In this document: positions 1 to 64,000 of the stretch, in pieces | Layout: the number at the start of each line of letters is the position of its first letter | Numbering within the stretch: position 1 is the first letter of the stretch | Origin: Longimicrobiales bacterium | Lineage (GTDB): Bacteria; Gemmatimonadota; Gemmatimonadetes; Longimicrobiales; Gaopeijiaceae | Length of the DNA: 64,000 nt | Direction of reading: 5' to 3' | NCBI GenBank assembly: GCA_963664435.2 | Contig: CAXXKM010000003.1 | Coordinates: forward strand, 1,120,001 to 1,184,000 | The notes under the pieces: generated by a model | Seen by the model: the letters and a program-made list of their open reading frames with translations, nothing else | Database searches by the model: none | Told to the model about the DNA's origin: nothing | Position numbers and translations under genes: made by a program

Positions 1-322
1 CGAGCACATCGCCTTCCAGTGAAGCCGCCTCCTGCAGCCATCCGGGAATCAGGAACCGGCCGACCTTGTCGGGCGTAACCTCGACCGCAAACGAGGTGAT
101 TCGGCGAACGTACGCCGCCGCGCTGCGATCCGAGCGTCGGTATTCCATCAGGCGCTCCTGAATCTTCCCCCACGCCGTCCCGGGAAACAGGGTCAACGCG
201 GAAGCCTGGTACTGGAGCAGCACGAGAGGTCCGTCCGCCGCCGCACGCCGGAACGGAACCGGCAGGCTCAGACGACCCTTGTCGTCGAGACGTTTCTCGT
301 AGCGCCCCAGAAAACCGCTCAT
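1..322 (-). CDS. mraZ: Division/cell wall cluster transcriptional repressor MraZ (runs off window start)
   Basis: Manual translation MSGFLGRYEKRLDDKGRLSLPVPFRR...FAVEVTPDKVGRFLIP shows the two DxKGR/DxxGR SpoVT-AbrB motifs. ATG at 322. Confidence 0.92.
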   Translation of the reverse strand, partial: MSGFLGRYEKRLDDKGRLSLPVPFRRAAADGPLVLLQYQASALTLFPGTAWGKIQERLMEYRRSDRSAAAYVRRITSFAVEVTPDKVGRFLIPGWLQEAASLEGDVL

Positions 323-325
323 CAG

Positions 326-369
326 GTGGTCGATTGTGGGTTAAAGTGGACGATTGTGGAGAATAGGGG
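326..369. promoter_or_regulatory. MraZ operator: GTGG boxes with 10-bp period
   Basis: GTGG at 326, 336, 346 and 356, and GGGG at 366, immediately upstream of mraZ. Confidence 0.8.
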
Positions 370-515
370 AGAACATAAGGAAGGCAATGGCCAACGCGCA
401 AGCCCGGGGGGCGGACCAAATCGGACGGGGGTCGGAGCGGCTGTGGAGTGTGCCTCGCAGCTCGCCAGGAGCGGCCGGTACCGTGCGCAGTGAGGCACCG
501 TCCTGAATTCCGGGC

Positions 516-550
516 AAAAGAAAAGCGCCGCGGACGCATCCGCGGCGCTT
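516..550 (-). terminator. Rho-independent terminator of the TPR gene
   Basis: 12-bp stem AAGCGCCGCGGA/TCCGCGGCGCTT followed by a U-rich tract on the minus strand. Confidence 0.8.
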
Positions 551-574
551 CGGCTACCGAGGGTGGGACTGGCG

Positions 575-2311
575 CTACTCGCCGCCCCCGCGCCTGATGA
601 TGGCGTCCTGGATCTCGACGTAGGTCTGCGCCGCCCCGAGAATCTCGGCGAGGTTGATCGACTCCACCGTAGCGGCGTAAGCACGGCCGAGCTCAAACAG
701 CTGGAGGGCTTGCTGGAAGATCGGCAGTGACTGGCGGGCGGAATCGATGGTGCTGGGTGCCTGAAGCGCAAGGCCGTGGTTGTAGAGCGACCATCCGTGC
801 CAGAAGTTCAACTGCGAACTCATGGTCTCCGAGACTTCGAACTCGTTCTTGGTCCTCTCCAGCAGCGAGATGGCGTAGGTCCAGTTGGTGTTCTGAACGC
901 CGTCATTGTACGCCTTGCCGAACACCAGGCCCGCCATAATGTCGGCGGGCTGTTCGCCGCGCTCCACGGCCTCCTTCAGGAACCCGATGGCCGCATCGAC
1001 CTCATCGGCCTCAAGAAGCCAGCTTCCCTGGCGGGCGGACAGGTTCGCGTAGTCGGGGTCGACTCTCTTCGCGCTCTCGATCGCCGCAATCGCCTCTTCC
1101 AGACGATCGTTGCGCTGCAGAGCGTCGGCCAGCTGCGACCATAGCGCGGCTTCCTCGGGATGGACCTCCACCGCGCGCTGCGCGAAGTCGATGGCCGTCG
1201 GATCGCCGAGCTGCATGTAGGCCCTGATGACGTTGATCAGCTGGGCGGGGGTGGTCTCCGCGCCACGGGTGTCCAGGACGCGCGTATAGGCTTCGATGGC
1301 CCTCCGGTACAGCCGCTCGACTTCCGGAGTGGGCTCACTCTGGCCCTCCATGGCCTGTCCGGCCGCAGTGAAGGCGAACCCTCCGAGCTGCTCCCAGAGG
1401 TCGTCGTTGGTATCATCCATCGCGACGCCTTCCTCGATCAGGATCATCGCGCCCTCGGCGTTTCCGGCGGTCGCGAGGTCATACGCCACGCGCATGCGCA
1501 CGGCGGCGCTTCCCGGGTTGAGTTCGAGGTAGGCGGTGTAGTGTCGCAGGGACTCCTCTTTCATGCCGAATTCGGCGGAGAGCATCCCGGCGAACTGGAG
1601 CGCGTTCTCGTTGAACGGGTTGAGGTCGAGGACCCGCAGCATTTCGTCGAGCCCCTCCTGACGATCCCCCAGCTCCATCACGGACCGGGCGCGGGCGTAG
1701 CGCGACCCCTCGGAACCGGGGTTCCCCTCGATCGCCCGGTTGCAGTTCTCGAGGGCGTTGGCCCACTGCTGGCTGCCGAAGTACTCCTGGCAGATGGCCG
1801 CAAAGCGCAACTGTTCCACGTACTCGTCGAAAACGTCGAAGATGTGTTCCGCGGCGAGCTCGTCGCCGTCGTCATCCGGAACGGTGAAGTCGTCTACCGT
1901 GAACGTCTCCCCCGACGCGACGCTCACGAACGAGATGTTGGTCAGGGTCCAGTCGTCCTGCCCCTCCGTGTAGTTCGCGCACATGACCAGCTCGGCGTTG
2001 ATCTGGGTCGCGAGCTGGCGCGAGCGGATGCAGTTCAGGTCGTCGCGATCGATGTCGAACTGACGCATCGCGTCGCGGATGTCGTTGCGCTCGACCGGCT
2101 CGTGGGTGGGCAGCTGGTTGATGAGGTCCCGAAGCTCCTCGGCCACGTCCTCTCCGAAGCCCCGGCCGGTGTCCTCCCCCGGGAAGAGGTCGGGGATCAT
2201 GACCCTGAAGCGTCCCTGCACTTCCTGTTGCGCCGACGCGAGCGCCGGCAGGAACAGGAACGTCACAAGCAACGCGACTCCCAGCCGGGGAATTGCCAAC
2301 CTGAAGAACAT
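575..2311 (-). CDS. Secreted tetratricopeptide-repeat protein
   Basis: Signal peptide (LPALASAQQ), several TPR-like helical repeats, AGGAG RBS before the ATG at 2311. Confidence 0.8.
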   Translation of the reverse strand: MFFRLAIPRLGVALLVTFLFLPALASAQQEVQGRFRVMIPDLFPGEDTGRGFGEDVAEELRDLINQLPTHEPVERNDIRDAMRQFDIDRDDLNCIRSRQLATQINAELVMCANYTEGQDDWTLTNISFVSVASGETFTVDDFTVPDDDGDELAAEHIFDVFDEYVEQLRFAAICQEYFGSQQWANALENCNRAIEGNPGSEGSRYARARSVMELGDRQEGLDEMLRVLDLNPFNENALQFAGMLSAEFGMKEESLRHYTAYLELNPGSAAVRMRVAYDLATAGNAEGAMILIEEGVAMDDTNDDLWEQLGGFAFTAAGQAMEGQSEPTPEVERLYRRAIEAYTRVLDTRGAETTPAQLINVIRAYMQLGDPTAIDFAQRAVEVHPEEAALWSQLADALQRNDRLEEAIAAIESAKRVDPDYANLSARQGSWLLEADEVDAAIGFLKEAVERGEQPADIMAGLVFGKAYNDGVQNTNWTYAISLLERTKNEFEVSETMSSQLNFWHGWSLYNHGLALQAPSTIDSARQSLPIFQQALQLFELGRAYAATVESINLAEILGAAQTYVEIQDAIIRRGGGE

Positions 2312-2495
2312 CGCTCCTAACTCCGCCAAGGTTACCGGGAAAGCTATGCAAACTATACCCACGCGCGGGACACGGTCAACCGACCCCGGAATACAATGGG
2401 GGCGGCGACCCGCAACGCGTCAAGAGCGAGCCGGGTTGGCCATGGAGCGCTGTAAGCTCGGCGTCCGGTTTTTCCTCGTAACCCGGGCGGACGGG

Positions 2496-2918
2496 TCAGG
2501 ATCCCCGACGCGCGGGAAGCGGGCCTTCATGGGCGCGGATGCGTTCCGCGAGGTCGGGCGAAATCCGCTGGCTGACGCCGGCGGCATAGTCGTACATCAC
2601 CTGCACGGTGCTGCCCGACACCAGCAGCCGTCCCTCGCCCGATCTCACTTCGTACTCCATTACGAAATGCTTCTTGCCGAGAACGGATACTCGAGTGCCC
2701 ACGGTGAGGCGGTCGGGGTACAGAACCCGCGCGTGATATCGGATGCGGGCCTCGGCCAGGATGTAGTCCACCTCCTCCGGCGTCCGGCGCCCGGCAACCT
2801 CCTGCCAGTAGGCGGCGCGTGCCTCCTCGAGGTAGCAGAGCGCCTTGGAGTGATGGGCATGGCCGCCCACGTCGATGTCCTGGAATCGGACCTGGACCGG
2901 GTGCTGGAAGCGAAACAC
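2496..2918 (-). CDS. Acyl-CoA thioesterase (YbgC/FadM hot-dog fold)
   Basis: VRFQDIDVGGHAHHSKALCYLEEAR motif. Confidence 0.85.
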   Translation of the reverse strand: MFRFQHPVQVRFQDIDVGGHAHHSKALCYLEEARAAYWQEVAGRRTPEEVDYILAEARIRYHARVLYPDRLTVGTRVSVLGKKHFVMEYEVRSGEGRLLVSGSTVQVMYDYAAGVSQRISPDLAERIRAHEGPLPARRGS

Positions 2919-3000
2919 TCGGCGTCAGCGGCTCCGGCGGACCGCGGACGCGAAAATCCCCGGCCCGGCGACCTTCCGGGCCGGGGACGGCACTTCGGTG

Positions 3001-4089
3001 TCAGCGACCCAGAACGCGGATGGATCCCGAACCCGTGTCGACCACGATGCTGCCCTGGCCGTCACCGATGGTGCCGCGCACATAGGACCGCCTCCGGGTG
3101 CTATCATCGATCGGAACCTCCACGTCGATCGAGCCACTGCCCGTGTCCGCCTCGAACCGCGCGCCCAGGTCGCCAGGGACGCGCAGTGTCACGCCGCCGG
3201 ATCCGGTGTCCACCTCCAGACGCTCGACGTCGGCGGCCAGATCCACTTCCACGCTGCCGCTGCCGGTGTCCACCATGATGTCCGGCGCCTCCACGGCCAG
3301 CAAGGTAATGCGACCCGACCCGGTGTCCACCTCCACCGATTCCGACCGGACGTCCGAGACGCGCACGCTGCCGCTGCCGGTGTCGACGAGGACGCGGTCA
3401 CCGGCCACCCCGTCCACTGTGACATTTCCGGAGCCGGTATCGACGTTCAGATCCCCGATCGCGCCCGCGACCCGCACCGATCCCGACCCGGTGTCTATGA
3501 TCAGCGCCCCGGAGGTGCCCGCGGACTCGACCGATCCCGACTGGGTATCGAGTACCAGGCTTCCTTCGACATCGCGCACATCCGTCGCGCCCGCTCCCAG
3601 GTACAGCGAGAAGCGTTGGCCGGGGGGCACTGCGATCGTCAGGTCGGCCCAGGCCTCGAGCCCGCTTCCCGAACTGCGGATGTCCACCCTGTCGCCCCGC
3701 AGGAACGAGCCGTGGCCGAAGGTCCCGTCGCTCCGGACCCGGACTCCGGTTCGGGAGTTTCCGCCCATGTCCCCGTAGACGATGCGGTCGGAGGGATAGC
3801 GCACGCGGAGGGTCTGGGCGCCTCGAATCTCCCCGGACTCGACGCTCAGGCTCTGCGCGTCCGCGCCCCTCGGCTCGACGCTCACGACCACCTCGCTGCC
3901 GGTTCCCGGCACGACGCTCACCGTGCCCGCCAGGTTGTACACCGCGACATGGTCGCCCGCAATCCGGTATTCCTGTGGTGGCGCCTGCACCGCCGTTCCT
4001 TCCATCGCCGACAGGGCGACCACGGCCGCCAGCATCGCCCCTCCGGCCCAGATGAGCCCCGTTTTCCTCTGCATCGCTGTTCCCGTCAT
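3001..4089 (-). CDS. DUF4097-family beta-strand repeat (putative adhesin) protein
   Basis: Signal peptide and many VDTGSGSV repeats. Confidence 0.8.
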   Translation of the reverse strand: MTGTAMQRKTGLIWAGGAMLAAVVALSAMEGTAVQAPPQEYRIAGDHVAVYNLAGTVSVVPGTGSEVVVSVEPRGADAQSLSVESGEIRGAQTLRVRYPSDRIVYGDMGGNSRTGVRVRSDGTFGHGSFLRGDRVDIRSSGSGLEAWADLTIAVPPGQRFSLYLGAGATDVRDVEGSLVLDTQSGSVESAGTSGALIIDTGSGSVRVAGAIGDLNVDTGSGNVTVDGVAGDRVLVDTGSGSVRVSDVRSESVEVDTGSGRITLLAVEAPDIMVDTGSGSVEVDLAADVERLEVDTGSGGVTLRVPGDLGARFEADTGSGSIDVEVPIDDSTRRRSYVRGTIGDGQGSIVVDTGSGSIRVLGR

Positions 4090-4295
4090 CGATGTCCTCC
4101 GTGGTTTCAATGCCGGCGGCTTCTGAAGCGACCGGCAGCTGCACAAGGGATGGCCGCGCGTCCGACATGGCGCGGCGCGCACATGCGCCCGTCCCGTCGA
4201 AGCGCATGGGCCCCTACGCGCGAGACGGCGGGAAGTTTTGCCGCGCGGGGATTCATCCTGATAGCCGGCCGGCCGACCGGTGACCCAGCCGTCCG

Positions 4296-5882
4296 TCAGT
4301 CGTCCGCGAGCGTCAGCGGCCCGGACTTCGGGGGCGTCCAGGCGAAGACGCGCCGCATGAGCTTCTCCGCGTGCGGCGGGATCCCGTCGAAGCGTGTTTC
4401 CACCCCCGCGTCGCGCGCCTGCTGGATGATGCGCTCGATGAGGAGGGCGCCGGTAAAGTCCAGGCGGCCCACCCCGTTCAGGTGGAAGACGAGTTCACGC
4501 AGGTCCCCCACCTCCGCGAAGGCGCGGGCTACCGCCTTCTCCAGGATGGGGGCCGATCCGAACCAGAGCACGCCCCGCGGCGCCAGGTGCAGCGCGCCGT
4601 CCGCGGTCCACAGGGACAGCCTCATCTTGCGTTCCCGCCAGAGGTGGACCGCAAGCGAAAGCACCACGCCCACCAGCACGGCTTCCTCGACCCGGGGAAC
4701 CAGGAGGAGGGTCAGGACGAAGGTCGCCCATCCGACCATCGCCTGCAGGCGTGAGAATCTCCAGATCCGAACCAGGTCTCCCACCCGAACCAGGGTCGCC
4801 ACCGCGGTGATGACGATGGCGGCCAGCACCGCCCGTGGAAGCGGCGCCAGCACCGAGGCGAACGGCAGGAAGAGCAGCACCGCCACCCCGCTCGCCGCCC
4901 CGCTCCAGCGCGTGCGCGCGCCGGCGGAGCGGTTGAGGCTGGAGCGGCTGAAGGAACCCTCGACGGGGAATCCGCCGGAGAGTCCGGAGATGACGTTGGC
5001 AACCCCCTGGCTGACGAATTCCCGGTTCGGATCCCAGGGCGTGCGATCCTGCGCCGCAAACGTCTGGCTGATGGAGGTGGTCTCGGCGAAGCCCACCACC
5101 GCAATCACCAGCCCGGGAACGAGCAGAGACGGCAGCTGCAGCCAGGGAAGCTCCTGCGCGCCCGGAATGCCGCCACCGGGGATCTCCCCCAGCACGGATC
5201 CTCCGTACTGGGTGGCCGTCGAGATGAACAGCGCCAGCGCGGTCGCGAAGAGGACGCCCGGCAGGCTGGGGTTGATTCGGCGCGCGCCCATGATGACCAC
5301 CACGGCCATCGCGGCGAAACCGATGCTCGAGGGCTGCCACAGGCCGGGTTGGGTCACCGCCCGGAGCGCCTGGCCCACCACCCCCTCCCCGGGCCCGCTC
5401 ACGCCGAGAGCGGTCGGCACCTGGGAGAGGACGATGAGGATCGCCGCCGCCGAGGTGAAGCCCTGGATGACGGGCTGGGACATCAGGTAGGCGACGCCGC
5501 CCGCGCGCAGGAGGCCGATCAGGAGACGTGCCGCCCCCACGACCAGGGCCAGCAGCGCGGCGAGCCCCACGTATTCGACGCTGCCGCGCTCGGCCATGGG
5601 GATCAGAGCGCCGAAGGTGAGCAGCGCGCTCAAGGCGACCGGACCGGTATGCAGGTACGGCGAGGAGGCGAAGAGCGCGGCGCCGATGGGCGGGAGGGCC
5701 GCGGCGTAGAGGCCGTAGTGGGCGGGCAACCCGGCCAGCTCCGCGTACGCCATCGACTGGGGGATCAGGATGAGCGCGACGCTGACCCCCGCGATCACGT
5801 CGCGCCGCAGGACCTCGCCACGCGTCTCCCCGGCCTTCTGCCCCGGGTGTGCCCGAGGTTTCGGTTGCCCCGGGCGGCTCAC
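4296..5882 (-). CDS. SulP family anion transporter with STAS domain
   Basis: DVIAGVSVALILIPQSMAYAELAG and GSFSRS motifs, with a C-terminal STAS-like region. Confidence 0.92.
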   Translation of the reverse strand: MSRPGQPKPRAHPGQKAGETRGEVLRRDVIAGVSVALILIPQSMAYAELAGLPAHYGLYAAALPPIGAALFASSPYLHTGPVALSALLTFGALIPMAERGSVEYVGLAALLALVVGAARLLIGLLRAGGVAYLMSQPVIQGFTSAAAILIVLSQVPTALGVSGPGEGVVGQALRAVTQPGLWQPSSIGFAAMAVVVIMGARRINPSLPGVLFATALALFISTATQYGGSVLGEIPGGGIPGAQELPWLQLPSLLVPGLVIAVVGFAETTSISQTFAAQDRTPWDPNREFVSQGVANVISGLSGGFPVEGSFSRSSLNRSAGARTRWSGAASGVAVLLFLPFASVLAPLPRAVLAAIVITAVATLVRVGDLVRIWRFSRLQAMVGWATFVLTLLLVPRVEEAVLVGVVLSLAVHLWRERKMRLSLWTADGALHLAPRGVLWFGSAPILEKAVARAFAEVGDLRELVFHLNGVGRLDFTGALLIERIIQQARDAGVETRFDGIPPHAEKLMRRVFAWTPPKSGPLTLADD

Positions 5883-6805
5883 CTGGACCCTGCCGCGGTC
5901 GGGCGCGCCGGCGGCTCCCCGCCGCGCGAGGACGGGGCGACCCGGTCGCCCTCCCGGGCTTCACGTGCCAGCTCGACCAGGAGCCGGTGGGCGGCATCCG
6001 CCCTGGACGTCCAGAAGCGGGAAACGACTTCGGCCTCCGCGCGGTAGCGCTCGTGCACTCCGCGCCAGCGCGCCGCCTCCTGGCCCAGCCAGTCGAGCGC
6101 GGCGTCGGGATTCGAGGAGAGCAGCGCCTTCAGGACGAACCGGCGCTCGCCCGCGCGTCGCCCGAGCCCCAGTTCGTCGGCGCAACGCGCCAGATCGGCG
6201 CGCGTGAGGAGCATGCCGGTGCGCACGGGCGCAGTCAGCTGACGCAGGAAGACATCTCCCCCGCTGGTGCGCGGATCTTCGAGGAGAGGCGCCTCGCGCA
6301 GGTGCAGCGGCAGTCGGTCCGGCGGTCCCAGTTCGGCGGCTTCCGAGACAAGGGCGGCGCGCAGGAGCTCGGACCAGCGCCGATAGAAGAGAGGAGCGAC
6401 TTCGGACACGGCGTGCAGGTAGGGCAGCAGCCACGGGAGCAGATGTTCCCAGAGGAGGGCCTTGCGGCTCTCCCGGCGCAGCACCCGGCCCGGCCCGGCC
6501 GGCTCCCGGGCCTCGGCGTCCGAGAGCCCCGCGTACAGGCCCAGCAACGCCGTCAGGTGATCCGGTTCGTCGGGAGCCTCCCGGCCCAGCGCGCGCCAGA
6601 AGCCCGCCACCCGGTCGGCGGCCTCACCACCCAGCATTCCGTCCGCGCCGACGTGGAACGAGGCGAACGGGTACAGCTGGAAGAGGAAGAGTCCGGTGTG
6701 GTCGGCTGGCCGCGGGGGATCCGGCAGGCCGAGGGCGCGGGCGATGGGGGCGTGCGCGGGGTGCGGAGGCTCGGCCAGCGTCGCCAGCGCGCGGATGAGC
6801 TCCAC
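5879..6805 (-). CDS. TorD/DmsD-family molybdoenzyme chaperone
   Basis: EPDHL motif and HLLPW, directly downstream of the Mo enzyme gene. Confidence 0.8.
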   Translation of the reverse strand: MELIRALATLAEPPHPAHAPIARALGLPDPPRPADHTGLFLFQLYPFASFHVGADGMLGGEAADRVAGFWRALGREAPDEPDHLTALLGLYAGLSDAEAREPAGPGRVLRRESRKALLWEHLLPWLLPYLHAVSEVAPLFYRRWSELLRAALVSEAAELGPPDRLPLHLREAPLLEDPRTSGGDVFLRQLTAPVRTGMLLTRADLARCADELGLGRRAGERRFVLKALLSSNPDAALDWLGQEAARWRGVHERYRAEAEVVSRFWTSRADAAHRLLVELAREAREGDRVAPSSRGGEPPARPTAAGSR

Positions 6806-6811
6806 AGGCTG

Positions 6812-9742
6812 CTAGCCTCCCGCAGAATCGTCCGCGGGCAGCTGGTACGCTTCGCGCGAGGGGCGCACCGGCCTGAGCAGCCAGTAGGGGCGCCGGGTAC
6901 CATCGGGGGAGACGCGCCCCGCCGGGCGCGTGTAGCCGAGCCAGGTGCGGAAGACCCGGCCGGAGCGATCGGCGTTGACGACGATGTCGCCGTAGACATC
7001 CCCCGGGCCGGCCGCGCTCACGCGCACCGCCTGGTGCCAGCAGTGCGATCCGGAAATCGGGTCTGGATGGACCGGGAAAGTCAGGTTCTGGTGCACGCCC
7101 ACGTCGGTCCACCAGATGCGGCTCGTGTCGGCATCCGCGGACTTGTACGGCCCTCCTCCCTTGCGGCGCCTGAGCGACCAGTCTTCCTCGCCGCGCTCCA
7201 GGTCCACCGTCGCCATCGCCTGGTTCTGGCCGTGGTCGGTCACCTTCCAGCGGCCCATGTGGTGGCTGCACGCGACCACCCCGGGGCGAATCCCCTCGGT
7301 TACCCAGGCGCGCACCACGAAATGACCGATCTCGGTCTCCACGCGCACCAGGTCGCCGGTGCCGACGCCGATCCCCCGCGCGTCGCCCGGGTGGATCCAG
7401 AGCGGGTTGGTGTGGGCGATCTCGTCGAGCCACTTGGCGTTGGCGCTTCGGGTGTGGATCTGTATCGGAACCCGGAAGGTCGAGATCAGCACCATCTGGT
7501 CGTCTTCCAGGCTCTCGCGGTGGATGTGGCTGCGGGTGTACCCGGGGGTGGCCAGTTCGGGCCAGCCCCACTCCGCGAGGGTGCGCGACCAGAACTCCAG
7601 CCGTCCCGAGGGCGTGGGGAAGCCTCTCAGGATGCGACCGTCCACCTCCACCCCGAGCCGCCGGCGTCCGTCCGCGTCGCCGTCGACCACGGGGAGGGGG
7701 ACCACGTTGGGGGAGTCGGGCTTCGGAGCGCGGGTGAAGGCGCGCCCGTCCGCATCGACACGGACATCCTCGTGCTCGGCGTCGGGAACCGGGTCCTCGT
7801 GCAGCGCGCCCGTCCTGGAAGCCACCTCGAACGCCCCGTAACGGCGCATGTACTCAAGGGGCGTGATGCCCTCCCGGGCGGCGGCGGCGGGCAGTCCCGG
7901 GACGGAGTTCTCGAACATCCATCCGTAGTACTCGTCGATGCCGAGCTTCGTCCCCGGGCGCGCGCGCGACTCGAAGAACGAGCGGATACCGAGGTCGCCG
8001 TCGGGATCGATGCGCCAGGTGAGGTCGATCCAGAACTCGTTCTCCTCCCACACCTCGCCCGGATTGGCCTCGCGGGTATCGGAGACGCTCTCGCCCAGGC
8101 GCTCGCGCGCGGCGCGCAGCACGGGCTGCCGGAAACCCACCCACTGGCCCGCGTACTGCTCGTAGGAGTGCACGTCGTGGCGCTCGGAGCCGAGCCCCAT
8201 CGGGAGCACGTAGTCGGCGAAGTGGGCGGTCTCGTTCCAGGTGGGCGTCAGGGCAACGTGCAGGCCGATCCGCTCCGGATCCGTCAGCATTTCGATCCAG
8301 GAGAATCCGTCCGGGTTGGTCCACACCGGGTTGTACACGCGGGTGAAGTAGACATCGAGGAAGTCGCCGCTCCTCTTCTGGAGATGCGGCAGGAGGAAGG
8401 ACATCTCCATCACCGCGAGCGGATACTCGGCGGGCCAGGTGAGCTCGTTCCAGTGATCGGGATGGCGCGGAAGATGGATGGGGCGCGGCACAAACTTGTT
8501 CCACGAGTTGGGATGGGTGCCCCCCTCGGTCGCGACCGCTCCCGTGAGCGCGTTCAGGAGGAAGAGCGTGCGGGCCACCTGCCAGCCGCCGAGGTTGCCC
8601 GCCGCCGCGCTGCGCCAGTTGTGGGTCGAGAGGCGGGTTCCGGCCCCGGCCACGAGGCGGGCCACCGCTTCGATCGCTCCCGCCTCCACGCCGGATTCGC
8701 GCGCCGCGTAGTCGAAGGTGTACTCGGAGTACATCTCCTCGAGTTTCTCCTCGAACCGCTCGAAGTCTGGCGGAAGATCGGGATGCGCCTCGGCCATGAA
8801 CTCCCGCCAGTTCCACCAGCGGCGCACGAAGTCGCGATTGTGGAGCCGGTTCGCGACCAGCCAGCGCGCAATGGACAGGAAGATGGCGGCCTCCGAGCCC
8901 GGATAGGGAGACAGCCAGTGGTCGGCGTGGGTGGCGGTGTTGGAGAGGCGGGTGTCGAGGACGACGAGCTTCGCTCCGCCGGCCTTGGCGTCGATGATGC
9001 GCTGGGCGTGCGGGTTGAAGTAGTGCCCGGTCTCCAGGTGGCTCGACACCAGGAGGATGACGCGCGCGTGGGCGTGGTCGGGGCTCGGGCGGTCCATCCC
9101 CATCCAGAGGTGGTAGCCGGCCCTCGCGCCGGACGAGCAGATGTTGGTGTGCGAGTTGTGGCCGTCCACGCCCCACGCCGCCAGCATGCGCTCGGTGAAA
9201 CCGTCCTCTCCCGGGCGGCCCACATGGTACATGATCTCCTTCTGGCGGTCCTCCTCGAGCGCCCGGCGAATGCGTCCGGCGATGTCGTCCAGGGCCTCGT
9301 CCCAGCCGACCCGGGTCCACTGCCCGGCACCGCGCTCGCCGGCGCGCTTCAGCGGATACAGGATCCGGTCCGGGTCGGTGATCTGGTTGGCGGTCGCCGG
9401 CCCCTTGGCGCAGTTGCGGCCCCGCGATCCCGGGTGCTCGGGATTGCCCTCGAACTTGCGTACCTCGAGCGTGTCGCGGTCCACGTAGGCCAGCAGCCCG
9501 CAGGCGGATTCGCAGTTGAAGCAGGTCGTCGGCACCAGCATGAAGCGCTTCTCGACCCGCCGGGGCCACGCGCGCGAGTCCAGCTCCACCCAGTCGTCCC
9601 AGCGCTCCTTCGGCGGAAACGAGGCCAGGTGCACCCGGCTGGGCCCTGGGTAGAAGCTCTCGCCCCGGCCCTCCGCTTCCCGGCGGGCGGCGGACACCCG
9701 CTCGTTCAGGCGCTTCAGCTCCTCGCGGCCGCCGTTCTTCAC
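6812..9742 (-). CDS. Molybdopterin (bis-PGD) oxidoreductase catalytic subunit, Psr/Arr-like clade, no Tat signal seen
   Basis: CFNCESAC...CAKG FS0 motif, SHTNICSS Cys-ligand region, C-terminal dinucleotide-binding domain (LWIHPGDA). Confidence 0.88.
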   Translation of the reverse strand: MKNGGREELKRLNERVSAARREAEGRGESFYPGPSRVHLASFPPKERWDDWVELDSRAWPRRVEKRFMLVPTTCFNCESACGLLAYVDRDTLEVRKFEGNPEHPGSRGRNCAKGPATANQITDPDRILYPLKRAGERGAGQWTRVGWDEALDDIAGRIRRALEEDRQKEIMYHVGRPGEDGFTERMLAAWGVDGHNSHTNICSSGARAGYHLWMGMDRPSPDHAHARVILLVSSHLETGHYFNPHAQRIIDAKAGGAKLVVLDTRLSNTATHADHWLSPYPGSEAAIFLSIARWLVANRLHNRDFVRRWWNWREFMAEAHPDLPPDFERFEEKLEEMYSEYTFDYAARESGVEAGAIEAVARLVAGAGTRLSTHNWRSAAAGNLGGWQVARTLFLLNALTGAVATEGGTHPNSWNKFVPRPIHLPRHPDHWNELTWPAEYPLAVMEMSFLLPHLQKRSGDFLDVYFTRVYNPVWTNPDGFSWIEMLTDPERIGLHVALTPTWNETAHFADYVLPMGLGSERHDVHSYEQYAGQWVGFRQPVLRAARERLGESVSDTREANPGEVWEENEFWIDLTWRIDPDGDLGIRSFFESRARPGTKLGIDEYYGWMFENSVPGLPAAAAREGITPLEYMRRYGAFEVASRTGALHEDPVPDAEHEDVRVDADGRAFTRAPKPDSPNVVPLPVVDGDADGRRRLGVEVDGRILRGFPTPSGRLEFWSRTLAEWGWPELATPGYTRSHIHRESLEDDQMVLISTFRVPIQIHTRSANAKWLDEIAHTNPLWIHPGDARGIGVGTGDLVRVETEIGHFVVRAWVTEGIRPGVVACSHHMGRWKVTDHGQNQAMATVDLERGEEDWSLRRRKGGGPYKSADADTSRIWWTDVGVHQNLTFPVHPDPISGSHCWHQAVRVSAAGPGDVYGDIVVNADRSGRVFRTWLGYTRPAGRVSPDGTRRPYWLLRPVRPSREAYQLPADDSAGG

Positions 9743-9781
9743 GATGCGATCCTGTGGCCGACGTTGTTCATGACCCGATCC

Positions 9782-11347
9782 TCATGACAGGGGGACGGCC
9801 TGTCCCGCCTGCACGTAGGCGTGCTCGTAGGCGAGCAGTCCAAGGAGCCCGGCCACCAGCGCCGGCAGCCCGATCCAGGGTGCGGCGAGCCCGACCGCGC
9901 TCAGGAGGATGCCGACCCGGAACCACGCGGCGAAGCGTCCCCGGGTCAGCTCACGGACGGCCAGGTGCGCGTGCGCGGTGCCGTGCGTGATGGTGATCTC
10001 GCCCAGGACCAGCAGGAGGTGGGCGGCGGTGAGGGCCGCGAAGGCTCCCGCCAGCAACGGACGCTGCCCCGGCGCCGCCAGAGGATGGACGGCGGCCGCT
10101 CCCGCGAGCAGCGCCTGGACCAGGAAGTGGGGCGGAAGCAGGGGATTCTGCCACAGGTCGCGGGCTTTCGCCTGGGCGAACAGGTAGGCCGTATACACCG
10201 CCGTCATCGCGGCCAGCGGTCCTCCGGCCAGGGCCAGCACGCGGGCGATCCCGGGGGCTCCCGCCCAGGCCGCCCCCAGATGGGCCGCCAGCACGGCCCC
10301 GAAGCCCGTCAGCACCACGCCCCCGCGCACCAGCCAACTTCGCCACTGCGGCCGCAGGAGGATGTAGTGAAAGCGGCCGGGATGCTCCAGGTCCCAGATC
10401 AGAAGGCCCGTGGTCAGCACCAGGAACACCATCGCCAGCAGCGGGGCGCCGAAGAGCCAGAGCGGGTCCGTCCACGAGAGCGCCCCGAAGAGGATCAGCA
10501 GCAGGGGCGCCAGATAGGCTCCGGCGGCGATCGACTTCGTCCAGGTGTAGAGGCTGACGCGCGCGTCCCAGGGAGCGCTGTGGGGCACGTCGTAGCTCAG
10601 GATCGCGCCCGCGGAGGAGTTGCTCCGGCCCGGGTGGCCCGATGTCACCTGGTCGGCCCCGCTTCCCTGCTCGCTCCACATGAAGAGCCCCCCCTCGGGC
10701 CGTGCCGCCGCCAGCGGGTCCAGAGTCACCTGGCGCGCGTCCTTGTAGAAGAGCTTCGGGCGGGTCTCCTTCTCGGGGCGCCGGACCGTGAGCGCGTCCT
10801 CGTGCACCATCCGGGTCACCTTGGCAAGCGGATCGCCCAGGTCCCCGACCAGAATCGCTTCCGTGGGACACACCACGACGCAAGCCGGCTCGAGCCCCAT
10901 GTCCAGCCGGTGCGCGCAGAAGTTGCACTTCTCCGCGGAATGGTCTTCGGGGTTGATGAAGATGGCGTCGTAGGGGCAGGCGGCGATGCAGGCCTTGCAG
11001 CCGATGCACGCCTCCTTGTCGAAGTCCACGATCCCGTCGGACCGGCGGTACATGGCCGAGGTGGGACAGGCCGTCACGCACGGCGCGTCCTCGCACTGGT
11101 TGCACCGGGTTACCTGGAAGGCCCGGCGGGTCCGCGGGAACTCGCCGGCATCGACGTACTTGACGTAGGTGCGGGTAACGCCCAGCGGGACTTCGTTTTC
11201 GGACTTGCAGGCGGTGGTGCAGGCATGACAGCCGATGCACCGGGAATGGTCGATGACCTTGGCCCAGCGGGTGACCCCGCTCGCCGGCGGCTCGTTGGCG
11301 CGCGAATCGCCCGCGGACTCGACCGGCGAGGGGGCGGAGGGATTCAC
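9782..11347 (-). CDS. 4Fe-4S dicluster (NrfC/PsrB) domain fused to an NrfD/PsrC membrane anchor
   Basis: Four CxxCxxC-type clusters followed by a hydrophobic NrfD domain (DLEHPGRF...SWLVRG). Confidence 0.88.
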   Translation of the reverse strand: MNPSAPSPVESAGDSRANEPPASGVTRWAKVIDHSRCIGCHACTTACKSENEVPLGVTRTYVKYVDAGEFPRTRRAFQVTRCNQCEDAPCVTACPTSAMYRRSDGIVDFDKEACIGCKACIAACPYDAIFINPEDHSAEKCNFCAHRLDMGLEPACVVVCPTEAILVGDLGDPLAKVTRMVHEDALTVRRPEKETRPKLFYKDARQVTLDPLAAARPEGGLFMWSEQGSGADQVTSGHPGRSNSSAGAILSYDVPHSAPWDARVSLYTWTKSIAAGAYLAPLLLILFGALSWTDPLWLFGAPLLAMVFLVLTTGLLIWDLEHPGRFHYILLRPQWRSWLVRGGVVLTGFGAVLAAHLGAAWAGAPGIARVLALAGGPLAAMTAVYTAYLFAQAKARDLWQNPLLPPHFLVQALLAGAAAVHPLAAPGQRPLLAGAFAALTAAHLLLVLGEITITHGTAHAHLAVRELTRGRFAAWFRVGILLSAVGLAAPWIGLPALVAGLLGLLAYEHAYVQAGQAVPLS

Positions 11348-11523
11348 GTTTCGGTCGACCAGGGTCCTGAGCGTTGAGGAGTGGGAGTGAGCATCCGGCG
11401 CGCCGGCGGGTTATGGATCAGGCCACCTGGGCACGGGTCGGCCGGAATCGCGGGCCCCGCGGCCCGGCCACGCCCGGGCGCGCCGGAATGCTCTCCGTAC
11501 TGCGTACAGCTGCGTTCGAGGAT

Positions 11524-11820
11524 CTATCCCCCTGCGATGCGGTCCCGCAACGGCTTTCCGGGCTTGAAGTACGCGTACTTCTTCGCCGCGATGGTGATCT
11601 TTTCGCCGGTCGCCGGGTTGGTCCCGATACGCGCCGCACGCGACTTGACGCCGAAGCTGCCGAAGCCGGGGACCGTCACCTTGCCCCCCGCGTCGAGTTC
11701 GCCGGCGATAATGCCCGATCCGGCACTTGTGTCGAAGATGCAGTTGAGGACATCGGCTGCCTTCGCCTGGGAGAGGTTGGCCTGCTGCGCGAGAGCGGCC
11801 GCCATTTCCTTCTTGTTCAT
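11524..11820 (-). CDS. hup: HU family DNA-binding protein
   Basis: MNKKEM...GFGSFGVKSRAARIGTNPATGEKITIAAK...FKPGKPLRD. Confidence 0.95.
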   Translation of the reverse strand: MNKKEMAAALAQQANLSQAKAADVLNCIFDTSAGSGIIAGELDAGGKVTVPGFGSFGVKSRAARIGTNPATGEKITIAAKKYAYFKPGKPLRDRIAGG

Positions 11821-11933
11821 TACATCTCCTGCGTTGTGGGTGCACGAGACTCCACCGGACTGCCCCATCCGACGGAACGACAAGACAGGATACACGGAAT
11901 GGAGCGATTGCGGAACCTCGTGCCCCCCCGGCC

Positions 11934-11976
11934 ATGGGCGCTGACGGATTCGAACCGCCGACCTCCTGCTTGTAAG
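11934..11976 (-). repeat. Displaced 3' half of tRNA-Val(TAC), the att site bounding element A
   Basis: Matches the 3' half of the tRNA at 32266-32340 from the anticodon loop CTTACAA onward, except for 4 T-stem substitutions that preserve pairing. Confidence 0.92.
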
Positions 11977-12552
11977 AGGAACTCTGGGGCCGGGTGATTC
12001 GCGGCAATAAATCGTCTAAGTTCAATCAGGACTGCACGATCTGCGCTTCTTGCCGAGACACCACATCTGCTTCCAGCGTACCGAAAAAGCCGGAAAATGG
12101 CAAACAAATGGCGAGCATCCGAACGGCGGCTACTTCGATTCTTGACCACCGGGTGTCGCGTCCCGGAACGCCGGTGCCGAAACGCGCATACGCTGTCGAC
12201 CTTTCTGGGCCGCAGGCGGAGGTCCGACGGGCCTAGGGTTAACGCAGGGATGAGGCGACGCGCTCGCCCGGCGTTCGCCACAAGAGAGCGGTCAAGGGTC
12301 CCGAATTCAGACCCCTGGCGTACAGCGCGGTCACCAGGCCGGAGTGGAAGGCCCTCGCCCGGCTCATCCTCGAGCCCGCGGATGAGAGCACCCCACTCGC
12401 CGGGGTGGCGTGATCCTTGCGCGCAGCATCCGTCCCAGTCGCGTTTGACGCTGGTGCGGTTCTTGCTCTTGGTGGCGGTAGCACCAGAAGGACTCTCTGA
12501 GGCCCTCCACTTTGGAGGCGAAGAGATCTCGGCAGACCGACGGGGAGGAAGC

Positions 12553-12765
12553 GTGAACACAAAGACCAGGGGAGCGCGCTACATGTTCATTGCGAAGGTG
12601 CTGGACCGAACCGGCTACCACGGTCTCCGCAAGAAAGAGAAGTCGAAGATCAAGGCACTGCTCCAACGGGGCACCGGGTTCTCCCGCGCCCAACTTACGC
12701 GGTTGATCGCACAGCATCGCACGACCGGGAGGATCGTAGACCGGCGACGGTGGTGGGAGGTCTAG
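12553..12765 (+). pseudogene. N-terminal fragment of a DDE integrase/transposase-like gene
   Basis: FIAKVLDRTGYHGLRKKEKSKIKALLQRGTGFSRAQLTRLIAQHRTTGRI resembles the HTH N-terminus of IS transposases; truncated. Confidence 0.55.
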
Positions 12766-12987
12766 GATGCGGCGCGCCCATGGCGTCCCCGACCGATTCC
12801 CAGGGACGGTGATCACACATGGAAGGCAATCAGCGCCATGGCGGCGGAACGGATCATCCGGGTGAGCATCGAATCGAGGCGCGAGCGCCTTGGGTTGACC
12901 CGCCTGGATGCCATGGTTTCCCTTGACGGACGGGGACCGTGTAGGGGCGGTCAATGCGCATGCGGGACGAAAGGAGCGAGATAAACA

Positions 12988-13335
12988 ATGAAGGACAGTT
13001 TCGCGATTCAGGAGCTGGGTGTCGCGCTGGTCAAGCTTGAGCGTCGCGTCGTCACCGGGTTCGATCAACTGAACGGACGGATCTCCGCATTGGAATCGAA
13101 GCTCGGCTCGCGGATCGACGACGTGGAGGCGCACGCGCACAAAGGGAACGTCGAGCTCGGGAGCAGGATTGAAATGGTGTCAGCCAAGTTCAAGCAGATT
13201 CGATACTCGCTCGACGGGCTGGAGGACCGCCTCGGCAAGAGGGTCGACGGATTGGACACCGAGGTCCACAAACAGCTCGGCGCTCTACAAGCCGCGGTCG
13301 ACGCGATCGGCGCGCACTTCGTCAGTTCGCAGTAG
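12988..13335 (+). CDS. Coiled-coil hypothetical protein
   Basis: AAGGAG RBS and heptad-like LESKLGSRIDDVE repeats. Confidence 0.7.
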   Translation: MKDSFAIQELGVALVKLERRVVTGFDQLNGRISALESKLGSRIDDVEAHAHKGNVELGSRIEMVSAKFKQIRYSLDGLEDRLGKRVDGLDTEVHKQLGALQAAVDAIGAHFVSSQ

Positions 13336-14669
13336 TCGAGGTTCTCCTATCCTGATGATCGACCATTTGGCCAGGATGCGCGATCGGGACGAATGACGAG
13401 TTCCGCGACGTGAGCTATTGCCAGGTCCAGGCCGAGGCCGTGCAGTGCGCCGACTGCGGAGGTCCAACCACGGAGGTCTTCGGCAATTCCGGACGCCGGC
13501 GGCGCTGAGCGCGCTGTGTGCCCGCGTTGCCGCGAGGATGTGCCGCGCAAGAGATGGCAGCGGGACGCGCTTCTGCCGGAATGACGCGACGGGCCGCTGC
13601 CGCGAGTGCGGGGCGATCACTTGCACCCTTCATCGGCGCGGATGCGAGTTCGAGCACCATCGAGCGCGGGCGCGCGCCGAGCCCTCGAGTTGACAGGGGA
13701 AGAGGGGAGACTCGGCGTAGCTCTGGAAGGCGGCTCGATTGACCGCGTCGACACAATCGCATCCCTACTTCGTCCGTTCCGAATTGCGCACCATGTCTTT
13801 GGCAGCCCTCACGCGGGGTTCATATTGCGGCGCGATGCTGCGGGTCCACCGAAGAAGAAGTCGCAGCCGCGCGTGAGCGAACCCGCCAACGAGCGGTCGT
13901 CACCGCTCACGGTCGCGATGCCCGACGCGCACTGAATGAACCGCACGCGGATTCGAGTGACCCGCGAGCCCCGGAACGTCCTTGAAGGCATCCCGCACGG
14001 CACTACAGTAGTCCTCCAGAGCGTCGGGGACGGGGACGGGTTCCTCCCCTCCTGGAGGGGCCGGAGGCGGATCCGGCCAGCGAGGACGATGCAACCGTGC
14101 TGGCGGGATATCCGGTCTTTCGCATGGCGACTTGGAAGGTCGGCACCGATCCCCTATGGGCTTGGCGCGCCAATGTTTCCTCGGTCCTCGCCGTGCGCTG
14201 GTGACGTCACGAGCGGGATCTCCGCCTGACCTCCGCGAGGCGAACGACGAATCACGGATCGTTTTTCAACAACGCAGCGGAGGTTTCCCACGCCGTTGAC
14301 CCCATTTTTCCACGAATCGCCTTCGTGCCGGTCGCTTGACTCCCGCACTGTCGGCCATCAGGCGGGAACGCTTCGTGACTTGTCTCGCGGAGCAAACGTC
14401 TGGCGCTGGGAGAGACCAGGAAGTGGGCAGCCTTCGCGTGGGCACATACTTGAGCGGCACCCTCTCATCTGCCCCATCCCGTTCACATACTTGCTGAGCC
14501 GCTGCCCCCGCCGAGCACTGCTCGCGCATCGTCCACCCCCCGGGCCGTGCCTCCTCCCCGCCCTCTCCGCAGCCCGCCGGTCGGCCCCCGCGCCGCTTGC
14601 GCGACGGCATCGCGTCCCGGAGGTTGGACGGACGTGGCGCCTCCTCGGCCACGATAAGGAGGGCCGTTC

Positions 14670-14885
14670 ATGGCGAAACAGGCGATCGAAATCGAAGGGG
14701 CGGTCATCGAAGTCCTGCCCAACGCCACCTTTCGGGTCCGGCTGGAGAACGGCCACGAGATCCACACATATCTCTCCGGCAAGATGCGCCAGCACTACAT
14801 CCGGGTGTTGGAGGGCGACCGGGTGAGATGCGAGATGTCCCCCTACGATCTGTCGAAGGGCCGCATCACGTATCGGTACAAGTAA
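14670..14885 (+). CDS. infA: Translation initiation factor IF-1 (stand-alone copy)
   Basis: [29 protein letters not shown]...[17 protein letters not shown]...[15 protein letters not shown], with AAGGAGG RBS. Confidence 0.97.
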
Positions 14886-14919
14886 TTCGCTGTACACGCT
14901 CGCCCTGCGGTCGATGCCG

Positions 14920-15165
14920 ACATCACAGAACCGGGCATGCTCACCGGCCGCGTGCCGCCAGCCTCGCCGGACTCGCCCCGGTCAGCCCGGGAGTCCGGAA
15001 ACTGAAGGGGACGGAGCTTCATCCAGGGCGGCAGGCATCGGGTGCGCCGGCTGCTTTGCATTGCGCGCGATGGCCTTGGTTCGGCACAATCCCGTCCTGA
15101 AGCACGAGTACGAGGCGTTCGTGGCCCGCGGGAAGCCGCCGAAGTTGACAACCCCAACGGCCCCG
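14920..15165 (+). pseudogene. IS110-family transposase C-terminal remnant
   Basis: Frameshifted AASLAGLAPV..ESG..GRSFIQGGRHRVRR..HNPVLKHEYEAFVARGKPPKL. Confidence 0.8.
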
Positions 15166-15213
15166 GTGCATTGTGGCCGCGCTGCACGACCCAGGGGACG
15201 GGGAGACGGCAAT

Positions 15214-15570
15214 CATGAGCAGATCGAATTCGTGGATGGCCGGGACGGCGTTGGGTCTTGCCATTGTAGCGGGACCAACGGTGGCGGCAGGCGAGGAACT
15301 CCCCCCCGACATCCGAAACGACCGCAACGTCGTGCGTGCCGATCGGCTGGTCCAAAACCAGGACCACGGTGCCGCGCTGGAATCCCTGGACGTGGTCTTG
15401 GCGCGGCAGCGCGGCAGGCCAGGAGCGGCATGAAGACCCCGGCAGAACTCTGGTTCAGGCACGCACGGACAGCTCCGGACGCCGGGTACGCCGAGACCGT
15501 GGCCACGTCGGTCGTCCGCTGCTTGGAGAAGGCGGGTCGGCGCGGAGCCTCCGCCGGGAAGACGGCGTGA
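15214..15570 (+). pseudogene. Degraded secreted TPR-like N-terminal module
   Basis: Signal peptide, then LPPDIRNDRNVVRADR..AALESLDVVL, a frameshift, then PAELWFRHAR..AGYAETV..VRCLEKAGR. Confidence 0.55.
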
Positions 15571-16053
15571 AGAAGTGGCGCCCACCCAAGGGACGGAAGC
15601 CGCCGAAGCGGAGGGTGGGGCAACGTCCGTCGCGCAAGCCACGGAAACAACGGCGGCGCCGCCGGGACAAGGGCCGGTGGGAGAAGGAAACAGACGACCG
15701 GATCGAGTGATCAGGTTCGGCACGTCGTCGGAACCACGCGTAGCGCGCCCAAACCTCTCTGCCGTATCGATCCGCCGGGGCCAACCGGAGCCGGTCGTAT
15801 GCTCCTGCCCGCGTCCAGCGACGTTGCCACTCCGGGGCGCGTGCGAGATGGGACCGTCGGAGGGCGGCGGGTCGATCACCCTGCGGGTCGCTGACTGCGT
15901 GGCTGACGGGCGCCGCACTTTGGTGTCCACGGTGGATCCGTGAACGTTCGGTAACCGCGCCACCCGGCCGGCGGGAAACTTCGAGAGCCGCGCCGCGCAG
16001 GTTGCGTGAGCCGGGGCTGGTGGGTGCCTCCTCGTCGTGGTGGTGGTCGCGCG

Positions 16054-16076
16054 GGACGGGCCGGTTGGGCCCGTCC
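16054..16076 (-). terminator. GC-rich hairpin downstream of the dead tnpB and its putative guide
   Basis: 9-bp stem GGACGGGCC/GGCCCGTCC; no U-tract. Confidence 0.5.
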
Positions 16077-16229
16077 GGCGGGTATTGAGTCGGTTCCGGC
16101 CTTCGGCGAACTCAAACTCTCCGGCCTTCGTTCGACGATTCGCGCTTCACGGACCGGACCGGAGTTACCGGTCTCCGCGCGCGTTCGGGGCGCTTGCGCG
16201 CCTCCGGTTCCGGCGGGCCTCGCCGTACC
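16077..16229 (-). ncRNA. Putative omegaRNA (scaffold plus 16-nt guide) overlapping the tnpB 3' end
   Basis: Shares GGTACGGCGAGGC-CGCCGGAACCGG...CCGAACGC-CGCGGAGACCGG...TGAA-CG-GAATCG with the two copies at 26550-26952. This is the usual position of TnpB omegaRNAs. Confidence 0.7.
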
Positions 16230-17194
16230 TGCAGTTGGCGCCCGTGCCAACGGGCCTTGTACTCGAGCTGGCGCAGCATCTCGCTGCTGACGCCCTCGAC
16301 GATGATCGTGCCGGCGGCGAGGACGACGATGGTGGTGAGCTTGTGGTGGCGGTCGCGCTCGCGGTTCCTGATGTTCCTGGCGACATTGCGGAACCGTTCG
16401 AGAACGCGGGCCCGCCGCTTCGAGTCTTCGGTGCAGCGGCTCAAGCGGCGCTGGAGCCGCCTCATCCGCTGCCTGTCGGCGTCGGAGCGCTCGTCCGGTC
16501 CCGGGACTTCGATGGGCCTGCCGTCGAGTTCGACGGCGATGCCCGGGCCGTCCTGGCGCACCACGGCGACCTCCGCCGTGGGCGCGGCGGCATCGACCGG
16601 GCCGCACTCGAACACGCACGAGAACATCCAGCGCTCGCCGGCGTCGCGCCAGACCCGGCCGTACACCATGCCGAGCGTCGTGCGGCTCTTCGGGCCCTCG
16701 AGCCGGCCAGCGGGCAGGCTCCCGCCCAGCCAGCGCATCCAGCCGAACTTCGGCAAGCGGACGCGGTTGCCGTCGAAGCGGGTGCCGTGGCTGGCCACGT
16801 AGATCCCGGGGGCGCGTCCCTCGGGCTTGAACCTCGGCAGCCCCTGGCGCGCGCGTGGCTTGGTGTGCCAGTTGCGGAACGCTCCGTGCATGTCGGTCGC
16901 GATCTGGTAGATGGCGGTGGACGGGAACGGGTCGCGGTTCGGCCTGCGGCGCCACCAGTCCTGGGCGGCCGCGCGGAACTCCTTGCCGGTCATGTGCCGG
17001 CCCGTCTGGGAATACTGCAGGTTCGAGGCGCCGAGCAGGGCGTTCGACAGCTCGCGGAGCCCCTCCCGGCACAGGGCGAGCAGGCGCGCCTGCGGCCGGT
17101 TCGGGTACAGGCGGCACTGCCAGCCGACGTAGCGCGCTTCCCCGTTCGGCCGGGCCGCGCGCGCGCCGGGCGCGGTCGGCCGCTTGGTCGCCAT
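16112..17194 (-). CDS. Nuclease-dead TnpB derivative (TldR-like RNA-guided DNA-binding protein)
   Basis: TnpB hallmarks RLYPNRPQ, GLPRFK, VRLPKFGWMR, RRLQRRLSR, HHKLTT and RQLEYKA are present. RuvC-I GxDxG is replaced by VVRQDG, and the Zn finger and RuvC-III are absent. Confidence 0.85.
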   Translation of the reverse strand: MATKRPTAPGARAARPNGEARYVGWQCRLYPNRPQARLLALCREGLRELSNALLGASNLQYSQTGRHMTGKEFRAAAQDWWRRRPNRDPFPSTAIYQIATDMHGAFRNWHTKPRARQGLPRFKPEGRAPGIYVASHGTRFDGNRVRLPKFGWMRWLGGSLPAGRLEGPKSRTTLGMVYGRVWRDAGERWMFSCVFECGPVDAAAPTAEVAVVRQDGPGIAVELDGRPIEVPGPDERSDADRQRMRRLQRRLSRCTEDSKRRARVLERFRNVARNIRNRERDRHHKLTTIVVLAAGTIIVEGVSSEMLRQLEYKARWHGRQLQVRRGPPEPEARKRPERARRPVTPVRSVKRESSNEGRRV

Positions 17195-17210
17195 GACGCT
17201 CCTCCCTCCC

Positions 17211-20200
17211 CTACCGGAGCTTGATCCGTCCGCGGACGCCCACCGAGTGCTGGGCCGCACCCAGCGCGCTCTCGCGCCGCGTGCCTTCCAGCCGCAGCCC
17301 GACCCCCGCGCCCAGATCGTAGCGCACGCCGCTCGAGAAGGCGCGCGTCCCGCTCTTGCCGAGGTAGAAGCCGCTGTAGGGCGTCCCCTGGAAGCCGGCG
17401 ATGCCGTAGGCCACTTCGCCGTCCACGTTGGGGCCCATGCCCAGGTCCTGGCCGCCCACCGCGTCGGACACCCCGCGCTCCCAGAGCTGGTTGACCCCGC
17501 TCCTGTGGTCGCCGTACGCGGGCGCCACCCGGACCTGCAGCCCCTGGCCCGGGGCCGCCGGGTCGAACATGAGCATGCCGCCGAGGCCCCATTCCTCGTA
17601 GCCTTGGCGCGCCGAGATGACGAACCGGCCGCGGCCCTCCGCGGTCAATCCCAGCCCGGAGTTCGTGTAGCGGAGCCCGCCGCCGACCTCCGCGCTGGTG
17701 CCGTTGATGCCGTCGCCGTTGTCGTAGCGCATCCCGCCCTCGAGCACGAACGCCATCTCCTGCCCCGTGTCGGTGCGGAAGCCTTGCGTCAACTCAAGGG
17801 CAAGCTTGGCGCGCTGCATGTCGAGCGTCACCGTGCCGATCTGCTCGGTGCCCTCGACCTCGAACCGGCCGCTCCAGCCCTCGGCCTTGAGGCTCACGCC
17901 ACCGATGCCGCTCGTGAACAGCTGGTAGCTCGCGCCTCCCGCCCCCGTCATCATGCTGGCGGGGCTGGTGCGGAGCCCTTCCCGCTCGTCGTCGACCTCG
18001 ATGTCGCCCCGGCCGATCCCGGCCGAACCCCACACCGAGGCGCCGCGCGCGCCGGGGAACCAGGCCACGTAAGGATGCGCGCTGGTCATGGTGGTGCCGT
18101 AGGTGCCGGCCACCGGTCGGGCGCCGGTCTTGTCGGTGAAGTCGAAGGAGCCCGAGTTGTACGAGCCCGCGACACCCGCCAGGATGTCCGGCCCCACGCG
18201 CATGTCCACGCCGACGTGGGCGCTCACCATGTTGCCCTTCCAGTCGAGCTCGCTCGCGCCGGGTTCGCCCATGTAGTGGTACTCGCCCGCACCCCAGCTC
18301 GCCATCTGCATGCCGGTCGCGGACTGCTGCGGCGCGTCCGGGGTGCCGAACGGCATCAGGAATGAGGTGCCGCCGAATAGGGCGGCCAAGCCGGCGCCGT
18401 CATTCTGGCCGAGGCCGAGGCCGCCCGGACCCGGCGCGGACAGGCTCGCGGCCATCGACGACAGTCCGTTCGTCTCCACGCTCTGCTCCATGCCCATCCC
18501 GTTGGCCACCGCGTTGACGCGGTTTGCGATCGCCGAGACGGTGCTCGAGGTCATCGCCGCGGCCACCTGCGGCAGGACGCGGGTGTTGAGCCGGCCCGCC
18601 CGCTGCACGGGGTCGTCGGTCGCCGCCGTTGCGCTCGCAGACGCCGCGCCGGTGCCCGCCCGGTTGATCGCCGACACCCGGTAGTGGCGCACGCTGCCCG
18701 GCTGCAGGGCGGTATGCGAAAAGGTGGCAACCGTGGACTCGGTGTTGGTGACCAGGTCCGCCCAGGCGGCGCCCGTCTCCGACACCTCGATGCGGTACCC
18801 GGTGATGGGCGCACCGCCATTGTAGTCGGGCGCGAGCCAGAACAGGTCGATCTGGGTGGGCGAGACATCGGTGGCGACCAGCCCGGTGGGCGCGTCGGGC
18901 ACCGTCGCGTCCGTGGTGGAGCCCGCGACCCGCGACGCGTTGCCCACGCCGATCCGGTTGATCGCCGAGACGCGGTAATGGCGCGTCGAGGCCGGCGCCA
19001 GCCCGCTGTGCGTGTAGACGGTGGCCGTGCTGCGCGTGGCGGCCACCAAGTCCTCCCAGCTCCCGCCCCCGTCGGCCGTGACCTCGATGCGGTAGCCGGT
19101 GATGCGGGCGCCCCCGTCGTCCGCGGGTGCCTGCCAGGAGAGGACGATCTGCGAGGTGCCGGCCGCATCGGCGTTGAGACGTCGCGGCACGCTCGGAACA
19201 GTCGCCTCGGTGGTCGCCCGCGCCACGTTCGAGAACGGCCCCACCCCCGCGAGGTTGATGGCGGCGACCCGGTAGTGGCGGGTGGTTGCGGGCCTCAGGT
19301 TCACGTCCGAGAACGCCGTCGTCGCCGAGTTCGTGTTGCGGCGGATGATGTTCCAGGTCGCGCCCTCGTCGTCGGAGGCCTCGACGCGGTAGCCGAAGAT
19401 CGAGACGCCGCCGGTGTAGCGCGGCGCGTTCCACGACAGGTCGATGCGCGAGGTGCCGACTGCCCGGGCCGTCAGCCCAGTCGGGGCCGCGGCGAAGTCC
19501 GCGTGCGTGAGGGCCGCCCCCGTGAGCGACCACTGCCCGGCGCCCACGCGGTTGATGGCCGCGACCTGGTACTGGTACCGGGTCACTGGGTCAAGCCCGG
19601 TGTGCGTAAAGGTCGTTGTCGTCTCCTCCGTGTTGGGACGGATGATGATCCAGGAGCGATCGTTGGGCCCGAGCATCCGGATGCTGTAGCCGGTGATGCG
19701 CGCCCCTCCGTCGCTCTCCGGCCGGTCCCAGACGAGGAGGACGCTGTTCGGTCCCGTTCCGCGGGCGCGTACGTTCTGCGGCTGCCCGGGAGGCGCCGCA
19801 TCGGTGGTGCCTTGGGCCACGTTGGAGGCGCGTCCCGTACCCACGCCGTTGATCGCGGACACGCGATAGAACCAGGTGGCGGCGGGGCCGAGATTGCTGT
19901 CGGTGTAGATGGTGGCCGTGCTGCCCGTGCCGGGCACATGGATGATCCAGCCGCCGCCGCCGGTGGCGGACCTCTCGATGCGGTAGCCGGTGATCGGGCT
20001 GCCGCCGTCGTCGGGCGGGGCGGACCAGGTGAGGAGGAGTTCGTCGGTTCTCCTCGCGCCCGGAACCACGCTCAGTGCTATGGGCGGGCTCGGAGGGGTG
20101 GCGTCGGTGGTCGCCTGGGCGGTGTTGGACCACGGGCCCAGACCCGCCCGGTTGATCGCTGCTACGCGGTAGTGGCGCGTGGTGGCGGGGCTGAGCTCGT

Positions 20201-21509
20201 CGTCGGTGTAGGTGGTGGCCGTGGACTCGGTGTCGGCCTCGAGCCGCGTCCAGGGGCTGCGTCCGGCCCGCGACCATTCGATGCGGTAGCCGGTGACCGG
20301 CGTCGAGCCGCTGGAGGAGGGGGCGCGCCACCTCAGTTCGATGGCGGACATCCCCCGGGCCTGCGCCGTCAACGACCGAGCCGCGTCCGGCAGGACATCC
20401 TCGGTGGTGGCGTCGGCGACGTTCGAGGGGTCACCCGCCCCGTTGAAGTTGATGGCCGACACCCTGTAGTGCCGCGTGACGCCCCCGGTGAGATCCTTGT
20501 CGTCGCGGTAGCTGGTGTCGGTGTTCCGGGTATTGCGCTCCAGAGTCGACCACGGGTCGCGGCCGTCTTCCGACCACTCGATGAGGTACCCGGTGATCTC
20601 GCGACCGCCATTCGAACTCGGCGCCTCCCACTCCAGTATGATCGCGTCGGGGCCGTCGGCCTCCGCCGTGAGCTTGCGCGGCTCTCCGGGCACCCCGGTG
20701 CGCGCCTCCCCGGTGACGTTTCGCACCGCCCTGTCGAAGCCGAACGCGCGATTGCCGGCCAGATCCCGAAGCGCGTCGGCGCCGCGGTCGTCGTAGAACA
20801 CCCGAACCGCGTCGAGCGTATCGACGGGGCTTGCCAGAAGCAGGAACACATCGCGGGTGGCCACTTCGACCCGGGACACGGTCTTGACGTCGTGTGACAC
20901 GGTGCTATTTCCGAAGGCGACTTGGAAATAGCTGGTCGATGGGACGAAATCCTCATCGAGGTCTTCGTCGAAGGCGATGACGACTTCGTCGCCGTTGACC
21001 TTCGCGTCGCTGACTACAGGGCCCCTGGTGTCCACGTTGATGTTGACCACTCTCGACGGGGTATTCCCCTCCTGCGAGCTGTTCTGCACCACGTTCCCAG
21101 GGATATGGAAGAACACCAGGCCGTCATATTGTTCCGGCATCCTCATCGTGACGACAAACCTCCTGCCTTCGTCACTGTCCAGCGGATCGGCCACTGCACA
21201 CGCCGCGGTCGGGTGCGTGCACGTGATGTTGATGTCGTCGACCGTGAAGCCGGTCACGCTCTGCGAGAAACGGATGACGACGCTGGCAGAGTTCTGTGTG
21301 GACCCGATCCAACTCCATGAAATCGAGGTCGTGGGGGGGACGGCCACGTCGCTCGCCACTGGGGATTCCACAACCGACGGGACGCCCGCACGCGAACCGC
21401 CCACATATGGCTCCTCAGCCTGTACGCCCGCAGATGGAACCAGGAGCGCGCAGACCACTGCGGCCGCCAAGAGGGAACGGACGGGTACGCCAGGCTGATT
21501 CGGAATCAT
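17211..21509 (-). CDS. Fibronectin type III repeat autotransporter-like surface protein
   Basis: Signal peptide, Ig-like and SwmB-like domains, 7 Fn3 repeats (P..P..L.A....I.L.W..P...GG..ITGYRIE), C-terminal beta-barrel. Confidence 0.88.
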   Translation of the reverse strand: MIPNQPGVPVRSLLAAAVVCALLVPSAGVQAEEPYVGGSRAGVPSVVESPVASDVAVPPTTSISWSWIGSTQNSASVVIRFSQSVTGFTVDDINITCTHPTAACAVADPLDSDEGRRFVVTMRMPEQYDGLVFFHIPGNVVQNSSQEGNTPSRVVNINVDTRGPVVSDAKVNGDEVVIAFDEDLDEDFVPSTSYFQVAFGNSTVSHDVKTVSRVEVATRDVFLLLASPVDTLDAVRVFYDDRGADALRDLAGNRAFGFDRAVRNVTGEARTGVPGEPRKLTAEADGPDAIILEWEAPSSNGGREITGYLIEWSEDGRDPWSTLERNTRNTDTSYRDDKDLTGGVTRHYRVSAINFNGAGDPSNVADATTEDVLPDAARSLTAQARGMSAIELRWRAPSSSGSTPVTGYRIEWSRAGRSPWTRLEADTESTATTYTDDELSPATTRHYRVAAINRAGLGPWSNTAQATTDATPPSPPIALSVVPGARRTDELLLTWSAPPDDGGSPITGYRIERSATGGGGWIIHVPGTGSTATIYTDSNLGPAATWFYRVSAINGVGTGRASNVAQGTTDAAPPGQPQNVRARGTGPNSVLLVWDRPESDGGARITGYSIRMLGPNDRSWIIIRPNTEETTTTFTHTGLDPVTRYQYQVAAINRVGAGQWSLTGAALTHADFAAAPTGLTARAVGTSRIDLSWNAPRYTGGVSIFGYRVEASDDEGATWNIIRRNTNSATTAFSDVNLRPATTRHYRVAAINLAGVGPFSNVARATTEATVPSVPRRLNADAAGTSQIVLSWQAPADDGGARITGYRIEVTADGGGSWEDLVAATRSTATVYTHSGLAPASTRHYRVSAINRIGVGNASRVAGSTTDATVPDAPTGLVATDVSPTQIDLFWLAPDYNGGAPITGYRIEVSETGAAWADLVTNTESTVATFSHTALQPGSVRHYRVSAINRAGTGAASASATAATDDPVQRAGRLNTRVLPQVAAAMTSSTVSAIANRVNAVANGMGMEQSVETNGLSSMAASLSAPGPGGLGLGQNDGAGLAALFGGTSFLMPFGTPDAPQQSATGMQMASWGAGEYHYMGEPGASELDWKGNMVSAHVGVDMRVGPDILAGVAGSYNSGSFDFTDKTGARPVAGTYGTTMTSAHPYVAWFPGARGASVWGSAGIGRGDIEVDDEREGLRTSPASMMTGAGGASYQLFTSGIGGVSLKAEGWSGRFEVEGTEQIGTVTLDMQRAKLALELTQGFRTDTGQEMAFVLEGGMRYDNGDGINGTSAEVGGGLRYTNSGLGLTAEGRGRFVISARQGYEEWGLGGMLMFDPAAPGQGLQVRVAPAYGDHRSGVNQLWERGVSDAVGGQDLGMGPNVDGEVAYGIAGFQGTPYSGFYLGKSGTRAFSSGVRYDLGAGVGLRLEGTRRESALGAAQHSVGVRGRIKLR

Positions 21510-21574
21510 CGTGCCTTCTCCGCGTCAGGTGAAATGCGCGGTGGAATAGTCATTTGCTTACCGGTCGTCTGGTG

Positions 21575-21673
21575 AGCGTCACCCCCCGTTCGGGAGTCCC
21601 GAACGGGGGGTGACGCTGTCCCGCGGCCTGCGACCATCAGCCTGGCTGACGGTTAGTCAGCCAGGCTGATGGT
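21575..21673. terminator. Two tandem perfect hairpins (21-bp and 18-bp arms) between the two surface-protein genes
   Basis: AGCGTCACCCCCCGTTCGGGA-G-TCCCGAACGGGGGGTGACGCT and ACCATCAGCCTGGCTGAC-GGTTA-GTCAGCCAGGCTGATGGT. Confidence 0.75.
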
Positions 21674-21683
21674 GTTGAAGGGG

Positions 21684-24600
21684 TTATGGGACATCTACTG
21701 GCGTACCCTCGGTGAAGTCGCCAGCACTGCCCTGTCTCGAGTCGACGCGAACTCTGAACGGCTTGTTGAGTTCGACGTCCGTGATCGCAATCGCCGTTCC
21801 ACCCACCGTGTTCCAGCTCGCGGTGAAGTCATGAATCCACTCCAAGCTCCAACTCCTGGTGGTGCTTGCGATGGTGGCGGGCTCTCCACCTGAGGCGACG
21901 AGCCACAAAGTCGAACCAGTGTTTTCGGAGGCGACCTCAACCATGATCCGGAACTCGGAACTGGTGTTGCTATCGGCGTCCCAAGTGACGGTGAGGGTGT
22001 CGGCAACGGTGGTATCGGCAGTCGCCGCACGACTCGCAGTGACACCGCTGGTCGACGGATCGACCGCGCCGACCGTGACCGGATCGGATTCGATCGTGAA
22101 GGTAAGGTCCGAATCGGTGGGGTGTGCGACCGACGTCACCACTCGAACCATGAAGGTGGTATCGCCCGGCGACGTGAACGTGTAGCTGCCCGGGACATTG
22201 ACCGTAGTGCCGAGGCTGTCGCGCGTCACCAAGGTTGCGCTCGCATCCGTGAAGGTGCCGGTGTAGTTGTGCTGCACCTCGTGCGTGGCGGGGCTGGTGA
22301 ACCCTTCGGGCACGTCCGTGGCGCTGTCGACGAACTTCACGCTGATGTTGCCATCGTAGCGTTCGGATTCGTCGATGTCCTCGGTGGACTCGTCGTCCTC
22401 CGTGCGGGCACGCGATGCGCTGAGGTTCCTAGCCCCAGGCGACAGCGCCTCGATCGCGCCGAAGTTCAAGCTCTGACCCGGTGCGACGCTCACCCTCTGG
22501 TTGTCGTTCGGATACTTGAAGCTGTGGTTCGCCAACGACGCTTCGATGTCATAGGCGCCGAACGGTACGCTGAGCACGAAGGTGCCTCTCGCGTTGCTGG
22601 TGCTCAAGACGTCGTCCCCGGCTGCGCCTGCGACCACGTTCGTGGCCGTGACCGTAACGCCACCCATGGCGTTGCCGTCCGGACCTCTCACCCGGCCCGA
22701 AATCGTCGCATGCTGGAAGCCGGTGAAGTTGATGCCCGAGACCGCCGATCCGGCGTGGGCCGGAACAGACAGCGTCGCAGGCGCGAAGCTCATGCCGTCC
22801 TTCGACACGGTCACATCGGCGCTCTCGCCGAGGTCCTTGGCCGCGAATTCTGCCGTGTAGGTGCCGTCGGCGCCCGTCACGAGCTTGCCCCTGTTCGCAC
22901 CGGTCTTGGCCGCGTTGGTCGGGGCATTGCCGTCAACCTTGATCTCCGCACCGGCGATCGGCGCGCCGCTGCCGGACGCGGTGACCGTACCGCTGATCGA
23001 GGCGATCGTGCCTACGCCCGAAAGATCGACGTCCTGCCGGATCCGGCTGTTTGCGGCAAAGGCCTGGATGTTCCGCGTCTCCCCGCTTCCTCCATGGGCG
23101 GTCTCGACGAAGACGCTGTTCGTGTGCGTCACGGTGCCGATTTTGCGGCTCGCCACGTTCGGCACGTACTCCGCGATGTAGCGGCCGTGTACGTCGGACA
23201 TCGCTACAACACCGTTCACGTTCACGTTCACGCTGTCCACGGGGAAATCCTCCGCGTCCTTCACGTAGCCGTAGACGGTGGTCGTCGCCGGCGTGACGTC
23301 GAGTGAGACGTCACCCGCGAGCGGGTTGAAGGCGTTGCCGACCATGGCCGTGGCGCCCTTCGGACCCAGCCTCGCCCGCCAGCCGTCCGTCACGCTGGCC
23401 TTGTAGACGCCGGCCGCGATGTTGTTGAAGGCGAACTGGTGGGTCTCGTCGAGCACTTCATTGCCCTTGGCGGTCTCACCCGGCCCCCGGACCGGCTTCT
23501 CCGTAGTGGTGGCGGACTCCTCGTCACCCGCGAGATTCTTGCCCTCGACCGGGCTCAGGCTGACGGAAATGCCGGCTACGAACGTGGGGGGGGCACCCTC
23601 GGGATCATATACGTCGACTCCGTCGGTCTTGCCGAACGAGAATCTGTCATCGTTGGCAGTCTCGGTGCTCTTGACGACCACGTTCTTCCAGATCAGCCCG
23701 CTCACCGAGTGCGTGCTGACGTAGGCGAACGACGAGCAAGCGTCGTGGTCCTGCGGGTTCTCGTCCTGCAGCGGGCAGAGCGAAACCGTGTGGCTGTAGC
23801 CGCCCTGCGCACCGAAGTGGCCGCCGGTGATGCCGTTGGCATCCGTGCCGGTGTAGGCGGCGAGCTCATCGGCATGCCCGCCCTCATCGAGGATCATGAT
23901 GCTGAGGTCGGTGTTGTCGGCCTTCGACGCGTTGGCGATCACGTTCATGTCGGCCGGCACGTTGCTGAAGACCCACGCACCGCCGTCACCATTGTCTTTC
24001 GGTTCGCTGATGCTGTCCGCAGCCGTGAACGCGCGCGAGCGTCCGGAGTCGTCGATGTAGCGGAGGTCGACATCGACCTTGCGGTCGGCGCCCTTACCGT
24101 CCCTCTCGTCACCGCCGAGGATGTTGCCGGTGTAGCCTTCGACTTGATCAAGCTCGTGGTGCACGTAGACCTTGAGGGTCTGGGTCGTGAACGCCACCTC
24201 GATCATGTCGGCGTTCTGGGTGCCCGCCAGCATGAGGCCGGTGTGGGTGTACTCGACCGAGCCACCGTCGTAGCTCTCGCCGCCGTCCAGCGTGTTGGCC
24301 TGGTCGTCGTCGACGGCGATGGTGAAGGTCGCCGGCAGGTCGTCGGCTCCCACGGTGGTCGTGAACGCGGCGACGCCGGCTGTGTCCAGCTTCTCCGGCG
24401 CGCCTGCGACCGAGTCTTCGCCTGCCATGACGCTGATGGCCCAGTTGGCGAGCGTGTCGCCGCCACCGTACTCGGTGGTGACGGTGGCACCGCTGATGGC
24501 CACGTCGACGTTCAGGTTGACGATGTCGTTCTCGTTGGCGCCCGCGGCCATGTTGTACTGCGGGTTCCACGACACGACCGTCATGCCGTCGGCCACATGG

Positions 24601-26330
24601 TAGCCGTCGGCGGAGACGCTCGCGTGGACCATGTTGCCGCTGGTGCCGGCGCGCGCGACCCGGATCATCACCGAGCCTTCTTCGCCGGTCATGCCGCTGC
24701 CGATCTTGGTCTCACCGGCCGCGTCCGAGAAGAAATCGACGATCGCGCCGGGAAGCGCGGCACCCATCTCTTCACCGCTCCTCAGCGAGGCTGTGAAGTT
24801 GACCCTGGTGTGCGTGATGTCGAACGGAACCGACTGCGTCACAGCCTCGCCGACACCGAGGGCGACCGCGTAGCCCTCGCCGGGTCCGCCGTAAGCCAAG
24901 TCGTTGGCCGCGAGAGCCGCGGCGACCGTGGCGTTGATGGTCACGACCAACTGGTACGGGCCGGCGCGGAGGCCTGTGAAGGAGAACGCGCCGGTCGAGT
25001 CGGTGAGGCTCACCCGCTGCTCGTTGACGCCCGGGCCCACCAGCACCACCGGAAGACCGGCGTGCGCCAGCGGATGCTCGCCCTCGTCGAACATGTCGTT
25101 CTTGGTCGCCTCGTCAACGTACGCCATGCCGGACACGCTCGCGGTGCGCGCGTGCGCGCCCTCGAAGTTAATGATCGCCGACTCGTCGTCGCCGACCGTC
25201 ACGTCCGTGCTCATCGACTCGAAGACGTAGGCGTCGCTGTCGACCGCGATCGAGACCGTGTAGTCGCCGGCCGCCAAGCCCGCGAAGGAGTACTGGCCGC
25301 CCGCGTCGGTCATCGCGGTGCGGTCGTCCGCGCCCGCCAGCGTGACCGTGATCTCGCCGAGGCCCATGCCCTCGACGCTCACCCGGCCGCTGATGCCGGA
25401 GGTGCGGAGCAGGACGCCGGTGAACGACACGGTGCTGGTCTCATCGAGATCCACGTTCACGTCTTGGGACGTGGACGCGAACTCGTAGTCGCGCGCGTCG
25501 AAGTCAGAGATCGAGACCGTGTAGGCGCCGGGACGCAATTCCTCGAACCGGTACATGCCGTCGGCGTCGGTCATGATGGTGTAGCTCTCGTCGGCGGGAC
25601 CGCCGCTCAGGGTAACCGTCACCCCAGCAAGGCCCTCGCCTTCGATGATCACCTGGCCCTCGACCGCGGAGGTGCGGATGAAGTGGCCCGTGAAGTCGGC
25701 CTGGCCGACATCGCCGACCTCGACCGCTACCTCGACCATCACCGTCTCGAAGGAGACGTCCTCCGGATAGTCGCTGATCGTGACCGTGTAGGTGCCGGCC
25801 CGGAGCCCGGTGAACGCGAAGCCGCCGGTCTCGTCGGTCTCCATGGTCTCGCCCATGGCGTGCTCACCGCCCAGCGTGACCGTAACGCCTGCCAGCGTTT
25901 CGGGCTGGCCGTCGCCGCCGCTCATCATGGCGTCGGCCGCAACCACGTTGCCGACCACTGCGGACGAGCGGATATACTCGCCGGCGAAGTTGAGTTGGAC
26001 GTTCTGACCATCGGTCGCGATGGTCGCGGACTGCGTCACTTCGGCGAACGTCGCGTCCTCGGGGAAGCCGCTGATGGTGACCGTGTAGGTTCCCTCTTCC
26101 ACGCCCGAGAAGGCGAAGTTGCCGCCCGACCCGGTGGTCGTGGTCGCACCGGACGACAGGGTGGCGGTGACGCCGCTGGCGGCCGTGCCCTCGATCGTCA
26201 CCGCCCCGGAGATCGTCCCCACGGCAGCAGGCTCCGGCGGGGGCTCCACTATCGGTGGAGTGCCCTCGTCGCAGGCGGTAATGGTAACGGCCAGCAGCAG
26301 CGCCAGCCCGTGCTTGGTAAAACGGTTCAT
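21684..26330 (-). CDS. Large acidic surface lipoprotein with repeated carboxypeptidase-regulatory-like/SdrD-B-like domains
   Basis: Lipobox ITAC, repeats of GVTVTLSG...TD..G.F.F.GL.AG.YTVTIS, GGAGGG RBS. Confidence 0.88.
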   Translation of the reverse strand: MNRFTKHGLALLLAVTITACDEGTPPIVEPPPEPAAVGTISGAVTIEGTAASGVTATLSSGATTTTGSGGNFAFSGVEEGTYTVTISGFPEDATFAEVTQSATIATDGQNVQLNFAGEYIRSSAVVGNVVAADAMMSGGDGQPETLAGVTVTLGGEHAMGETMETDETGGFAFTGLRAGTYTVTISDYPEDVSFETVMVEVAVEVGDVGQADFTGHFIRTSAVEGQVIIEGEGLAGVTVTLSGGPADESYTIMTDADGMYRFEELRPGAYTVSISDFDARDYEFASTSQDVNVDLDETSTVSFTGVLLRTSGISGRVSVEGMGLGEITVTLAGADDRTAMTDAGGQYSFAGLAAGDYTVSIAVDSDAYVFESMSTDVTVGDDESAIINFEGAHARTASVSGMAYVDEATKNDMFDEGEHPLAHAGLPVVLVGPGVNEQRVSLTDSTGAFSFTGLRAGPYQLVVTINATVAAALAANDLAYGGPGEGYAVALGVGEAVTQSVPFDITHTRVNFTASLRSGEEMGAALPGAIVDFFSDAAGETKIGSGMTGEEGSVMIRVARAGTSGNMVHASVSADGYHVADGMTVVSWNPQYNMAAGANENDIVNLNVDVAISGATVTTEYGGGDTLANWAISVMAGEDSVAGAPEKLDTAGVAAFTTTVGADDLPATFTIAVDDDQANTLDGGESYDGGSVEYTHTGLMLAGTQNADMIEVAFTTQTLKVYVHHELDQVEGYTGNILGGDERDGKGADRKVDVDLRYIDDSGRSRAFTAADSISEPKDNGDGGAWVFSNVPADMNVIANASKADNTDLSIMILDEGGHADELAAYTGTDANGITGGHFGAQGGYSHTVSLCPLQDENPQDHDACSSFAYVSTHSVSGLIWKNVVVKSTETANDDRFSFGKTDGVDVYDPEGAPPTFVAGISVSLSPVEGKNLAGDEESATTTEKPVRGPGETAKGNEVLDETHQFAFNNIAAGVYKASVTDGWRARLGPKGATAMVGNAFNPLAGDVSLDVTPATTTVYGYVKDAEDFPVDSVNVNVNGVVAMSDVHGRYIAEYVPNVASRKIGTVTHTNSVFVETAHGGSGETRNIQAFAANSRIRQDVDLSGVGTIASISGTVTASGSGAPIAGAEIKVDGNAPTNAAKTGANRGKLVTGADGTYTAEFAAKDLGESADVTVSKDGMSFAPATLSVPAHAGSAVSGINFTGFQHATISGRVRGPDGNAMGGVTVTATNVVAGAAGDDVLSTSNARGTFVLSVPFGAYDIEASLANHSFKYPNDNQRVSVAPGQSLNFGAIEALSPGARNLSASRARTEDDESTEDIDESERYDGNISVKFVDSATDVPEGFTSPATHEVQHNYTGTFTDASATLVTRDSLGTTVNVPGSYTFTSPGDTTFMVRVVTSVAHPTDSDLTFTIESDPVTVGAVDPSTSGVTASRAATADTTVADTLTVTWDADSNTSSEFRIMVEVASENTGSTLWLVASGGEPATIASTTRSWSLEWIHDFTASWNTVGGTAIAITDVELNKPFRVRVDSRQGSAGDFTEGTPVDVP

Positions 26331-26396
26331 CTTTCCCTCCTGGGAGTGGGTTGCGGTCAGCGAGGAAACATGGAGCCTCGCGGCTCACGCTTACGG

Positions 26397-26412
26397 AGCA
26401 ACAACGGTGCCA
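26397..26412 (-). promoter_or_regulatory. Sigma-54 -24/-12 promoter of the surface lipoprotein gene
   Basis: TGGCACCGTTGTTGCT has the exact GG-N10-GC spacing, about 70 bp upstream of the ATG. Confidence 0.8.
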
Positions 26413-26481
26413 CCCGAGGAAGCCCGGTTTTACAGTGGGTTTCGGCCCGTACGCTCCGGCCTGGGACCGCCGCTCCCGGTT

Positions 26482-26504
26482 TTCTGACGGTCAAGACGTC
26501 AGAA
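26482..26504. promoter_or_regulatory. Candidate enhancer (bEBP) binding palindrome
   Basis: TTCTGACG-N7-CGTCAGAA lies 70-90 bp upstream of the -24 box. Confidence 0.55.
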
Positions 26505-26533
26505 TTCTGGTGGCGCCCCGGGGCCGGGCCCCG

Positions 26534-26738
26534 CGTAGCGGTTAAAGCGATTCCGGCAGTCGCTGGGTCGGTCCCGGGGGGTGCCCGGCTCTGTATCGCG
26601 ATTCACGGTTCAGCGACCGCCACGGTAGCCGAAGCCCCATGGTAACCCGGTCTCCGCGTGCGTTCGGGACGCCAAGGTCCCCGGTTCCGGCGTGCCTCGC
26701 CGTACCGTAACAGGGTTGCGCGCCGCGTTTGACGCCGC
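26534..26738 (-). ncRNA. Stand-alone omegaRNA-like unit 1 (189-nt scaffold plus putative guide CGCTTTAACCGCTACG)
   Basis: Homologous to the tnpB 3' end; one frame reads LLRYGEARRNR, a relic TnpB C-terminus. The 16 nt after the scaffold are followed by a GC hairpin. Confidence 0.72.
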
Positions 26739-26748
26739 CAAGCCGCAC

Positions 26749-26952
26749 TATAGCGGCACACCAAATTCCGGCAGTCGCTGGGGCGGTCCCGCGGGCCGCC
26801 CGACTCTGCATCGCGATTCACGGTTCAGCGACCGCCACGGCAGCCGAGGCCCCACGGTAACCCGGTCTCCGCGTGCGTTCGGGACGCCAAGGTCCCCGGT
26901 TCCGGCGTGCCTCGCCGTACCGTAACAGGTTGTGTGCCGCGTTTGACGCCGC
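26749..26952 (-). ncRNA. Stand-alone omegaRNA-like unit 2 (188-nt scaffold plus putative guide TTGGTGTGCCGCTATA)
   Basis: Near-identical direct repeat of unit 1 at a 215-bp period; reads NAAHNLLRYGEARRNR, a RuvC-III relic. Confidence 0.72.
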
Positions 26953-27794
26953 TCCCCATGGCGTCGCCCCTGCGGTCACCCCAGCCCTCTCTCGATCCTC
27001 CAGTTTCGCGATCCGGCGCTCGTTCGGGCCGAGGCCGCTGACAGGGCCTTCCGCAGGCCCGCGCGGGCGCGCCCCTTCGGCAGCCGCTCGCGGTATCGGT
27101 CGAACTCCCTCTGTCTCGTCCTCGGACAGCATGAAGAAGTCGGTCTCGTTCATTTCGGTTACTCAAGGACCCCAAGGGCCCCCGCTCCAGACCTACAATT
27201 GTGCGGAAAACGCGCAAGCGATGCTAGCTCCGTTGCAGTTCTCACCGCAACTTCGGGTCCTTCGGAAGAGGGGGCAGCGGAGAGTGCTCTTGGTCCGGCG
27301 ACGCAGAAGCCCTGGTGCCCAAGCCACCCGCCAACGATACAGCGGGCAGTACAAAGAACGCGGCAGGAGCCGGGGCTTGCTGGTTCTGGCTTCCGCTCAG
27401 CCATCGACGACCCTCCGGTAGAGGCCGCAGACGAATGGCGAATTCGAGGCCGGCCGCCTTCGCCGACTCCTGGAGGTCGGCGAACTTCTCGGCGTCGACG
27501 CGCTTCTCGCTGTACTCCTCGCCGGGAGCAGCCGAGGTATCGCAGTCCTTCCAGAATCCCTTGTTGAAGTCGCTTTGCCGCCCCTGCACCGGTAACCGTG
27601 CTCGCAAACGAGGGGTGGGGGAGTCTCCGACGGTCCAGTAAGCCCTCGCCGGGGCTGCCCGGACCTTGAACCGGTGGCGTCCGTGCGCAACGCCTCCGCC
27701 GACCTGCATCTCCGGTCCTCCCAAGCCCCCTACCGGAAGTCCCGGGCGTCCCGCCGAGGGCATTCAGACGCGCTGCTGGCGGCAGTGTCCTTTG

Positions 27795-28303
27795 GCTACT
27801 TTACGGTATCGACCATCCTCGAACGTTATCGGACATAGGGCGCCTCGCTACGAGTTGACTCGCCTGCAAGAGGCTTGTCACCGTTCCTTGCATGGCAAGG
27901 GGCGGCTCCGCCCCCCCGACCCCAAGGGCCTTCCGCGCCGGTGTCCGCCGAAACCCGGACAGGGCGGACGGCGCAGAGGTGAAGAGTGTCCTCGTCCCGA
28001 GACCGGCGCCATTGGTCGACGGGCAGGCGGGAAAGGGATGGTGCAGGACACCACCCAACTCTTCAAGCTGTTCGCCGACAACCCGGACTTCCGGCGGTGG
28101 CTGACGGACGCCGTTTTCCGGCTGGCCTACGAAGCGACGGGCTGACGAGCGCGGGCGGCGTTACGGGGGCGTGTTTCCGCCCCGTTGGCGACGACCGCCG
28201 CCTGCTACTTTACGTTATCGGACCTCCTCGGACGTTATCGGCCAATAGGAGATTTTCGACGGGTTGACTTGCCGGCGAGCGCCTCTTCAGCGTTCCAGGT
28301 ATG
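27795..28303 (+). repeat. Duplicated ~100-bp operator/promoter module (27795-27894 and 28204-28303)
   Basis: Both copies read GCTACTTTACG-TATCG...ACGTTATCGG...GTTGACT-GCC...CGTTCC...ATGG, at a 409-bp offset. Confidence 0.7.
28038..28145 (+). pseudogene. Type I restriction subunit R (HsdR) extreme C-terminal fragment
   Basis: QDTTQLFKLFADNPDFRRWLTDAVFRLAYE. Confidence 0.65.
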
Positions 28304-28844
28304 GAGACGCAGAAGTACCTGTTCAGCATGCGGGTCGGCACCTCCCTCGGGGACACCGGCGCGCCGTCCCCGAGGGCATTGGTGATGAAGGCCTCCGGTT
28401 CGGACCTCGGCGATGGCCCCGTCCCCGAAGCCCCCAAGGTGGACGCGGATCGGCTTCGGCGGCCTTCGTCCCCGCCGACTGGATTGAAACCAGTCGCGGA
28501 TGAACTCCGTCATATGCCGCCCTTCGGCTCACCGAAGCGTGGAGGGCAGCACGAGCAAACGAGGCGAAACACCGGAGGAGACGCACGTAGTCAGGTTGAT
28601 CCACGCCACGGCGGAACCGGTGCCCGCGCCCCTCGACAGGGACGCTGGGGGGATCGGTCGCCGCTTTGGCTTCGGGGGTACATGGACGGCGCGGCATTGC
28701 TGGCCACCATCCCACCGTTGGCCGCGCTTCGCGAGGCCCGTCTGAACGGGTTCCCCGGAGCGCGTGCGGTGGTGCGCCGCCACGGCATTGGCGGCAGCCG
28801 GCGACGGGTCTCGGACACGTCGCCGACGGGGTCGTTGGACGCGG

Positions 28845-28890
28845 CTAAGGGCGGTAAGCCAGCCTACCCGTTGTCATACAACGGGGCTGG
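28845..28890. other. ColE1/MOBP5-type oriT
   Basis: CTGGCTTA nic-like motif on the minus strand (28855-28862), an adjacent inverted repeat CCCGTTGT..ACAACGGG, directly upstream of mobC. Confidence 0.7.
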
Positions 28891-28994
28891 CGAGGGGATG
28901 GCTCCCGCCCCCCCTTCGAACCCCCCGCGCGTCGCGCTCCCGTGGAGGTCGCGCTTGGGGGCGCCGCCCCCATCCCCCGCGCCGGTGCGGCGTG

Positions 28995-29333
28995 ATGCCA
29001 GAGCGCCGCACCGCCGTCGTCACCGCCCGCGTATCGGCGACCGAGTTCGCCGACTGGCGGGCCAAAGCCGCAGCCGCAGGCGTGCCCCTGTCGGCGCTCA
29101 TCCGGCGAGCCATGGCCCGTACTCGGACCTGGACGGCCCGCGCGGCCGAGGTCGAGCGCGAGCGCACCCGGGAGGCCGGCCGCATCGGCAACAACCTCAA
29201 CCAGATCGCTCGGTGGGCAAACACCCACAAGGGGTCGGCCGAGGCCGTCGAGGTGATCGCCCGCCTTGTCGCCATAGAGCGGGCCCTCACGGCGCTTGCT
29301 CGCTTCGAGAGCCCGGACTCCGATGCACATTAA
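28995..29333 (+). CDS. mobC: Mobilization accessory protein MobC/MbeC
   Basis: RHH-like N-terminus and RIGNNLNQIARWAN motif. Confidence 0.9.
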   Translation: MPERRTAVVTARVSATEFADWRAKAAAAGVPLSALIRRAMARTRTWTARAAEVERERTREAGRIGNNLNQIARWANTHKGSAEAVEVIARLVAIERALTALARFESPDSDAH

Positions 29334-30867
29334 GTTCCTGGCGCACGGGACCGGCTCGGCCGGCAAGGCGGCTGGCTACCTGTTGGGGGAGCGGGACGCC
29401 GCCGGGAAGCCGCGCGAGGGCGTCGAGGTGCTGCGCGGGAACCCGGACATGGTGGCCGCGGTGGCCGATTCGCTCGACTTCGAGCACAGGTACACGTCCG
29501 GCGTGATCGCCTGGGCGCCGGACGACCAACCCACCGACGAGCAGATCGAGGCGGTCCTGGACGCCTTCGAGAAGACGGCCTGGGCGGGACTGGAACCCGA
29601 CCGCTACGCATGGGCGGCCGTGCTCCACCGCGAGCGCGGCGGAGGGGCTCACGTCCACGTCCTTGCCGCACGGTGTGACCTCGAAACCGGCCGCAGCCTC
29701 AACATCGCGCCTCCGGGATGGCGGAGGGCGTTCGATCCGCTCCGCGACGCCTTCAACCACGAGCACGGCTGGAGCCGGCCGGACGATCCGGCCAGGGCCA
29801 GAGTGCAGCACCCCGGCCACCGCGCCTACGTCGAAGCGGCACAGCTGCGGGCCGGGCTCCGGCTCGAATCCTCCCCCCGCGACCTGATCCGGGACTACCT
29901 GTTTCAGAGGGTCGAGCACGGCACGGTGCGGAATCGCCACGATGTCGTGTACGCACTGCGGGAGGCGGGCCTCGAAGTGCCGCGCCAGGGCAAGGACTAC
30001 CTCACCGCGCTCGACCCCGAGACCGGGGACCGGTGGCGGCTGAAAGGAGAACTGTATGGAGAGAACTTCGACCGCGAACGATTTGACCGAACGGCTGCGG
30101 AGACGGCTGGAGAGCGAACGCAGGGAGATCGAGGAGTTGACCGCGAGCGAGCTCGCACAGCTCGCCGAGAACTCGCGGCGCGTCGTGAGGAACGCGCTGC
30201 GTACCATCGAGCGCGATACGGAGGAGGCGACCGGGCGGATGCGCGAGTTGCTGGTCAAGGCGTGGCTCCGGCCGCTGATCGTCGGCCTGAGTCTTTGGAT
30301 CGGTTTCTTCGGCGGAAGCTGGGCGACGATGCGCTGGTTGGCGGGCAGCATTCAGGACCGGATCGTGACCCGCGCCGAACTAAACCGGGACATCGAGGAC
30401 GCCCGGCGAACGCTGGCCCAACTGGAGGTGGATACCTGGGGGCTCGTGTTCCACGAGATCGAGGGCGAGCGGTTCGTGGTGGTGCCGGACGGGGTGCTGG
30501 CCGATCCGCCCTGGTGGGTGGACGGGGATCGTCCGGCGTTGAAGCTGTCGAACGAGTAAAGGAGGTCTATGACGCGTTAGAGGAGCAGTTGACGAGAGCC
30601 TTGCGGAGGCTGTGCGCGCAGTACGAAACGGAACAGCGGCGGCACTCCGGGCAGGTCGAAGCCTTGCAGCGGCAGGTCGAAGCCTTGCAAGGGCGCGTCG
30701 AGCGGCAAAGCGGGGAGAACGAAGCCTTGCGGCAGCACGTCGAGCGGCAGAGCGCGGAGAACGAAGCCTTGCAGATGCGAATCGAGCGGCTCGACGCGCT
30801 AGCGACACGCTTGGCCGAGTATTCCGGGACATCCGCCGTCGCGAGACCGCGCGGCCTCGGTATCTGA
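29323..30867 (+). CDS. mobA: Relaxase MobA/MbeA-like; C-terminus shifted into the MobD frame
   Basis: MHIKF..GTGS...AAGYLL, YTSGVIAW, VLHRE....AHVHVL and GRSLNIAPPG motifs. Confidence 0.88.
   Translation: MHIKFLAHGTGSAGKAAGYLLGERDAAGKPREGVEVLRGNPDMVAAVADSLDFEHRYTSGVIAWAPDDQPTDEQIEAVLDAFEKTAWAGLEPDRYAWAAVLHRERGGGAHVHVLAARCDLETGRSLNIAPPGWRRAFDPLRDAFNHEHGWSRPDDPARARVQHPGHRAYVEAAQLRAGLRLESSPRDLIRDYLFQRVEHGTVRNRHDVVYALREAGLEVPRQGKDYLTALDPETGDRWRLKGELYGENFDRERFDRTAAETAGERTQGDRGVDRERARTARRELAARREERAAYHRARYGGGDRADARVAGQGVAPAADRRPESLDRFLRRKLGDDALVGGQHSGPDRDPRRTKPGHRGRPANAGPTGGGYLGARVPRDRGRAVRGGAGRGAGRSALVGGRGSSGVEAVERVKEVYDALEEQLTRALRRLCAQYETEQRRHSGQVEALQRQVEALQGRVERQSGENEALRQHVERQSAENEALQMRIERLDALATRLAEYSGTSAVARPRGLGI
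30056..30559 (+). CDS. MbeB-like mobilization protein nested in an alternate frame of the relaxase
   Basis: Own AAGGAG RBS, coiled coil plus one TM helix, same nested layout as ColE1 mbeB. Confidence 0.7.
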   Translation: MERTSTANDLTERLRRRLESERREIEELTASELAQLAENSRRVVRNALRTIERDTEEATGRMRELLVKAWLRPLIVGLSLWIGFFGGSWATMRWLAGSIQDRIVTRAELNRDIEDARRTLAQLEVDTWGLVFHEIEGERFVVVPDGVLADPPWWVDGDRPALKLSNE

Positions 30868-31048
30868 TGCGCCGCCCGGGACCGGACCGCGATCAGGGTC
30901 CGAGCCGCTGACGATGGCGTCCAGTCGCTTGCCACCCGAACGCCGCAGCGTCCGGCGCGCCGTCAACCGCCCGTCTGGCGGAGACGCCTTGCCGAAGCGA
31001 AGTTTCAAACGCGCAGATCGTGCGGTCCATCACGAGAGGAATCGAGTG

Positions 31049-32218
31049 ATGGCACGCACGAAACGAAGTCGGCGCTCGTACAGCGCCGGCGAATGGGGCC
31101 GGAATCGGGTCCGGGTCTTTACCGATCCCAGAACCGGCATCATCCAGGTCGACTGGCGCGAGAACGGGCGCAGGCTCACCCGGTCGCTGAAGCACCGCGA
31201 CTGGGCGCTGGCCAAGAAGCAGGCCGACGAGATCGCCGCCGGGCTCGCCGAGCCGGTGGCCGCGGGCCCGGCCGAAGCCGAGCTCGAGCCGCTCACCCTC
31301 AAGACGCTTTTTGACATCTACGTTGAAGAGGTGACGCCCACCAAGGCGGACTCGTCTCAGCAGTCCGACCGGGCCGCGATGCGGATGTTCCTCCGGTTCT
31401 TCGGGAAGCACCGAAAAGCCGCGACGCTCTCCCGGCGTGACTGGGATCGCTTCATCCGGGCGCGCCGCGCGGGAAAGGCCGGCGGCAGCCGTCGGCCCGT
31501 CGCCGGCCGGACCATTCAAAAGGACCTGAAGTTGCTGCTCGCGGTCCTCAATTGGGCCGCGAGATCGCGGGACGAGGAGGGAAGGCTCCTCCTCGCGTCG
31601 AATCCGCTCCGGGGCCTCAAGTCTCCGACCGAGAAGAACCCGCTCCGGGTGACGCTCACCCAAGCGGAGTACGAGGCGCTGCTTCGGGTGGCCGGGGACG
31701 TGGATTGGCGGTTCCGCGTGGCTCTGGTTCTTGCCCACGAGACGGGACACCGTATCGGGGCGATCTGCAAGCTTCGCTGGTCCGATGTCGACCTCGAGGC
31801 TAGGACCATCCGGTGGCGCAGCGAACACGAGAAGACCGGGTACGAACACCAAACGCCGATCACCTCCATGGCGCGGGCCATTCTGGTGGAGGCGCGCAGG
31901 CGCAACCCCGGGATCGGCGACGCGCCGGTGATGCCCGCGCCGAAGGACCCTTCGGCGTGCATGACCCGCTGGCTGGCGAGCGGTTGGTGGAAGAAGGCCG
32001 AAGGACGCGCGGGGCTCGAGCCCAAGCGGGGCCGCGGCTGGCACTCGCTGAGGCGCAAGTTTGCTTCGGACCTCATGGACCTGCCTCTGAAGGTGCTCTG
32101 CGACCTGGGCGGCTGGAAGACCGCCCAGACGGTCCTCCAGTGCTACCAGAAGCCCGATGAGGAACGCCTCAGGAGGGCTCTTGAGGAGTACCGGGAGGCC
32201 GGTTTTGGGTCCAATTAG
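31049..32218 (+). CDS. Tyrosine integrase of element A
   Basis: ETGHRIG (R), EHEKTG (K), WHSLRR (HxxR), GGW and QCY; ends next to the tRNA 3' end. Confidence 0.93.
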   Translation: MARTKRSRRSYSAGEWGRNRVRVFTDPRTGIIQVDWRENGRRLTRSLKHRDWALAKKQADEIAAGLAEPVAAGPAEAELEPLTLKTLFDIYVEEVTPTKADSSQQSDRAAMRMFLRFFGKHRKAATLSRRDWDRFIRARRAGKAGGSRRPVAGRTIQKDLKLLLAVLNWAARSRDEEGRLLLASNPLRGLKSPTEKNPLRVTLTQAEYEALLRVAGDVDWRFRVALVLAHETGHRIGAICKLRWSDVDLEARTIRWRSEHEKTGYEHQTPITSMARAILVEARRRNPGIGDAPVMPAPKDPSACMTRWLASGWWKKAEGRAGLEPKRGRGWHSLRRKFASDLMDLPLKVLCDLGGWKTAQTVLQCYQKPDEERLRRALEEYREAGFGSN

Positions 32219-32265
32219 CGAACATAAATAGCGAACATCGGGACCCCCGAGTCGCGTAAGTTCAA

Positions 32266-32340
32266 TGGGCGCTGCAGGATTCGAACCTGCGACCTCCTGC
32301 TTGTAAGGCAGGCGCTCTGAACCAACTGAGCTAAGCGCCC
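32266..32340 (-). tRNA. tRNA-Val (anticodon TAC), CCA not encoded
   Basis: GGGCGCTTAGCTCAGTTGGTTCAGAGCGCCTGCCTTACAAGCAGGAGGTCGCAGGTTCGAATCCTGCAGCGCCCA folds as a cloverleaf. Confidence 0.97.
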
Positions 32341-32390
32341 CGCAACGACTTACGGGATTCCAGGGGTGGGATTCCCGCTTTTTATTCCCG

Positions 32391-33557
32391 CTAAATGGAT
32401 CCGGAAGTAGCCCGGCGACGCTCTTCAAGAGCCTCTCTGAGCCGATCCACGTCCGCGTGTTGGTAACACTGAAGGATCGTGTGGGGCGTCTTCCAGCCGC
32501 CCAGTTCGCAGAGCACCTTCAGTGGCTGGTCCATGAGGTCAGACGCGAACTTGCGCCTCAGGGAGTGCCAGCCACGCCCGCGCTTCGGCGCCAGCCCTGC
32601 AAGCGCCTCGGCTTTCCGCCACCAGACACGCACGCGGGACCGGTCCAAGCACCTCGACGGGTCCTTCGGCGCGGGCAGCACGGGAGCGTTCCCGGTGCTG
32701 GGGTTCCGCATCCGCGCCTCCTCCAGGACGGTCAGCACCTCGACCGTTATCGGCGTCCGGTGTTCGTATCCGGTCTTCTCATTCTCGGCGCGCCACCGAA
32801 TAGTCTTGTCCTCCACGTCGATGTCCGACCAGCGAAGCTGGCGGATCGCACCGATACGGTGTCCCGTTTCGTGGGCGATTACAAGCGCCACACGGAACCG
32901 CCAATCAATCCGCGGCGACACCCTGAGCAGCGCCTCGTACTCCTCTGGCGTGAGGACCACGCGGGTCGGATTCTTCTCCTTCGGCGCCTTGAGGCCCCTC
33001 AGCGGGTTGAACTCGAGGAGGAGTCTTCCCTCCTCGTCTCTGGACTTCGCGGCCCAGTTGAGGATCGCGATCAGGAACTTCAGGTCGCGTTCGATGGTGC
33101 GGTCGGACACCGGCCTGCCACTATGCCCCACCCTGCCCGTGCGCCGTTCCCGGATGAACCGGTCCCAGTCGCGTTGGGAGAGCGTGGCGGGCTTCCGGTT
33201 CCTTCCGAACAACCGAAGGAACATCGCCATCGTCCGGCGGTCGTACTTCTGCGCCCGCCCACTCTTGGTGGGGGTTACTTCGTCTCGGTAGATGTCAAAA
33301 AGCCCTTCCAGCGTGAGCGGCTCGGGCTCCCGTTCATCCCGGGGCCTCGGGCGAGTGAAGCCCGCGGCAAGTTCGTCCGCTTGCTTCTTGGCTTGGGCCC
33401 AGTCGCGGTGCTTCAGCGACCGGCTCAGCCTTCGACGCTTCTCGCGCCACTCGATCTGGAACAAGCCGGTCTTGGGATCGGGGAAGACCCTCACCCGGTT
33501 CCGGCCCCATTCGCCGGCGCTGTACGCGCGCCGGTCACGTTTCGTGCGTGCCATCAT
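32391..33557 (-). CDS. Tyrosine integrase of element B (paralog of 31049-32218)
   Basis: Same catalytic motifs; aligns along its full length with integrase A. Confidence 0.93.
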   Translation of the reverse strand: MMARTKRDRRAYSAGEWGRNRVRVFPDPKTGLFQIEWREKRRRLSRSLKHRDWAQAKKQADELAAGFTRPRPRDEREPEPLTLEGLFDIYRDEVTPTKSGRAQKYDRRTMAMFLRLFGRNRKPATLSQRDWDRFIRERRTGRVGHSGRPVSDRTIERDLKFLIAILNWAAKSRDEEGRLLLEFNPLRGLKAPKEKNPTRVVLTPEEYEALLRVSPRIDWRFRVALVIAHETGHRIGAIRQLRWSDIDVEDKTIRWRAENEKTGYEHRTPITVEVLTVLEEARMRNPSTGNAPVLPAPKDPSRCLDRSRVRVWWRKAEALAGLAPKRGRGWHSLRRKFASDLMDQPLKVLCELGGWKTPHTILQCYQHADVDRLREALEERRRATSGSI

Positions 33558-33943
33558 TCGATTCCTTTTTCGATGATGGACTGCACGATCTGCGCATTTG
33601 AAACCTCACCCGATCGGCGCTTCTCCGCCAGTCTCGGCTCGGCGGGCGCATGGGCCTTCCGGGGGAGGTCCTTGAGGGCGATCCTGGGCGCGCCGGGGCG
33701 TCCGGCGTTGGGGATCCTGCCGTCGCGGACGAGCCGTCCGAGGTGGTCGGCGGAGTATCCGCTCTCCCGCGAAGCCTCGACGAGCGAGAACGTGGTCTCG
33801 TCGCGCTCGACGAGGGTGGCTTCGAGGTCGTCGGCGCAGCGTTCGATCGCGGTGGCCGGGGTCGCTCCGCCGTAACGGCGGAGCGACTTGGCTTGTCTGC
33901 GCCAGTTGGCGGGCAGGCCCTCGACGGTCGGTCGATCCTTCAT
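33554..33943 (-). CDS. HTH excisionase/RDF-like protein
   Basis: SLVEASRESGYSADHLGRLVRDGRIP HTH; overlaps the integrase start. Confidence 0.65.
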   Translation of the reverse strand: MKDRPTVEGLPANWRRQAKSLRRYGGATPATAIERCADDLEATLVERDETTFSLVEASRESGYSADHLGRLVRDGRIPNAGRPGAPRIALKDLPRKAHAPAEPRLAEKRRSGEVSNAQIVQSIIEKGIE

Positions 33944-33948
33944 GCGCG

Positions 33949-34263
33949 TCACTCCCAGTCTCCTTCGGCGTCCCTGCGGAGCGCATCGGCGAGGTCATGA
34001 TCCCCTTCACCGCGCCGGACGGACCGCTCGGCGAGATCGACGCGGCTGCCGAGATCGGCGAGCCCCGTGGCGCGGGCAACGCCGTAGATGGCGGCCGCGA
34101 CGGTGAAGACGGCGAACGCCGCGTGCAGGCCGACGCCGACGCCATGCCGGGCGAAGATGAGCGACCAGTGGGGCGCGAGGTATTCGAGGCGGGATCCGCC
34201 GAGGAGCAGGACGGATCCCACGAGCGCGGCGCTCAGTCCCGCGCTGATCTTCCAAGGCTGCAT
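33949..34263 (-). CDS. Small membrane protein
   Basis: Two hydrophobic segments, GGAGG RBS, within the operon. Confidence 0.65.
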   Translation of the reverse strand: MQPWKISAGLSAALVGSVLLLGGSRLEYLAPHWSLIFARHGVGVGLHAAFAVFTVAAAIYGVARATGLADLGSRVDLAERSVRRGEGDHDLADALRRDAEGDWE

Positions 34264-34285
34264 GGCGGGGTGTCCTCCCTGACGG

Positions 34286-35173
34286 TCAGAGTTCGACGGA
34301 GGCCGGATCGCGGTCGGCGCGTCCCCCGGTCCAAGAACCGTCGTCGCCGTGGCCCAGGCCGAGCTTTTGGAGCATGCCCGCGGCGGCCGGGCCGCTGGCG
34401 TGCATCGCGAACCCGGCGGCGGCCTTGGCGGTCAGCGCCGGTTCGCGGTAGTTGCCGGACGCGACCTCGACGTTGATGCGTCCGGTGCGTCCCTCGGCGT
34501 CCTCGTACTCAATCTGCGCGTCCGGGTAGAGCACCTGGCCGGCCTCGTCGAGAGGCAGCCCGAGCTCTTCGGCCGTGCGGTGCCGCTCGGCATCGGCGGC
34601 GCTCTTGCCGTTCCGCCGCCGCTCCGCCTCGCTCGCTCGCGCGACGGCGCTCTTGAGTTCCGCGTCGAGGCGGACGCGGCGCACCCGCGCGTCCCGCCTG
34701 CGGAGCCGCTCCCGTTCCCGGGCGCAGGCGCGGTAGACGGCGGTGTCGTGGCTGGCCTGGGCGTCCCGGATGCGGGGGATTTCGATCCGCTGCTGCCGGT
34801 CCATCCCCCGCGCGGCGGCGAGCTTCCGCGCGTCGGCGACGCCGGCCGGGGTGAGCGTGAGGACCTTGAACGGGTTGCCGTTCGGGCCGGTGACGGTGGT
34901 CTCGGTGACAAGCCCGTCCTCGATCCACATGTCAACGGCGCGGCGCGTGGTGTAGGGATGCCCGCCGAAGCGCGCCTCGGCGAGGTCGCGGAACGATACC
35001 GCGCCGTGGACGCCGATGTCGGCCAGCGCCCCGGCGCAACGTTCGGGGAAGGGGATGGACCCGCGCGCCCGGTCCGCAGCGTATTCTCGGCGGTGGCCGT
35101 CCCGCATCGGCAAGCGATTGCGGCTGGGTGGCGCGGTGGGGCGCGGGTCCGGTCCGACCTTGCGGTCGAACAT
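34286..35173 (-). CDS. Replication-relaxation (Replic_Relax)-like protein, candidate ICE relaxase
   Basis: wHTH-like N-terminus, ASHD, and YPDAQIEYED...INVEVASGNY (PD-(D/E)xK-like). Confidence 0.55.
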   Translation of the reverse strand: MFDRKVGPDPRPTAPPSRNRLPMRDGHRREYAADRARGSIPFPERCAGALADIGVHGAVSFRDLAEARFGGHPYTTRRAVDMWIEDGLVTETTVTGPNGNPFKVLTLTPAGVADARKLAAARGMDRQQRIEIPRIRDAQASHDTAVYRACARERERLRRRDARVRRVRLDAELKSAVARASEAERRRNGKSAADAERHRTAEELGLPLDEAGQVLYPDAQIEYEDAEGRTGRINVEVASGNYREPALTAKAAAGFAMHASGPAAAGMLQKLGLGHGDDGSWTGGRADRDPASVEL

Positions 35174-35195
35174 TCCTCTCCCTCTCATCGGTCGT

Positions 35196-36233
35196 TCAGC
35201 GGCTCGGCCCGGCGCTCCGCGCGGGCGTTGGGAGCTGCGGCACGGGGACCTGGATCCGCTGGGGTCCCTGCGGTCCGGGCACGCGGGTCGCGGCCGCGGC
35301 CATGGGTTCCCGCGCGGTCTCGCGCTCGATGTGACGCACGAGCACGAAGTCGGAGATCCGCTGCGCGTCTGCGGCGGCGCGCCGGATCTCGCGCGGGTCC
35401 TCCTCGAGTGCCTGGATCCAGCCCTCGACGTAGGCGGCGCCCCGCGCCGGGTCGTGCCCGACCCCGACACGCTCGCCCGTCATCATCGCGCTGATCTCGG
35501 CCCTCAGCTCCTCCCTCGCGTAGGCGGGCGAGCCGAACCCGTTCTTGATCCCGTCGATGAGCGTCTCGCGCTTCATCCGCTCCTCGTGGCCGGTGCTGTG
35601 GCCCAGTTCGTGGAGCGCGGTCTGGTAGTAGTGGTTCGCCGAGGGGAACTGCCCGCGCTCGGGCAGCACGATCTCGTCGCGCTTCATGTGGTAGTAGGCG
35701 CGGTCGCCCTGGACGTGGCGGACCGGAACGCCCCCGTCCTCCATGACCTTTTCGGCCGCCTGGTGGACCTTCCAGAGCGGCTCGGGCGTCGGGTTCGCAC
35801 GCTCGGGCAGCCCGTCGGCCTGCTCGGCGTTGAACACGGTGTACTGGCGCACGAACGGTGCCTTGAGCTTCTCGTAGCGGTAGATGCGGTTGCCCTCGGC
35901 GTTCCGCTTCGGCTTCCCGCGCTCGTCGGTGACGGCGATCCGCTTCTTGTCCTGGAAGGAGAGGATGCGGGTGCCGCTCTCGCCCTTTCTGACCTGACCG
36001 CCCCGGGCCTGGATCTGGCGGTAGGTGCCCCAGCGCACGTCGCCGTAGCCGTGCTCCTGCTGGACGGCGGCGAGGTGCAGGCTGTTGCCGCCCCGGTAGG
36101 AGCGATCGGTGTCCACGTTCATGGGCATCACGCGCTCGCCCGGCGCCCACGGCTTCTGCCAGGGCGCGGTGCCCTGCCTGATCTGCTCGATGATCGCGTC
36201 GGCGAACTTGCGGTGGTATTCGTCGTGGTTCAT
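35196..36233 (-). CDS. ardC: ArdC-like ssDNA-binding antirestriction protein with zincin-like domain
   Basis: GTAPWQKPW, YRGGNSL, RWGTYRQ, VFNAEQ, LHELGHSTGH and YAREELRAE motifs. Confidence 0.9.
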   Translation of the reverse strand: MNHDEYHRKFADAIIEQIRQGTAPWQKPWAPGERVMPMNVDTDRSYRGGNSLHLAAVQQEHGYGDVRWGTYRQIQARGGQVRKGESGTRILSFQDKKRIAVTDERGKPKRNAEGNRIYRYEKLKAPFVRQYTVFNAEQADGLPERANPTPEPLWKVHQAAEKVMEDGGVPVRHVQGDRAYYHMKRDEIVLPERGQFPSANHYYQTALHELGHSTGHEERMKRETLIDGIKNGFGSPAYAREELRAEISAMMTGERVGVGHDPARGAAYVEGWIQALEEDPREIRRAAADAQRISDFVLVRHIERETAREPMAAAATRVPGPQGPQRIQVPVPQLPTPARSAGPSR

Positions 36234-36427
36234 TCGTCCACCTCCTCGCCGTGCGGGTCGTTCCAGGCGGCCACGATCTCGTCCTCGGTCCCGACATCCT
36301 CGGGGAAGAGGCCGTACTCCTCGGCCAGGTAGGCCCGGACTTCGAGGGTCTCGCCGCCGTCGCGGGCGAGTTCGAGGTCGAAGTCCTCGAACGTCTCGAT
36401 GGGGATGGTTCCGCCGTTCCAGGTCAT
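36230..36427 (-). CDS. Small, very acidic protein (65 aa)
   Basis: AGGAGG RBS; overlaps both neighbours; 20 D/E against 2 R. Confidence 0.7.
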   Translation of the reverse strand: MTWNGGTIPIETFEDFDLELARDGGETLEVRAYLAEEYGLFPEDVGTEDEIVAAWNDPHGEEVDE

Positions 36428-37437
36428 GGGTTCACCTCCTTCGGTGGGTGGGTGTGGGTTCTGCTTTCCCGTTGCGTCCCGGGCTGCGCTCCGGACGGCG
36501 CGGTGATCCAGTGGCCGGTGGGCGCGTCGTAGCCGCATACCTCGAGCGCGTCCTCGACGAACCGTCTGCCGCTGCGGCGGGCCACGTGCAGGACGAGCGC
36601 GATCCCGTCGACGACGCCCCGGCAGGTGACCTCCCAGGGCAGCGCGTCTCCGGCCTGCATGGCGCAGCTCGCGAGCCGCGAGAGCGCGGAGCGCGCGTTG
36701 TTGGCGTGGATGGTGGTCAGCGATCCGCCGTGGCCGGTGTTGAGCGCCTGCAGCAGGTCGGCGGCCTCGCCGCCCCGGACCTCGCCGACGACGATGTGGT
36801 CGGGCCGGTGGCGCAGCGCGTGGCGCACCAGGTCCCGGATCTCGACGGGCGTCTCGGAGAGCGTGGCCCCGGCCTCGAACCGGAGGCAGTTGGCGCGGTC
36901 GATCCTGAGTTCGAGCGTGTCCTCGATGGCGACGATCCGCTCGTCTTCCGGCAGCAGTTCGATCAGCGCGTTCAGGAGCGTGGTCTTGCCCGAGCCCGTG
37001 CCGCCGGAGACCAGGATGTTCTGGCGCGACGCAAGCGTGCTCCGAGCGGCTTCGAGGATGTCCTCAGGCAGCGAGCCCAGGCGCACCAGGTCCTCGGCCG
37101 AGAACGCACGGCCGCCGAACCGGCGGATGGTGATCGCGACCTCGGGACTCGCGGGCGGGGTGCAGATGGCGACCCGCGATCCGTCTTCGAGCCGAGCGTC
37201 CAGGATCGGCCGCGCGGCGGGATCGAGCCCGAGCGGGCGGGCGATGTGGATGGCGGCGCGGTGCAGCCAGGCTGACGTGAGTGCGGGAGCCTCGTGAGGC
37301 TCCAACTTCCCGGCCCGCTCGACCCAGACGTTGCCGGGCCCGTTGATCATGATCTCGGAGACCTGCGCGTCTTCGAGCAGCTCCTCCAGGCCCGGAAGGA
37401 ACGGAGTGAGGTGGCCGACGCCGCTCGCGCGCTTCAT
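36424..37437 (-). CDS. virB11: VirB11/CpaF family ATPase
   Basis: SEIMINGP, GGTGSGKTT, IEDTLEL, LRHRPDHIVVGEVRG and NTGHGG motifs. Confidence 0.92.
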   Translation of the reverse strand: MKRASGVGHLTPFLPGLEELLEDAQVSEIMINGPGNVWVERAGKLEPHEAPALTSAWLHRAAIHIARPLGLDPAARPILDARLEDGSRVAICTPPASPEVAITIRRFGGRAFSAEDLVRLGSLPEDILEAARSTLASRQNILVSGGTGSGKTTLLNALIELLPEDERIVAIEDTLELRIDRANCLRFEAGATLSETPVEIRDLVRHALRHRPDHIVVGEVRGGEAADLLQALNTGHGGSLTTIHANNARSALSRLASCAMQAGDALPWEVTCRGVVDGIALVLHVARRSGRRFVEDALEVCGYDAPTGHWITAPSGAQPGTQRESRTHTHPPKEVNP

Positions 37438-39476
37438 ATCCGGCCCTCCTCGCGTTGCCGCCAGTAGCCCTGCTCCCTGGGCAGGTAGTGGGGCTTGAGG
37501 TAGACGCGGCGGGCCGGGAGCGACTTGACGCCGTCGTAGGGCAGACAGATCGCCTGGTAGTTGGCGAGCAGCCCGAACTGGCGCGGCGTGAACACGGGCT
37601 CCCTCTGCCGGCGGAACGACTTGCTCGCGCCGATGCTGCCGTCCCCTCCTCCGGCGCGGCCGGACAGGAGCGAGAACTCGGGTTTGTTCGTGGTCTCGGT
37701 GAACGTGTAGGAGGCCTGCGTCTTCATGACGGAGCCGCACATGTCGGACGCGATCTTGGCCGACGCGTCGTCGGACAGCGACAGGAAGATCCGGGTGCGG
37801 AGCGTCTGGACGAGCGTGCGCCAGGCCTCGCCCGAGGGGAGCACGGAGCGAAGCGAGGAGATCGACTGCGTGGCCACGATCGGGATGCACCGGCACTGGC
37901 GCGTGAGCGCGAACGCCTTCTCGTCGCCCGACGGATCGTCCTGCCCGACGGTGGCGAACGCCTGGTACTCGTCGCATATGAACACGGCGGGCCGCATGTA
38001 GCGCTCGGGACGGCGCGCGGCTTCGGCGGGCCGCCGGAGCAGCGCCTGCATCCACGCGTTCTTGAGGAACACGCCGATCGCGCGGGCAAGCGCCGGGTTC
38101 GCGCCGGCGGGCATGTTCAGCGCCAGCACCTTGCCGCCCTCGATCAGGTCGCTGAGCGGCGGCAGCCTCCGGCGGAGTCCCGGCATGGGCTGGACATCCG
38201 GTGCCTCGTCGCCGTCCCCGTCCTCGTCCTCGGTCCGCTTGGCCGGGGGATCGTCGGCCGGCGGCGGCGGACAGAACACGCCGGCCACCTCGGGCTGGTC
38301 GAACAGCGACAGGAAGACGCTGATCCCCTCGACGATCGAGGTGCGGAGCTTGGCGTCGAGCGCCATCCAGTCGTGCCGGTACCATCGTTCGATGGCCTCG
38401 ACCTGCTCGGCGTACTCGCGTCCCGCGCCCCCGCCTTCCGGCTCCGTCCGATATTCGACCTTCAGCTCCGCGAGCAGGGTCGCGCGTTCCGGATCGAGCC
38501 GGCACGCCACCGTGGCGCTGCCGGGCGCCATGTCCCAGTCCCAGTCCTCGAGAGCCTTCCGGTGTGCGTTGAGATCCTTGGCGGCGATGACGGCCCGCAT
38601 CGGACACAGCCGCAAAGCCTCCGCCTTCGCCTCCCCGATCTTGCTGGCGAACAACTCGGCGTCGACCGTGCAGCGGTAGATGTCGCGGAGCGTGACCCAG
38701 CTCCCCGGAAGGAGCCGGTGAAGCTCGACGATCCACCGGACGAGGTTCGTGTATGCCTGCTGCCAGAACGGTTCGCGCGACTTGCCGAAGAGCTGGTTGA
38801 TGAGCGACGCCACGCCGTAGGCCATCGAGTAGGAGTCGAGCAGCGGATCGTCGAGCGGGTTCCACTGCCACGACCCCCCGAGCCCGATTTCGAGGTAGTC
38901 GTCCTCCCGGTCGGCCTCGCACAGGATGCGGCGGACCTGGTGGCAGAAGTCGCCCTTGACTTCGAGCACGAGCGCGCCCGCGCGCCGCCGGGGATCGTCC
39001 GCCTGCCAAGTGAGCAGCTGCCGAGCGAACGGGTACATGCAGGCGGTCGTCTTGCCGGTGCCGACGGCCCCGACGACGAGGATGCCGGTGTAGAGTCCTT
39101 TCTCGGGGACGACGAGCCAGGAGGGCTGGTCGCTCTCGGCGGCCACGGTTGGGTGGTGCAGTTCGCCGACCACGAGCGACGGCGCGTCGTCCTTGGGCGA
39201 GACGGGCCAGGCCGGAAGCCTGCCGCGGTTCCGGCGGCGAGTGAGCGGCTGGATCCAGACCCTCGCGACCGAGACCATGATGCTGCCGGCCAGGAGCACC
39301 GCGACGCCCGGCGCGAGAAAGTACCAGAGGTGGATCGCGCGGTGCAGGCCCGGATCGTGATGGGCGATCAGGTCGAGGTACGGGTTGCCGCCCGGACCGG
39401 GGAACGGCGCGACGAACGTGCGCCAGGCGAGCGCCGTCAGGGCCAATCCGATGAGGACGAGCGTCCACGGCCTCAT
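37434..39476 (-). CDS. virD4: Type IV coupling protein (VirD4/TraD-like)
   Basis: Two N-terminal TM helices, GAVGTGKT Walker A, FICDEYQ Walker B, ATQS. Confidence 0.85.
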   Translation of the reverse strand: MRPWTLVLIGLALTALAWRTFVAPFPGPGGNPYLDLIAHHDPGLHRAIHLWYFLAPGVAVLLAGSIMVSVARVWIQPLTRRRNRGRLPAWPVSPKDDAPSLVVGELHHPTVAAESDQPSWLVVPEKGLYTGILVVGAVGTGKTTACMYPFARQLLTWQADDPRRRAGALVLEVKGDFCHQVRRILCEADREDDYLEIGLGGSWQWNPLDDPLLDSYSMAYGVASLINQLFGKSREPFWQQAYTNLVRWIVELHRLLPGSWVTLRDIYRCTVDAELFASKIGEAKAEALRLCPMRAVIAAKDLNAHRKALEDWDWDMAPGSATVACRLDPERATLLAELKVEYRTEPEGGGAGREYAEQVEAIERWYRHDWMALDAKLRTSIVEGISVFLSLFDQPEVAGVFCPPPPADDPPAKRTEDEDGDGDEAPDVQPMPGLRRRLPPLSDLIEGGKVLALNMPAGANPALARAIGVFLKNAWMQALLRRPAEAARRPERYMRPAVFICDEYQAFATVGQDDPSGDEKAFALTRQCRCIPIVATQSISSLRSVLPSGEAWRTLVQTLRTRIFLSLSDDASAKIASDMCGSVMKTQASYTFTETTNKPEFSLLSGRAGGGDGSIGASKSFRRQREPVFTPRQFGLLANYQAICLPYDGVKSLPARRVYLKPHYLPREQGYWRQREEGRI

Positions 39477-39774
39477 GCGTGCAACACCCTTCCCGGAGGG
39501 ATCGATGCTGCGGGAGCGACCCCTGGAGGGCGTGGGGGCGAGTTGTGTGAAAACACACTCGCCGCTACGCCGCACCGAGCCTTCGGCGAGGGGGGTCGCT
39601 CCCGCCACGGCCGATGCGGCCCGTCCGGCAACGGGCGGGCGGGCCGCGAGGCCGCAAGACGCCACCGCGCAAGCGGATGGACGGAAGGCCCGGCGTGAAT
39701 CGCCGGAGGGCCGAATCGTGAAACGACCCCTCGCGTCGTTTTCACGCCGCGGTGCGGCACAGCACGCTGGCCGC

Positions 39775-40707
39775 TCATCGGTAGCGGACCCTCGCGAGGC
39801 GCTCGGTCCGCCAGGCGACGCCGCGGTCGATCGATCCGCGCCCGCCCCGCCGGCGCGCTTGTCTTTCGAGCGCGACGCTGCGCTTCAGCGCGGCCTGGAG
39901 GCCGCCGAACTCCTCGAGGACGTGGACCGCGCCCTGAAGGATCGCCCGCTCGATGCGGGCAAGTTCCTCGGCCGTCCCGGGTTCGGTTCCGGCGCGTCCG
40001 GTGGACCCGGCCCATCCGCGCGTCACCCGCCGCGCACGCTGCAGTTCGCGCCCGGTGCGGGCGACAGCGACGACCTCGACCGACCGGCCAAGTCTCCGTA
40101 GCGCGCGCCAGAGTCCGCGGTGCGCCTTGCCCCACGAGCGGAGCGCCGTCGAGGTGTCGTGGCCGGGGTCGGCGTAGACGAACAGGGCGCGCGCCGAGTC
40201 GAGCGCGACGGGCAGCTTGACGGGGAAGTGGCGCCGGGTGTTCCCGGCGGCTCCCCGGTACACGCGCACGGGCAGCAGCGAGCGCTCGATGCCGAGCGCC
40301 TCGAACGCGGCGACCTTCTCGGTTTCGGTCGGCAGCCAAGGCAGGTCGGCATGCTCGATCACGTAGTCGAGCGAAAGCAGGCGCCGCAGGAGCACCTCGG
40401 TCGATGCGCCGCGGCGGTGGCGGATGTGCTCCGCGCCGAGCGCCCGGTAGACGGGCCGTGAGAAGATCCGGCAGACCCGGCCCATGCCGGCGATGCGGGG
40501 CTCGGTCTCCTCGCTCGCGACGCGCGCCGCGATCAGCGCGTGGACGCCGCGCCGGACCTGTTCCGGGTGCGCGTTCATGAACCGCGTCCACTGGGCGCGC
40601 GTGCACACGCCGCTGTGCAGGCACACCAGCGCGATCCACTCGGCCTCGCGTCCCTTCCAGCCGAACGGTTCAAGCGCCTGCTCGCGCCCTTTGAGGTGCG
40701 CGATCAT
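39775..40707 (-). CDS. ICE-associated hypothetical protein (wHTH-like N-terminus)
   Basis: Translationally coupled within the tra operon; no recognised catalytic motif. Confidence 0.7.
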   Translation of the reverse strand: MIAHLKGREQALEPFGWKGREAEWIALVCLHSGVCTRAQWTRFMNAHPEQVRRGVHALIAARVASEETEPRIAGMGRVCRIFSRPVYRALGAEHIRHRRGASTEVLLRRLLSLDYVIEHADLPWLPTETEKVAAFEALGIERSLLPVRVYRGAAGNTRRHFPVKLPVALDSARALFVYADPGHDTSTALRSWGKAHRGLWRALRRLGRSVEVVAVARTGRELQRARRVTRGWAGSTGRAGTEPGTAEELARIERAILQGAVHVLEEFGGLQAALKRSVALERQARRRGGRGSIDRGVAWRTERLARVRYR

Positions 40708-41372
40708 CGCTCCTCCCCCGTCACCAGCGCCCGGTCGGCCTGGAGGTAGGTGATGAGGATGCCCATGGGGTTGTGGACGACCAGCTCGGGCGGGATCGAG
40801 TCGAGGAACTCGAACCGGAGCGCGACGGACCAGCGCTCGCGCAGGACCTCCTGTCCGGCCGCGAGATGCACGACCTCGAAGTCGGCCGTGGCGCCGTGCA
40901 GCGGCTCGGGCGAGGGATGGATGCGGAGCACGACCCGCTCGACCTGGCGTTCGGTCTCGGCCGTGCCGGCCGCCACGCTCGCGACCTCGTCACCGTCGCT
41001 GGCGAACGCGGCGTTCGCGAGTTCGGTCGACAGGAACCGGAGGCTCCGGGTCCAGTACTCCTGGACGGTCACGCGGCGGCGCGAGTGGAAGTCGTTGACG
41101 AACCGGTTCAGGAAGTACTTGGTCGTGGGATCGAGCGGATCGGCCTGGGCGGTGGCGGCCTCGTAGGCGAGCGCCTCGGCGCGCCCGACCTCGTCGACCC
41201 GCACCACGATGGGCTTGGGCGGCTCGGTGCCCGCGATGCGCAGCAGGACGAACACGCCGAGGACGCAGCTCGCGGAGAGGAAGATCAGGATCGTCCGCAG
41301 CTTCCGGTTCGCCTGCACCACCTCGCCCCATATCTCGGCGTACTCGCGGCCGGCGTTCCTGTCTCGTTTCAT
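40704..41372 (-). CDS. virB8: VirB8/TrbF-like protein
   Basis: One TM helix, PIVVRVDEVG, C-terminal NPMGILIT. Confidence 0.85.
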   Translation of the reverse strand: MKRDRNAGREYAEIWGEVVQANRKLRTILIFLSASCVLGVFVLLRIAGTEPPKPIVVRVDEVGRAEALAYEAATAQADPLDPTTKYFLNRFVNDFHSRRRVTVQEYWTRSLRFLSTELANAAFASDGDEVASVAAGTAETERQVERVVLRIHPSPEPLHGATADFEVVHLAAGQEVLRERWSVALRFEFLDSIPPELVVHNPMGILITYLQADRALVTGEER

Positions 41373-41392
41373 TACCAGGATCTCCTCATGTC

Positions 41393-42370
41393 TTAGACGG
41401 GCTTCGCGGGGACGGCGGCCTTGCTGGCGCCCTGCATGACGAGCGCGACGAACCCGGACCCGGCGGAGCCGGAGCCGGAGACCAGCATCGAGGCGAGTTC
41501 GCCGACCTTGAGCCCGGCCCAGAGGCCCGAGACGACGAGCGGCATGAGGACGACGGCCCAGAGCCAGAGCTCGCCCGCGTCGGCGGTGCCGGTGCCCATG
41601 AGGGCGTCGGCGTAGGTCGTGATGTAGCCGAGCCCGACGCCCATGAAGACGCGGAGCACGGCGCCGGCCACGACGCCGTAGAGCGTGTAGACCATCAGCG
41701 TCCTGAACCATCCCCAGAACAGGAACGAGAGCGGCTCGAAGAGCAGGAACGCGATGAACACGGGGCCGAGCAGGATCGCGATGGCGATCGCGACCTGCGC
41801 CCAGATCACCTGCGCGTAGGTGATGCAGAACAGCGCGAGCAGGCAGACCACGAGCGACGCGCCCATGCAGAGCGAGACCAGCGAGGAGAAGATCACGGTC
41901 ACGCCCGCAGTGACGATCGAGAGCAGGTTCCCGCCCGACCAGGCGGCGCTCAGGTGCGCGGAGTACGCCTGCACGAGCGCCGCCATCTCCGTGTAGCCTG
42001 CCGACACCACGTCGGACAGGAACAGGTTCTGGAGCCAGGCGCCTCCAGCCGCGATGGTGGCCGGGAACGTGAGCCCGACGCCCGGGATCGGCACGATGTA
42101 GTAGTGGAGCAGCGTGCGGGGGATGGCGATCCCGATCACGAGCTTGACGATCTCCCAGGGCTGGAACGTGCCGCTGAAGGCGATCTTGAGGCCCGTCCAG
42201 GCGACCATGACGGCGGCGAGCCCGCCCCAGAGCTGGAGCCCGAGCGTGTGCACGTCGGGCGCCGCGCCGCCGACCACGGTGTCGAGCACCACGTCCAGGA
42301 AGCTCTTGAAGTCCTGGAGCTGATCGTCAGGGATCTGCGTGGGTACGTTCGGATCGATCGACTGCTGCAT
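41393..42370 (-). CDS. virB6: VirB6/TrbL-like protein
   Basis: Polytopic membrane protein with LLGPVFIAFLLF..LFWGWFR. Confidence 0.82.
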   Translation of the reverse strand: MQQSIDPNVPTQIPDDQLQDFKSFLDVVLDTVVGGAAPDVHTLGLQLWGGLAAVMVAWTGLKIAFSGTFQPWEIVKLVIGIAIPRTLLHYYIVPIPGVGLTFPATIAAGGAWLQNLFLSDVVSAGYTEMAALVQAYSAHLSAAWSGGNLLSIVTAGVTVIFSSLVSLCMGASLVVCLLALFCITYAQVIWAQVAIAIAILLGPVFIAFLLFEPLSFLFWGWFRTLMVYTLYGVVAGAVLRVFMGVGLGYITTYADALMGTGTADAGELWLWAVVLMPLVVSGLWAGLKVGELASMLVSGSGSAGSGFVALVMQGASKAAVPAKPV

Positions 42371-42382
42371 CGCGAACGCCCC

Positions 42383-43291
42383 CTAGTTGCCGCCCGTGTA
42401 GAACGACGGGACACGCAAGAGCAGCCCGTCGCGGAGCGCGCCCCGGTTCCGGGAAGCCGCGTCGCGAAGCGTGCCCGCCATCGCGTTGGCGCGCGCCCGG
42501 CTCTCGCTCCACGCGGCGAGTTGTTCGAGCCGCGCGAGTTCGGCCAACTGCGCGCGGCTCGCCTCCCGGGCGGCCTGCTGGGCGAGCACCTGGGCCACGC
42601 CCGCGTTGATCCGGCCCTGGCTCAGCGCGGCCGCGACGCCGGCCTGCTGCAGAGCGGTGTTGGACAGATTGCCGTTCGCGGTCAGTCCGGCGAACGAGCC
42701 CTGCGCGCTCTCGATGGTCTCGGCGAGCGCGGACGCCGCGTCGAGCGTCGCGTAGTCGAGCACCCGCTGCCGGTCGGCGGCTTCGCGGGCACGGCGGTAG
42801 TCTTCGGCCGCGCGCGCCGCCGCCGCGGGCGGCTGGTCGCGGAACAGCGCGAGGATGTCGGCCTCGCTCACCCGGTCGGCCGCGCCCCGGGCGCTCCGCC
42901 ACAGTCCGGTGAACGAGCGGCCGCCTCGTCCGAAACCCCGGACCGCAGCGACCGTCTCGCGGGCCGTGCCCCGGAAGTCCGAGCCCCAGGAGAGCCCGTC
43001 GCGCACCAGTCCCACGGGCTCGGCGGCGAGCCGGGAGAACGGCGCGAGGAGCGCGTCGATCTCGCCGCGCGCGGCGCGCTCCATGTGGTCGAGCTGGTCC
43101 TCGAGCTCGGTGAGCTGGCGGGCCATCGACCGGATCTGGCTGACCTGGTTCGTGATCTGCCTGATCTGATTCGCGATGATCGTGGCCCGCTGGACCCAAC
43201 TGCCGAAGTCGAACTGGGCAGTCGCGGGCGCGGGGCTCGCAATGGTGAGAAACGGGACGAGCAGGGCGGGTGTGAGGATGCGGTATCGCAT
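42383..43291 (-). CDS. VirB5/TrbJ-like protein
   Basis: Signal peptide, ANQIRQITNQVSQI coiled coil, positioned before virB6. Confidence 0.65.
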   Translation of the reverse strand: MRYRILTPALLVPFLTIASPAPATAQFDFGSWVQRATIIANQIRQITNQVSQIRSMARQLTELEDQLDHMERAARGEIDALLAPFSRLAAEPVGLVRDGLSWGSDFRGTARETVAAVRGFGRGGRSFTGLWRSARGAADRVSEADILALFRDQPPAAAARAAEDYRRAREAADRQRVLDYATLDAASALAETIESAQGSFAGLTANGNLSNTALQQAGVAAALSQGRINAGVAQVLAQQAAREASRAQLAELARLEQLAAWSESRARANAMAGTLRDAASRNRGALRDGLLLRVPSFYTGGN

Positions 43292-43308
43292 GGGTGTGTC
43301 CTTTCGTG

Positions 43309-44568
43309 TCATCGGTGTGCGGTGGGGGTGGGAATGAGGACATCCGCAGTGAACCAGATGCGGAGCCGGTGGCCCGCGCGGATCGTGATCTCGGGCATCC
43401 GGTTCAGGAACCGGTCGAGTACGGAGGTGGCGCTGCCTCCGAGCCCCTGGCCGATGGCGGCCCGGAGGCCGTAGGGCGAGGCTCCGGCCAGCGTGAGTCC
43501 GCTCAGCGCGCCCACGGCGCCCGCGGCCGCGAACGTCGAGAAGTAGTGGCGGCTCACCTGGTCCTTGAGCGCGCCCTCGCCCGCCTGGTTCAGCCCGGCG
43601 AACTCAAGGTCGATCCAGCTTCCGTCGGGCATCAGCAGCCGGTGGAACGCGACCGCGAGTCGGCTCTGGTCGCGGTTCTGCGCGGCCCGGGCGGTGCCGG
43701 CGACGCGCGCGCCGCGCGGAACTAGGACCCGTTGCCGGTCCGCCGAGTACAGCGGCACCGACACCATGGCGAGCACGGGTCCGGGGAACTCGCCCGAGAG
43801 TTGGGTGAGCAGCACGGCTTCGAGGAACGAGCCCTCCCGGATCCGTTCCCAGCCGGGCGCGTCGGCGGGGACCACGTGCCGGCCGGGCTCCGCCGTGCCG
43901 GGTGCGCGAGTGCTCTGCGACAAAGCTCCTGCAGAGCCCGGCAGGAGCCCTTCGCCTGCCAGGACCGTCGGCATCTCCGCTTCGAGGGCGGCGACCGACT
44001 GCCCAAAGGACGCGAGCATTCGGTCGAGCTCGGCCTCGGGCGGCTCGGGCTCGACCGCCGGCAGGCGGGCGGCGTTCCGCGCCTCGTTCGGGTCCCTATA
44101 GGTCTGCGCGACTGGGATCGAGCGGAGCGAGCGCGCCTGCCGCTCGATCTCTTCGAGCCGGAGCGCCTCGCGAAGCTCGTACTCGGCCTGGACCATGCCG
44201 GCCACGCCATCCCATCCGCTTCCGGCTCCGCTTTCGCCTCCCGCTCCACTCCCGCCACCGGCCCCAGCCGTCTCGGCCTCGGCCTGACGGCGCTCCCTGT
44301 CGGCGCGGGCGTCGTCTGCCGCCGCCTGTAGGGCATGGCGTTCCGCCTCGGCGCGCAGCCGTCCCTCGAACGAGCGGCCCGCCCGGTCGTCCACGGCCTG
44401 CGCCTCGAAAGGGGCGGGGGCCATCGGGTCCTCTTCGGGACCCGTGAGCGACGACGAGAACAGCATGCCGGCGATGAGCACGCCGATAAGCGCGATCCCC
44501 GCCTTGGTGATGATGCCGCCCGGCAGCGCGCCCTTCGGCTCCTTGATCCACTGCTTCCAGCGGCTCAT
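43309..44568 (-). CDS. virB10: VirB10/TrbI-like protein
   Basis: EGSFLEAVL, VLVPRGA, RLAVAFHRLLMPDG and PEITIRAG motifs. Confidence 0.9.
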   Translation of the reverse strand: MSRWKQWIKEPKGALPGGIITKAGIALIGVLIAGMLFSSSLTGPEEDPMAPAPFEAQAVDDRAGRSFEGRLRAEAERHALQAAADDARADRERRQAEAETAGAGGGSGAGGESGAGSGWDGVAGMVQAEYELREALRLEEIERQARSLRSIPVAQTYRDPNEARNAARLPAVEPEPPEAELDRMLASFGQSVAALEAEMPTVLAGEGLLPGSAGALSQSTRAPGTAEPGRHVVPADAPGWERIREGSFLEAVLLTQLSGEFPGPVLAMVSVPLYSADRQRVLVPRGARVAGTARAAQNRDQSRLAVAFHRLLMPDGSWIDLEFAGLNQAGEGALKDQVSRHYFSTFAAAGAVGALSGLTLAGASPYGLRAAIGQGLGGSATSVLDRFLNRMPEITIRAGHRLRIWFTADVLIPTPTAHR

Positions 44569-45401
44569 CGCGCGTCTCTGGGCTCGAACCGCCAACCCGT
44601 CCGCTCGTCGCCGATCTGGAGCCATCCGTCGCCCAGCACGTGGCGGGCGACGTAGAGGCCGTCCTCCGTCAGATCGAACGCGACCAGGCTCGGCTCGCCG
44701 TCCCGCAGCTCGTAGAGCGCGGGCGCTTCCTGCGCGCGCGAGCGCAGATACGTGAACCGGCCGTCGTGCCACATCGCCTCGACGAGGAACGGCCGCCTTG
44801 ACGCATCCCGGTCCAACCGGTACTCGAACCGGAGACTTTCGGGATAGGAGGCGCGGAACGCCTCGATCTCCGCTTCCGCCGCAGCCTGGGTTCTGCGCGC
44901 CGCCTCGGCCGCCTCCGCGGCCATCTCCCGGTAGGCCGCGACCTCGCTCCGCGCGACGAACGCGGGCGCGCCCGCGCCGGACGTGCCCGCGGCCTCCGCG
45001 CCCTCCTCGACTCGGACGACCAGATGCGGGGGTTCGTCGCCGTGCTCCGCGACCAGAAACGAGTAGATGCGACCCGATTCGCAGACGAGCGCGATGTTGG
45101 TCGCCGCGTCCTCGGCTAGGGGCTTGAGGTACGCGACGTTCGCCGCGCCGGTCAGGTGCCAGTACTCCGAGTCGCCGGCCACGAAATCGAGGATGCGCTC
45201 GGATGCAGGGAGCACGATTACCGTAGTATGGCGTACGCGCGCGCGTACGCCATGGATCCGGTCCTGGCCGTCCTCGGCGGCCGGCACCCGGAGGAACGTC
45301 GCCTCCTCCTCGGGCTGCCTGGCGACTTTGTGTTCCTGGGCGGCCACTGGCAAGGCCCCCAACAGAAGCGTCAATGCGATAGGTATCGTTGCGGGTCTCA
45401 T
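44565..45401 (-). CDS. virB9: VirB9/TrbG-like protein
   Basis: Signal peptide, AGDSEYW, YLKP, WHDGRFTYL and EAPALY motifs. Confidence 0.88.
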   Translation of the reverse strand: MRPATIPIALTLLLGALPVAAQEHKVARQPEEEATFLRVPAAEDGQDRIHGVRARVRHTTVIVLPASERILDFVAGDSEYWHLTGAANVAYLKPLAEDAATNIALVCESGRIYSFLVAEHGDEPPHLVVRVEEGAEAAGTSGAGAPAFVARSEVAAYREMAAEAAEAARRTQAAAEAEIEAFRASYPESLRFEYRLDRDASRRPFLVEAMWHDGRFTYLRSRAQEAPALYELRDGEPSLVAFDLTEDGLYVARHVLGDGWLQIGDERTGWRFEPRDAR

Positions 45402-47854
45402 CGTGTTGTGTCCTCCTTGGGTCTAGGGGGTTGGGCGAGAGGGTTCGCCAGGACTTCGAGGGCCTTGGCGAGTCCGTGTCTCTTGACGGCCTCGGCCCGC
45501 CGCTCGGCGTCCAGAGGCGAGGACGTGTAGAGCCAGTAGCTCTCCGGATCGACTTCGAGGCGGAGCACGGCCGCCTCGTCCGGGCGCCGGAGATACAGTC
45601 CGCGCTTCGGCATCAGCTCCCGGATCCGCCCCACCTCCGACTCGTTCAGCCGGAACAGGTCGCCGACCTCGTCCGGCAACTCGGGGTTCGCCAGGAACAA
45701 CTTCGTCGGGATCGACTCCAGCAGCGCCGAGGCGCCGGGTGTTCCGGTCATGTCCACGGCCGACTGGGTCGCGAGCACGAGCGCGGCGTTCTTCTTCCGC
45801 CACGTCTTGGCCGCCTCGGCCAGGTAGGCGAGCACCGCCGGGTCGGCCAGGTAGCGCCACGCTTCGTCCACGACCATCAGCTTGAGCCGCGCGGCTTCCC
45901 GGGGGTCCTCGATCTCGAGGCGCATGCGTTCGAGCAGATAGGCCAGCGCCGCCTCGCACAGATCCGCGTGCTCGGCCGCGCCCGCCAGATCGATCACCTG
46001 CCAGTCCCGGAACTCGAGGTCGGCCCCGCCCACCGGAGCGTTGTCGAAGAACCGGCCCCAGACGCCGTCGCCGGTCCAGCGGCTGAGCGCCGGCCACATG
46101 GCGGCCGGGAGGGAGCCGGTCAGCACGCTCAGCGTGCGGCGCTCGGCTCCGAGCGCGTACAGGTCCTCGATCCGAGAGCGGATCTCGCTCGTGTCCGCGC
46201 CTGTCGGCTCGTATCCGCCGAGCCTCAGCAGGCGGAGCACCCAGCCGGTCAGGAACTGGAACGTGCGCGTGCCCGCGGGAAGCGCGAACGGCTGAAGGCT
46301 CAGCCCGGACTCGGCGTCGCCGCCGGGCGTGAGCTCGAGGTAGGAGCCCCCGAGGAACCGAGTCAGCCAGCGGTACGAGCCGCCCAGGTCCAGGATGAGC
46401 ACGCGCGGGCCGTACTTGAGCGCCTCGACCAGGAGGAAGTTGAGCGCAAAGCTCTTGCCCGAGCCCGTCGCGCCCAGGATCAGCGTGTGGCCCACGTCGC
46501 CGCGGAACAGGTCGTAGTGGTAGGTGGTGCGCCACGGCGTCTCGAACACCGCGAGCGACTCGCGGTCCAGGTGCCTGCACCGGGCCAAGCCCCGGGGTGG
46601 CCCGAACACGGGCGCGAGGCAAGCCGCGAGCCCGGCCGAAACGAACACCGTCCTCACCTGCCGCTTGCGGGGCTGGGCGGGCAGACGCGAGAACCAGACG
46701 GGCAGCTGGCCGTAGCCCTCGCGGACGGCCTTCGCGTCATGCGCGGCGAACAGGCGGCGCACGTCGCCGTCCAGCCGCTCGATCTCGTCAAGTTCGCCGT
46801 GGAGCGCAACGGTGAGCGACGCGTCGCCGTAGGCCACGCCGTCGGCTTCGAGTTCGACCAGCGCGGCGCCCAGCCGGTCCGACTCGACCGCGGCGGCCGA
46901 ATCGACCATCGCCGACGCCGTGCCCTCGGTCTCCTGCACATGCGCCATCATCGAGTAGCGGCGCGAGAAGTAGTGACGCTGCGCGCCCCGGATCCGGCGC
47001 CTGGCCGCTTCCACGGTCCACGGTCGCCATTCGAGCGAGACGGTCAGCGTCGCGTCCAGGCAGTAGAGATCCCTGAGCAGGTTCGCGTGGGCTTGGCCCG
47101 GCGGCGACAGAAGCGAATACAGGATCACCGGCTCACCGTCGAGCCTCAGGTGACTGCGCTCGGCCTCCAGCTCCGACAGTGCGAGCCGCCAGTTCATGCC
47201 GCTGCCGGTCGCGCCGTCCCACGCCATGCCCGGGCGGTTGATCAGTTCCGACAGCAGCCGGGACGCTTCCACGGCCCCCAGCATCTCGACCGGCGTGTGC
47301 TCGGCCACGAGCGACCGGCCCGCATCGACCATCGCGCGGAACCGGTCCGCCGCCGCCTCGACCTCGGACGCCAGATACGTCGGCGCTCCCTTCCTCCGTC
47401 GCTTGCGCAGCCGGGCGAGCCGGGCCAGCGGTCCGGACCGCGTGCGCTTGGCCACCGGACGGAGAGCGGACCCGAGCGACCAGACGACGTAGGCGTCGAG
47501 GCGCTGCACGCGGCGGTCGAGGAACGCGGTGCGCTTCCGCTTCGAGACGGCCGCGATGTCCGAGCCATACTCTTCGCTCCCCCGCGCGATGGCCGCCGGG
47601 CGCCGGAGCAGATAGAAGTAGAGGCGCGCGCTCGGGTCGAGTCCCGACAGCAGGCGCTGCCAGAGACCCAGCACCCGGTCGACCTGCTCCGGCGTGCGCC
47701 CGTCCACGGCGGCGGGCAACAGCCGGCCCGCAGCGATCAACTCGCCCGAGCGCGCCAGGCAGGTGCGGCCATCGTCGAGCCAGCCCCAGTAGGGCAGCTC
47801 CTCGGCCAGCGAGCCCGCCGCCTCATGCGCCCGAAGTTCCTCGGCGACTCTCAC
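45398..47854 (-). CDS. virB4: VirB4/TrbE ATPase
   Basis: GHTLILGATGSGKS, VVDEAWRYL, KTWRKKNA and ATQS motifs. Confidence 0.92.
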   Translation of the reverse strand: MRVAEELRAHEAAGSLAEELPYWGWLDDGRTCLARSGELIAAGRLLPAAVDGRTPEQVDRVLGLWQRLLSGLDPSARLYFYLLRRPAAIARGSEEYGSDIAAVSKRKRTAFLDRRVQRLDAYVVWSLGSALRPVAKRTRSGPLARLARLRKRRRKGAPTYLASEVEAAADRFRAMVDAGRSLVAEHTPVEMLGAVEASRLLSELINRPGMAWDGATGSGMNWRLALSELEAERSHLRLDGEPVILYSLLSPPGQAHANLLRDLYCLDATLTVSLEWRPWTVEAARRRIRGAQRHYFSRRYSMMAHVQETEGTASAMVDSAAAVESDRLGAALVELEADGVAYGDASLTVALHGELDEIERLDGDVRRLFAAHDAKAVREGYGQLPVWFSRLPAQPRKRQVRTVFVSAGLAACLAPVFGPPRGLARCRHLDRESLAVFETPWRTTYHYDLFRGDVGHTLILGATGSGKSFALNFLLVEALKYGPRVLILDLGGSYRWLTRFLGGSYLELTPGGDAESGLSLQPFALPAGTRTFQFLTGWVLRLLRLGGYEPTGADTSEIRSRIEDLYALGAERRTLSVLTGSLPAAMWPALSRWTGDGVWGRFFDNAPVGGADLEFRDWQVIDLAGAAEHADLCEAALAYLLERMRLEIEDPREAARLKLMVVDEAWRYLADPAVLAYLAEAAKTWRKKNAALVLATQSAVDMTGTPGASALLESIPTKLFLANPELPDEVGDLFRLNESEVGRIRELMPKRGLYLRRPDEAAVLRLEVDPESYWLYTSSPLDAERRAEAVKRHGLAKALEVLANPLAQPPRPKEDTTR

Positions 47855-48156
47855 TCGCTGCCTGCCCGGATCTTCAGGTGCCACGGCTCGTCCGTCCACT
47901 TGCCCGGATCGAACCGCGCCGGGTGGCGCGACGCCGCGCGGAGCACCGCGAGCATGGCCGGGTCCTTCCGGCCCGCGAGCCAGCCCGCGCCGTAGCAGCC
48001 GGCGAAGATCACGCCGCCCGCCACCAGCGAGGCCGTCGCGTTCCAAACCGAGAGCGCGAGCGTGGCGCCCAGCAGGAACAGCCGCCGCTCGACACCCAGT
48101 ACGGTCAGCGGACGGTTGAGCGCGGCGTAACCCGGCCAGCGCCTCAAGCCCCGCAT
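47851..48156 (-). CDS. virB3: VirB3/TrbD-like protein
   Basis: ALNRPLTVLGVER...KDP motif. Confidence 0.85.
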   Translation of the reverse strand: MRGLRRWPGYAALNRPLTVLGVERRLFLLGATLALSVWNATASLVAGGVIFAGCYGAGWLAGRKDPAMLAVLRAASRHPARFDPGKWTDEPWHLKIRAGSE

Positions 48157-48443
48157 CAGAACAGCCAGGCCAGGAAGTTCACGGCGCCGACGGCCATCCC
48201 GATCCCGAAGATGATCCCGGCCAGCGTGCGCTTGCTGCCGCCCTCGCCGAACGCGAACATCAGCCCGCCGACCACGATCGCGATCAGCGACAGCCCGCGC
48301 GCGATCGGACCCGTGAACTGCGTCTGTAGCTCGTCCACCGCCTCGACCCACGGGCTCGTCCCCTGCGCCAGCAGCACACCCGGCGTCAGCGCCAGCAGCG
48401 CGGCCCAGGCGGCCGCCTTCAGCGTTCTCGACAACGTTCTCAT
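48156..48443 (-). CDS. virB2: VirB2/TrbC pilin
   Basis: SPW...FTGPIARGLSLIAIVVGGLMFAFGEGG. Confidence 0.9.
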   Translation of the reverse strand: MRTLSRTLKAAAWAALLALTPGVLLAQGTSPWVEAVDELQTQFTGPIARGLSLIAIVVGGLMFAFGEGGSKRTLAGIIFGIGMAVGAVNFLAWLF

Positions 48444-48991
48444 TCGCTCTCCTCCTCGGGAGTCAGTTGTGGTGTTGGCGCCGGGGCGTCGTCCCCGACC
48501 CGGTCGTGCTCGATCCGCTCGTCCATCCATTCCAGGACCTCCGACTCGATCCAGCGCACCGCGCGCCCGCTCAGCCGGACCGCCCGCGGAAAGCGCCCGT
48601 CCGCCGACCAGTCGTAGATCGTCGTCCGCGACAGGCCGGTCAGCGCCTCGACTTCCGAGATCCGCAGGAAACGGATCGTCGGCCTCGTTCTCGCAGTCCT
48701 CCGGTCTCTACTCATCGCTCCACTCCGGTTCGTCTTCCTCCACCGTCTCGCCGGCCTCGGCGCGACAGGCCGGGCGTACCGAGCCATCGCAGCGGCCGGA
48801 TCCGCCTCGTAGGCGGCCAGGAAGGCCAGAATCCGGTCCGCCGTCCTGAGCGACGGCGAGCGCCCCCGCTCGATCTGGCGCAGCAGGTTCGGGTCGCCCA
48901 CCGCCAGCATGCCGAGCGTCGTCGGACTCATGCCCGTGCTGCCCAGAAACGCGTTCAGCCGTGCGTTGAATTGCTCCTCCAGGGTCTGCAT
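48440..48991 (-). CDS. Cro-like HTH fused to an AlpA-family regulator
   Basis: GMSPTTLGMLAVGDPNLL..GRSPSLRTADRI plus FLRISEVEALTGLSRTTIY..GRFPR..RAVRWIESEV. Confidence 0.82.
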   Translation of the reverse strand: MQTLEEQFNARLNAFLGSTGMSPTTLGMLAVGDPNLLRQIERGRSPSLRTADRILAFLAAYEADPAAAMARYARPVAPRPARRWRKTNRSGAMSRDRRTARTRPTIRFLRISEVEALTGLSRTTIYDWSADGRFPRAVRLSGRAVRWIESEVLEWMDERIEHDRVGDDAPAPTPQLTPEEESE

Positions 48992-49046
48992 GAGAGCCGA
49001 TCCAGCCGTGTCAAGGCCCGTAACGTTGAAAGGACCTTTTCCAGGA

Positions 49047-49072
49047 AGTCAACTCTTAGGAGATCTCCTAAG
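49047..49072 (-). promoter_or_regulatory. Tra operon promoter -35 (TTGACT) with an abutting perfect 18-bp palindrome
   Basis: CTTAGGAGATCTCCTAAG at 49055-49072, next to TTGACT on the minus strand (49047-49052). Confidence 0.6.
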
Positions 49073-49657
49073 TGTCCGTGGTGTAAGTAGTTATCCGACG
49101 TTGTCCGCGACGTCCGGGAGCCCGCCGCCAGTGCGGCGGCGCACACCTCCGGAAGGCGGGACGGGATGGGAGAGCGGGGGTGGCGTGCGAGGCTCGGCCG
49201 ACGGAGCCCGGCCTGGGCGCGACCGGTTCGGGACACGCGCCGGGCGGCACGACGGAAGTCGAGCGTTCGCGGGAAGGGGATGCCGTTCGCGAGGCCGGGC
49301 GGTGGCTGGGAAGAGGACGACGCTAGTGGAGCTGGTCGATTCCCGGCCCGGCGAGGGATGGCGTTCGCGGACCGGCTGCGCGCTTCATGGCATGCGCGGC
49401 CGGCGGACGGCCCTACGGCGCCAGCGGACCGACGTGCGCTGGTGCGGGGATGGCGGGACTGGAAGTCGGGGTTGGCTGTGACGCGGGCTCTACTGGACCC
49501 GGCGTCATCCGGCCCCTCAAGAAGGCGCTGCTTGGTGCAACCCTTAAGCGGCCGGGACGCGCGACACCTGCGCGCGCCCCGGCCGCTGCGGGCGTGGCCC
49601 CCCCGACGCACTCGGACCTCGTCGGGCGCGTCGGGGGACCCATCTTGCTCGGGGGCT

Positions 49658-52237
49658 TCAGTTCGTGACGACCACGGCCCGGTACTCCGTTGGGTCCCGA
49701 AGGCCGTAGCCCTCACCCGTGACCTGTAGAACGCGGACCCGGTACAGAGCGAACTGGTTGCGGTCCGGCACGTGGAACTGCATGAGGGAACCCGGCCGGA
49801 GAACGCCCGCCACGACGATCTGATGGCGCTCCCCTGTTCCGGATTCGTACAGCTCAAGACCGGGAGCCCGCACGGCGTCGATTGTGGGACCCTCCAACTG
49901 CAGCAGGACGCCGATATCGGCTCTCGCTGCCGGCCCACTCCACTCGACCGTCAGGAAACCCGGATCCGGTACGGTGGCGGCCGGGGCGGTTGGCGCTATC
50001 GCATCACCGGTGCATGACCAGGTCATTGCGGCTGCGAGCAGCACGGTGAGCGCCCATCCGGCCTTGCCCGCCCGGCGACCCGTGCCGCGGACTCGCGAGC
50101 GTCCGCGGCGCCTGGAGTTCCCCCGCCGTCCGGCTGCCGCAGCCCCGAGGAGGGCGGCGCCCGAGGTGGGACTGGAATCGGTAGGTGTTCCTCCGCACCG
50201 GGCTTCACCTCTTCGGCAGCGCTCGATCCAGGAGAGCAGGTCCCCGAGATCGTAGCCGCCGTTCCGGTTGCCCAGAAGGTCGAGCGCGGCCTGCCGGGCC
50301 TCGCTGAGCGTCCCCTCACCGAACAGCGCCGCGGCGGCCTCGTCCGGGCTCAACCCGTCCGCTACGGCCAGCGCCTCGTCCGCGACAGCCAACGGGTCTT
50401 CCACCACATCGCCGCTGGCCACGTCACCCGAGCTCGCCGACTGCCGCCAGTCCACCTTATGGCTCGGGTCGTGGCCCAGCCCCGCGTGCGTCAGGTCTGC
50501 GTCCGCACCTGTAGCCTTGGACCTGATCGTGCCACCGTTGAGCCGAAGCGTGTTCGCGACCACCGCGATCCCTTGGGTTGAAAGATTAGGCTCCACCACC
50601 ACGTGGGCGAACGTCATGTCGTCCCCTCCGCCGCTCTCGTAGCTGGCCCACTTCTCGCCCCAGTGCGCCGGGTCCATGTCGATCTTCAGCTGCGGCGTGC
50701 CCGTCACCTCCACCGGCTGGCTGAAAGTCAGCGTCACGCGGATCGTATCGCCCAAGACATAGGTGCTGTCCGCGCCGGCGTCCGATGACACGTTCACGCC
50801 GGTCGCCTCCGGCGCCGACGGCCCCTGGATCGTCGCCGAGGGGGAGTTCGACAGCGGTCGACCGTCCGGCGTGCAGATCGCGGCTGCCGCCGAGCAATCG
50901 GTCGTCGCCGCCAGCGTCACGGTCACGTCCTCGGAAGAGAGCGGCCGCACCGTGATGATCCAGCGCTGGTTCTGGTTCTGCGCCGCCCGGCGCGCGCGCG
51001 TCACTTTGCCGTTCGTCGCACTAAGCGCCTCGTCCCTGAGCTTCTTGTAGGGCAGCTTCCCGGGGAAGTTCTCGCTGAAACGAAGCTCGAAGCTAAAGTC
51101 GGCGCGCCTGCCGCCGTGCGAGGCCGGCACGTCGTGGAACGCCGCCGTCAGCGGTGCACTGTCGTCCGAGGCGGTCACAGACACGGGTTTCGAGGGCGCG
51201 AAACTACCCCCCGCCTCGAGCGAAACACGGAAGCTGTAGACCGTCCCGGCGCTCAGTCCGGTCACTGTGTGCGCCACCGCGTCGGCGGCAAGCTTCGCCA
51301 CCCTGCTCCAGGTCCCATCCGCCTGCTGCTGTTGCACTTCGCTCCAGACCTCACCCACCGACGCCGCCTGCGCTACCCACACGGCTTGATCCGGTAGCGT
51401 CCATGCTAGGTCGACCGTAGTCTGTGTCGCGTTCGACGCCGTCAAGCCGGTGGGCGGTTTCAGATGCTCCTGCGTACTCGTCCACGTCGCGACTTCGGAA
51501 TTCGCCTGATAGTTGTCGGTGAAGTGACTGACGCGGAAGTAATCAGTGTGACCCCATCCGTGTGATATCCTCATTGTTCGCGAGGTTGAGTCCGCATGGA
51601 TTGGCGCCAGTCCATAAAAGTGGAAATCCGGGTATGCCGACACGTGAACTTCCACCTTGGTCACGACCACGCCCTCGGGGTGGACGGGCGGCGTCCAGGA
51701 CAGATCGACCGTCTTCCCGAACTCGTTCGAAAACGTGAGGTCCGTCGCGGGCTTCGGAGCCAGGATGGTCACCGGCGCGTCGGAGAACTTCGGCACCAAG
51801 GTGCCGTCGGTGTAGAGCAGGGCCGCGGGTATCCCATTCGGGTACCCCGGAGAGGGGGGCGAGTTGGGGACCTCGTCCGGATCGTAGCTCACCGTGACTG
51901 TCTGCCCCGGTTCCGCACGCGTGTCGAATTCGAGTGTGGCCGTCCAGGCGTTCCACTTCATCTCAGTCGGATGCACGCTGGCGCTGTCCGAGATCCCGGC
52001 GACCGTGAACCCGTGCACGACCTGTTTGGGCATCCCTAACCCCACCGCCTTATCGAATCGGAGTGTCAGCGTCGTCCCGTCGATCCTCGCGTACTCCAGC
52101 CCCGGGGGCATGGTGTCCTGTGCCGCAGCAGTCCCGGCACCCGCCAGCAGGGCGAGGGCCAGGGCGAGTGCCGCCTGCCACGGACGCGCGAGGCACGCCA
52201 ATCCGTCCGGCTTAGTCCTTTGACCAATCATGTTCAT
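49658..52237 (-). CDS. Secreted multi-domain surface protein (SwmB-like, Fn3, Ig-like)
   Basis: Signal peptide AAAQD, DGTTLTLRFD..VTVSY, Fn3 KPPTGLTASN..LSAGTVYSFRV, C-terminal LDLLGNRNGGYDLGDLLSW. Confidence 0.8.
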   Translation of the reverse strand: MNMIGQRTKPDGLACLARPWQAALALALALLAGAGTAAAQDTMPPGLEYARIDGTTLTLRFDKAVGLGMPKQVVHGFTVAGISDSASVHPTEMKWNAWTATLEFDTRAEPGQTVTVSYDPDEVPNSPPSPGYPNGIPAALLYTDGTLVPKFSDAPVTILAPKPATDLTFSNEFGKTVDLSWTPPVHPEGVVVTKVEVHVSAYPDFHFYGLAPIHADSTSRTMRISHGWGHTDYFRVSHFTDNYQANSEVATWTSTQEHLKPPTGLTASNATQTTVDLAWTLPDQAVWVAQAASVGEVWSEVQQQQADGTWSRVAKLAADAVAHTVTGLSAGTVYSFRVSLEAGGSFAPSKPVSVTASDDSAPLTAAFHDVPASHGGRRADFSFELRFSENFPGKLPYKKLRDEALSATNGKVTRARRAAQNQNQRWIITVRPLSSEDVTVTLAATTDCSAAAAICTPDGRPLSNSPSATIQGPSAPEATGVNVSSDAGADSTYVLGDTIRVTLTFSQPVEVTGTPQLKIDMDPAHWGEKWASYESGGGDDMTFAHVVVEPNLSTQGIAVVANTLRLNGGTIRSKATGADADLTHAGLGHDPSHKVDWRQSASSGDVASGDVVEDPLAVADEALAVADGLSPDEAAAALFGEGTLSEARQAALDLLGNRNGGYDLGDLLSWIERCRRGEARCGGTPTDSSPTSGAALLGAAAAGRRGNSRRRGRSRVRGTGRRAGKAGWALTVLLAAAMTWSCTGDAIAPTAPAATVPDPGFLTVEWSGPAARADIGVLLQLEGPTIDAVRAPGLELYESGTGERHQIVVAGVLRPGSLMQFHVPDRNQFALYRVRVLQVTGEGYGLRDPTEYRAVVVTN

Positions 52238-52266
52238 CCTCGAGTTCGCCTCCTGTTTCGCAGGGA

Positions 52267-52304
52267 GTTTTGCGCGCGATAACGGGATTTATCGCGCGCA
52301 AAAC
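52267..52304 (+). repeat. lox-like recombination site 1
   Basis: GTTTTGCGCGCGATAA-CGGGAT-TTATCGCGCGCAAAAC: perfect 16-bp inverted arms around an asymmetric 6-bp core. Confidence 0.88.
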
Positions 52305-52338
52305 GCGCGGTCCTTGCGACCGAACCGGAGGCCACTCG

Positions 52339-53322
52339 ATGCCAGATGCAGACACAAAACCACACATAGATGCCTTGACCGGTGCAGAATCAGACGCGGA
52401 GGTGGCGGAGCAGTTAGCTCGCTTCTTCGAGACGGTTAGCAGCGCCTTCAGCCGCAACACGGAACGGGCGCTGAGGGCCGACCTGCGGGTATTCCTCGCC
52501 TGGTGCCAGCAGGACGGCATGTTGGCCGTGCCCGCGGGCCCCAACACCTTGATCGCCTTCATCGACGACGTGGGCAGCAGCAGGGCTCCGGCCACCGTGC
52601 GCCGCTACGTATCCAGCATCGCTACGCTCCACAAGACGCTACGCCTGCCGAACCCGGCGGACAGCACGGCCGTGAAGCTGGCCCTCCAGCGGATGTACCG
52701 GAACCGGGGACGCAGACAAACGCAGGTGACGGGGCTGACCTGGCCGCTCCGGAACCGACTGATCAAGGCGGCGGGAAAGCGGCTGATCGACGCGCGGAAT
52801 CGCGCGCTGCTAGCCGTGGCCTACGACACGCTGTTGCGCCGATCCGAACTGGTGTCGCTGGACGTGTCCGACCTGGTGGAGGAAGCCGATGGTTCCGCAA
52901 CGCTGCTCGTGCGAACGAGCAAGACGGATCCCGAGGGGGCAGGCGCCATGCTCTTTCTCGCGCGCGACACGGTGAGGATCGTCAAGATATGGCTCGGCCG
53001 CAGCGGGACGGCCGGGGGGCGGCTGTTCCGTTCGGTCCGTAAGGACGGCTCGGTGGGGGAGCAACTCCCTCCGAGTCAGGTGCCCCGCATCTACAAGTCG
53101 ATGGCCCTGCGTGCCGGGCTTCCCGCCGACACCGTGGACGCCTTGGCGGGGCACAGCACGCGCGTGGGGCCGGTTCAAGACATGATTGCCTGCGGAATCG
53201 AGTTACCGGCGATCCTGCAGGCCGGGCGCTGGAAGAGTGCGCGGATGGTGCAACGCTACGGCGAGCGACTGCTGGCGCGACGTAGCGGCGCGGCGCAATT
53301 GGCCGCCAGGCAGCAGCGCTGA
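52339..53322 (+). CDS. Cre-like tyrosine recombinase
   Basis: YDTLLRRSEL (R), RTSKTD (K), GHSTRVG (HxxR), QAGRW (W), MVQRY (Y); GGAGG RBS. Confidence 0.92.
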   Translation: MPDADTKPHIDALTGAESDAEVAEQLARFFETVSSAFSRNTERALRADLRVFLAWCQQDGMLAVPAGPNTLIAFIDDVGSSRAPATVRRYVSSIATLHKTLRLPNPADSTAVKLALQRMYRNRGRRQTQVTGLTWPLRNRLIKAAGKRLIDARNRALLAVAYDTLLRRSELVSLDVSDLVEEADGSATLLVRTSKTDPEGAGAMLFLARDTVRIVKIWLGRSGTAGGRLFRSVRKDGSVGEQLPPSQVPRIYKSMALRAGLPADTVDALAGHSTRVGPVQDMIACGIELPAILQAGRWKSARMVQRYGERLLARRSGAAQLAARQQR

Positions 53323-53464
53323 AGATTGCCTCTTCGTAGAGGTCTTAAGGACTTGCGGCCGACGGTCGGCATGACCGCTGCTCCCGGTCCTCTTCCTCCG
53401 ACTGGCGCCCGAGACTGCGGTCACATATCTTTTGACGGCGTCACAGAGATGCGATCAACTAGCT

Positions 53465-53498
53465 GTAGCGCGCGATAAATCCCGTTATCGCGCGCAAC
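53465..53498 (-). repeat. lox-like recombination site 2, inverted relative to site 1
   Basis: GTAGCGCGCGATAA-ATCCCG-TTATCGCGCGCAAC; its reverse complement is identical to site 1 over 30 bp. Confidence 0.88.
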
Positions 53499-53789
53499 GC
53501 GGACCGAAGATGTTCTGAGGACATCACCCATTCGGGCCCTCCTGTTCCATCAATTGGCGTCTTCCGGGCGAATATCGAATCACTGTGCCCGTCAAGTCGC
53601 TCTCTTTATTCACACCCGGCAGGGCTCGCCGCGTTCCTTAGGGAACCCGCGGCCGGCCGACGGACTGAATCGCCGTTCGGCCTGCCGGACTGGCTGAGAC
53701 CTCTTGCAAGGAGCATGCCCGTCGCATTGGGCAGCGCTCGCATCGTGGCGGGGCGGGAGGCAGGGGTGTGCCGAGGGCCTGTTACCTTC

Positions 53790-54180
53790 GTTGCTCCGTC
53801 ATGGCCAAGCAGCCATCCGCTACCATCACCGCGAAGCGGGACACGCGAACCCGGCCGACAACAAAGGGGTGTGCCGCGTCCTGGGCATCACCGGCCCGGC
53901 TGCGAAAGACCGCACCACGAAACAGGCTGCCGCGCTGACGGCCCGGGCGGTGGAGGCGATCCGTACTACCGCCCATGTGACGTGCACCGGACCCTGGGCG
54001 GTCGGACCGAGGACGCGCACGGCCCGCCACCGCAGACGCGTGGGCATGGCGCTCATTCAGTGATGCGGGACGCCATGCTTCGCCGCTCCGAGAATGTCGC
54101 GGTCATCTGAGCCGACGTGGGATTCGAGAACGACGGGTCGGCAGGGGTCTTTCATGCGCCGCTCAAAGAGCGACTAGGAG
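53790..54180 (+). pseudogene. Degraded second Cre-like recombinase
   Basis: AAIRYHHREAGHANPADN..KQAAALT..; MRDAMLRRSE, stop, DGS..RRSKSD, stop. Confidence 0.75.
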
Positions 54181-54368
54181 GCCAACTGGGCCACGGCCAA
54201 ACTTAGGTGGGACCGTTGCGACCGAACTACGGGCGACCCACGGCCCGCACACACCTCTCCCACGCGCCTGTCTTCAGCGTGCGTTGGTGGTGCCGCCTCG
54301 AAGCATTTGCACCGGATCGGTATGGCGGGGACCTCGTGGACCACGCCCCGCCTCGTTAACGTACTGGC

Positions 54369-54944
54369 ATGGGCAAGCAACCGGGCAGGGTCGAGGAAAG
54401 CAGCGCGCTCAACCGCGCGAAGCGTATGGGGGCGTTCATCAAGGGTGCTGGCGCGGCGTGGCGGGGGATTACGGCCGTCGGGATCCCGCCGGTAGCCCTG
54501 CGTGTGTACACGCAAGTAACCGACACCATGGGCAGTTGGGTGTGGATCGCGTCGGCCTCATGGGTCGCCGTCGGCATCGTCCTGTTCTTGCTGGTGCGGT
54601 GGCAACGAAAGAGGGTCACGGTCGCCGAAAAACGGGACCTGATGCTCGATCTGCTGAGTAACCTGCACTGGTTGACGCCAAGGTATCAGCACGACCGATA
54701 CAGTCCGATACCGGGACTCTTGAACCGAGCTAGGTGTGTCTTCGTCGAGGACTCAAGGGTCATGAAGTGGCTGAATCAGATGCTGGACAAGCCCGGTCAT
54801 CTTACCGTCCATTTCCCCGAGTTGATGGAGGCCATGTCCGAAGTCACCGGCACACCGGTTCCCGATAATCTGGAAACATGCTTCGTTGCCGGAGAGCGCG
54901 TCGAGCCGCATGACGCTGAAGAACACGCACACGCCAGCGGCTGA
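54369..54944 (+). CDS. Hypothetical membrane protein
   Basis: 191-aa ORF with two hydrophobic segments and a protein-like composition. Confidence 0.55.
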   Translation: MGKQPGRVEESSALNRAKRMGAFIKGAGAAWRGITAVGIPPVALRVYTQVTDTMGSWVWIASASWVAVGIVLFLLVRWQRKRVTVAEKRDLMLDLLSNLHWLTPRYQHDRYSPIPGLLNRARCVFVEDSRVMKWLNQMLDKPGHLTVHFPELMEAMSEVTGTPVPDNLETCFVAGERVEPHDAEEHAHASG

Positions 54945-55027
54945 GGCCGTCTACGGTCTGGAGGCCGAAGGGGAACATCCCCAAAGAGGATCCATAACCG
55001 GCCACCAACGCCTGTGCAGCGTGAGGT

Positions 55028-55330
55028 TGGAGTCCCCCGGTTGGTGGACACTCTCAAGCGTTGGATTTCAAGGCGCGGATAGTGGAATTGGTGTGGGGCG
55101 GGGCGAAGCCCGGACCATCTGGCGAAGGGAATCTGAGCCGTTTGGCGACAGCGATTCGGCGCTGGGTAAAGCAGGCGGACCTGGAACGAAGGGCTTCGCA
55201 AGGATGGGATGACGACGGTCGAGCGCAGAGAGGTTCGCGAGCTGAGGCGTGAGCTTCGCCGGGTGAGGCTTGAGCGGGACATCTTGGCAAGAGCCACGGC
55301 CTAGTTCGCGAGGGAGAGCGGCAAGATCCC
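55028..55330 (+). pseudogene. IS3-family remnant (IRL plus degraded orfA)
   Basis: TGGAGTCCCCCGG..TGGACAC end; FKARIVELV..AIRRWVKQAD..ELRRELRRVRLERDILARA*FARE. Confidence 0.8.
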
Positions 55331-55876
55331 CGGATACCCTGTCACGGCTCGGCACGGATGGGTCGTAGTGATCGGAAGACTTCCCGCGATCCAAGGGAGA
55401 ACGCGCCCCGAGGCGCTAGGAATTCACGGACTCGCCGACGCCCATCCCGACCTGCCGGCTGGGGGAGCGCCACGACGGACGGCTCCACGCGTCACGCCTC
55501 CCGCCGTCGTAAGCCTGGCGGTGGTCCCCAGTTGGAGTTGCGGACGGCGACCTCGCACACGACCGCGTTGGTTGACATCGACCGTGATCGGGCCGTGCTC
55601 CGCCAGGCCACGGAGACGGCGCCAGTCCTCGCCCAACAGCGGCGGTCTTCCAGCGTCTTAGTCGGGATACGCTCCCCCGGACGTTGAATGCTAAGAAGAA
55701 CAGTAGGTCGGGCGTCGCCGCCTTTGAAGGGCTTCGCCGTGCTCTGACTGCCGCCGCTGCTGTTCCCTCTCCGATTGCGTCCTACGTTGGCAGGACAAAT
55801 GCCGTTGTCGTATCTTCCCGTCGACGCTCCAGCTCCCGAGATTCCCCTGCGACGAAGAATAAGGATTGCGACAGCA

Positions 55877-56150
55877 ATGGTAGGCACGGCATCCGACCGC
55901 GGCACCACGATCGGCTCCGAGGTCGCGTTGTGGGTAATGGCCAACATGCTCGGCTTGATGGATGCCGGCGAGTACAGGCATGTGGTGCTCGGGCTCCTCT
56001 TCGTAAAGGGCATCTCGGACGCCTTCGAGGACCGCCGCGCTACCGTGCTGGCCGAGTGGGGGGAAGAGGCGCCGGAAGACCGCGATGAGTACGTCGCGGA
56101 CATCTTTCTGCGTCCCGCTGAAAGCCCGCTGGGAGCACCCGAAGGCTGGG
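55877..56150 (+). pseudogene. Type I R-M methyltransferase (HsdM) N-terminal fragment
   Basis: LW.MAN.L..MDAGEYRHVVLGLLFVKGISDAFE..EDRDEY; truncated. Confidence 0.8.
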
Positions 56151-56288
56151 GGCTCGCCGTCGGCCTTGACCACGATTGGATGCCAGAGCAATCACGACAG
56201 ACAGTGCACTCTATCCCCTCGACGCAGTCGACCTTCCTCACCGTTTCCGTGCTCACACACGGAATCCTATCCCGGGAGTACCTAACAC

Positions 56289-57368
56289 TTGACACAGCTA
56301 ACGTCGGAAATTGACGCTGCACGCCGTCGCGTCGTGTCGGATGGTTATGACATGTCGCTAGGTGAGCTGATCAGTCTCTACAGAGAAGAGGAACTGTTTA
56401 TCAACCCGGTCTATCAACGCTATTTTCGTTGGAACCACTCCCAGAAGACGCGCTTCATCGAGTCGCTATTGCTGGGAATACCGACTCCCCCGATTTTCGT
56501 ATTCCAGCGGCCCGAGGGAACCTGGGAGCTCATCGATGGCCTGCAGCGGCTCTCCACTGTGTTCGAGTTCGTCGGCGTACTAAAGGACAATGGTGAACCG
56601 CGTGAGGCTTCCAGTCTTTCGGGCACGAACCTCGTTCCAAGCCTCGCTGGCGTCAAGTGGACCTCGCTGCCTCGCGTAAATCGCCTTGATCTCAGGCGCT
56701 CGCGCATACGCGTCGAGATTCTCAAGAAGGAGAGTGATGAGGAAGCGAAATTCGAACTCTTCCAGAGGCTCAATACAGGGGGATCTCATCTCTCAGCACA
56801 GGAAGTTCGGAATTGTGTGCTGGTGATGGTGAAACAGGCCTTTCATGATTGGCTAAAAGCTCTGACCGAATATCCGTCATTTAGGACGACTGTGGTTCTT
56901 AGCGAGGCTGCGCGCCAGGAACAGCGAGATATGGAAATCGTCCTTCGATACATTGCATATCGACGTTCACCATATTCGCCGGGTCGCGACGTTAATGAAT
57001 ACTTGGATCACGCCGCCCTGCGGCTTGCACGAGACATGACTTCCGAGTCGCGCCAACAAGAGGAAGAAGGCTTTCACAGAAGCTTCGATTTGCTGGAATC
57101 AGCCTTGGCTGGTGACGCGTTCAAGAAATGGAATGGGCATGAGCATGGTGGCGGTTTTCTGATTTCGGGATTCGACGCCATCGCTCACGGCTTGGCCTGC
57201 AATCAAGAGGAGATTTGCAATCAAGCGGACCCGCCTTCCTGGGTAAGGGACCGGGTTCGCTCGGTCTGGCAAGAAGAAGAGTTTCAGAAGTACTCTGGGC
57301 AAGGGGTACGTGGAACAACGAGACTGAGATATCTATTGCCATTCGGCGAAACTTACTTTGCACCATGA
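56289..57368 (+). CDS. DUF262 (GmrSD-like ParB/Srx) protein
   Basis: PVYQRYFRW, IESLLLGIP, LIDGLQRL and FQRLNTGG motifs. Confidence 0.9.
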   Translation: MTQLTSEIDAARRRVVSDGYDMSLGELISLYREEELFINPVYQRYFRWNHSQKTRFIESLLLGIPTPPIFVFQRPEGTWELIDGLQRLSTVFEFVGVLKDNGEPREASSLSGTNLVPSLAGVKWTSLPRVNRLDLRRSRIRVEILKKESDEEAKFELFQRLNTGGSHLSAQEVRNCVLVMVKQAFHDWLKALTEYPSFRTTVVLSEAARQEQRDMEIVLRYIAYRRSPYSPGRDVNEYLDHAALRLARDMTSESRQQEEEGFHRSFDLLESALAGDAFKKWNGHEHGGGFLISGFDAIAHGLACNQEEICNQADPPSWVRDRVRSVWQEEEFQKYSGQGVRGTTRLRYLLPFGETYFAP

Positions 57369-58018
57369 TGAAAATCCGAACCGCTGAACAGCTTCAAGAG
57401 GTCCTAGATGCCGATTTTAGTTGGCGCCTGAAGGAGATTGCTGATATTCGGTCAGCGGCTGAGTCAGCGAGATTGGGATCGCAGAAAACGCTAATTCGGG
57501 CTGGCGTGGCGCTATTATATGCGCATTGGGAAGGGTTTGTCAAGCAGAGCACCACAACCTATATACGCTATGTGTCATGCCAACGTCTGCGACACTCGGA
57601 GCTGCGATCGTGCTTTGTGGCGCTTAGCTTAAAGGCAAGGCTTCATCAAATTGGTGAGTCCAATAAGGCCAACGTCAATGTCCAGGCGTTGGAGGCCATC
57701 CTGGACGGACAGCGCCAACGTGCAAGTTTCGCGTGGCGGGATCCGATTACGAAGACCGCCAACATGAAATCGACGGTGTTTGTTGAGATCGCGTGCTGGG
57801 TCGGTCTCAATGTGACACGGTACGAACCAAAGTGGCGTTTTATTGATGATCGGCTTGTGAAACGTCGGAACGCCATCGCCCACGGTGGCGGAGGCGATCT
57901 CGAGCTAGATGAGACGGGATTCAAGGAGCTAGCGGGGGGTGTGATTGAACTGTTGCGGTGGTTCAAGACGGATATCGAGAATGCAGTGTCCAACAGAGCT
58001 TTCCTAAGAGCGGGATGA
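57365..58018 (+). CDS. MAE_28990-like HEPN nuclease
   Basis: WRLKEI, LLYAHWEGFVK and RRNAIAHG (Rx4H); ATGA overlap with the DUF262 gene. Confidence 0.85.
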   Translation: MMKIRTAEQLQEVLDADFSWRLKEIADIRSAAESARLGSQKTLIRAGVALLYAHWEGFVKQSTTTYIRYVSCQRLRHSELRSCFVALSLKARLHQIGESNKANVNVQALEAILDGQRQRASFAWRDPITKTANMKSTVFVEIACWVGLNVTRYEPKWRFIDDRLVKRRNAIAHGGGGDLELDETGFKELAGGVIELLRWFKTDIENAVSNRAFLRAG

Positions 58019-58092
58019 AGAGACAGACCAGTATGGACCGGAGCGAGCGGACCAAACACGTCGCTTTAGCATCCCTGGAAGGGGATGCTGCC

Positions 58093-60120
58093 TCAAACAA
58101 GCGCTCGATTCACTCGATTGACCAGTTCGCCCCACGCGATACGTTCGTCGTCGGTGAGGTCTCCGGCACCGTGCTCGCGCGTCCACCGCAGGTAGGCCTT
58201 CGCAAGTCGGTACTTGGAGAAGTCGGCGACCTCGGCCGCGAGTATGTCAACGATCGGTCGTCGGGGCTGTTTTTCCGCGACTTTCGTGGCATCCCAGCCA
58301 AGCTGGGTTCGGGCTACGTCGAGGAGGGTGTGCCGAAGCAGATCTTCTATCTCGGGTCTGTTGATCTTGCCGGGGCAAACATCGCCGGTTCGGAGGATTT
58401 TCCTGTTCCCGAGAGTGTGGATCAGTGTCTCCTGCTTGGCGGCTTGATCCCCGGCGTTGTCGGAGTCCAGCAGGGCAGCGACCTTGAGATTGTTCGCATG
58501 AAGGATGGTGGCGAAGTAGACAACCTTGCCCGCACTGTTCGCAGGGAGCAGAGCAATCCTTGGATTGAGGTCGGCCAAGCCGGCATCCCGCAGCAGGTGA
58601 GCAGTGGCATCGAAGTACCAGAAGTCGGTGAGGCCTTCCAGAACTAGGTTTCGTTGCTGAACAAACAGACTCTGAGCGAGGTCGTACCCCAGGGCTTCCT
58701 GTAGTGGCAGAAGCGCGGCAGGGTCACTCGCCGTGACGCTCGTATGCACCTTAGTACCCTCGTCCCGGTCGTTCATCTCGACCACGACGACCAGATCCAG
58801 TTCCTCGGGCCCGACCAGAAACGGCGAGTGCGTCGTATAGATAGTCTGGTTGCCTTCGGCCAGCCGCGAGAGGGTCTGGCGGAAGTCACGCTGCTTGAGG
58901 CCATGGAGGCTCAGCCCCGGCTCGTCCAGCAGAAGGATGGCGTTGGAGTGAGCGTCATCGGCCTCGGCGAAGAAGACAACAAAGAACGACACAAGCCACT
59001 GGAATCCTGCGGAGCGCTGATCGATCTCGATCTCGACACCAAGTTCATCCTCGACCACCGCCTTGAGGTACTGACCGTCCGCTCGTATCCGCACGGTGTC
59101 CGCTTCAGGGCGAGTCCGATCAGGCTTCCAGATCGAGCGGATCTCGTCGGTGAGACGGACGCTGGCAGCGTTGAGCGTGAAACCGCGCTCGTCGAGCTGG
59201 CTACGGTAACGGTCGAACGCGTCTTGGTCGTCCCCCGGATCAGGAGCGTCGCCTAGGTTCGCAAGTACGCGGGGATTGAAGCCGAGGAGCTTAAGGAGGC
59301 AGAGGTTCCCGTAGTCATAGCGGTCATCGTCAAGGACGCCGTGTTCGACACGGTCGGCGAAACGGCGCAGGTGGAGATTGGGGCGTACTCGGAAATAGTT
59401 GTCGAAGTAGACAATCCGTGGCAGCCGACTGCGGAGCTTCGCCAGGGCCAAGTCACGCTGCTCGGGTATGCGCGTGTACTCGAGGAGCCGAGTGTGGCGT
59501 TGATCCTGAGTAACATCGTTCTCGTCGAGGAACTCGAGTGCCGAGTCGAGCCAGCGCTGCAGCTCATGCGCGCGGTCATCGTCGATCTTGGTCGCCCCGA
59601 CCTGCCATCCGGCAGTGATATCGTCGAGACGCGCGCGGAGCCCCTGCTCGGGATTTGCTTCGGGTGCGCCGCCCCGCTTGTCGGCATGCGTAGCGAAACG
59701 TATCAGGTCCTTGCGCACCTCTTCGGTGAACACTGCGAACTCCAGAGTGCCTTTGAGCCACTGCGTCAGCCCGTTGTCGAGGTGTCGGGTGCAGCCGTAC
59801 TCCGCAGTAGCAGGAAACCCTTCGGGCAGTTCAGTGAGATCGTCCGGCTCCAACGCGAACCGAGCGGACGCGACGGGAATCTCACTGGGATTGCGCTTCT
59901 GCGACTGGATGTCGGCGTTGTAGAGTTTGCGGGGGTAGTCGCGCAGAGCATCGAACCCCTTTACGCCGTCAGGAGGATTGATCTGTCGAAGTGCTTCAAG
60001 GACCGCAGTCTTGCCGGCCTCGTTGGGTCCTATGAGAATCGTCTTGGCACATTCGACTCCGAACCACCCGGTGTCACGGACACAGCGATAGTTCCGCACG
60101 CGAACGTGAGTCAATCTCAT
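58093..60120 (-). CDS. OLD-family ABC ATPase/TOPRIM nuclease
   Basis: GPNEAGKT, RSAGFQW, LLLDEPGLSLH, TTHSPF, VLEGLTD and LLDSD motifs. Confidence 0.88.
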   Translation of the reverse strand: MRLTHVRVRNYRCVRDTGWFGVECAKTILIGPNEAGKTAVLEALRQINPPDGVKGFDALRDYPRKLYNADIQSQKRNPSEIPVASARFALEPDDLTELPEGFPATAEYGCTRHLDNGLTQWLKGTLEFAVFTEEVRKDLIRFATHADKRGGAPEANPEQGLRARLDDITAGWQVGATKIDDDRAHELQRWLDSALEFLDENDVTQDQRHTRLLEYTRIPEQRDLALAKLRSRLPRIVYFDNYFRVRPNLHLRRFADRVEHGVLDDDRYDYGNLCLLKLLGFNPRVLANLGDAPDPGDDQDAFDRYRSQLDERGFTLNAASVRLTDEIRSIWKPDRTRPEADTVRIRADGQYLKAVVEDELGVEIEIDQRSAGFQWLVSFFVVFFAEADDAHSNAILLLDEPGLSLHGLKQRDFRQTLSRLAEGNQTIYTTHSPFLVGPEELDLVVVVEMNDRDEGTKVHTSVTASDPAALLPLQEALGYDLAQSLFVQQRNLVLEGLTDFWYFDATAHLLRDAGLADLNPRIALLPANSAGKVVYFATILHANNLKVAALLDSDNAGDQAAKQETLIHTLGNRKILRTGDVCPGKINRPEIEDLLRHTLLDVARTQLGWDATKVAEKQPRRPIVDILAAEVADFSKYRLAKAYLRWTREHGAGDLTDDERIAWGELVNRVNRALV

Positions 60121-60437
60121 CGTCGTGGCTCCAAGGGTTGTAGCTCGCCTGCCCGGCACCATGTTGGAGGGCGGCGGCTTGGTGGGCAAGTGTCAGCGGT
60201 GTCCCGCTCGGCCTTCATCTTCGACAGTGATCCGGTCCGTGCATCCAAACTAGCCCCAGCCGCGCTTGAGCGCGCCTCGTCGGAGCCCACTCAAGCCTGC
60301 GAGCGAAGCGTGACGTTACGCCCGTCGCCCGGCGACCGAGGTGCCGCACCGACATCGTCGGGTCCCCAAGTGGCCGTGCTCCGTCAATCGGGGAAGACCA
60401 AGCCGTGTAACTCGTTTGAGTGTTTTCCGCAGCGCGG

Positions 60438-60860
60438 TCATGACTCGCCCTCTAAGGCTCGCTCGGCCACCTGACGACTCGCCGCCAAGAAGCGCTCATG
60501 AGACCACCGCCGCCAGTCGCGCAGCGACGCGAGTGTCACACCGGTGCGGGTTTTTCCGTGCCAGAAGACGGTGAGCTTGACGAGATCACCACGGTACGCC
60601 GCCTGTCGCACGGCCTCGATAGTGCTACCCGCCAGTATAGCCGCTAGCCCGTAGGGCACGACCTCTTCAGCGTTGCGAATCCCGCCGAAGATGACGTAGT
60701 GCCGGTAGGCGTGACGGATCACCGCCTCCGAGGGCGTAGCTTCCGGGAGGGGACGCCTCAGGCTTTCGATCAACTCCTCCCGCGTGACACTCTCATTCGG
60801 TCGCAGAGAGGCGATCGCTTGAGCTGCGTTCCAGAGCGCGCGCTTGGTTTGTTTGTCCAC
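60438..60860 (-). CDS. Hypothetical DNA-binding protein
   Basis: GGAGG RBS with GTG start; HTH-like LAAILAGSTIEAVRQAAYRGDL; upstream AACATAAC repeats. Confidence 0.55.
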   Translation of the reverse strand: MDKQTKRALWNAAQAIASLRPNESVTREELIESLRRPLPEATPSEAVIRHAYRHYVIFGGIRNAEEVVPYGLAAILAGSTIEAVRQAAYRGDLVKLTVFWHGKTRTGVTLASLRDWRRWSHERFLAASRQVAERALEGES

Positions 60861-60920
60861 CGTGCCTCCGTTGTGGTAACATAACATAACTTGACCGCAA
60901 CATAACACGCCGATGTGACG

Positions 60921-61660
60921 CTAGCAACTGATCGGCATTGGCCAAGGTAGGCCTGCCCCCAACTCCTCCATGGCCTCGCGCCGCTGTTCTAGATCCGTCC
61001 GCGCATAGGCCGCCACCGCCTGATTGAGTTCGACGTGCCCCAAGGCTCGCTCGGCCACCTCACGCGAATAGCCGTGCTCCGCCAGATAGGTTTGGAGCGA
61101 TGTGCGGAAGCCGTGCGGGACGGCGTCCACGCCCGCGTTTCTCATCGCCGAAGAAAGAGTCCTTTCCCGCACCGACCGCTCCGGGACGGTTCCCGGAAAG
61201 ATCAGCCCCCTACCGTTCGAGAGGACCGCGAGCTTCCTCCAAGACCGCCAACGCGGCGCTCGAAAGCGGGACACCGTGCTCCCGGCGGTTCTTTGTCCTC
61301 GCCTCACTGAGCGTCCATACGTCGCCCGTGATTTCGCTCCATCGCGCTTCCCGCGCCTTGCGGGATCGCGTGCCCGTGAGCACTTGCTCCAACGGATTGC
61401 GCGCTGATGCTTGGACGCGTTGCCCGTTGGCCGGGAGCGCGGCGCGGATCGCTCCACCGGAGTGTCGCTCCGGTGTCCCTCCGCCGTCGCGCGCTTGAAC
61501 ACCAACGAGAGCCATTGGAGCAGCCGCCGCGCTGAGGCAGGCCGCCGGTTCCAGAGATCGTCCGACGTGAGTAACCCGAGCACATCCGAACTGGTGACTT
61601 CCGAGACAAGGCTTGCGGCCGATCCGCGGAAGCACGTGGGCCTGGAAGGCGAGCAGCGGG
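60921..61660 (-). pseudogene. P4-like tyrosine integrase pseudogene
   Basis: Frameshifted HVLPRIG, LTGTRS..EARWSEI, TKNRREHGVPLS and PHGFRTS..ERALGH..AAYARTD. Confidence 0.85.
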
Positions 61661-61796
61661 TTCCTGCTCAGCCATCGCGCGCTGGAAACCCTTCCGGAGG
61701 CGAGGGCGGTGGGTCGAGGCAGAGGTTCCCACGTGTTCCCGGTGCGCGGAAACCTGCTCTCTGTTACCGGCCATCCATTGACACTCCAATACTGCA

Positions 61797-62238
61797 ATGT
61801 CCCGACTGCTCAAGAGCCTCGGGATCGGGGCCGCGCTGTACGGGTTCCGATCTTCGTTCCGGAACTGTGCGGAGGAGGAGCCTGACCACCCCCGCGAGAT
61901 GGCGGCGCCGGCACACTTGGTTCGCAACACCAAGTCGAGGCCGCCTGCCGGCGCGCGGACCGGTCGAGCGTCGGCGTCGGCTGGATGGACGGTTGGGCCA
62001 AGTGCATCGTCGGCGACGGAGGTCCGGGCGCTGGTGCGGTTCACCATCTGGGGTTGCCAGAAGGTGCTGGCCGCACGGGCCTGTTGCGGAGCACGATCTG
62101 TGTGCCGCTCGACCAGGACGCTTCCCCGGCCGGTCTCCCGAGGGCGGGCGCGCAGTCGGCTGGATCGAGTCGGAAGTGGACGAGTGGATCCGGGAGCGGA
62201 TCGACGAGAGCTGCGTCAGAGACCAGCGGCCAAGTTGA
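61797..62238 (+). pseudogene. Fragments of a second P4-like integrase C-terminus and an AlpA gene
   Basis: LLKSLGIGAALYGFRSSFRN..HPREMA..AH; GRAVGWIESEVDEWIRERI. Confidence 0.75.
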
Positions 62239-62313
62239 TCGTCGGCGCACCGCATCCTATCCTCTCCGTTCTCGAATCCTCTAGGCCGTTACCAACCCTA
62301 ATGGAGTCTACTA

Positions 62314-64000
62314 TTGGCCCGATTCAAGGACGCGGAAGTCATCCTGAGGGTCGCCGAACACTGGAAGATGCGATGCCTCTTGGACGGGGAATCGCTCTTC
62401 ACTCGGCGATCCCTCTGGACGCGCGAGAACTTCGAGGAACTCCGCCGATCGTATTTGGACCGTCCGGCCGTCGGTCCAGAGTCGTTGCCATGGAAGCTGG
62501 AGCAACCGTTAGGCCCAGGCTCAAAGGGGATCGCGTACCTTTGGGCGGAGATAGACTGGCTGTACAGGCTCATCGTGAGCCCGACCGCAGTAGGCCCCGA
62601 GAAAAAGCGCGAGAGCATTCGCCGCATCTGGCAGTGGTCGGGGGAGAATCTTCCAGAACGACACGACCTACTCAGCGATCGAGTGCTGGGGGGCGGAGTG
62701 CTACGGCCGGGCATGCCATTCCACAGTCTCGTCTGGATGGAGTATCGTTTCTTTGGGCTCGCCATGCATGATTGGTTCTTGCAGAATCTTGGCCGGAGTG
62801 GATTGGCGAACGAGCCTTGGAGGTTCGCGTCGTGGCTGGATGCGACAGAAGCGGCCGGCAACCGCGTATTCCGGCACGCGCTGCTCTTCTTGCTTTTCCC
62901 CAACGAGTTTGAACCGATCGTCTCAAGCAGCGCCAAGAGAAAGATCGTAACGAGACTCCCCCTCGGAGAACCCTTCGAGACTCGGACTTTGGCGGCCGTG
63001 GATCGAGCCCTGCTTCAGATCCGGCGACGCCTCGAAACCAAGTACCACGATGCTGTGTTCCCGAAGGAGGAGATCCACTTCTACAGGTCTCCAGTGATGG
63101 AGCTCTGGCAGGCCGCTCCAGAACCGCCGCCGCCTCCTGAGGAAAACGGGGATGACCCGAACGGGACATACGAAATCGCGGACGCGCACCAAGACCTCTT
63201 CATCCCCCTCGACCGCCTGAAGCGCCTCCTTGCTTCAATCAAGTTCCGCCAGAACCTCATCCTCCAAGGTCCCCCCGGAACTGGAAAGACCTTCATCGCC
63301 GACCGGATCGCGTGGTGCCTCGTCGGCCGTAAGGACGATGGTCCCATCGAGATGATCCAGTTCCACCAGTCCTACGCGTACGAGGATTTCGTTGAAGGCT
63401 TCAGGCCCAACAAAGAGGGGAGCTTCGATCTGAAGCCGGGCGTCTTCCAGCGGTTCTGCGAACGCGCGGGAGCCAACCAGGAAACCCCTCATGTCTTCAT
63501 CATCGACGAGATCAACCGCGGCAACCTATCCCGGATCTTCGGCGAACTGCTCATGCTGATCGAGCGCGACAAGCGGAGCGAGAAGTACGCCGTCGCCCTG
63601 ACCTATTCGGAGAAGCGGTTCTATGTGCCCCCAAACGTGTTCATCCTTGGGATGATGAACACCGCCGACCGGTCCCTGGCTCTGGTCGACTACGCGCTTC
63701 GCAGACGATTCGCGTTTGAGACGCTGGAACCGGCTTACCGGACCGACTACGGCAGGACGGCGTTCAAGAAGTATCTCGTCGAAGAACACGGCGCGGATCC
63801 CGAGCTAGTCGACCGCATCTCTGAGCAGATGGCCGAGCTTAACGAAACAATTCGTGACGACAACGAACTTGGCCCCAGCTTCGAGATCGGCCATAGCTAC
63901 TTCGTTCCGGACGAGGGTGCCGAGCCGTCGGAGGAATGGTACACGCACGTTGTTGAGTCCCAGATCGTTCCGCTTCTCCGCGAGTACTGGTTCGACGTGC
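62314..64000 (+). CDS. mcrB: McrB-family AAA+ GTPase (runs off window end)
   Basis: Manual translation from TTG at 62314 gives LQGPPGTGKT, QFHQSYAYEDFVEG, IIDEINRGN, MNTADRS, ALRRRF and IGHSYF. Confidence 0.92.
   Translation, partial: MARFKDAEVILRVAEHWKMRCLLDGESLFTRRSLWTRENFEELRRSYLDRPAVGPESLPWKLEQPLGPGSKGIAYLWAEIDWLYRLIVSPTAVGPEKKRESIRRIWQWSGENLPERHDLLSDRVLGGGVLRPGMPFHSLVWMEYRFFGLAMHDWFLQNLGRSGLANEPWRFASWLDATEAAGNRVFRHALLFLLFPNEFEPIVSSSAKRKIVTRLPLGEPFETRTLAAVDRALLQIRRRLETKYHDAVFPKEEIHFYRSPVMELWQAAPEPPPPPEENGDDPNGTYEIADAHQDLFIPLDRLKRLLASIKFRQNLILQGPPGTGKTFIADRIAWCLVGRKDDGPIEMIQFHQSYAYEDFVEGFRPNKEGSFDLKPGVFQRFCERAGANQETPHVFIIDEINRGNLSRIFGELLMLIERDKRSEKYAVALTYSEKRFYVPPNVFILGMMNTADRSLALVDYALRRRFAFETLEPAYRTDYGRTAFKKYLVEEHGADPELVDRISEQMAELNETIRDDNELGPSFEIGHSYFVPDEGAEPSEEWYTHVVESQIVPLLREYWFDV

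Follow-up and report, generated by a model that had tools for sequence, protein, structure and literature searches.

A conserved nuclease-dead TnpB derivative linked to sigma-54 surface-protein operons in Gemmatimonadota: a candidate RNA-guided switch between surface coats

The 360-aa protein encoded in this 64-kb stretch of DNA (64,000 nucleotides, referred to as the window) is, as supported in silico, a nuclease-dead and conserved derivative of TnpB that is linked to one type of surface operon in many genomes. We favour, with moderate confidence, the view that it represents a new clade of TldR-type RNA-guided repressors that cross-silences paralogous surface operons. Since its putative guide matches the start of rival copies of the operon, the dead TnpB probably uses this RNA to switch between alternative surface coats.

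The locus lies on the minus strand in the order two tandem omega-RNA-like units, sigma-54 promoter, lipoprotein, autotransporter, TnpB relative and third scaffold. Every component listed in the original prediction was confirmed in the sequence. The promoter and the three genes behind it are as follows:

26398..26412, minus strand: sigma-54 promoter consensus TGGCACCGTTGTTGC, by sequence match
21684..26330, minus strand: giant lipoprotein, W-type, 1548 aa, starting ATGAAC CGTTTTACC and unmatched by the guide
17211..21509, minus strand: Fn3-repeat autotransporter, 1432 aa, with 7 fn3 stretches
16112..17194, minus strand: tldR-like gene of clade 1, by homology, encoding a 360-aa C-terminally truncated RuvC-dead TnpB derivative

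The 1548-aa lipoprotein has a lipobox, read from the sequence as ..ITAC at residue 20, and 7 CarboxypepD_reg stretches in a domain scan. In the 1432-aa Fn3 protein the Autotransporter beta-domain (PF03797) was undetected in the whole-protein scan and was found when the C-terminus was scanned alone, at 26.7 bits against a cut-off of 26; 27 of the 30 ESM-Atlas feature matches of this protein are autotransporter clusters (score 0.95). A C-terminal beta-domain behind a passenger region is the arrangement of a type Va autotransporter, to which the protein would belong. The 16-nt gap between the autotransporter gene and the TnpB-like ORF contains GGAGG. Upstream, TGGCACCGTTGTTGC is the sole match to TGGCAC-N5-TTGC in the window (shuffles gave a mean of 0.12 matches, with at least one in 11 of 100). 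Sigma-54 (rpoN) is encoded in the genome, and its consensus lies upstream of all 24 of the 24 lipoprotein paralogue starts examined. Genes for a relaxase, an integrase and ArdC adjoin the detached omega-RNA-like units, at 29-36.5 kb, but no element boundaries were found, and residence of the locus on a mobile element is at most a possibility.

The TnpB homology of the 360-aa protein, one mark of a TldR, is seen in its alignment to positions 3-293 of 389 of the NCBIfam guided_TnpB profile (E 6.5e-21, below the curated cut-off) and in its only Pfam match, OrfB_IS605 (PF01385; 31 bits, cut-off 30.5). In the PDB the family profile matches ISDra2 TnpB (8bf8/8exa) at E 3.8e-36. A further mark, according to the accessible part of the preprint, is the loss of two or more RuvC D-E-D positions (Wiegand 2023, preprint). 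Here the RuvC-I Asp of ‘GVDVG’ is aligned in pairwise alignment to R or Q across the dead-TnpB family, the RuvC-II Glu is retained in the 360-aa protein, and RuvC-III is gone. Compared with P0038 and P0040, the closest relatives that carry a zinc ribbon (41-43% identity), the family is without a 19-aa segment (the lid) after the RuvC-II Glu and is wholly missing the region from the zinc ribbon through RuvC-III; the 360-aa ORF runs on into scaffold DNA with a one-base shift. Neither Y1 TnpA (PF01797) nor a TnpB zinc-ribbon domain was found in the 96%-complete genome, and the lack of tnpA first noted at this locus holds genome-wide. The assignment to an active IS200/IS605 TnpB element was rejected, as the D-E-D triad is incomplete, the zinc ribbon is absent and there is no TnpA. 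Four copies of the gene are present in the genome, all short forms, and the sole identical second copy sits in a 16-kb segmental duplicate.

The protein is a member of a conserved Gemmatimonadota family whose copies, 52-87% identical and with intact ORFs, occur in many genomes. Both the synteny and the purifying selection that the original prediction expected of homologues were found. Body dN/dS is 0.23-0.48 across 16 pairs (0.31-0.40 for the window gene against four clade-1 orthologues), and in the ORF tail over the scaffold dS is ≤0.1 in 10 of 12 pairs, compared with 0.2-0.42 in the gene body. Lipoprotein and/or autotransporter genes adjoin the dead-TnpB gene in 25 of 34 related loci; a lipoprotein start at the locus edge in 4 further loci brings the linkage to 29/34, in three distinct arrangements. 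Such clade-specific association with non-transposon genes is again typical of a TldR.

Beyond the end of the gene, the following features are seen:

16093..16229, minus strand: omega-RNA-like scaffold of the guide RNA; it overlaps the ORF by the final ~39 codons and has ...GAAGGCCGGAAC as its end
16084..16092, minus strand: putative 9-nt guide CGACTCAAT, its first 8 nt kept in 6/6 clade-1 loci
16050..16083, minus strand: GC-rich hairpin directly 3' of the guide, with no T-tract (z = -6.3 against shuffles)

A homologous scaffold is found at the 3' end of every family member found. An adjacent guide RNA with an omega-RNA-derived scaffold is the organization of a TldR; covariation in this scaffold is weak, with both sides changing in 1 of 25 consensus pairs, and it has no Rfam family. 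Past GCCGGAAC the sequence continues as CGACTCAA in 6/6 clade-1 loci, as AGACTCAA in 5/5 clade-2 loci and as GAATCAG in 22/22 clade-3 loci (GAATCAGGG in 17 of these). Conservation after the scaffold is limited, clade by clade, to these first 8-9 nt, and the sequence beyond is unrelated. Hairpins of differing sequence occupy the same post-guide position at other clade-1/2 loci; the hairpin of the window was rejected as a canonical terminator.

For the three 16-nt guides originally named no targets were found, but the 8-9-nt segment conserved in clade 1 matches TGAAC-flanked starts of paralogues. This clade-1 guide matches paralogous lipoprotein genes at their start codons, where ATGAAC is followed by CGACTCAA, and has no match in its own cis-linked lipoprotein gene; the lipoprotein genes in cis to clade-1/2 copies start CGTTTTACC, CGCTTCACC or (TGAGT) AGATTCACC. 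In its own genome GAACCGACTCA has 3 occurrences, two of them at guide loci and the third where lipoprotein C1a starts. Five further genomes contain 16 sites for GAAY[CA]GACTCAA (6 guide ends, 9 lipoprotein starts and 1 other), and a control pattern gave 0 sites in the same five genomes. The clade-3 guide GAATCAGGG finds its match directly after TTGAAC, in the 5'UTR of operons of a third class. There, TGAACGAATCAGGG sits in the 5'UTR of both lipoprotein operons that are without a dead-TnpB gene, and this 14-mer is at the same place in 6/9 other genomes of the genus and in 0/41 genomes of other genera of the family.

By shuffling, over the span -120..+30 of five lipoprotein starts, a TGAAY-flanked 8-nt match arose in 1/5000 trials for clade 1 and 0/5000 for clade 3; TGAAY was read from the same matches that it scores, and without it the rates are 74 and 124 of 5000. 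Random genomic 8-mers gave such a match in 1/20000. A motif-flanked target in the 5' region that is conserved across homologues, as in a TldR, is present, with the motif taken from the same data and with no compensatory target change for variant guides. The lipoprotein-start target is also under coding constraint and is present in genomes without the gene (ATGAAC AGACTCAAG in G001 and CGACTGAAG in G046).

We propose that the domesticated nuclease-dead TnpB would be of TldR type, binding DNA under the guidance of an RNA, and that it would be translated from the sigma-54 transcript that also carries its lipoprotein/autotransporter operon, with its guide RNA encoded at and just beyond the 3' end of its gene. 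The ~8-9-nt guide CGACTCAAT, together with a TGAAC/TGAAT target-adjacent motif, would bring the protein to codons 1-5 of paralogous ‘MNRLK’ lipoprotein genes, on the sense strand. As this motif would face the promoter, the bound complex would obstruct RNA polymerase as a roadblock; the ‘MNRFTK’ lipoprotein gene in cis, unmatched by the guide, would escape silencing. The second (clade-3) copies, with guide GAATCAGGG, lie divergently upstream of the clade-1 target operons, and their guide would be aimed at the 5'UTR of the third operon class, which is without such a gene. Taken together, the guides of the two clades suggest a tiered exclusion among alternative surface coats. The anatomy, homology, dead active site, conserved linkage, purifying selection and guide-site matches are observed features of these loci, and the guide boundaries, motif, binding, repression and its direction are predicted from sequence. 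The clade-3 target motif lies on the promoter-distal side, an orientation that was less effective in the 5'UTR in reporter tests described in the accessible text of Wiegand (2023, preprint). Of the surface-coat replacement first envisaged, the logic of expressing an own coat while silencing paralogues fits the 8-9-nt matches; the 16-nt guides have no targets, an array of several guides is improbable, and the mobile element is at most a possibility.

Upstream of the promoter lie the detached units:

26765..26952, minus strand: distal detached scaffold unit (arr1), aligned with arr2 and the 3' end of the gene
26756..26764, minus strand: arr1 putative guide TTGGTGTGC, with no target found
26550..26738, minus strand: proximal detached scaffold unit (arr2), beginning in former RuvC-III ‘NAARN’ codons and ending GCCGGAAT
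26541..26549, minus strand: arr2 putative guide CGCTTTAAC, with an 8-nt match that is a lead only
26833..27090, minus strand: weak remnant of the C-terminal part of a zinc-ribbon TnpB (P0040-like), continuous with arr1

That these form a working array supplying extra guides in trans to the dead TnpB, as had been proposed, we consider rather improbable. The units are 93.7% identical with different 3' segments, and they have the 5' half and GCCGGAA end of the scaffold in common with the gene-linked RNA, as an array would. For the arr2 guide, an 8-nt match with a TGAAT flank lies where a gene for a SusC-like TonB-dependent receptor starts (C1:893433, minus strand; at the start codon), but its chance level is estimated at a few percent because genes starting ATGAAYCG are common, and the best 7-nt matches of the arr1 guide fall inside an ORF. 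No targets were found for the corresponding guides in the relative G158, and no such units upstream of the orthologous operon in G031. The units align with the 3' end of the dead-TnpB gene. They stem from the corresponding end of a gene of P0038/P0040 type, which is missing from the genome, and the P0040-like remnant gives a tblastn match of 37% identity over 86 aa (E 0.002). Most likely they were left behind when a sister TnpB gene, of a different subfamily bearing a zinc ribbon, was lost.

The visible origin of this array as a gene remnant also lends something to an unlikely, though not negligible, account of the whole locus, in which the gene is a degraded insertion-sequence passenger, kept for another reason or not yet lost, with no regulation today. 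The conserved 8-9 nt would then be the terminal nucleotides of an old transposon right end, and hence part of the scaffold, and the identity to lipoprotein starts would record an ancestral insertion site or recombination. Conservation does stop exactly after ...TCAA in clades 1 and 2, which we take to resemble the right-end cleavage motif of IS608-type elements, and the conserved ...TCAA could be a former right end. In addition, GAAC is common to the scaffold end and the target flank, so the 12-13-nt identities could be inherited homology, left for instance by an old insertion where a lipoprotein gene begins, and not a motif followed by a target. Two different conserved segments nevertheless each match a different lipoprotein-proximal site, and the flanks past 9 nt have no homology to lipoprotein genes at any locus, so that 9 nt would have been kept while the rest was replaced. 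The conserved segment has partial complementarity to the last loop of the scaffold (by eye, 6 bp for clade 1 and 5 bp for clade 3; the pairing probability is predicted at ≤0.37), as part of a scaffold might have. Decay is further suggested by one copy in the relative G067 with a truncated scaffold and no guide, and by five variant-guide genomes tested (four carrying GAATCAGCG, one GAATCAGCA), in which no compensatory target change was found, four targets remaining GAATCAGGG and the fifth genome being without a target. It is countered by the dN/dS range and intact ORFs of diverged copies in many genomes, by the nucleotide-level constraint on the RNA-coding tail, and by a genome without TnpA or active TnpB.

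A functional ribonucleoprotein with a role other than that of a DNA roadblock, either antisense to mRNA or in recruitment or activation of transcription as in dCas12f-sigma-E, seems highly improbable. The clade-3 guide pairs with the coding strand, hence with mRNA, and together with GAAC it is the complement of a 13-nt stretch of the target 5'UTR that immediately precedes the ribosome-binding region; the clade-1 guide, however, is identical and not complementary to mRNA, and a common mRNA mechanism therefore fails. A possible partner is the conserved ~300-aa ORF ahead of every clade-3 gene, in which helix-turn-helix signals are weak, and a dead Cas12f relative carries out RNA-guided activation (Hoffmann 2026, accessible part). 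Yet no sigma factor is linked in the window, and the targets are downstream of an existing sigma-54 promoter.

The TldR-type repressor that we favour differs from ISDra2 TnpB in that two of its three catalytic positions are lost and it is not accompanied by a transposase. ISDra2 TnpB, carried on a transposon together with TnpA, keeps the whole D-E-D triad and the zinc ribbon. The ISDra2 TnpB-omegaRNA complex (PDB 8bf8/8exa/8h1j) is the closest solved relative by sequence, and there too the DNA for the RNA overlaps the ORF at its 3' end. The dCas12f-sigma-E system of Bacteroidetes, as far as the accessible text goes (Hoffmann 2026), shares a nuclease-dead TnpB/Cas12 lineage, an alternative-sigma context and exaptation for RNA-guided transcription control. 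It activates by recruiting a linked sigma factor, whereas here no sigma gene is linked and the predicted sites are downstream of existing sigma-54 promoters.

Closer parallels are found among TldRs, in the portions of two preprints that were accessible. TldRs with 9-nt guides block elongation downstream of the TSS and have a disordered lid (Xiao 2026, preprint). The oppF-associated TldR of Enterococcus (Xiao 2026, preprint) resembles the present family in the shortness of its guide (9 nt), in having its target past the TSS, where it is a roadblock, in a lid that is lost or disordered and in choosing among paralogues of one component. In contrast, the truncation here removes the entire zinc ribbon and RuvC-III, the ORF reads into the scaffold, and several clades with different guides appear, as predicted from sequence, tiered in one genome. 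From the fliC_P-associated TldR of enterobacterial prophages the present family differs as an independent clade in another phylum, Gemmatimonadota, with no prophage context shown, with a sigma-54 lipoprotein and autotransporter operon of a multigene family as cargo, a predicted site at the start codon rather than the -10 element, a guide of ~9 nt rather than ~16 nt, and a putative motif of TGAAY rather than GTTAT (Wiegand 2023, preprint). In both, a dead TnpB with no tnpA stands next to its guide RNA and is linked to a surface-structure gene, and the guide matches a motif-flanked site at a paralogue of that gene. The linked fliC_P escapes through mutations of motif and seed (Wiegand 2023, preprint), and the linked lipoprotein gene here would likewise escape through mismatches.

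All elements of the original prediction's inventory for 16054-26952 on the minus strand are present in the sequence. They are arranged as follows:

26952..26765 and 26738..26550, minus strand: tandem scaffold units (arr1 distal, arr2 proximal), 93.7% identical to each other and alignable to the 3' end of the TnpB-like gene
26412..26398, minus strand: sigma-54 promoter TGGCACCGTTGTTGC, the window's only TGGCAC-N5-TTGC
26330..21684, minus strand: open lipoprotein reading frame, 1548 aa, with a lipobox (..ITAC) and seven CarboxypepD_reg-type stretches
21509..17211, minus strand: open autotransporter reading frame, 1432 aa, with seven fn3 stretches
17194..16112, minus strand: open TnpB-like third reading frame, 360 aa

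Shuffled windows contain a mean of 0.12 matches to the promoter motif (at least one in 11 of 100 shuffles), and rpoN is present in the genome itself (GCA_963664435.2, contigs C1 to C3). Scanned alone, the C-terminus of the autotransporter scores 26.7 bits against a cut-off of 26 for the Autotransporter beta-domain, and 27 of the 30 ESM Atlas hits of the 1432-aa protein are to autotransporter clusters (score 0.95). The 16-base gap between its stop and the ATG of the TnpB-like gene contains GGAGG. Rfam holds no family for the window RNAs, its three weak matches at 21576-21699 being irrelevant, and neither sigma-70 promoters nor T-tract terminators are associated with the guide RNAs. The locus is also seen in sponge-metagenome assemblies (contigs of four runs), and those contigs break at the tandem units.

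The 360-aa protein aligns with positions 3-293 of 389 of the NCBIfam guided_TnpB model (E 6.5e-21, under the curated cut-off) and has OrfB_IS605 as its sole Pfam match, while the family profile matches ISDra2 TnpB structures with an E-value of 3.8e-36. The catalytic residues of ISDra2 TnpB are D191, E278 and D361. In pairwise alignment Arg or Gln lies opposite the 'GVDVG' Asp, the RuvC-II Glu is retained ('IIVEG') and the alignment stops past 'LEYKARWHGR'. Compared with its nearest zinc-ribbon-bearing relatives, P0038 (421 aa) and P0040 (377 aa), which are 41-43% identical to it, the family is missing 19 residues after the RuvC-II Glu, by their position presumably the lid region, and the whole stretch between the zinc ribbon and RuvC-III, both included. 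The family reading frame then continues, with a one-base shift, into DNA encoding '..RYGEARRNRG..' in the long relatives, and the tail 'VRRGPPEP..' is therefore translated RNA scaffold.

Four copies of this short-form dead TnpB are found in the genome. The second is identical to the window copy and lies within a 16-kb, 99.87% identical inverted duplicate at a contig end (window 10000-25985 against C3:1794161-1778193), which covers the dead TnpB and the autotransporter; in the duplicate the lipoprotein gene has lost its 5' part, being cut at residue ~116, where integrase-like sequence adjoins it. Either genome rearrangement in the recent past or an assembly error would explain this duplicate. 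The two copies on C1 are 53-54% identical to that of the window. A word-indexed protein search recovered 37 family proteins of 202-421 aa (41-100% identity), all but two of which are missing the zinc-ribbon Pfam family and whose source names, where given, are Gemmatimonadetes or Gemmatimonadota; 16 of 19 genus genomes have a family match. Y1 transposase and the TnpB zinc-ribbon domain are both absent from the genome (96% complete), with positive controls in 6 of 14 and 8 of 14 reference genomes.

That the locus resides on a mobile element, as originally proposed, is not established, since mobility genes lie on one side of the operon at 29.3-36.4 kb and recur genome-wide, and the opposite flank is housekeeping (HU, molybdopterin oxidoreductase). 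Window 29278-36431 contains a relaxase, two tyrosine recombinases and an ArdC-like/zincin gene. Numerous further copies of the 28.5-34 kb stretch, 74-95% identical, are spread over the three contigs, and it therefore belongs to a multi-copy mobilisable element family. The expectation of purifying selection among homologues is borne out by a dN/dS of 0.23-0.48 for the gene body (Nei-Gojobori, 16 pairs, leaving out the out-of-frame pair W vs L039). Compared with a dS of 0.2-0.42 in the body, the scaffold-overlapping tail of the reading frame shows no more than 0.1 for 10 of 12 pairs, both exceptions involving locus L015; this is read as constraint on the RNA.

Linkage to the surface operon is likewise conserved. 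Among 34 related loci from species-representative genomes (mostly MAGs labelled Gemmatimonadetes or Longimicrobiales, the remainder a few Gammaproteobacteria, one Vicinamibacteria and one Alphaproteobacteria), lipoprotein and/or autotransporter genes adjoin the dead TnpB in 25, and four more have a lipoprotein start codon at the border of the fetched flank. The other five comprise two contigs of 3.3-3.5 kb, one short-flank locus and two distant hits. Three arrangements are seen: in clade 1 (80-100% identical) the dead TnpB follows the surface genes on the same strand, as it does in the window; in the second, mostly of clade 3 (52-55% identical, both C1 copies included), it precedes the lipoprotein gene and points away from it; in the third the two converge. 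TGGCA[CT]-N5-TTGC occurs within 200 nt upstream of all 24 lipoprotein starts examined. Five genomes contain 21, 10, 9, 7 and 4 regions resembling the first 311 aa of the window lipoprotein; the two richest, both of the same genus, yielded no dead-TnpB gene with this query, and the multigene family therefore exists without the regulator.

A conserved ORF of ~300 aa ends immediately before every clade-3 dead-TnpB gene (L003:557-1483, equivalent to C1:913900-914826, and directly upstream in 20 other clade-3 loci), with which it may form one operon. It gives weak helix-turn-helix signals (HTH_18 E 0.069, MerR E 0.16) and has two distant paralogues elsewhere on C3, none within the window.

The two detached units upstream of the operon are present as predicted; their source is another TnpB subfamily. 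Each has its start in what were RuvC-III codons ('NAARN') of a P0038/P0040-type gene, its last bases being GCCGGAAT, and arr1 continues into a weak remnant of the C-terminal region of such a gene (37% identity, 86 aa, E 0.002). No P0038/P0040-type protein is present in the genome; in a relative, G158, the corresponding place retains a P0038/P0040-type gene between scaffolds, and the guides of the zinc-ribbon-type units there have no targets. The arr2 guide CGCTTTAAC matches ATGAAT followed by CGCTTTAA, the start of a SusC-like TonB-dependent receptor gene, which is a lead and no more because genes starting ATGAAYCG are common; the best matches of the arr1 guide in the genome fall within an ORF. 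The receptor gene (C1:893433, minus strand, outside the window) encodes 1069 aa with CarboxypepD_reg, Plug and barrel, and its start, ATGAAT CGCTTTAAT, has an 8-nt match with the arr2 guide. A repeated element forming a small hairpin, CTAGTGTTGTGCCGCTAAAGCGGTGTT, occurs at no fewer than nine sites in the genome (e.g. C1:725035, C3:413303), as 3-mismatch matches to the arr1 guide. The array is probably vestigial, and use of arr1 and arr2 in trans is improbable.

The three guides of 16-20 nt first proposed have no credible targets in the genome at up to four mismatches. Matches of 12-13 nt to the window guide at C3:1188113 and C3:1199779 are judged to be chance, given their unrelated flanks, the location of one of them within an ORF and the low-GC island that surrounds both. 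This island extends from window ~54000-64000 on to C3:1204000 with a GC of 0.55-0.62, against ~0.69 for the genome. Across loci only 8-10 nt are conserved after the invariant scaffold end GCCGGAAC, and the sequence beyond is unrelated. The conserved segment is CGACTCAA in 6/6 clade-1 loci and AGACTCAA in 5/5 of clade 2; in clade 3 GAATCAG is found in 22/22 loci and GAATCAGGG in 17/22. Clade-1 and clade-2 loci have a GC-rich hairpin 3' of the guide, its sequence differing from locus to locus (window z = -6.3); clade 3 is mixed. Single scaffolds have ordinary MFE z-scores (-0.5 to -2.0) and covariation is weak, with two-sided change in 1 of 25 pairs (RNAalifold).

Two clade-2 loci, L018 (2849-2896) and L019, have the scaffold end and guide tandemly duplicated (..GGCCGGAAC AGACTCAAGA CCGAAGGCCGGAGC AGACTCAAAA..), giving two near-identical short guides in succession. 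In genome G067 a 74%-identical family member (L134:10050-11053), directly upstream of a lipoprotein gene, has a truncated scaffold ending ..AGTTTGAG with no recognisable guide; a second scaffold at this locus, on the opposite strand, ends ..GGCCGGAAC AGACTTAAC.

These short segments recur at lipoprotein genes in two ways. The clade-3 site, TTGAAC followed by GAATCAGGG, is carried in antisense orientation by both operons of the genome that have a lipoprotein without a dead TnpB (C2:12967, C2:54997). It falls within the 5'UTR, between the sigma-54 promoter and the ATG and 22-36 nt from the latter. The 14-mer TGAACGAATCAGGG occurs in 9 of 151 genomes of the order (reversed control 0): this genome, 6 of 9 other genus members, 0 of 41 from the family's other genera and two elsewhere in unrelated contexts, with the same 5'UTR position in all genus cases. 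Both searches covered ten genomes of the genus: seven have the clade-3 gene and the site, two have neither and one has the gene with an 8-of-9 variant site. Operons adjoining clade-3 genes carry a GAATACCGG-like sequence in place of the site.

The clade-1/2 guide instead corresponds to the sense strand at the starts of the paralogous 'MNRLK' (B-type) lipoprotein genes, ATGAAC followed by CGACTCAA. GAACCGACTCA is found three times in the genome, at two guide loci and the start of the lipoprotein gene C1a; the lipoprotein gene C1b starts ATGAAT CGACTCAG, and the C2 pair ATGAAC TGACTCAAA. In five other genomes GAAY[CA]GACTCAA has 16 sites (six guide ends, nine lipoprotein starts and one other; control 0). 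Lipoprotein genes in cis to clade-1/2 copies start CGTTTTACC, CGCTTCACC, CGTTTCCTC or (TGAGT) AGATTCACC, and are unmatched by the guide. Both target types share the 5' flank TGAAC, the RNA gene itself having GGAAC. A TGAAY-flanked 8-nt match at -120..+30 of five lipoprotein starts arose in 1/5000 shuffles for clade 1, 0/5000 for clade 3 and 1/20000 random genomic 8-mers, the flank motif being derived from the very matches scored with it; with the flank ignored the shuffle rates are 74/5000 and 124/5000.

Since GAAC occurs in both scaffold and target flank, the 12-13-nt identities could also be inherited homology, from an ancestral insertion at a lipoprotein start. Several observations count against regulation: conservation stops at ...TCAA, which resembles an IS608-type right-end motif; the G067 copy lacks a guide and has a truncated scaffold; and the 8-9 nt of the guide are partly complementary to the last scaffold loop (predicted pairing probability at most 0.37). 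Nor is there compensatory change in the targets, since in genomes with variant guides (four with GAATCAGCG, one with GAATCAGCA) the four targets found stay GAATCAGGG and none was found in the fifth genome. The start-codon target is also constrained by protein coding and is present in genomes without the regulator.

In the most likely mode of action, transcription of the window-class ('MNRFTK', W-type) operon from its sigma-54 promoter would also yield the dead TnpB and its RNA, as suggested by the 16-nt gap and ribosome-binding site. The expected guide RNA of ~145 nt would have its 5' end near GGTACGGCGAGG and its 3' end 8-12 nt beyond GCCGGAAC. The complex would recognise TGAAY beside CGACTCA(A) in codons 1-5 of B-type lipoprotein genes, where the motif faces the promoter, the orientation found effective for 5'UTR roadblocks in reporter tests (Wiegand 2023 preprint), and once bound would block elongation. 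Clade-3 regulators linked to B-type operons in turn match the 5'UTR of operons without a dead TnpB (C2-type). Such tiered RNA-guided exclusion among giant surface-coat operons, W-type blocking B-type starts and B-type-linked regulators blocking the C2-type 5'UTR, is a tentative and rather unlikely reading. Every operon class would have its own dead-TnpB regulator with an 8-9-nt guide against the next and, each class blocking the next, only a single coat would be made at any given moment in this sponge-associated Gemmatimonadota lineage; orphan guide modules may extend control to the SusC-like transporter.

TldRs as such are already known, with fliC, oppF and csrA clades named and further domestications called uncharacterised (Xiao 2026 preprint). 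Literature linking TnpB with Gemmatimonad yielded only a CRISPR classification, and 'Gemmatimon', 'Longimicrob' and 'Palauibacter' are absent from the text of five supplementary files of the 2023 preprint, one of them covered in part. The locus probably represents a further TldR clade, one with concrete guide-target pairs and from a phylum in which genetics is scarcely developed, and would connect RNA-guided repression with the many surface lipoprotein/autotransporter operons under sigma-54 control; the idea of a tiered network among such paralogues goes further and is unproven. If the system works as proposed, it would indicate how an uncultured animal symbiont picks among alternative surface coats, and would provide a natural programmable repressor that is very compact (~320 aa body), uses a 9-nt guide and reads a new motif. 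A 9-nt guide is likewise described for the oppF-TldR, whose lid is disordered and whose site of action lies downstream of the TSS (Xiao 2026 preprint). Escape of the cis lipoprotein gene through seed mismatches, as proposed here, would resemble that described for fliC_P (Wiegand 2023 preprint). The tiered arrangement, if real, would be a natural CRISPRi-like, multi-node circuit in a chromosomal multigene family, as opposed to a single phage-versus-host switch.

What the first reader, a model, noticed from the sequence alone, without database searches (positions are those of the whole stretch)
16112..17194. TnpB inactivated by clean losses that keep the ORF and the omegaRNA
RuvC-I Asp (normally GxDxG) reads VVRQDG. 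The RuvC-II Glu (IIVEG) is kept, but the segment up to RQLEYKA is shortened. The Zn ribbon and RuvC-III (DRDxNAA) are deleted, and the ORF runs out of frame into the scaffold (the ancestral YGEARRNR survives in another frame). HTH, WED and bridge-helix regions have no stops, whereas neighbouring IS relics are full of frameshifts. This pattern suggests domestication as a compact programmable DNA binder rather than decay.
Basis: partly seen in the sequence, partly recalled or inferred. Interest (0 to 1): 0.8.

Follow-up and report, generated by a model that had tools for sequence, protein, structure and literature searches.

The report
Nuclease-dead TnpB regulator with guide RNA
A transposon nuclease gene that lost its cutting parts has been kept intact, with its small RNA, in a group of sponge-associated bacteria, and it probably works as an RNA-guided switch that shuts off rival copies of giant surface-protein genes.

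Summary
Window 16112-17194 (-) encodes a 360-aa TnpB homologue. It has Arg in place of the RuvC-I Asp and keeps the RuvC-II Glu. It has a 19-residue deletion after that Glu and has lost the Zn-ribbon and RuvC-III. The ORF tail reads out of frame through the old C-terminus and guide-RNA scaffold.

It is not decaying. The same architecture occurs at about 33 loci in Gemmatimonadota MAGs. dN/dS is 0.26-0.36 against the nearest relatives, GC3 is 0.92, and no Y1 transposase is present. Gene order is conserved next to a sigma-54-driven operon for two giant surface proteins ("c1", "c2").

The last ~150 nt are conserved at all codon positions. Metatranscriptome contigs of 152-154 nt cover exactly window 16081-16234.

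The 10-13 nt after the scaffold match the start-codon region of paralogous c1 genes in the same genome, but not the c1 linked in cis. This segment co-varies with those targets across genomes. The sister clade's terminus matches the 5'UTR of a third c1 type.

Best reading: a new clade of TldR-type RNA-guided repressors that cross-regulate paralogous surface-protein operons. Binding and repression are untested.

The parts
16112..17194 (-). ORF of the truncated, nuclease-dead TnpB homologue (360 aa, P0001). Residues about 20-325 are the folded core. Residues 327-360 are a disordered tail translated out of frame from the RNA scaffold.
   Evidence: homology and catalytic residues; GC1/2/3 = 0.69/0.56/0.92; dN/dS; AF2 mean pLDDT 78.3; best PDB match ISDra2 TnpB 8h1j_A, E 3.6e-21, TM 0.60; tail pLDDT below 40
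17199..17207 (-). Shine-Dalgarno-like GGAGG run 5 nt upstream of the ATG. The stop of the upstream c2 gene is at 17211-17213, so the gene can be co-transcribed with c1-c2.
   Evidence: read directly
16095..16234 (-). Guide-RNA (omegaRNA-like) scaffold overlapping the 3' end of the ORF.
   Evidence: from 16234 downward all three codon positions are equally conserved (0.90/0.98/0.96 in 16234-16205), whereas upstream pos3 is below pos1 and pos2; conservation drops to 0.29 after 16085; nucleotide block about 85-100% identical between paralogues whose proteins are 53% identical; hairpins keep their stems while their sequence varies. RNA-library contigs span 16081-16234.
16081..16094 (-). Candidate guide (ACCGACUCAAUACC). 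The first 10 nt (12 counting the preceding GA) equal the start-codon region of the paralogous c1 gene at C1:913501 in the same genome.
   Evidence: the 12-mer occurs 3 times in 4.5 Mb: two scaffold ends and that c1 start; 0.2 expected; motif at c1 starts; co-variation between genomes; RNA contigs end at 16081
16054..16076 (-). GC-rich hairpin (9-bp stem) just after the candidate guide. Related loci have hairpins here with unrelated sequences. Possibly a terminator without a U-tract.
17211..21509 (-). c2: 1432-aa protein with seven fibronectin type III stretches, immediately upstream on the same strand.
   Evidence: fn3 E 5.7e-84; linked to the TnpB-like gene in related loci
21684..26330 (-). 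c1: 1548-aa lipoprotein-like protein with CarboxypepD_reg / SdrD_B repeats and a start of type 'MNRFTK' (no match to the candidate guide).
26398..26412 (-). Sigma-54-type -24/-12 element (TGGCAC-N5-TTGC) upstream of c1.
   Evidence: the only block shared by all 5 c1 upstream regions of the genome; (rpoN present in the genome)
26545..27090 (-). Two tandem relics of the C-terminus and complete scaffold of a full-length-type TnpB, directly upstream of the c1 promoter.
   Evidence: P0037 residues 290-370, E 3e-5; P0035 380-421, E 5e-4; the two copies are 94.5% identical; same arrangement in L032 of another species

Best explanation
The gene encodes a TldR-type protein, meaning a TnpB that has lost nuclease activity and mobility but keeps its RNA-binding and DNA-recognition lobes. 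It comes with a guide RNA of about 150 nt made from the 3' end of its own transcript.

In the window it sits at the end of a sigma-54-driven operon for two giant surface proteins (c1, c2), so it would be made together with them. The RNA ends in a short fixed guide of about 10-14 nt. That guide is identical to the sense strand at the start codon of other c1 paralogues (those beginning MNRLKL), next to a TGA-containing flank. The c1 in cis begins MNRFTK and has no site.

The complex is proposed to bind there and block RNA polymerase, so that expressing one surface-protein cassette silences the others. The sister clade B, present in two copies in this genome, would do the same through a site in the 5'UTR of a third c1 type.

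Shown here: homology, loss of catalytic parts, purifying selection, conserved gene order, the conserved RNA block, its presence in RNA libraries, and the sequence matches and their co-variation.

Inferred, not shown: RNA binding, DNA binding, the TAM, repression and its direction.
For: Protein.
- TnpB fold and homology.
- RuvC-I Asp replaced by Arg213, which is at least 90% conserved in the family. RuvC-III and the Zn-ribbon are absent.
- Among relatives there is a graded series from forms with D/E/D intact (P0044, P0049 and others), to full-length forms with the Asp replaced by Ala (P0035, P0042), to truncated forms.
- The truncated forms are monophyletic in a quick tree (31 rows, 99%).

Selection.
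- 31 of 36 loci passed my one-frame motif filter, and 2 more are intact.
- dN/dS against L005, L006, L007 and L008 is 0.33, 0.34, 0.36 and 0.26. The median is 0.365 over the 431 of 465 pairs with 0.05<dS<1.5.
- GC3 is 0.92.

Not mobile.
- No Y1 transposase in a 96%-complete genome.
- The only identical copy lies in an inverted segmental duplication of about 16 kb at a contig end.
- 27 of 36 loci have c1 and/or c2 within 8 kb. Of the 9 without, 8 have less than 2 kb of upstream sequence.

RNA.
- Codon-position-independent conservation of window 16234-16085, with a sharp end.
- RNA-library contigs of 154 and 152 nt cover exactly 16081-16234 and 16081-16232, and one of 161 nt covers 16106-16266. 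Nothing else in the 1501 nt laid is covered.

Target.
- The 12-mer at the scaffold end occurs 3 times in the genome, once at a c1 start.
- 16 of 21 c1 starts carry the motif. The 5 that lack it are the 5 linked to clade A or to full-length forms.
- Co-variation within genomes: the CGA/AGA codon, the AAC/AAT/AGC codon and the AAA/AAG codon change together with the RNA terminus in G000, G121, G122 and G123.
- The clade-B terminus 12-mer occurs 4 times in G000, twice in c1 5'UTRs.
- In 5 other clade-B genomes there are 4 hits and 0 in the reversed control. All 4 lie 33 nt upstream of a c1 ATG.

Precedent.
- TldRs with truncated C-termini and 9-16 nt guides repress genes related to their neighbours (passages of 10.1101/2023.11.30.569447).
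Against: - No binding or repression data exist.
- The guide is short, so single matches are weak on their own.
- No target-bearing c1 start was found in 2 of the 8 clade-A genomes examined (G124, G125). Two loci (L007, L008) have only one-mismatch targets. MAG incompleteness may or may not explain this.
- The terminal 8 nt also pair with an upstream segment of the scaffold. The sister clade has a compensating pair (CCCTG...CAGGG), so they could be structural rather than a guide.
- For clade B the similarity to the c1 5'UTR runs about 10 nt further into the scaffold (20 of 23 nt). A TAM-plus-guide model does not predict this, and it could mean a relic or RNA-RNA pairing.
- The clade-B site has the TAM-distal end facing the promoter, the orientation that worked less well in the published 5'UTR reporter assays.
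- Predicted folding energy of the RNA is not better than shuffles (z -0.6 to -1.9). Rfam finds nothing.
- The RNA evidence is from assembled contigs. There is no strand information, their ends may be assembly break points, and the two studies may be one campaign.
- dN/dS of about 0.3 is relaxed for a regulator.
Confidence: 0.6

Rival explanations
1. The protein-RNA pair is domesticated but acts at the RNA level, or through the RNA alone. The 3' end of the small RNA (clade B), or the internal antisense segment (clade A), would pair with the c1 mRNA around the ribosome-binding site or start codon and control translation or stability. The protein would serve as an RNA chaperone or protector.
For: The clade-B terminus is complementary to the c1 5'UTR over about 23 nt (20 matches), ending 21 nt before the ATG. 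The clade-A scaffold holds an 11-nt segment antisense to c1 codons 3-7. A discrete small RNA is seen in RNA libraries.
Against: The clade-A terminal segment is sense to the mRNA and cannot pair with it. One DNA-targeting mechanism explains both clades. No TnpB-family protein is known to me to act this way (recalled, not searched). The antisense segment of clade A lies inside a predicted hairpin.
Confidence: 0.15
2. The gene is a passenger. An immobile IS remnant was trapped beside the c1-c2 cassette and copied along with it when the cassette duplicated. The terminal match to c1 starts would be a fossil of the original insertion site, with no present function.
For: An IS200/IS605 element that inserted just after the 'ATGA' of a c1 gene would leave exactly this flank. 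c1-c2 cassettes are multi-copy: 5 promoter-bearing c1 paralogues plus a 5'-truncated copy of the window's c1 in the segmental duplication. Relics of other TnpB 3' ends lie upstream of c1 in two species. Some copies are indeed decaying, such as the frameshifted L033 and the fragment in the same locus.
Against: A fossil would not co-vary with its former target in different genomes. It would not stay identical over 10 nt in 6 of 6 clade-A1 loci while the next bases are unalignable. Purifying selection on the protein and codon-independent conservation of the RNA block need a function.
Confidence: 0.15
3. The protein is an RNA-guided activator or recruiter rather than a repressor, as described for nuclease-dead Cas12f that works with an ECF sigma factor.
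For: The predicted structure also resembles dCas12f-gRNA complexes (9n9c_A, E 2.6e-14). The operons use an alternative sigma factor. The paper PMC13472631 was seen in the search listing and abstract start only.
Against: The candidate sites lie downstream of the -24/-12 element, in the 5'UTR and first codons. No sigma or enhancer-binding gene is consistently adjacent.
Confidence: 0.05
4. The gene is a decaying pseudogene of an IS200/IS605 element that happens to be still open.
For: Loss of catalytic parts. NCBIfam score below the cut-off. A disordered tail.
Against: The same architecture stays intact in about 33 loci down to 51% identity. dN/dS is 0.26-0.47 against all relatives, GC3 is 0.92, and gene order is conserved.
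Confidence: 0.03

Closest known systems
TldR (TnpB-like nuclease-dead repressors), fliC_P- and oppF-associated clades (Wiegand et al., 10.1101/2023.11.30.569447; Xiao et al., 10.64898/2026.09.22.753285)
   Same: [quoted passage not shown] Stable association with non-transposase genes. An adjacent guide RNA with a scaffold of about 100-140 nt and a short guide (9-16 nt published; about 10-14 nt here). The predicted target is in the 5' region of a paralogue of the neighbouring gene, while the linked copy escapes. This is the same logic as phage fliC_P versus host fliC, and as the oppA paralogues.
   Different: A different phylum (Gemmatimonadota, sponge-associated MAGs). 'Gemmatimon' and 'Longimicrob' do not occur in the main text or in the 5 supplementary files held. 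A different cargo: a sigma-54-driven operon of a CarboxypepD_reg-repeat protein and an FN3-repeat protein. Up to five paralogues per genome in two clades with different guides, which suggests a network. The candidate sites are in the 5'UTR or start codon rather than on promoter elements. The ORF reads out of frame through the old C-terminus. Nothing has been tested experimentally.
ISDra2 TnpB-omegaRNA (IS200/IS605 RNA-guided nuclease; PDB 8h1j, 8bf8, 8exa)
   Same: The same fold (TM 0.60-0.62) and sequence homology over residues 25-321. The RNA scaffold overlaps the 3' end of the ORF and the guide follows it.
   Different: No RuvC-I Asp, no RuvC-III and no Zn-ribbon. No TnpA in the genome. No left end, since the ORF starts 16 nt after the preceding gene. 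Fixed genomic position.
Nuclease-dead Cas12f with ECF sigma factor (PMC13472631)
   Same: A miniature nuclease-dead relative of TnpB used for transcription control. It appears among the structural matches.
   Different: That system has a CRISPR array and activates transcription through a partner sigma factor. Here there is no array and no linked sigma factor, and the site positions suggest blocking.

Membership tests
TnpB / OrfB_IS605 superfamily | Sequence and fold homology to TnpB (WED, REC, RuvC core) | tested here: met
   Pfam PF01385 31.1 bits (cut-off 30.5), NCBIfam guided_TnpB E 4.8e-21, PDB ISDra2 TnpB E 1e-10. AF2 model against 8h1j_A: E 3.6e-21, TM 0.60.
Active RNA-guided TnpB nuclease of IS200/IS605 | Intact RuvC D-E-D triad and Zn-ribbon | tested here: not met
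   The RuvC-I Asp aligns to Arg213. The RuvC-III region and Zn-ribbon are deleted. Only Glu300 is kept. NCBIfam score 75.5 is below the cut-off of 100.
Active RNA-guided TnpB nuclease of IS200/IS605 | Part of a mobile element (TnpA in cis or trans, LE and RE, varied insertion sites) | tested here: not met
   No PF01797 match in the 96%-complete genome. The ORF starts 16 nt after c2. Gene order is conserved across species. The identical copy is part of a segmental duplication of about 16 kb.
TldR | TnpB descent with a conserved, family-wide inactivation of RuvC | tested here: met
   All 20 truncated sequences in alignment A1 share the losses. The nearest full-length relatives already carry Asp-to-Ala.
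TldR | Stable association with non-transposon genes | tested here: met
   c1 and/or c2 within 8 kb in 27 of 36 loci. 8 of the 9 others are cut by contig ends.
TldR | Adjacent guide RNA with a conserved scaffold that is expressed | tested here: inconclusive
   The conserved block and RNA-library contigs of 152-154 nt fit. However these are contigs without strand or true ends, there is no Rfam family, and the fold z-scores are weak.
TldR | Guide complementary to a TAM-flanked site in the promoter or 5' region of a biologically related gene | tested here: inconclusive
   Matches of 9-13 nt at c1 starts or 5'UTRs, flanked by (A/T)TGA, that co-vary between genomes. No target was found in 2 of 8 clade-A genomes. 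The TAM is not determined.
TldR | RNA-guided DNA binding and transcriptional repression without cleavage | not testable with these tools
   Needs RIP-seq, ChIP-seq, and reporter and cleavage assays.

The most novel reading that the evidence does not exclude
Several TldR paralogues per genome, each with its own fixed short guide and each tied to one cassette of giant surface-protein genes, form a hierarchy of RNA-guided cross-repression (type A silences B and C; B silences C). The cell would then display one FN3 / CarboxypepD_reg surface-protein set at a time. This would be an RNA-guided form of mutually exclusive surface-antigen expression in sponge symbionts, built from a dead transposon nuclease.
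Probability: 0.35. Interest if true: 0.8.

Novelty: new variant of a known kind. Interest (0 to 1): 0.7.

Why it matters
TldRs were described only recently, and the authors state that the roles of most clades are unclear (abstract of 10.64898/2026.09.22.753285).

This locus adds an independent clade in a little-studied phylum. It has a clear evolutionary series (active, then dead full-length, then truncated), a candidate RNA seen in environmental RNA libraries, and candidate targets that co-vary with the guide.

If the targets are real, it would show RNA-guided control of paralogous cell-surface proteins, including fibronectin-III repeat proteins of the kind thought to mediate sponge-symbiont contact (recalled, not searched). 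It would also show several TldRs wired into one network.

At about 325 folded residues with a short guide, the protein is also a naturally minimised RNA-guided DNA binder.

Tried and rejected
- Long-guide search. The 30 nt after the scaffold of the three distinct copies were searched against the genome with blastn-short. They were also searched against their own loci, with other loci as controls. Nothing beyond chance was found. The exception was L036, where a tandem second copy explains the 18-nt match. This led me to the short-guide reading.
- A 13-nt match of the window terminus at C3:1188112-1188124, and an inverted pair of 11-nt matches at C2:120885/120930, lie in regions without clear genes and lack the TGA flank. 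I treat them as chance.
- Candidate guides of the two relic scaffolds (window about 26549 and 26764) have no second match of 12 nt or more in the genome.
- RNAalifold on 28 scaffolds gave 32 pairs, almost all invariant, and only 2 with double changes. It missed the terminal stem because the clades are misaligned there. I did not build a covariance model.
- Rfam found no family at E up to 1 in 14000-19000 and only a tRNA in the whole window.
- I first guessed that gene c8, upstream of clade-B copies, was AraC-like. Pfam gives no hit, so I dropped the guess.
- Parts of window 15900-17400 without RNA-contig cover say nothing about mRNA level.
- The careful tree search did not finish. Only the quick tree is reported.
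Full report
**1. What is at the coordinates**

The (-) strand ORF 16112-17194 encodes 360 aa. A GGAGG-type ribosome-binding site lies 5 nt upstream of the ATG. The stop codon of the preceding 1432-aa gene is only 16 nt upstream.

The protein is a TnpB homologue:
- Pfam OrfB_IS605: 31.1 bits against a cut-off of 30.5, with no Zn-ribbon domain.
- NCBIfam guided_TnpB: E 4.8e-21, but 75.5 bits against a cut-off of 100.
- ISDra2 TnpB structures: E 1e-10 over residues 25-321.

In that alignment the RuvC-I Asp falls on Arg213 ('VVRQDG') and the RuvC-II Glu on Glu300 ('IIVEG'). That these two ISDra2 residues are the catalytic D191 and E278 is recalled, not taken from a call. Against the nearest full-length relatives, 19 residues after the Glu are missing, and so is the whole stretch from 'WHGR' to just before 'RYGEARRNR', which is the Zn-ribbon and RuvC-III. 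The ORF continues in another frame. The old frame still reads 'CRYGEARRNR'.

**2. It is a conserved family, not a one-off wreck**

- The word-indexed search gave 37 proteins, the query included. Of the other 36, 34 lack the Zn-ribbon Pfam domain and are 202-411 aa long, down to 52% identity. Only P0035 and P0037 (41-43% identity) carry it.
- All 20 truncated sequences I aligned share both deletions. Arg213 and Glu300 are at least 90% conserved.
- The exhaustive search of 1.84 billion representatives found only 11 at E up to 1e-30 and 34 at E up to 1e-10.
- Aligning 13 of them shows a graded series. Relatives at 24-37% identity keep GxDxG, the Glu and DRDxNAA (P0044, P0049, P0050, P0052, P0053, P0061, P0062, P0068). 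P0042 has lost the first Asp. P0035 and L032 have lost the first and third. P0047 and L037 have lost more. The truncated family comes last.
- In a quick maximum-likelihood tree (the careful search did not finish) the 31 truncated rows form one clade (99% SH-aLRT). It splits into clade A (10 rows, including the window) and clade B (21 rows), with the full-length dead forms outside.

**3. Selection**

- Of the 36 loci (33 fetched, the window and two paralogues of the same genome), 31 passed a one-frame motif filter.
- C1a and L037 are intact but failed my regular expressions.
- L033 is frameshifted, L028 lacks the first 72 residues, and L034 has a stop before the conserved N-terminal motif.
- Nei-Gojobori dN/dS of the window gene against L005, L006, L007 and L008 is 0.33, 0.34, 0.36 and 0.26, at dS 0.20-0.32. 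Over the 431 of 465 pairs with 0.05<dS<1.5 the median is 0.365 and the range 0.145-0.713.
- GC at codon positions 1/2/3 is 0.69/0.56/0.92, like or above the neighbouring genes (0.86-0.90 at position 3). With such codon bias dS is probably underestimated, so the true ratio is likely lower.

**4. Not mobile now**

- The genome (96% complete) has four copies.
- The 100% identical one lies in an inverted segmental duplication of about 16 kb. This runs from the end of contig C3 to inside c1 (window about 9957-25985). It is not a transposition.
- The other two copies are 53-54% identical and belong to clade B.
- No Y1 transposase domain is found in the genome, while the control genomes ring.
- There is no room for a left end.

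**5. Genomic association**

I clustered GC3-filtered ORFs from the 36 loci. The gene is almost always next to two giant genes:
- c1: about 1550-2000 aa, with CarboxypepD_reg and SdrD_B repeats.
- c2: about 1430-1500 aa, with seven fibronectin type III stretches.

c1 and/or c2 lie within 8 kb in 27 of 36 loci. Of the nine without, eight have less than 2 kb of upstream sequence. Three arrangements occur:
- Clade A: c1, c2, TnpB-like, all on one strand.
- Clade B: c2 and c1 divergent from [c8, no Pfam hit] and TnpB-like, followed by a LuxR-type gene and a hybrid histidine kinase / response regulator. This order is kept in at least eight species-level MAGs.
- The full-length dead form L032: upstream of c1 and c2 on the same strand.

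All five promoter-bearing c1 paralogues of the window's genome share one upstream block, TGGCAC-N5-TTGC, about 95-110 nt before the ATG. rpoN is present.

All 33 fetched loci come from MAGs. Most are labelled Gemmatimonadota or Longimicrobiales, and several come from sponge-associated bins.

**6. The RNA**

Proteins of the window copy and the clade-B paralogues are about 53% identical, yet the last ~190 nt of the genes are about 85-100% identical.

In a 29-sequence DNA alignment, positions 1 and 2 are more conserved than position 3 from 17134 to about 16235. From 16234 all three positions are equally conserved (0.90/0.98/0.96 in the first bin). After 16085 identity falls to 0.29.

Hairpins in this block keep their stems while their sequences change. 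For example, the second hairpin has at least 14 sequence variants that all fold, including an insertion variant with a 9-bp stem. Overall folding energy is no better than shuffles (z -0.6 to -1.9).

Eight RNA runs of two studies hold 7-9% of the sampled words of window 15900-17400. Some look like the same data filed twice. I laid four of them. The only parts covered are whole contigs, all 100% identical:
- 154 nt covering 16081-16234.
- 152 nt covering 16081-16232.
- 161 nt covering 16106-16266, seen twice.

The 5' boundary coincides with the switch in conservation pattern. The 3' boundary lies 12 nt after '...GGCCGGAAC'. These are contigs, so strand and true ends are not shown, and the ends could be assembly break points.

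**7. Candidate guide and targets**

A search for long (16-30 nt) guide matches found nothing. The short conserved terminus, however, is informative.

*Clade A.* Every locus ends '...GGCCGRA' followed by a 10-nt string (ACCGACTCAA in the window) and then unalignable sequence.
- In the window's genome the 12-mer GAACCGACTCAA occurs three times: at the two scaffold ends and at the start codon of the c1 paralogue at C1:913501 (0.2 expected).
- Of 21 c1 starts with the sigma-54 element, 16 read ATGAAY-NGACTCAA (MNRLKL). The five that do not (MNRFTK, MSRFTK, MNRFLK) are exactly the five linked to clade A or to the full-length form. The cis-linked c1 therefore escapes.

*Co-variation within genomes*:

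| Genome | RNA terminus (locus) | c1 start in the same genome (locus) | Shared run |
|---|---|---|---|
| G121 | ...AGAGACTCAAG (L009) | ATGAACAGACTCAAG (L053) | 9 nt |
| G122 | ...AATAGACTCAAG (L010) | ATGAATAGACTCAAG (L063); ATGAACAGACTCAAG (L065) | 12 nt (L063) |
| G123 | ...GAGCAGACTCAAA (L011) | ATGAGCAGACTCAAA (L057) | 13 nt |
| G000 | ...GAACCGACTCAA (window) | ATGAACCGACTCAA (C1a) | 12 nt |

G128 (L034) is like G000. The changes are synonymous or conservative in c1 (CGA/AGA Arg, AAA/AAG Lys, AAC/AAT/AGC), yet the RNA terminus mirrors them.

Counter-evidence:
- L007 (G130) and L008 (G122) have only one-mismatch targets.
- No matching c1 start was found in G124 (L013) or G125 (L005).

*Clade B.* Its terminus ACGAATCAGGG is conserved in about 20 loci.
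- The 12-mer AACGAATCAGGG occurs four times in the window's genome. Two are the scaffold ends. Two lie antisense in the 5'UTR of the two unlinked c1 paralogues on contig C2.
- A 20-nt version was found in 4 of 121 family genomes. One of those hits (G039) is not in a c1 context, and one (G113) I did not inspect.
- In five further clade-B genomes the 12-mer TGAACGAATCAG has four hits and none in the reversed control. All four lie 33 nt upstream of a c1 ATG.
- Those c1 genes also carry the clade-A site at their start codon.
- The c1 genes linked in cis to clade B have a diverged sequence at the homologous 5'UTR position: 0 of 14 carry the motif.

Both kinds of site are preceded by (A/T)TGA, while the RNA gene itself has CGGA or CGAA there. 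That is what a TAM that avoids self-targeting would look like. Where the TAM ends and the guide begins cannot be told from sequence.

**8. Mechanism proposed**

By analogy with published TldRs, the protein-RNA complex would bind these sites and block transcription. Published TldRs have C-terminally truncated proteins, scaffolds of 97-100 nt and guides of 9-16 nt, and they repress genes related to their neighbours. I read these points as passages of 10.1101/2023.11.30.569447.

For clade A the guide equals the sense strand, so the TAM-proximal end faces the promoter. That is the orientation that worked in the published 5'UTR assays. For clade B the orientation is the other one.

Because clade A sits at the end of its own c1-c2 operon, expressing that cassette would silence the other cassettes.

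Three points remain open:
- The terminal 8 nt also pair with an upstream scaffold segment.
- The clade-B similarity extends about 10 nt into the scaffold.
- No binding data exist.

**9. Structure**

AlphaFold2 with the 22-sequence alignment gave mean pLDDT 78.3. Residues about 20-325 are confident. Residues 1-17 and 327-360 are below 50, as expected if the tail is a by-product of RNA-level constraint.

Foldseek against the PDB ranks the following first:
- ISDra2 TnpB ternary and binary complexes: E 3.6e-21 to 5.6e-15, TM 0.58-0.62.
- ISFba1 TnpB.
- A nuclease-dead Cas12f.

**10. Comparison and novelty**

The system meets the sequence-level criteria of a TldR. The functional criteria are untested.

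I found no mention of Gemmatimonadota in the TldR literature held:
- Searches 'TldR'+'TnpB' and 'nuclease-dead'/'TnpB'/'Gemmatimonadota'.
- Main text and 5 supplementary files of the 2023 preprint. Accession-only tables could still include such proteins.
- The 2026 preprint, of which I saw only the abstract and outline.

I therefore class this locus as a new variant of a known kind. It is an independent clade with a new cargo, several paralogues per genome, and candidate sites in the 5'UTR or start codon.

Noticed in passing
window about 9957-25985, paired with G000 C3:1778193-1794204: An inverted segmental duplication of about 16 kb (99.85-100% identical) runs to the very end of contig C3 and breaks inside c1 at residue 116. 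It could be real or an assembly artefact at the contig end.
   Followed up: partly
G000 C2:13002 and C2:54970; L017; L022: Four c1 paralogues (the two on C2 are identical copies) have TGA in place of CGA at codon 3, exactly at the first base of the candidate clade-A target. The change is C to T on the strand that an R-loop would displace. These could be silent cassettes, escape variants or coincidence.
   Followed up: partly
window 26545-27090 (-) and L032 9360-9600: Tandem relics of a full-length-type TnpB C-terminus, each with a complete scaffold, lie directly upstream of the c1 promoter. The sequence after the relic scaffold is conserved between two species.
   Followed up: partly
window 26483-26503 (-): An inverted repeat (TCTGACG-N7-CGTCAGA) lies about 85 nt upstream of the sigma-54 element of c1 and is also present in L032. 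It is a candidate enhancer-binding-protein site.
   Followed up: no
window 14928-15144: A repeat of about 215 nt is present in at least eight further places of the genome at 79-85% identity. Its nature is unknown.
   Followed up: no
window 14670-14885 (+): A 71-aa ORF looks like translation initiation factor IF-1 by eye (not scanned). It sits in an otherwise gene-poor stretch (11411-16000) where three scanned ORFs gave no Pfam hit at or above the curated cut-off.
   Followed up: no
L033 5279-5628 and 8001-9046: In one complete Longimicrobiales chromosome the clade-A copy is reduced to a frameshifted 154-residue fragment after c2, and a clade-B-like copy is frameshifted. The family does decay in some genomes.
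   Followed up: partly
L006, L019, L021, L022, L024, L035 (record titles): MAGs labelled Vicinamibacteria or Gammaproteobacteria carry the same Gemmatimonadota-type loci with the same gene order. This suggests binning or labelling errors in those records.
   Followed up: no
window 32266-32340 (-): A tRNA gene is the only Rfam match in the window at gathering threshold.
   Followed up: no

Follow-up and report, generated by a model that had tools for sequence, protein, structure and literature searches.

The closest described counterparts of the locus reported here are the omegaRNAs (reRNAs) of the ISDra2 type, in which a TnpB-family gene shares its 3' end with the scaffold, and the scaffold closes with a fixed 3' motif, after which the flank begins. 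According to the sections of Altae-Tran et al. (PMC10691335) cited here, standalone omegaRNAs exist and work in trans, being "evidently mobilized" and functioning with compatible effectors. For the origin of arrays, the same sections name a possible path "by serial duplication of omegaRNA segments"; they also report omegaRNA arrays alongside one inactivated TnpB clade and propose duplication of a whole scaffold as a route to omegaRNA arrays and to de novo CRISPR arrays. Since array formation by duplication is already published in those sections, a tandem of two scaffold units is a known kind of thing. A further counterpart is TldR, which the cited part of bioRxiv 10.1101/2023.11.30.569447 describes as having lost RuvC residues and as truncated at its C-terminus. 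For CRISPR arrays, we use as a definition at least three repeats of about 23-50 nt, uniform spacers, and cas genes or a tracrRNA nearby.

The window analysed here is the whole stretch of 64,000 nucleotides, and the genome that holds it is called G000; other G-numbers denote its relatives in the genus, 19 genomes in all. Within the window lies a pair of scaffold units, for both of which the minus strand is the functional strand. Read along that strand, the pair and its flank are laid out as follows.

26765..26952, minus strand: unit 2, the upstream scaffold copy (repeat search, BLAST, and a covariance model match at 26765-26921 with 104.0 bits)
26739..26764, minus strand: spacer of 26 nt, the 'guide 2' region, consisting of TTGGTGTG and then a small hairpin, GCCGC-TATAGT-GCGGC
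26550..26738, minus strand: unit 1, the downstream scaffold copy (repeat search, BLAST, and a covariance model match at 26550-26706 with 104.5 bits)
26534..26549, minus strand: 'guide 1', the 16 nt after unit 1, CGCTTTAACCGCTACG, orthologous to the flank in G002, G017 and G005
26519..26533, minus strand: GC hairpin CGGGGCCCGGCCCCG, kept in G002 and G017 and nearly kept in G005

The initial annotation, made from the sequence without database searches, had described tandem direct repeats with a 215-bp period, and this was borne out. BLAST aligned 26550-26738 with 26765-26952 on the minus strand at 93.65% identity over 189 nt, a repeat search of the window returned 165 nt at 95% plus 25 nt at 92% with a spacing of 214-215, and Tandem Repeats Finder gave a period of 215, 1.9 copies and a score of 720. 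Both units have GCCGGAAT as their 3' end, and identity between them ends abruptly there, with unlike sequences behind it, just as had been reported; the related copy inside a gene of the window, described below, ends in GCCGGAAC instead. Unit 2 is made up of the last ~32 nt of a tnpB-derived coding relic followed by a 157-nt scaffold ending in GCCGGAAT. The statement that the repeats keep the relic NAAHNLLRYGEARRNR is right for unit 2, in which the coding relic SNAAHNLLRYGEARRNR is in frame, but not for unit 1, where a 1-nt insertion shifts the frame and only LLRYGEARRNR is left.

The two units differ from each other at 12 places (11 substitutions and one indel), and these lie away from the conserved core: a single one of the 12 falls inside the 67 columns that are invariant in 22 gene-linked scaffolds, where about 4 would be expected (binomial estimate, p~0.04). 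At these invariant columns the units show 2 and 3 deviations, as opposed to 7 and 8 for the scaffolds of G002 and G017. The spacer is altered far more than the scaffold, with 7 of its first 8 nt differing from the unit 1 flank; the motif CCGCTA is common to the spacer and that flank at the same offset. No second copy of the spacer was found in the G000 genome.

Like a CRISPR array, the pair alternates direct repeats with unlike short sequences. Unlike one, it has two repeats of 189 nt, one 26-nt spacer, no cas gene and no leader, and no TnpB/Cas12-type gene adjoins it, so that it does not count as a CRISPR array under the definition given above. Nor was spacer turnover seen between strains. 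Sequencing runs were examined as assembled contigs. A contig of run X4, whose strain differs slightly from G000 in the neighbourhood, spans 26678-26839 with zero changes. The array and its spacer are thus stable in the samples seen, and the guide variation between strains that the initial annotation proposed to look for did not appear at this junction.

Downstream of the units, on the same strand, an operon-like row continues with a lipoprotein gene and a fibronectin-III gene and has a TldR-like gene last.

26398..26412, minus strand: TGGCAC-N5-TTGC motif upstream of the lipoprotein gene, also found upstream of all five aligned paralog copies
21684..26330, minus strand: lipoprotein of 1548 aa with CarboxypepD_reg repeats, a member of a paralog family; the units lie 220 nt upstream on the same strand
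17211..21509, minus strand: fibronectin-III repeat protein of 1432 aa, between the lipoprotein and TldR-like genes
16112..17194, minus strand: TldR-like 'tnpB' of 360 aa (Pfam OrfB_IS605 at 31.1 bits, cut-off 30.5; match to ISDra2 TnpB)
16093..16229, minus strand: in-gene guide-RNA scaffold, overlapping the last codons and ending in GCCGGAAC (covariance model, 107.7 bits)
16054..16092, minus strand: in-gene guide region, CGACTCAATACCCGCC and then the hairpin GGACGGGCC-CAAC-CGGCCCGTCC

The TGGCAC-N5-TTGC motif resembles the sigma-54 consensus and may mark a promoter of that type. A scan of 26200-27500 for sigma-70 promoters returned none, and shuffles also expect none.

The gene 10 kb from the pair had been called tnpB, which is apt insofar as it encodes a TnpB-derived homolog, but the product is a 360-aa truncated form that ends shortly after EYKARWHGRQLQV and has neither the zinc finger nor RuvC-III. 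It matches ISDra2 TnpB (8h1j) with an E value of 1.2e-10 over residues 25-303, carries an arginine at the RuvC-I aspartate position and keeps the glutamate, two of the three catalytic residues being lost. A disrupted RuvC triad and a truncated C-terminus are the features by which TldR is recognised, and judged by them the protein belongs with TldR. The gene is not a transposase accessory gene, and RNA-guided DNA binding or repression is its putative role. G000 has four such genes with the same truncated end, two of them identical and two, on contig C1, at about 52% identity.

Compared with TldR as presented in the cited part of the preprint, the in-gene copy and its relatives are alike in having an adjacent guide RNA whose short guide start is conserved across species. 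The first 10 nt of this guide type (C3 type), CGACTCAATA, are identical in G000, G007, G018 and G010, and the hairpin behind them varies in sequence between species while being retained. The initial annotation had taken 16 nt between end motif and GC hairpin as a guide length; this spacing does occur in unit 1 and in the in-gene copy, but it is 17 nt in G002 and G017, and a conserved guide of 16 nt is not what the in-gene type shows, since only about the first 10 nt are shared among relatives. The first 8 nt of the C3-type guide occur at many paralog start codons as ATGAAC|CGACTCAA, matches that extend over 8 nt only. The in-gene guide also matches 13 nt at G000 C3:1188124, which was set aside because G007 has no counterpart.

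To place the units among other scaffolds, we aligned 27 scaffolds from the genus (alignment A1), which fall into three subtypes: the unit type, the C3 type of the window's gene and the C1 type of the C1 genes. RNAalifold predicted five helices on this alignment, and in both units the conserved helices are all intact and the core is untouched. At the predicted pairs 99.3% of cells can pair, against 20-36% with the partners slid, for a structure derived from these same sequences. The covariation score exceeded that of 500 out of 500 shuffles, but 14 of the 20 pairs are invariant and 3 change on both sides; a further hairpin with A-U, G-C and C-G swaps was recognised by eye. The covariance model R1 was built from A1 with the units in its seed alignment. 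Both units match it at each of its 132 positions; their scores of 104.5 and 104.0 bits are, given that seed, not independent. The in-gene scaffold scored 107.7 bits. Independently of the model, BLAST found a 60-nt core at 82-87% in 4 gene-linked copies. The homology of the repeats to the 3' end of the window's tnpB, which had been asserted, is covered by BLAST over only 62 nt at 82%, and the rest was recovered by the model. Folding of single units by minimum free energy was not clearly better than that of shuffles (z of -1.7 and -0.5), and Rfam at gathering thresholds found only tRNA in the whole window. With model scores of 104 bits each, the tandem is one of real TnpB-family guide-RNA scaffolds, as the initial annotation had supposed.

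The covariance model search that had been suggested there recovered 49 scaffolds in 16 of the 19 genus genomes, from 1 to 8 per genome, but gene-less scaffolds in tight tandem were found in G000 only. G000 itself holds 6 scaffolds, namely the two units and four gene-linked copies. Unit-type scaffolds occur at this locus only, in G000, G002, G017, G005 and G007, and two stem insertions set the subtype apart from the scaffolds that belong to the four resident proteins.

The sister genomes provide the history of the locus. G002 and G017 each hold one gene-less unit. On its upstream side the flank corresponds to the flank of unit 2 (up to window position 27358); on its downstream side it corresponds to the flank of unit 1 and continues into the lipoprotein gene. 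The two units of G000 are 93.7% identical to each other, as against about 85-87% to the unit of G002, a value near the flank identity of 82.5%, and both begin at the same nucleotide. Where the unit 1 flank and the spacer have the derived CCGCTA, G002 has CCGTTTTA and G005 has CCGTTTA. Substitutions and an indel show that the unit 1 flank drifts among G000, G002/G017 and G005. In local alignments the spacer gave nothing significant against either flank or against the zinc-finger region of tnpB (p 0.11-1.0), and the argument that CCGCTA makes for duplication rests on the shared register and the outgroups.

In G005 and G007, a full-length ISDra2-like tnpB with its own unit-type scaffold stands just upstream of the orthologous lipoprotein gene. 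The G005 protein (408 aa; Pfam OrfB_IS605, Cas12f1-like_TNB and HTH_OrfB_IS605) matches ISDra2 TnpB (8h1j) with an E value of 3.9e-51 and keeps the zinc finger and DRALNAARNFLRYGE, but reads GVALG where the aligned nuclease has GVDLG. The full-length genes lie at L036 6809-8035 (G005) and L037 ~4683-5900 (G007), with GVALG in both. Both proteins have alanine at the RuvC-I aspartate position and keep the glutamate and the RuvC-III DR motif, and may already be catalytically dead. Beside the shared downstream flank in G005 lies the ortholog of unit 1, which has a 62-nt internal deletion and extends further 5' into zinc-finger codons, so that a relic, a full gene and a second relic are stacked within 1.9 kb. 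No homologous region is shared by G005 and G007 upstream of the gene. When the G005 and G007 proteins were searched against G000 with tblastn, only the four truncated homologs were found, at 38-43% identity, and no protein of the matching type; no tnpB-type gene adjoins the two units in G000.

The unit-type family resembles ISDra2-type omegaRNAs in that its scaffold and the 3' end of a TnpB-family gene overlap, in the fixed motif that closes the scaffold before the flank, in its conserved helices with some compensatory changes, and in the match of the G005 cognate to ISDra2 TnpB. It departs from them in that the two units have no adjoining gene and showed no left end, in that unit-type copies are confined within the genus to one locus instead of being scattered, and in the alanine that the G005 and G007 cognates have for the RuvC-I aspartate. 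With no adjoining gene and one locus in 5 genomes, the units are not classed as right ends of an IS200/IS605 element.

We consider it most probable, at roughly 0.6, that the pair is a lineage-specific tandem duplication of a gene-less relic, most likely inert and slowly decaying. The comparison shows directly that the units are homologous, that the locus is orthologous and that relatives hold a single unit; the order of events that we infer would run as follows. A TnpB-family gene would once have stood directly upstream of the giant lipoprotein gene, and the units would be the guide-RNA part of this lost gene, that is, its last codons with the omegaRNA/gRNA scaffold. In the lineage leading to G000, G002 and G017 the coding part would have been lost, leaving one gene-less scaffold, and in the G000 species a 215-bp segment, the scaffold with about 26 nt of flank, would then have been duplicated head to tail. 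That the units would be inert leftovers follows from the fact that G000 has no protein of the matching type and no evident target. Against the relic reading stand the sparing of the core by the differences between the units, the unchanged junction in the X4 strain and the same-strand position upstream of an operon-like row. Neutral drift following a plain duplication would not be expected to change 7 of the first 8 nt after unit 2, which also counts against it.

These points bear on the principal alternative, in which the nuclease-dead, TldR-like TnpB homologs of the genome would employ both units in trans as gene-less guide RNAs. G000 has two C1-type genes for such homologs (C1:914790-915889 and C1:1101786-1102825), with the guide GAATCAG(G/C)G. 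In A1, GAATCAG stands behind each of the 17 C1-type scaffolds, and a few bases further on their flanks no longer agree with one another. The 12-mer TGAACGAATCAG (TGAAC+GAATCAG) has 15 matches in 14 of the 19 genomes, while the reversed control has 0, and every one of the 15 lies on the antisense strand just upstream of a lipoprotein-gene paralog, between the TGGCAC-N5-TTGC motif and the start codon. The candidate targets in G000 are C2:54992-55003 (+) and C2:12969-12980 (-), where TTGAAC+GAATCAGGG stands about 30 nt upstream of the C2 paralogous lipoprotein genes. The C1-type genes of G000, G005 and G007 lie a few kb from other paralogs, in divergent orientation, and the two G000 paralogs that adjoin them are without the 12-mer site. 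Also without a site are the scaffold-free genomes G006, G008 and G015 and, in addition, the scaffold-bearing G017 and G018, a comparison among kindred and hence not independent genomes.

This has the appearance of a TldR-type circuit in which paralogous surface-protein genes would be addressed through a (T)GAAY TAM, with the C1-type genes as a candidate new TldR clade. Set beside TldR as given in the cited part of the preprint, the C1 type has in common that a TAM-flanked match precedes a paralog of the gene to which it is linked, comparable to fliC, and the genes are likewise stably linked to non-transposon genes. The differences are a sponge-symbiont host and giant lipoprotein partners with sigma-54-like promoters, in a system known here from sequence alone; also, the two orphan units adjoin no such gene. 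Most scaffolds of the genus go with truncated proteins that have lost key catalytic residues, with fixed short guides and with linkage to a giant lipoprotein family, and may thus mark a new TldR-type clade that perhaps chooses which surface protein is made. Among the papers listed by our literature searches, which were not aimed specifically at this link, none dealt with a connection between TnpB-derived regulators and lipoprotein families of this kind. As a separate observation, the two identical target-carrying paralogs (G000 C2:54970 and C2:13000) read ATGAACTGA where their relatives read ATGAACCGA, which gives a stop at codon 3.

If the orphan units fed this circuit, they would add two guides to RNA-guided control of surface-protein genes, the new guide having arisen by duplication followed by replacement of its 8-nt seed, and a guide array could then be said to start by whole-scaffold duplication. 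In favour of this, each copy retains every conserved helix and an unaltered core, the units' 104 bits come close to the 107.7 bits of the in-window gene-linked scaffold (with the units in the seed, and so not independent), the small hairpin has been kept behind a seed that was replaced, and the units share strand and neighbourhood with the TldR-like gene. Standalone trans-acting omegaRNAs and duplication-formed omegaRNA arrays, moreover, are on record in the cited sections of PMC10691335. Measured against the standalone omegaRNAs and arrays of those sections, the pair is similar in lacking an adjoining effector while related effectors are present in the genome, and in the tandem duplication of a whole scaffold; it is dissimilar in being confined to one locus and two copies, with no cognate effector, no convincing target for either guide and no transcript found. 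Against use in trans, the scaffold subtype differs by the two stem insertions, the resident proteins are only 38-43% identical to the cognate, the G005 ortholog is broken, and G002 and G017 show more decay than G000.

The target searches weigh on both sides. Searches of the units' own genome with 20-mers of the guides at up to 3 mismatches and with 16-mers at up to 1 mismatch gave no second match; 16-mer matches at 2 mismatches in G000 were scattered singles, which we read as chance. For unit 1, GAAT+CGCTTTAA (the scaffold end plus the first 8 guide nt, 12 nt in total) has one other site in G000, at C1:893431 (-), where a gene for a TonB-dependent receptor with CarboxypepD_reg and Plug domains starts ATGAAT|CGCTTTAA. 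Besides this site and unit 1 itself, GAAY followed by the first 8 guide bases of unit 1 occurs nowhere in G000. A match of seed and GAAT to the start codon of an outer-membrane receptor gene speaks for use in trans, but it is a match of 12 nt, and the relatives' own flanks gave no comparable one; for the unit 2 guide, no GAAY-preceded match was found in G000, which leaves unit 2 without a target. ATGAAYCGCTTK sites in relatives were considered as a test of the unit 1 match and rejected, being mostly one conserved 54-codon stretch that is apparently not a start. Among viral contigs the unit 2 guide had 0 matches, and the 11 matches of the unit 1 guide were discarded, as they lie in several unrelated contexts and none is preceded by GAAY. 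A degenerate pattern for the G005 and G007 guides proved too common to be useful, and the 6 sites that were followed showed no extension beyond 8 nt. In 15-mer scans of metagenome and genome contigs, nhmmer found one weak partial scaffold (E 6.5e-4) among the matches listed, at 241 loci; the result covers these 241 loci and so says nothing about arrays elsewhere.

Transcripts were sought in the same assembled contigs. Run X9, a sponge metatranscriptome library, contains a 197-nt contig over 26546-26707 at 90-95% identity, which spans the NAARNFL codons and the scaffold and reaches to about 11 nt past GGAAT. As it runs upstream into tnpB-type sequence, it originates from a related unit-type element; such RNAs may be abundant in a relative, although a contig shows neither ends nor strand. 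None of the RNA-library contigs covers the G000 array itself.

We would regard use of the units in trans as possible but doubtful. The working CRISPR-like trans array of the initial annotation is not supported: the matching-subtype protein is absent from G000, the same place in sister genomes has one unit or the full gene, the unit 1 flank is ordinary orthologous sequence drifting with indels, and the search yielded no target for unit 2, only the 12-nt match for unit 1, and no array transcript. Identical 'guides' at all loci, named there as the sign of ordinary sequence flanking dead element ends, were half found, in that the unit 1 guide is the orthologous flank of G002, G017 and G005.

A bolder form of the same idea, which we hold to be unlikely, is that the pair is a newborn two-guide array: a guide-RNA module would have been duplicated and one 8-nt seed replaced, and nuclease-dead descendants of TnpB would use both RNAs in trans to switch paralogous giant surface proteins and outer-membrane receptors. 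Were it true, the pair would represent a naturally occurring step from an omegaRNA with one fixed guide towards an array with several, serving regulation and not defence. Under the relic reading, the pair by itself is one more case of a gene-less TnpB guide scaffold, probably decaying, and its value lies in the context that it exposes.

Very unlikely, in our assessment, is the derivation of the pair from two separate, side-by-side element insertions, each truncated later to leave two independent dead right ends. The stack of relic, full gene and relic in G005 suggests that repeated insertion or rearrangement has taken place at this locus, but independent truncations would not give two units a common start nucleotide, the units are nearer to each other than to any other copy, G002 and G017 hold one unit between the same flanks, and the spacer showed no significant likeness to the tnpB sequence upstream of a unit (shuffle p 0.17-1.0). 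It is extremely improbable that a 215-nt gene-less, PATE-like mini-transposon with a short hairpin end and a right end inserted just after a resident scaffold, for although the spacer hairpin GCCGC-TATAGT-GCGGC could serve as such an end and the scaffold end GGAAT resembles the TAM-like GAAY at candidate targets, no further copy was found in G000 or among the 49 covariance model matches in 19 genomes.

Beyond the array, 26953-28300, which leads to a mobilisable island, contains no convincing gene. The island, at 28764-32340, carries a NikA/MobC-like protein, a relaxase of the MobA/VirD2 type, a tyrosine integrase and a tRNA, and a second integrase lies beyond it. On the other side, window positions 9957-25985 form a 16-kb inverted duplication (99.87%) with G000 C3:1778193-1794204, which reaches the end of the C3 contig. 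The duplication stops 565 bp short of the array and takes in both identical TldR-like copies, the fibronectin-III gene and the greater part of the lipoprotein gene; either an assembly repeat or a cassette that inverts or recombines could account for it. Two inverted copies of the C3-type guide, about 9 kb apart, are likewise present in G010 and G018, and in G010 both scaffolds are full.

Follow-up and report, generated by a model that had tools for sequence, protein, structure and literature searches.

In the Salmonella Hin/hix system, the invertase gene and an outward-directed promoter lie together inside a segment of about 1 kb. A second arrangement is found in E. coli fimS, the UpaE autotransporter switch and the Bacteroides invertible promoters, where the switch is short, the recombinase gene lies beyond it and the repeats are not palindromes of the lox type. 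The natural role described for Cre is the resolution of replicon dimers, with one site per replicon. Hin, hix and the flagellar switch are treated in the relevant section of PMC11868660, where Hin is a serine recombinase requiring Fis. Inversion of promoters by tyrosine recombinases, governing adhesins or surface structures and in some cases located on conjugative elements, is covered in PMC6083910 and PMC11868660.

Here we describe a locus from a 64,000-nucleotide stretch of a Longimicrobiales genome (henceforth the window) that looks like a natural on/off switch made of Cre/lox-type parts, because related genomes hold both of its orientations. The features of the locus and its surroundings are, in window coordinates:

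32266..48991, minus strand: core of the carrier island (tRNA-Val, integrase, ArdC, coupling protein, VirB8/B6/B10/B9/B4/B2-like genes, AlpA)
49658..52237, minus strand: secreted adhesin-like protein of 859 aa, likely target of the switch, with a SwmB-type repeat (aa 40-119) and an FN3 domain (aa 261-354)
52249..52254, minus strand: Shine-Dalgarno-like AGGAGG of the surface-protein gene
52267..52304: site 1, lox-like palindrome with 16-bp perfect arms and core CGGGAT
52339..53322, plus strand: Cre-type tyrosine recombinase of 327 aa within the putative invertible segment, with intact R167-K195-H272-R275-W298-Y307
53432..53460, plus strand: outward sigma-70-like promoter candidate, TTGACG-17-TCAACT, with a weak -10
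53465..53498: site 2, lox-like palindrome with 11-bp perfect arms and core ATCCCG, inverted with respect to site 1
53499..53752: conserved non-coding right flank, faced by the candidate promoter in the present orientation
54039..54152, plus strand: fragment of a decayed second tyrosine recombinase (39% identity to aa 153-190, in-frame stop)

The preliminary description had called the enzyme Cre-like with a complete R-K-H-R-W-Y set, and this was borne out. Cre is its top match among solved structures (E 2.9e-29), the match is full-length (residues 17-313), and the six residues listed above pair with the Cre catalytic set in the alignment. The domain is that of tyrosine recombinases (PF00589) and not the serine recombinase fold of Hin-type enzymes. 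Scores of 29-35 bits fall short of the XerC and XerD NCBIfam equivalog cut-offs (near 330). With pN/pS values of 0.08-0.16 against five close copies, the recombinase is under purifying selection. Its nearest plasmid relatives are 48-50% identical, and a perfect-arm palindrome of the module type was absent near the gene in the three plasmid relatives examined.

The recombinase gene lies between the two sites, whose arms (52267-52282 and 52289-52304; 53468-53478 and 53485-53495) enclose the cores at 52283-52288 and 53479-53484. Together they form a perfect inverted repeat of 30 bp, the best inverted pair in 10 kb, with 1196 bp from core to core, in agreement with the palindromic sites, reverse-complementary cores and segment of about 1.2 kb proposed beforehand. 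Site 1 is better read as a 34-bp site of 13-8-13 structure (52269-52302), the central 6 bp being the overlap region. A 13-8-13 palindrome with an asymmetric spacer is thus present within 1 kb of the recombinase gene, a feature used in PMC10250229 and PMC3082901 to recognize Cre-type systems. Allowing up to 4 mismatches over 22 arm bases, the 4.5-Mb genome holds seven sites with a 6-bp core, six of them the site pairs of three cassette copies (0-1 mismatch) and the seventh a stray with 4 mismatches. The core is CGGGAT at both sites of the window copy and CTGGAT at both sites of the other two. Because the cores are inverted, recombination would flip the 1.2-kb segment with the recombinase gene and the outward candidate promoter, and very probably it is the Cre-like enzyme that flips its own segment. 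We also considered an integration product or transposon ends, and ruled these out, since in established Cre logic integration of a circle leaves the cores direct and here they are inverted. Amplification in the style of the 2-micron plasmid would be unlikely for a 1.2-kb segment that carries no sign of an origin.

The surface-protein gene and the recombinase gene are arranged head-to-head, and the N-terminus of the 859-aa protein has a signal-peptide-like stretch (recognized by eye from the sequence, without a predictor program). Its ATG (52237) and the long arm of site 1 are separated by 29 bp, practically the 30 bp given earlier, and the AGGAGG falls within this gap, which leaves space for a ribosome-binding site only. 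In many relatives this distance is 100-400 bp, enough for a separate promoter. Of the 90 cassettes, 71 have a surface-protein-like gene that runs away from site 1, a count that is partly circular given that the library was assembled from such genes.

Just inside site 2, the outward hexamer pair named in the preliminary description is present as given. A strict consensus scan of the window returned 0 promoters, and a terminator scan 0 terminators; the candidate escapes the former because its -10 has no A at position 2. With an E. coli-type matrix, it scores highest among the outward candidates of its region (z 3.2 relative to 40 shuffles), and L007 carries TTGACG-17-TACAAT at the homologous position. 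Across the family an outward promoter-like element at this place is enriched (z>2 in 25/90 cassettes), an inward one reaches z>2 in 0/90, and none of the 90 has a promoter within the segment that already points at the surface gene at that threshold. Scores were equal to or below those of their own shuffles in 27 of the 90, and in the other two copies of this genome the hexamer pair is degenerate (best outward z 0.5 and -0.1). The family-wide enrichment supports a promoter-like element at the position originally named, for which this hexamer pair is a tentative candidate. Outward signal at z>2 is limited to 4/89 left flanks and is raised in right flanks (26/89). The idea that the switch is reset by a right-flank promoter directed inward was rejected for lack of enrichment (z>2 in 6/89; the mean z was -0.02 and that of the window -0.3).

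The module was found in four phyla, pattern matches with no related recombinase within 2.5 kb, of which there were many, being excluded. Distinct two-site cassettes number 90, and in 87 of them (the exceptions are L095, L233 and L236) the two cores are exactly reverse-complementary despite the existence of 20 core types, which fits the requirement of Cre-type strand exchange between two sites. Mismatches between sites at the six core positions number 2, 1, 0, 0, 0 and 0 (3 in 540 cells), against 13/90 and 7/90 at the two flanking spacer bases. Among the first 52 cassettes, 51 were matched, compared to a mean of 8.1 and a maximum of 18 with shuffled partners, kinship being uncontrolled in this comparison. 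A recombinase tree of 47 of these 52 (5 dropped, and 7 rows in the wrong frame) served solely to follow how the core changes between closely related enzymes, not to resolve deeper branching.

Related genomes of the same bacterial family carry the segment in both orientations, and the breakpoints fall at the sites. Comparing L238 with L283, the segment is 92% identical in forward direction and the flanks are 96.6% and 88.4% identical in reverse; in this pair the enzyme is intact and an FN3 gene lies downstream on the same strand. In L239 and L240 the flanks are 98.6% and 98.4% identical reversed, and an insertion in L239 splits the 5' end of the enzyme. Relative to the window enzyme, those of the flipped pairs show about 58-62% identity. 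Flipped-type junctions occur in broken remnants too (L075, L181/L211, L202/L210, L106/L177), and L230 has one that is 99% like L240 of the same assembly, on a contig that ends inside the enzyme and whose other end does not pick it up again. L154 was discarded as flipped, its core being merely near-palindromic, and L138 and L147, suspected from their regulator neighbours, are placed in the common state by their flanks. In all, one clear (L238) and one probable (L030) flipped copy were found among the 90 two-site cassettes, compared to 5 of about 14 broken remnants. This bias is far from the even mix expected of free Cre-type inversion. The phase-switch reading made at the outset is partly supported for the family, by its inverted sites, matched cores and two orientations, but the 11 copies at >=73% identity, the window copy included, contain 0 flipped ones. 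Assembled contigs (four runs, three studies) contained no strand-change joint. This does not count as evidence against flipping, since contigs drop rare variants and inversion across a perfect 30-bp inverted repeat should yield no new 31-letter word. A 71-base joint at 53393-53465 is consistent with the other genome copies, which have diverged at the promoter end.

The module sits on a conjugative island, with the tRNA-Val at 32266-32340 and the integrase at 32391-33557; 43 bp of the tRNA end recur 50 kb rightward, beyond the window. The right flank (53499-53752) is common to the three copies of this genome plus L006, L184 and others. In the second copy, on C3, the surface gene is interrupted by an IS630-like element.

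We consider it likely that these cassettes are rarely-ON phase-variation switches for adhesin-like genes. The recombinase would bind both sites, four arms in all, and exchange strands within the 6-bp cores. In the present orientation the candidate promoter would fire into the right flank, leaving the adhesin-like gene silent behind its ribosome site; after a flip it would lie about 70 bp before the start codon, and the gene would be expressed. Populations would be mostly in the silent state, and the switch may move between symbionts on conjugative islands. More speculatively, and on balance doubtful, the module might be a self-resetting latch, in which a flip turns on the adhesin and newly transcribes the recombinase, which flips the segment back and makes ON a short pulse. 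Core variants would act as natural orthogonal barcodes, insulating part of the copies in a genome while the rest could exchange their adhesin genes across islands. Such a latch would account for flipped copies being only 1-2/90 in two-site cassettes as opposed to 5 of about 14 in broken remnants.

Another way to read the data is that the segment flips with its chief output in the gene beyond site 2, or in expression of the recombinase itself, and that the surface gene is transcribed from a promoter of its own. In the common orientation the promoter does face the neighbour beyond site 2, right flanks have raised outward scores, and in a short-cassette subfamily a hybrid sensor-regulator (sensor-kinase/response-regulator) gene starts about 170-200 bp past site 2, directed outward. 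However, the right neighbour is variable (an inward LuxR, defence genes, the decayed recombinase in the window) and the constant partner is a secreted-protein gene directed away from site 1, with only 29 bp before the ATG in the window and left flanks largely devoid of outward promoter signal, so we judge this improbable.

Alternatively, the chief use of the sites could be recombination that joins copies from different islands and reshuffles their surface genes, local flips being by-products. A genome may hold as many as 5-7 copies, frequently sharing one core type; the same right flank accompanies unrelated surface genes (window and L184), left flanks diverge immediately past the site, and L015 is flanked on either side by right-type sequence, the two flanks being 96% alike going out from the site, as is apparently the case in L009. 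Exchange at one site, though, needs neither a second, inverted and core-matched site nor an outward promoter, and many genomes have just one copy, its two sites intact, which makes this quite improbable. That the family is a switch and the window copy a locked or near-silent relic is, in our estimate, very improbable: the absence of flips among the 11 closest copies, the weak -10 and the broken surface gene on C3 speak for it, but the window enzyme is intact and under purifying selection, its sites are perfect over 30 bp, and the core change of its lineage is carried at both.

The proposed switch would give Cre-type recombinases, described for replicon resolution, a natural job in expression control, and points to phase variation of surface proteins with FN3, cadherin, Calx-beta or LRR domains. 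Such proteins have been implicated in the contact of sponge symbionts with their host. The switch junction can be assayed by two PCRs, and recombinase engineering gains a resource of roughly 90 enzyme-site pairs, among which 20 core variants occur naturally. A literature search, with most subscription papers and bioRxiv supplements outside its coverage, found no description of the module.

Compared with known systems, the likeness to Cre/loxP of phage P1 and to other Cre-type systems (SCre/SloxP, VCre/VloxP, the YR series) is in the best structural match, the catalytic hexad, the 13-8-13 palindrome beside the gene and the central 6-bp homology. The preliminary description named a possible tool orthogonal to Cre/loxP; the inner arm bases of the window sites resemble those of SloxP, lox9 and lox11. 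SloxM1, as given in PMC3082901, has 8/13 arm bases in common with site 1 (hand count) and an 8-bp spacer identical to that of L088 and L147, and the prediction table of PMC10250229 contains two rows with a half-site like that of the module family and a 7-bp spacer. Unlike in Cre/loxP, the recombinase gene here is bracketed by two inverted sites. This layout is instead that of Salmonella Hin/hix, in which about 1 kb of invertible DNA contains the invertase gene together with a promoter directed outward at a surface gene, although the window enzyme belongs to the tyrosine recombinases and its lox-like sites are fully palindromic. Tyrosine recombinases likewise invert a promoter for an adhesin or surface structure in E. 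coli fimS (FimB/FimE), the UpaE switch and the Bacteroides invertible promoters, but here enzyme, promoter and sites form one module of 1.06-1.45 kb, paired with many unrelated surface genes.

The recombinase carried by the cassette, i.e. the ~1.2-kb segment between the two sites, was clearly affiliated with Cre. Its top matches among solved structures, 17 sequences with a best E of 2.9e-29, were Cre itself or derivatives of it, the enzyme fell far below the XerC/XerD cut-offs, and residues R167, K195, H272, R275, W298 and Y307 aligned with the catalytic residues of Cre, bearing out the preliminary description of a Cre-like enzyme with an intact R-K-H-R-W-Y set. Comparison with five close copies indicated purifying selection (pN/pS 0.08–0.16). 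The enzyme and the bounds of the island carrying it are:

52339-53322, + strand: tyrosine recombinase, 327 aa (PF00589)
32266-33557: tRNA-Val and adjoining integrase, one bound of the island
C3:1202466-1202508 (contig C3 of the source genome): 43-bp repeat 50 kb off, the other bound

The two palindromic, inverted sites said to bracket this gene were likewise recovered. Site 1 has the core CGGGAT between 16-bp perfect arms, site 2 the core ATCCCG between 11-bp perfect arms, and the pair makes up an inverted repeat that is perfect over 30 bp. The surface-protein gene reported to lie right at site 1 does so: the 859-aa ORF starts 29 bp outside the site, is directed away from it, and encodes one SwmB-type repeat and one FN3 domain along with a start resembling a signal peptide (judged by eye). 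Its C-terminal part (window 49661-50100, aa ~620–859) has an EF-hand/dockerin-like motif and a lipobox-like WSC, along with one Arg-rich and one hydrophobic stretch; pieces matching it stand apart at C2:298 kb and C3:1770 kb of the same genome, and this part may be a fusion or sorting module.

Three cassette copies are present in the source genome, each with one site pair and all in a single orientation, the other two enzymes being 97% and 95% identical to that of the window. Both other copies read CTGGAT in the core of site 1, matched by the reverse complement in that of site 2; relative to the window the core is changed by one base, in step at both sites. The window cassette is not a chance arrangement. 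The surface gene of the second copy is broken by an IS630-like transposase (DDE_3, C3:550013-551146).

To place the module in a family, we collected 33 loci by protein scan, and 36 metagenome loci and 80 of 82 genome loci by pattern scans. Searches at family level recovered the enzyme from 13 of 151 genomes and from 28 of 314, and named loci belong to Gemmatimonadota, Acidobacteriota, Pseudomonadota and Chloroflexota, the closest (98%) being from a Gemmatimonadetes MAG (L006). One run containing the window stretch is labelled "sponge metagenome", and the other MAG series with the module are presumably of sponge origin. Two sites were found for 52 of 56 near-full-length enzymes in a first set and for 44 of 54 rows in a second, leaving, once duplicates were removed, 90 two-site cassettes of 1058–1446 bp, which include kin and are thus non-independent. 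Among these, 20 core types occurred and the cores were exactly reverse-complementary in 87 (exceptions L095, L233 and L236). Mismatches between site 1 and site 2 numbered 13 at the single base before the core, 2, 1, 0, 0, 0 and 0 along it, and 7 at the single base after it. Cre exchanges strands over a 6-bp overlap within an 8-bp spacer, and this pattern is the footprint expected of such an exchange. Even allowing for kinship, the 19 matched core types require many paired changes, several between close relatives.

Long cassettes (1.3–1.4 kb; L009-L013, L015-L022, L025-L029) also carry a lone half-site ~200 bp inside site 2, ~110–145 bp past the recombinase stop, possibly an autoregulatory or directionality site; the short form of the window is without it. 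Single palindromic sites form a second group (L039-L074, L104, L109, L117, L118, L137; some in Acetobacteraceae MAGs), in which the inner arms are the same and the outer flank is common to the group; these sites lack this recombinase and perhaps serve a related one.

Both orientations of the segment are documented between relatives. Between L238 and L283 (enzymes 88% identical) the segment aligned forward at 92% and the flanks reversed at 96.6% and 88.4%, the direction of alignment changing at the sites and each outer arm remaining with its own flank; in L238 the enzyme is intact and followed by an FN3 gene on the same strand. L239 and L240 differ by a reversed segment between flanks 98.4–98.6% identical over 1.5 and 5.3 kb, a ~1.4-kb insertion splitting the 5' end of the L239 enzyme. 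In the broken remnant L075, a promoter end 80% like L151/L103 is joined to a flank resembling the surface-gene flank of L018, and further flipped-type junctions occur in remnants (L181/L211, L202/L210, L106/L177). L030, which has no paired relative, is probably another intact copy in the flipped state. The proposed inversion is seen in relatives ~58–75% identical to the window enzyme; no flipped copy was seen among the 11 two-site copies at least 73% identical to it, and switching of the window's own copy is what we infer.

Flipped copies make up one or two of the 90 two-site cassettes and, in an unsystematic collection, five of about 14 broken remnants (L075, L211, L210, L239 and L177, as against the common type in L035, L178, L179, the second site of L181, L189, L237, L241, L272 and L282). 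This imbalance is consistent with a switch that resets itself as long as its enzyme works, or with selection in the sampled hosts against ON cells, those with the promoter candidate facing the surface gene; scoring of the cassette right flanks found no inward promoter to power a reset. Exchange between cassette copies also happens, since both flanks of L015, and apparently those of L009, are of the right type and the same right flank occurs beside unrelated surface genes; we rank it as a side activity.

The outward promoter proposed just inside site 2 fared less evenly. Each region was scored with an E. coli sigma-70 matrix against 40 shuffles. In the 100 bp of the segment next to site 2, 25 of 90 cassettes exceeded z 2 for an outward promoter and none for an inward one, and next to site 1 none of the 90 did so in the direction of the surface gene. 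The window hexamer pair reached z 3.2, and in L007 and L008 the homologous position comes close to consensus, but the pair did not pass a strict promoter scan and is degenerate in both other copies of the genome; it is a fair, predicted promoter candidate. After a flip, transcription would begin at the site, and the RNA would have the site's hairpin as its 5' end.

The usual neighbour outside site 1 is a large gene directed away whose product has FN3, cadherin-like, Calx-beta or LRR domains, as seen in 19 of 29 left-side proteins checked (two from loci without a site pair). A surface-protein library gave outward-pointing matches on the 5' side of the recombinase in 71 of the 90 cassettes, a partly circular count given that the library was made from these genes. 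Outside site 2 lies a conserved non-coding stretch, then regulators or defence genes. In L034, L214-L217 and L226-L236, the interval from site 2 to a hybrid sensor/OmpR-type regulator gene contains repeated GTGA(C) motifs, to which that regulator may bind.

The window cassette lies on a ~50-kb island at tRNA-Val with an integrase, a coupling protein and VirB-like genes aboard; related island cores occur several times across the genome. Defence-like cargo lies at 56289-60189 (GmrSD_N, HEPN of MAE_28990-like type, an AAA_15/AAA_21 ATPase gene). On the other side of tRNA-Val, 29296-32218 holds a second small integrated element (relaxase and integrase) with many copies genome-wide. Window 9957-25985, including a 1548-aa repeat surface protein (21684-26330), is duplicated (16 kb, 99.9%) at C3:1778193-1794204, the contig end, reflecting recent duplication or assembly overlap. 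Seventeen tRNA genes cluster at C2:689401-692178.

The module is genuine and out of the ordinary: a self-inverting unit of Cre type, paired with adhesin-like genes. That it acts as an ON/OFF phase-variation switch, as first proposed, is likely given the matched cores and the two orientations in relatives, although switching of this copy and the effect on expression are inferred. The accessible parts of two sources treat Cre-type enzymes as tools and describe no natural inverted site pair (PMC10250229, PMC3082901), and the literature searched, which stopped short of subscription papers and bioRxiv supplements, contained no description of the module; both its orientations are now documented between relatives. 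It resembles Cre-type systems in enzyme and site, Hin/hix in layout, and fimS and the UpaE switch in output.
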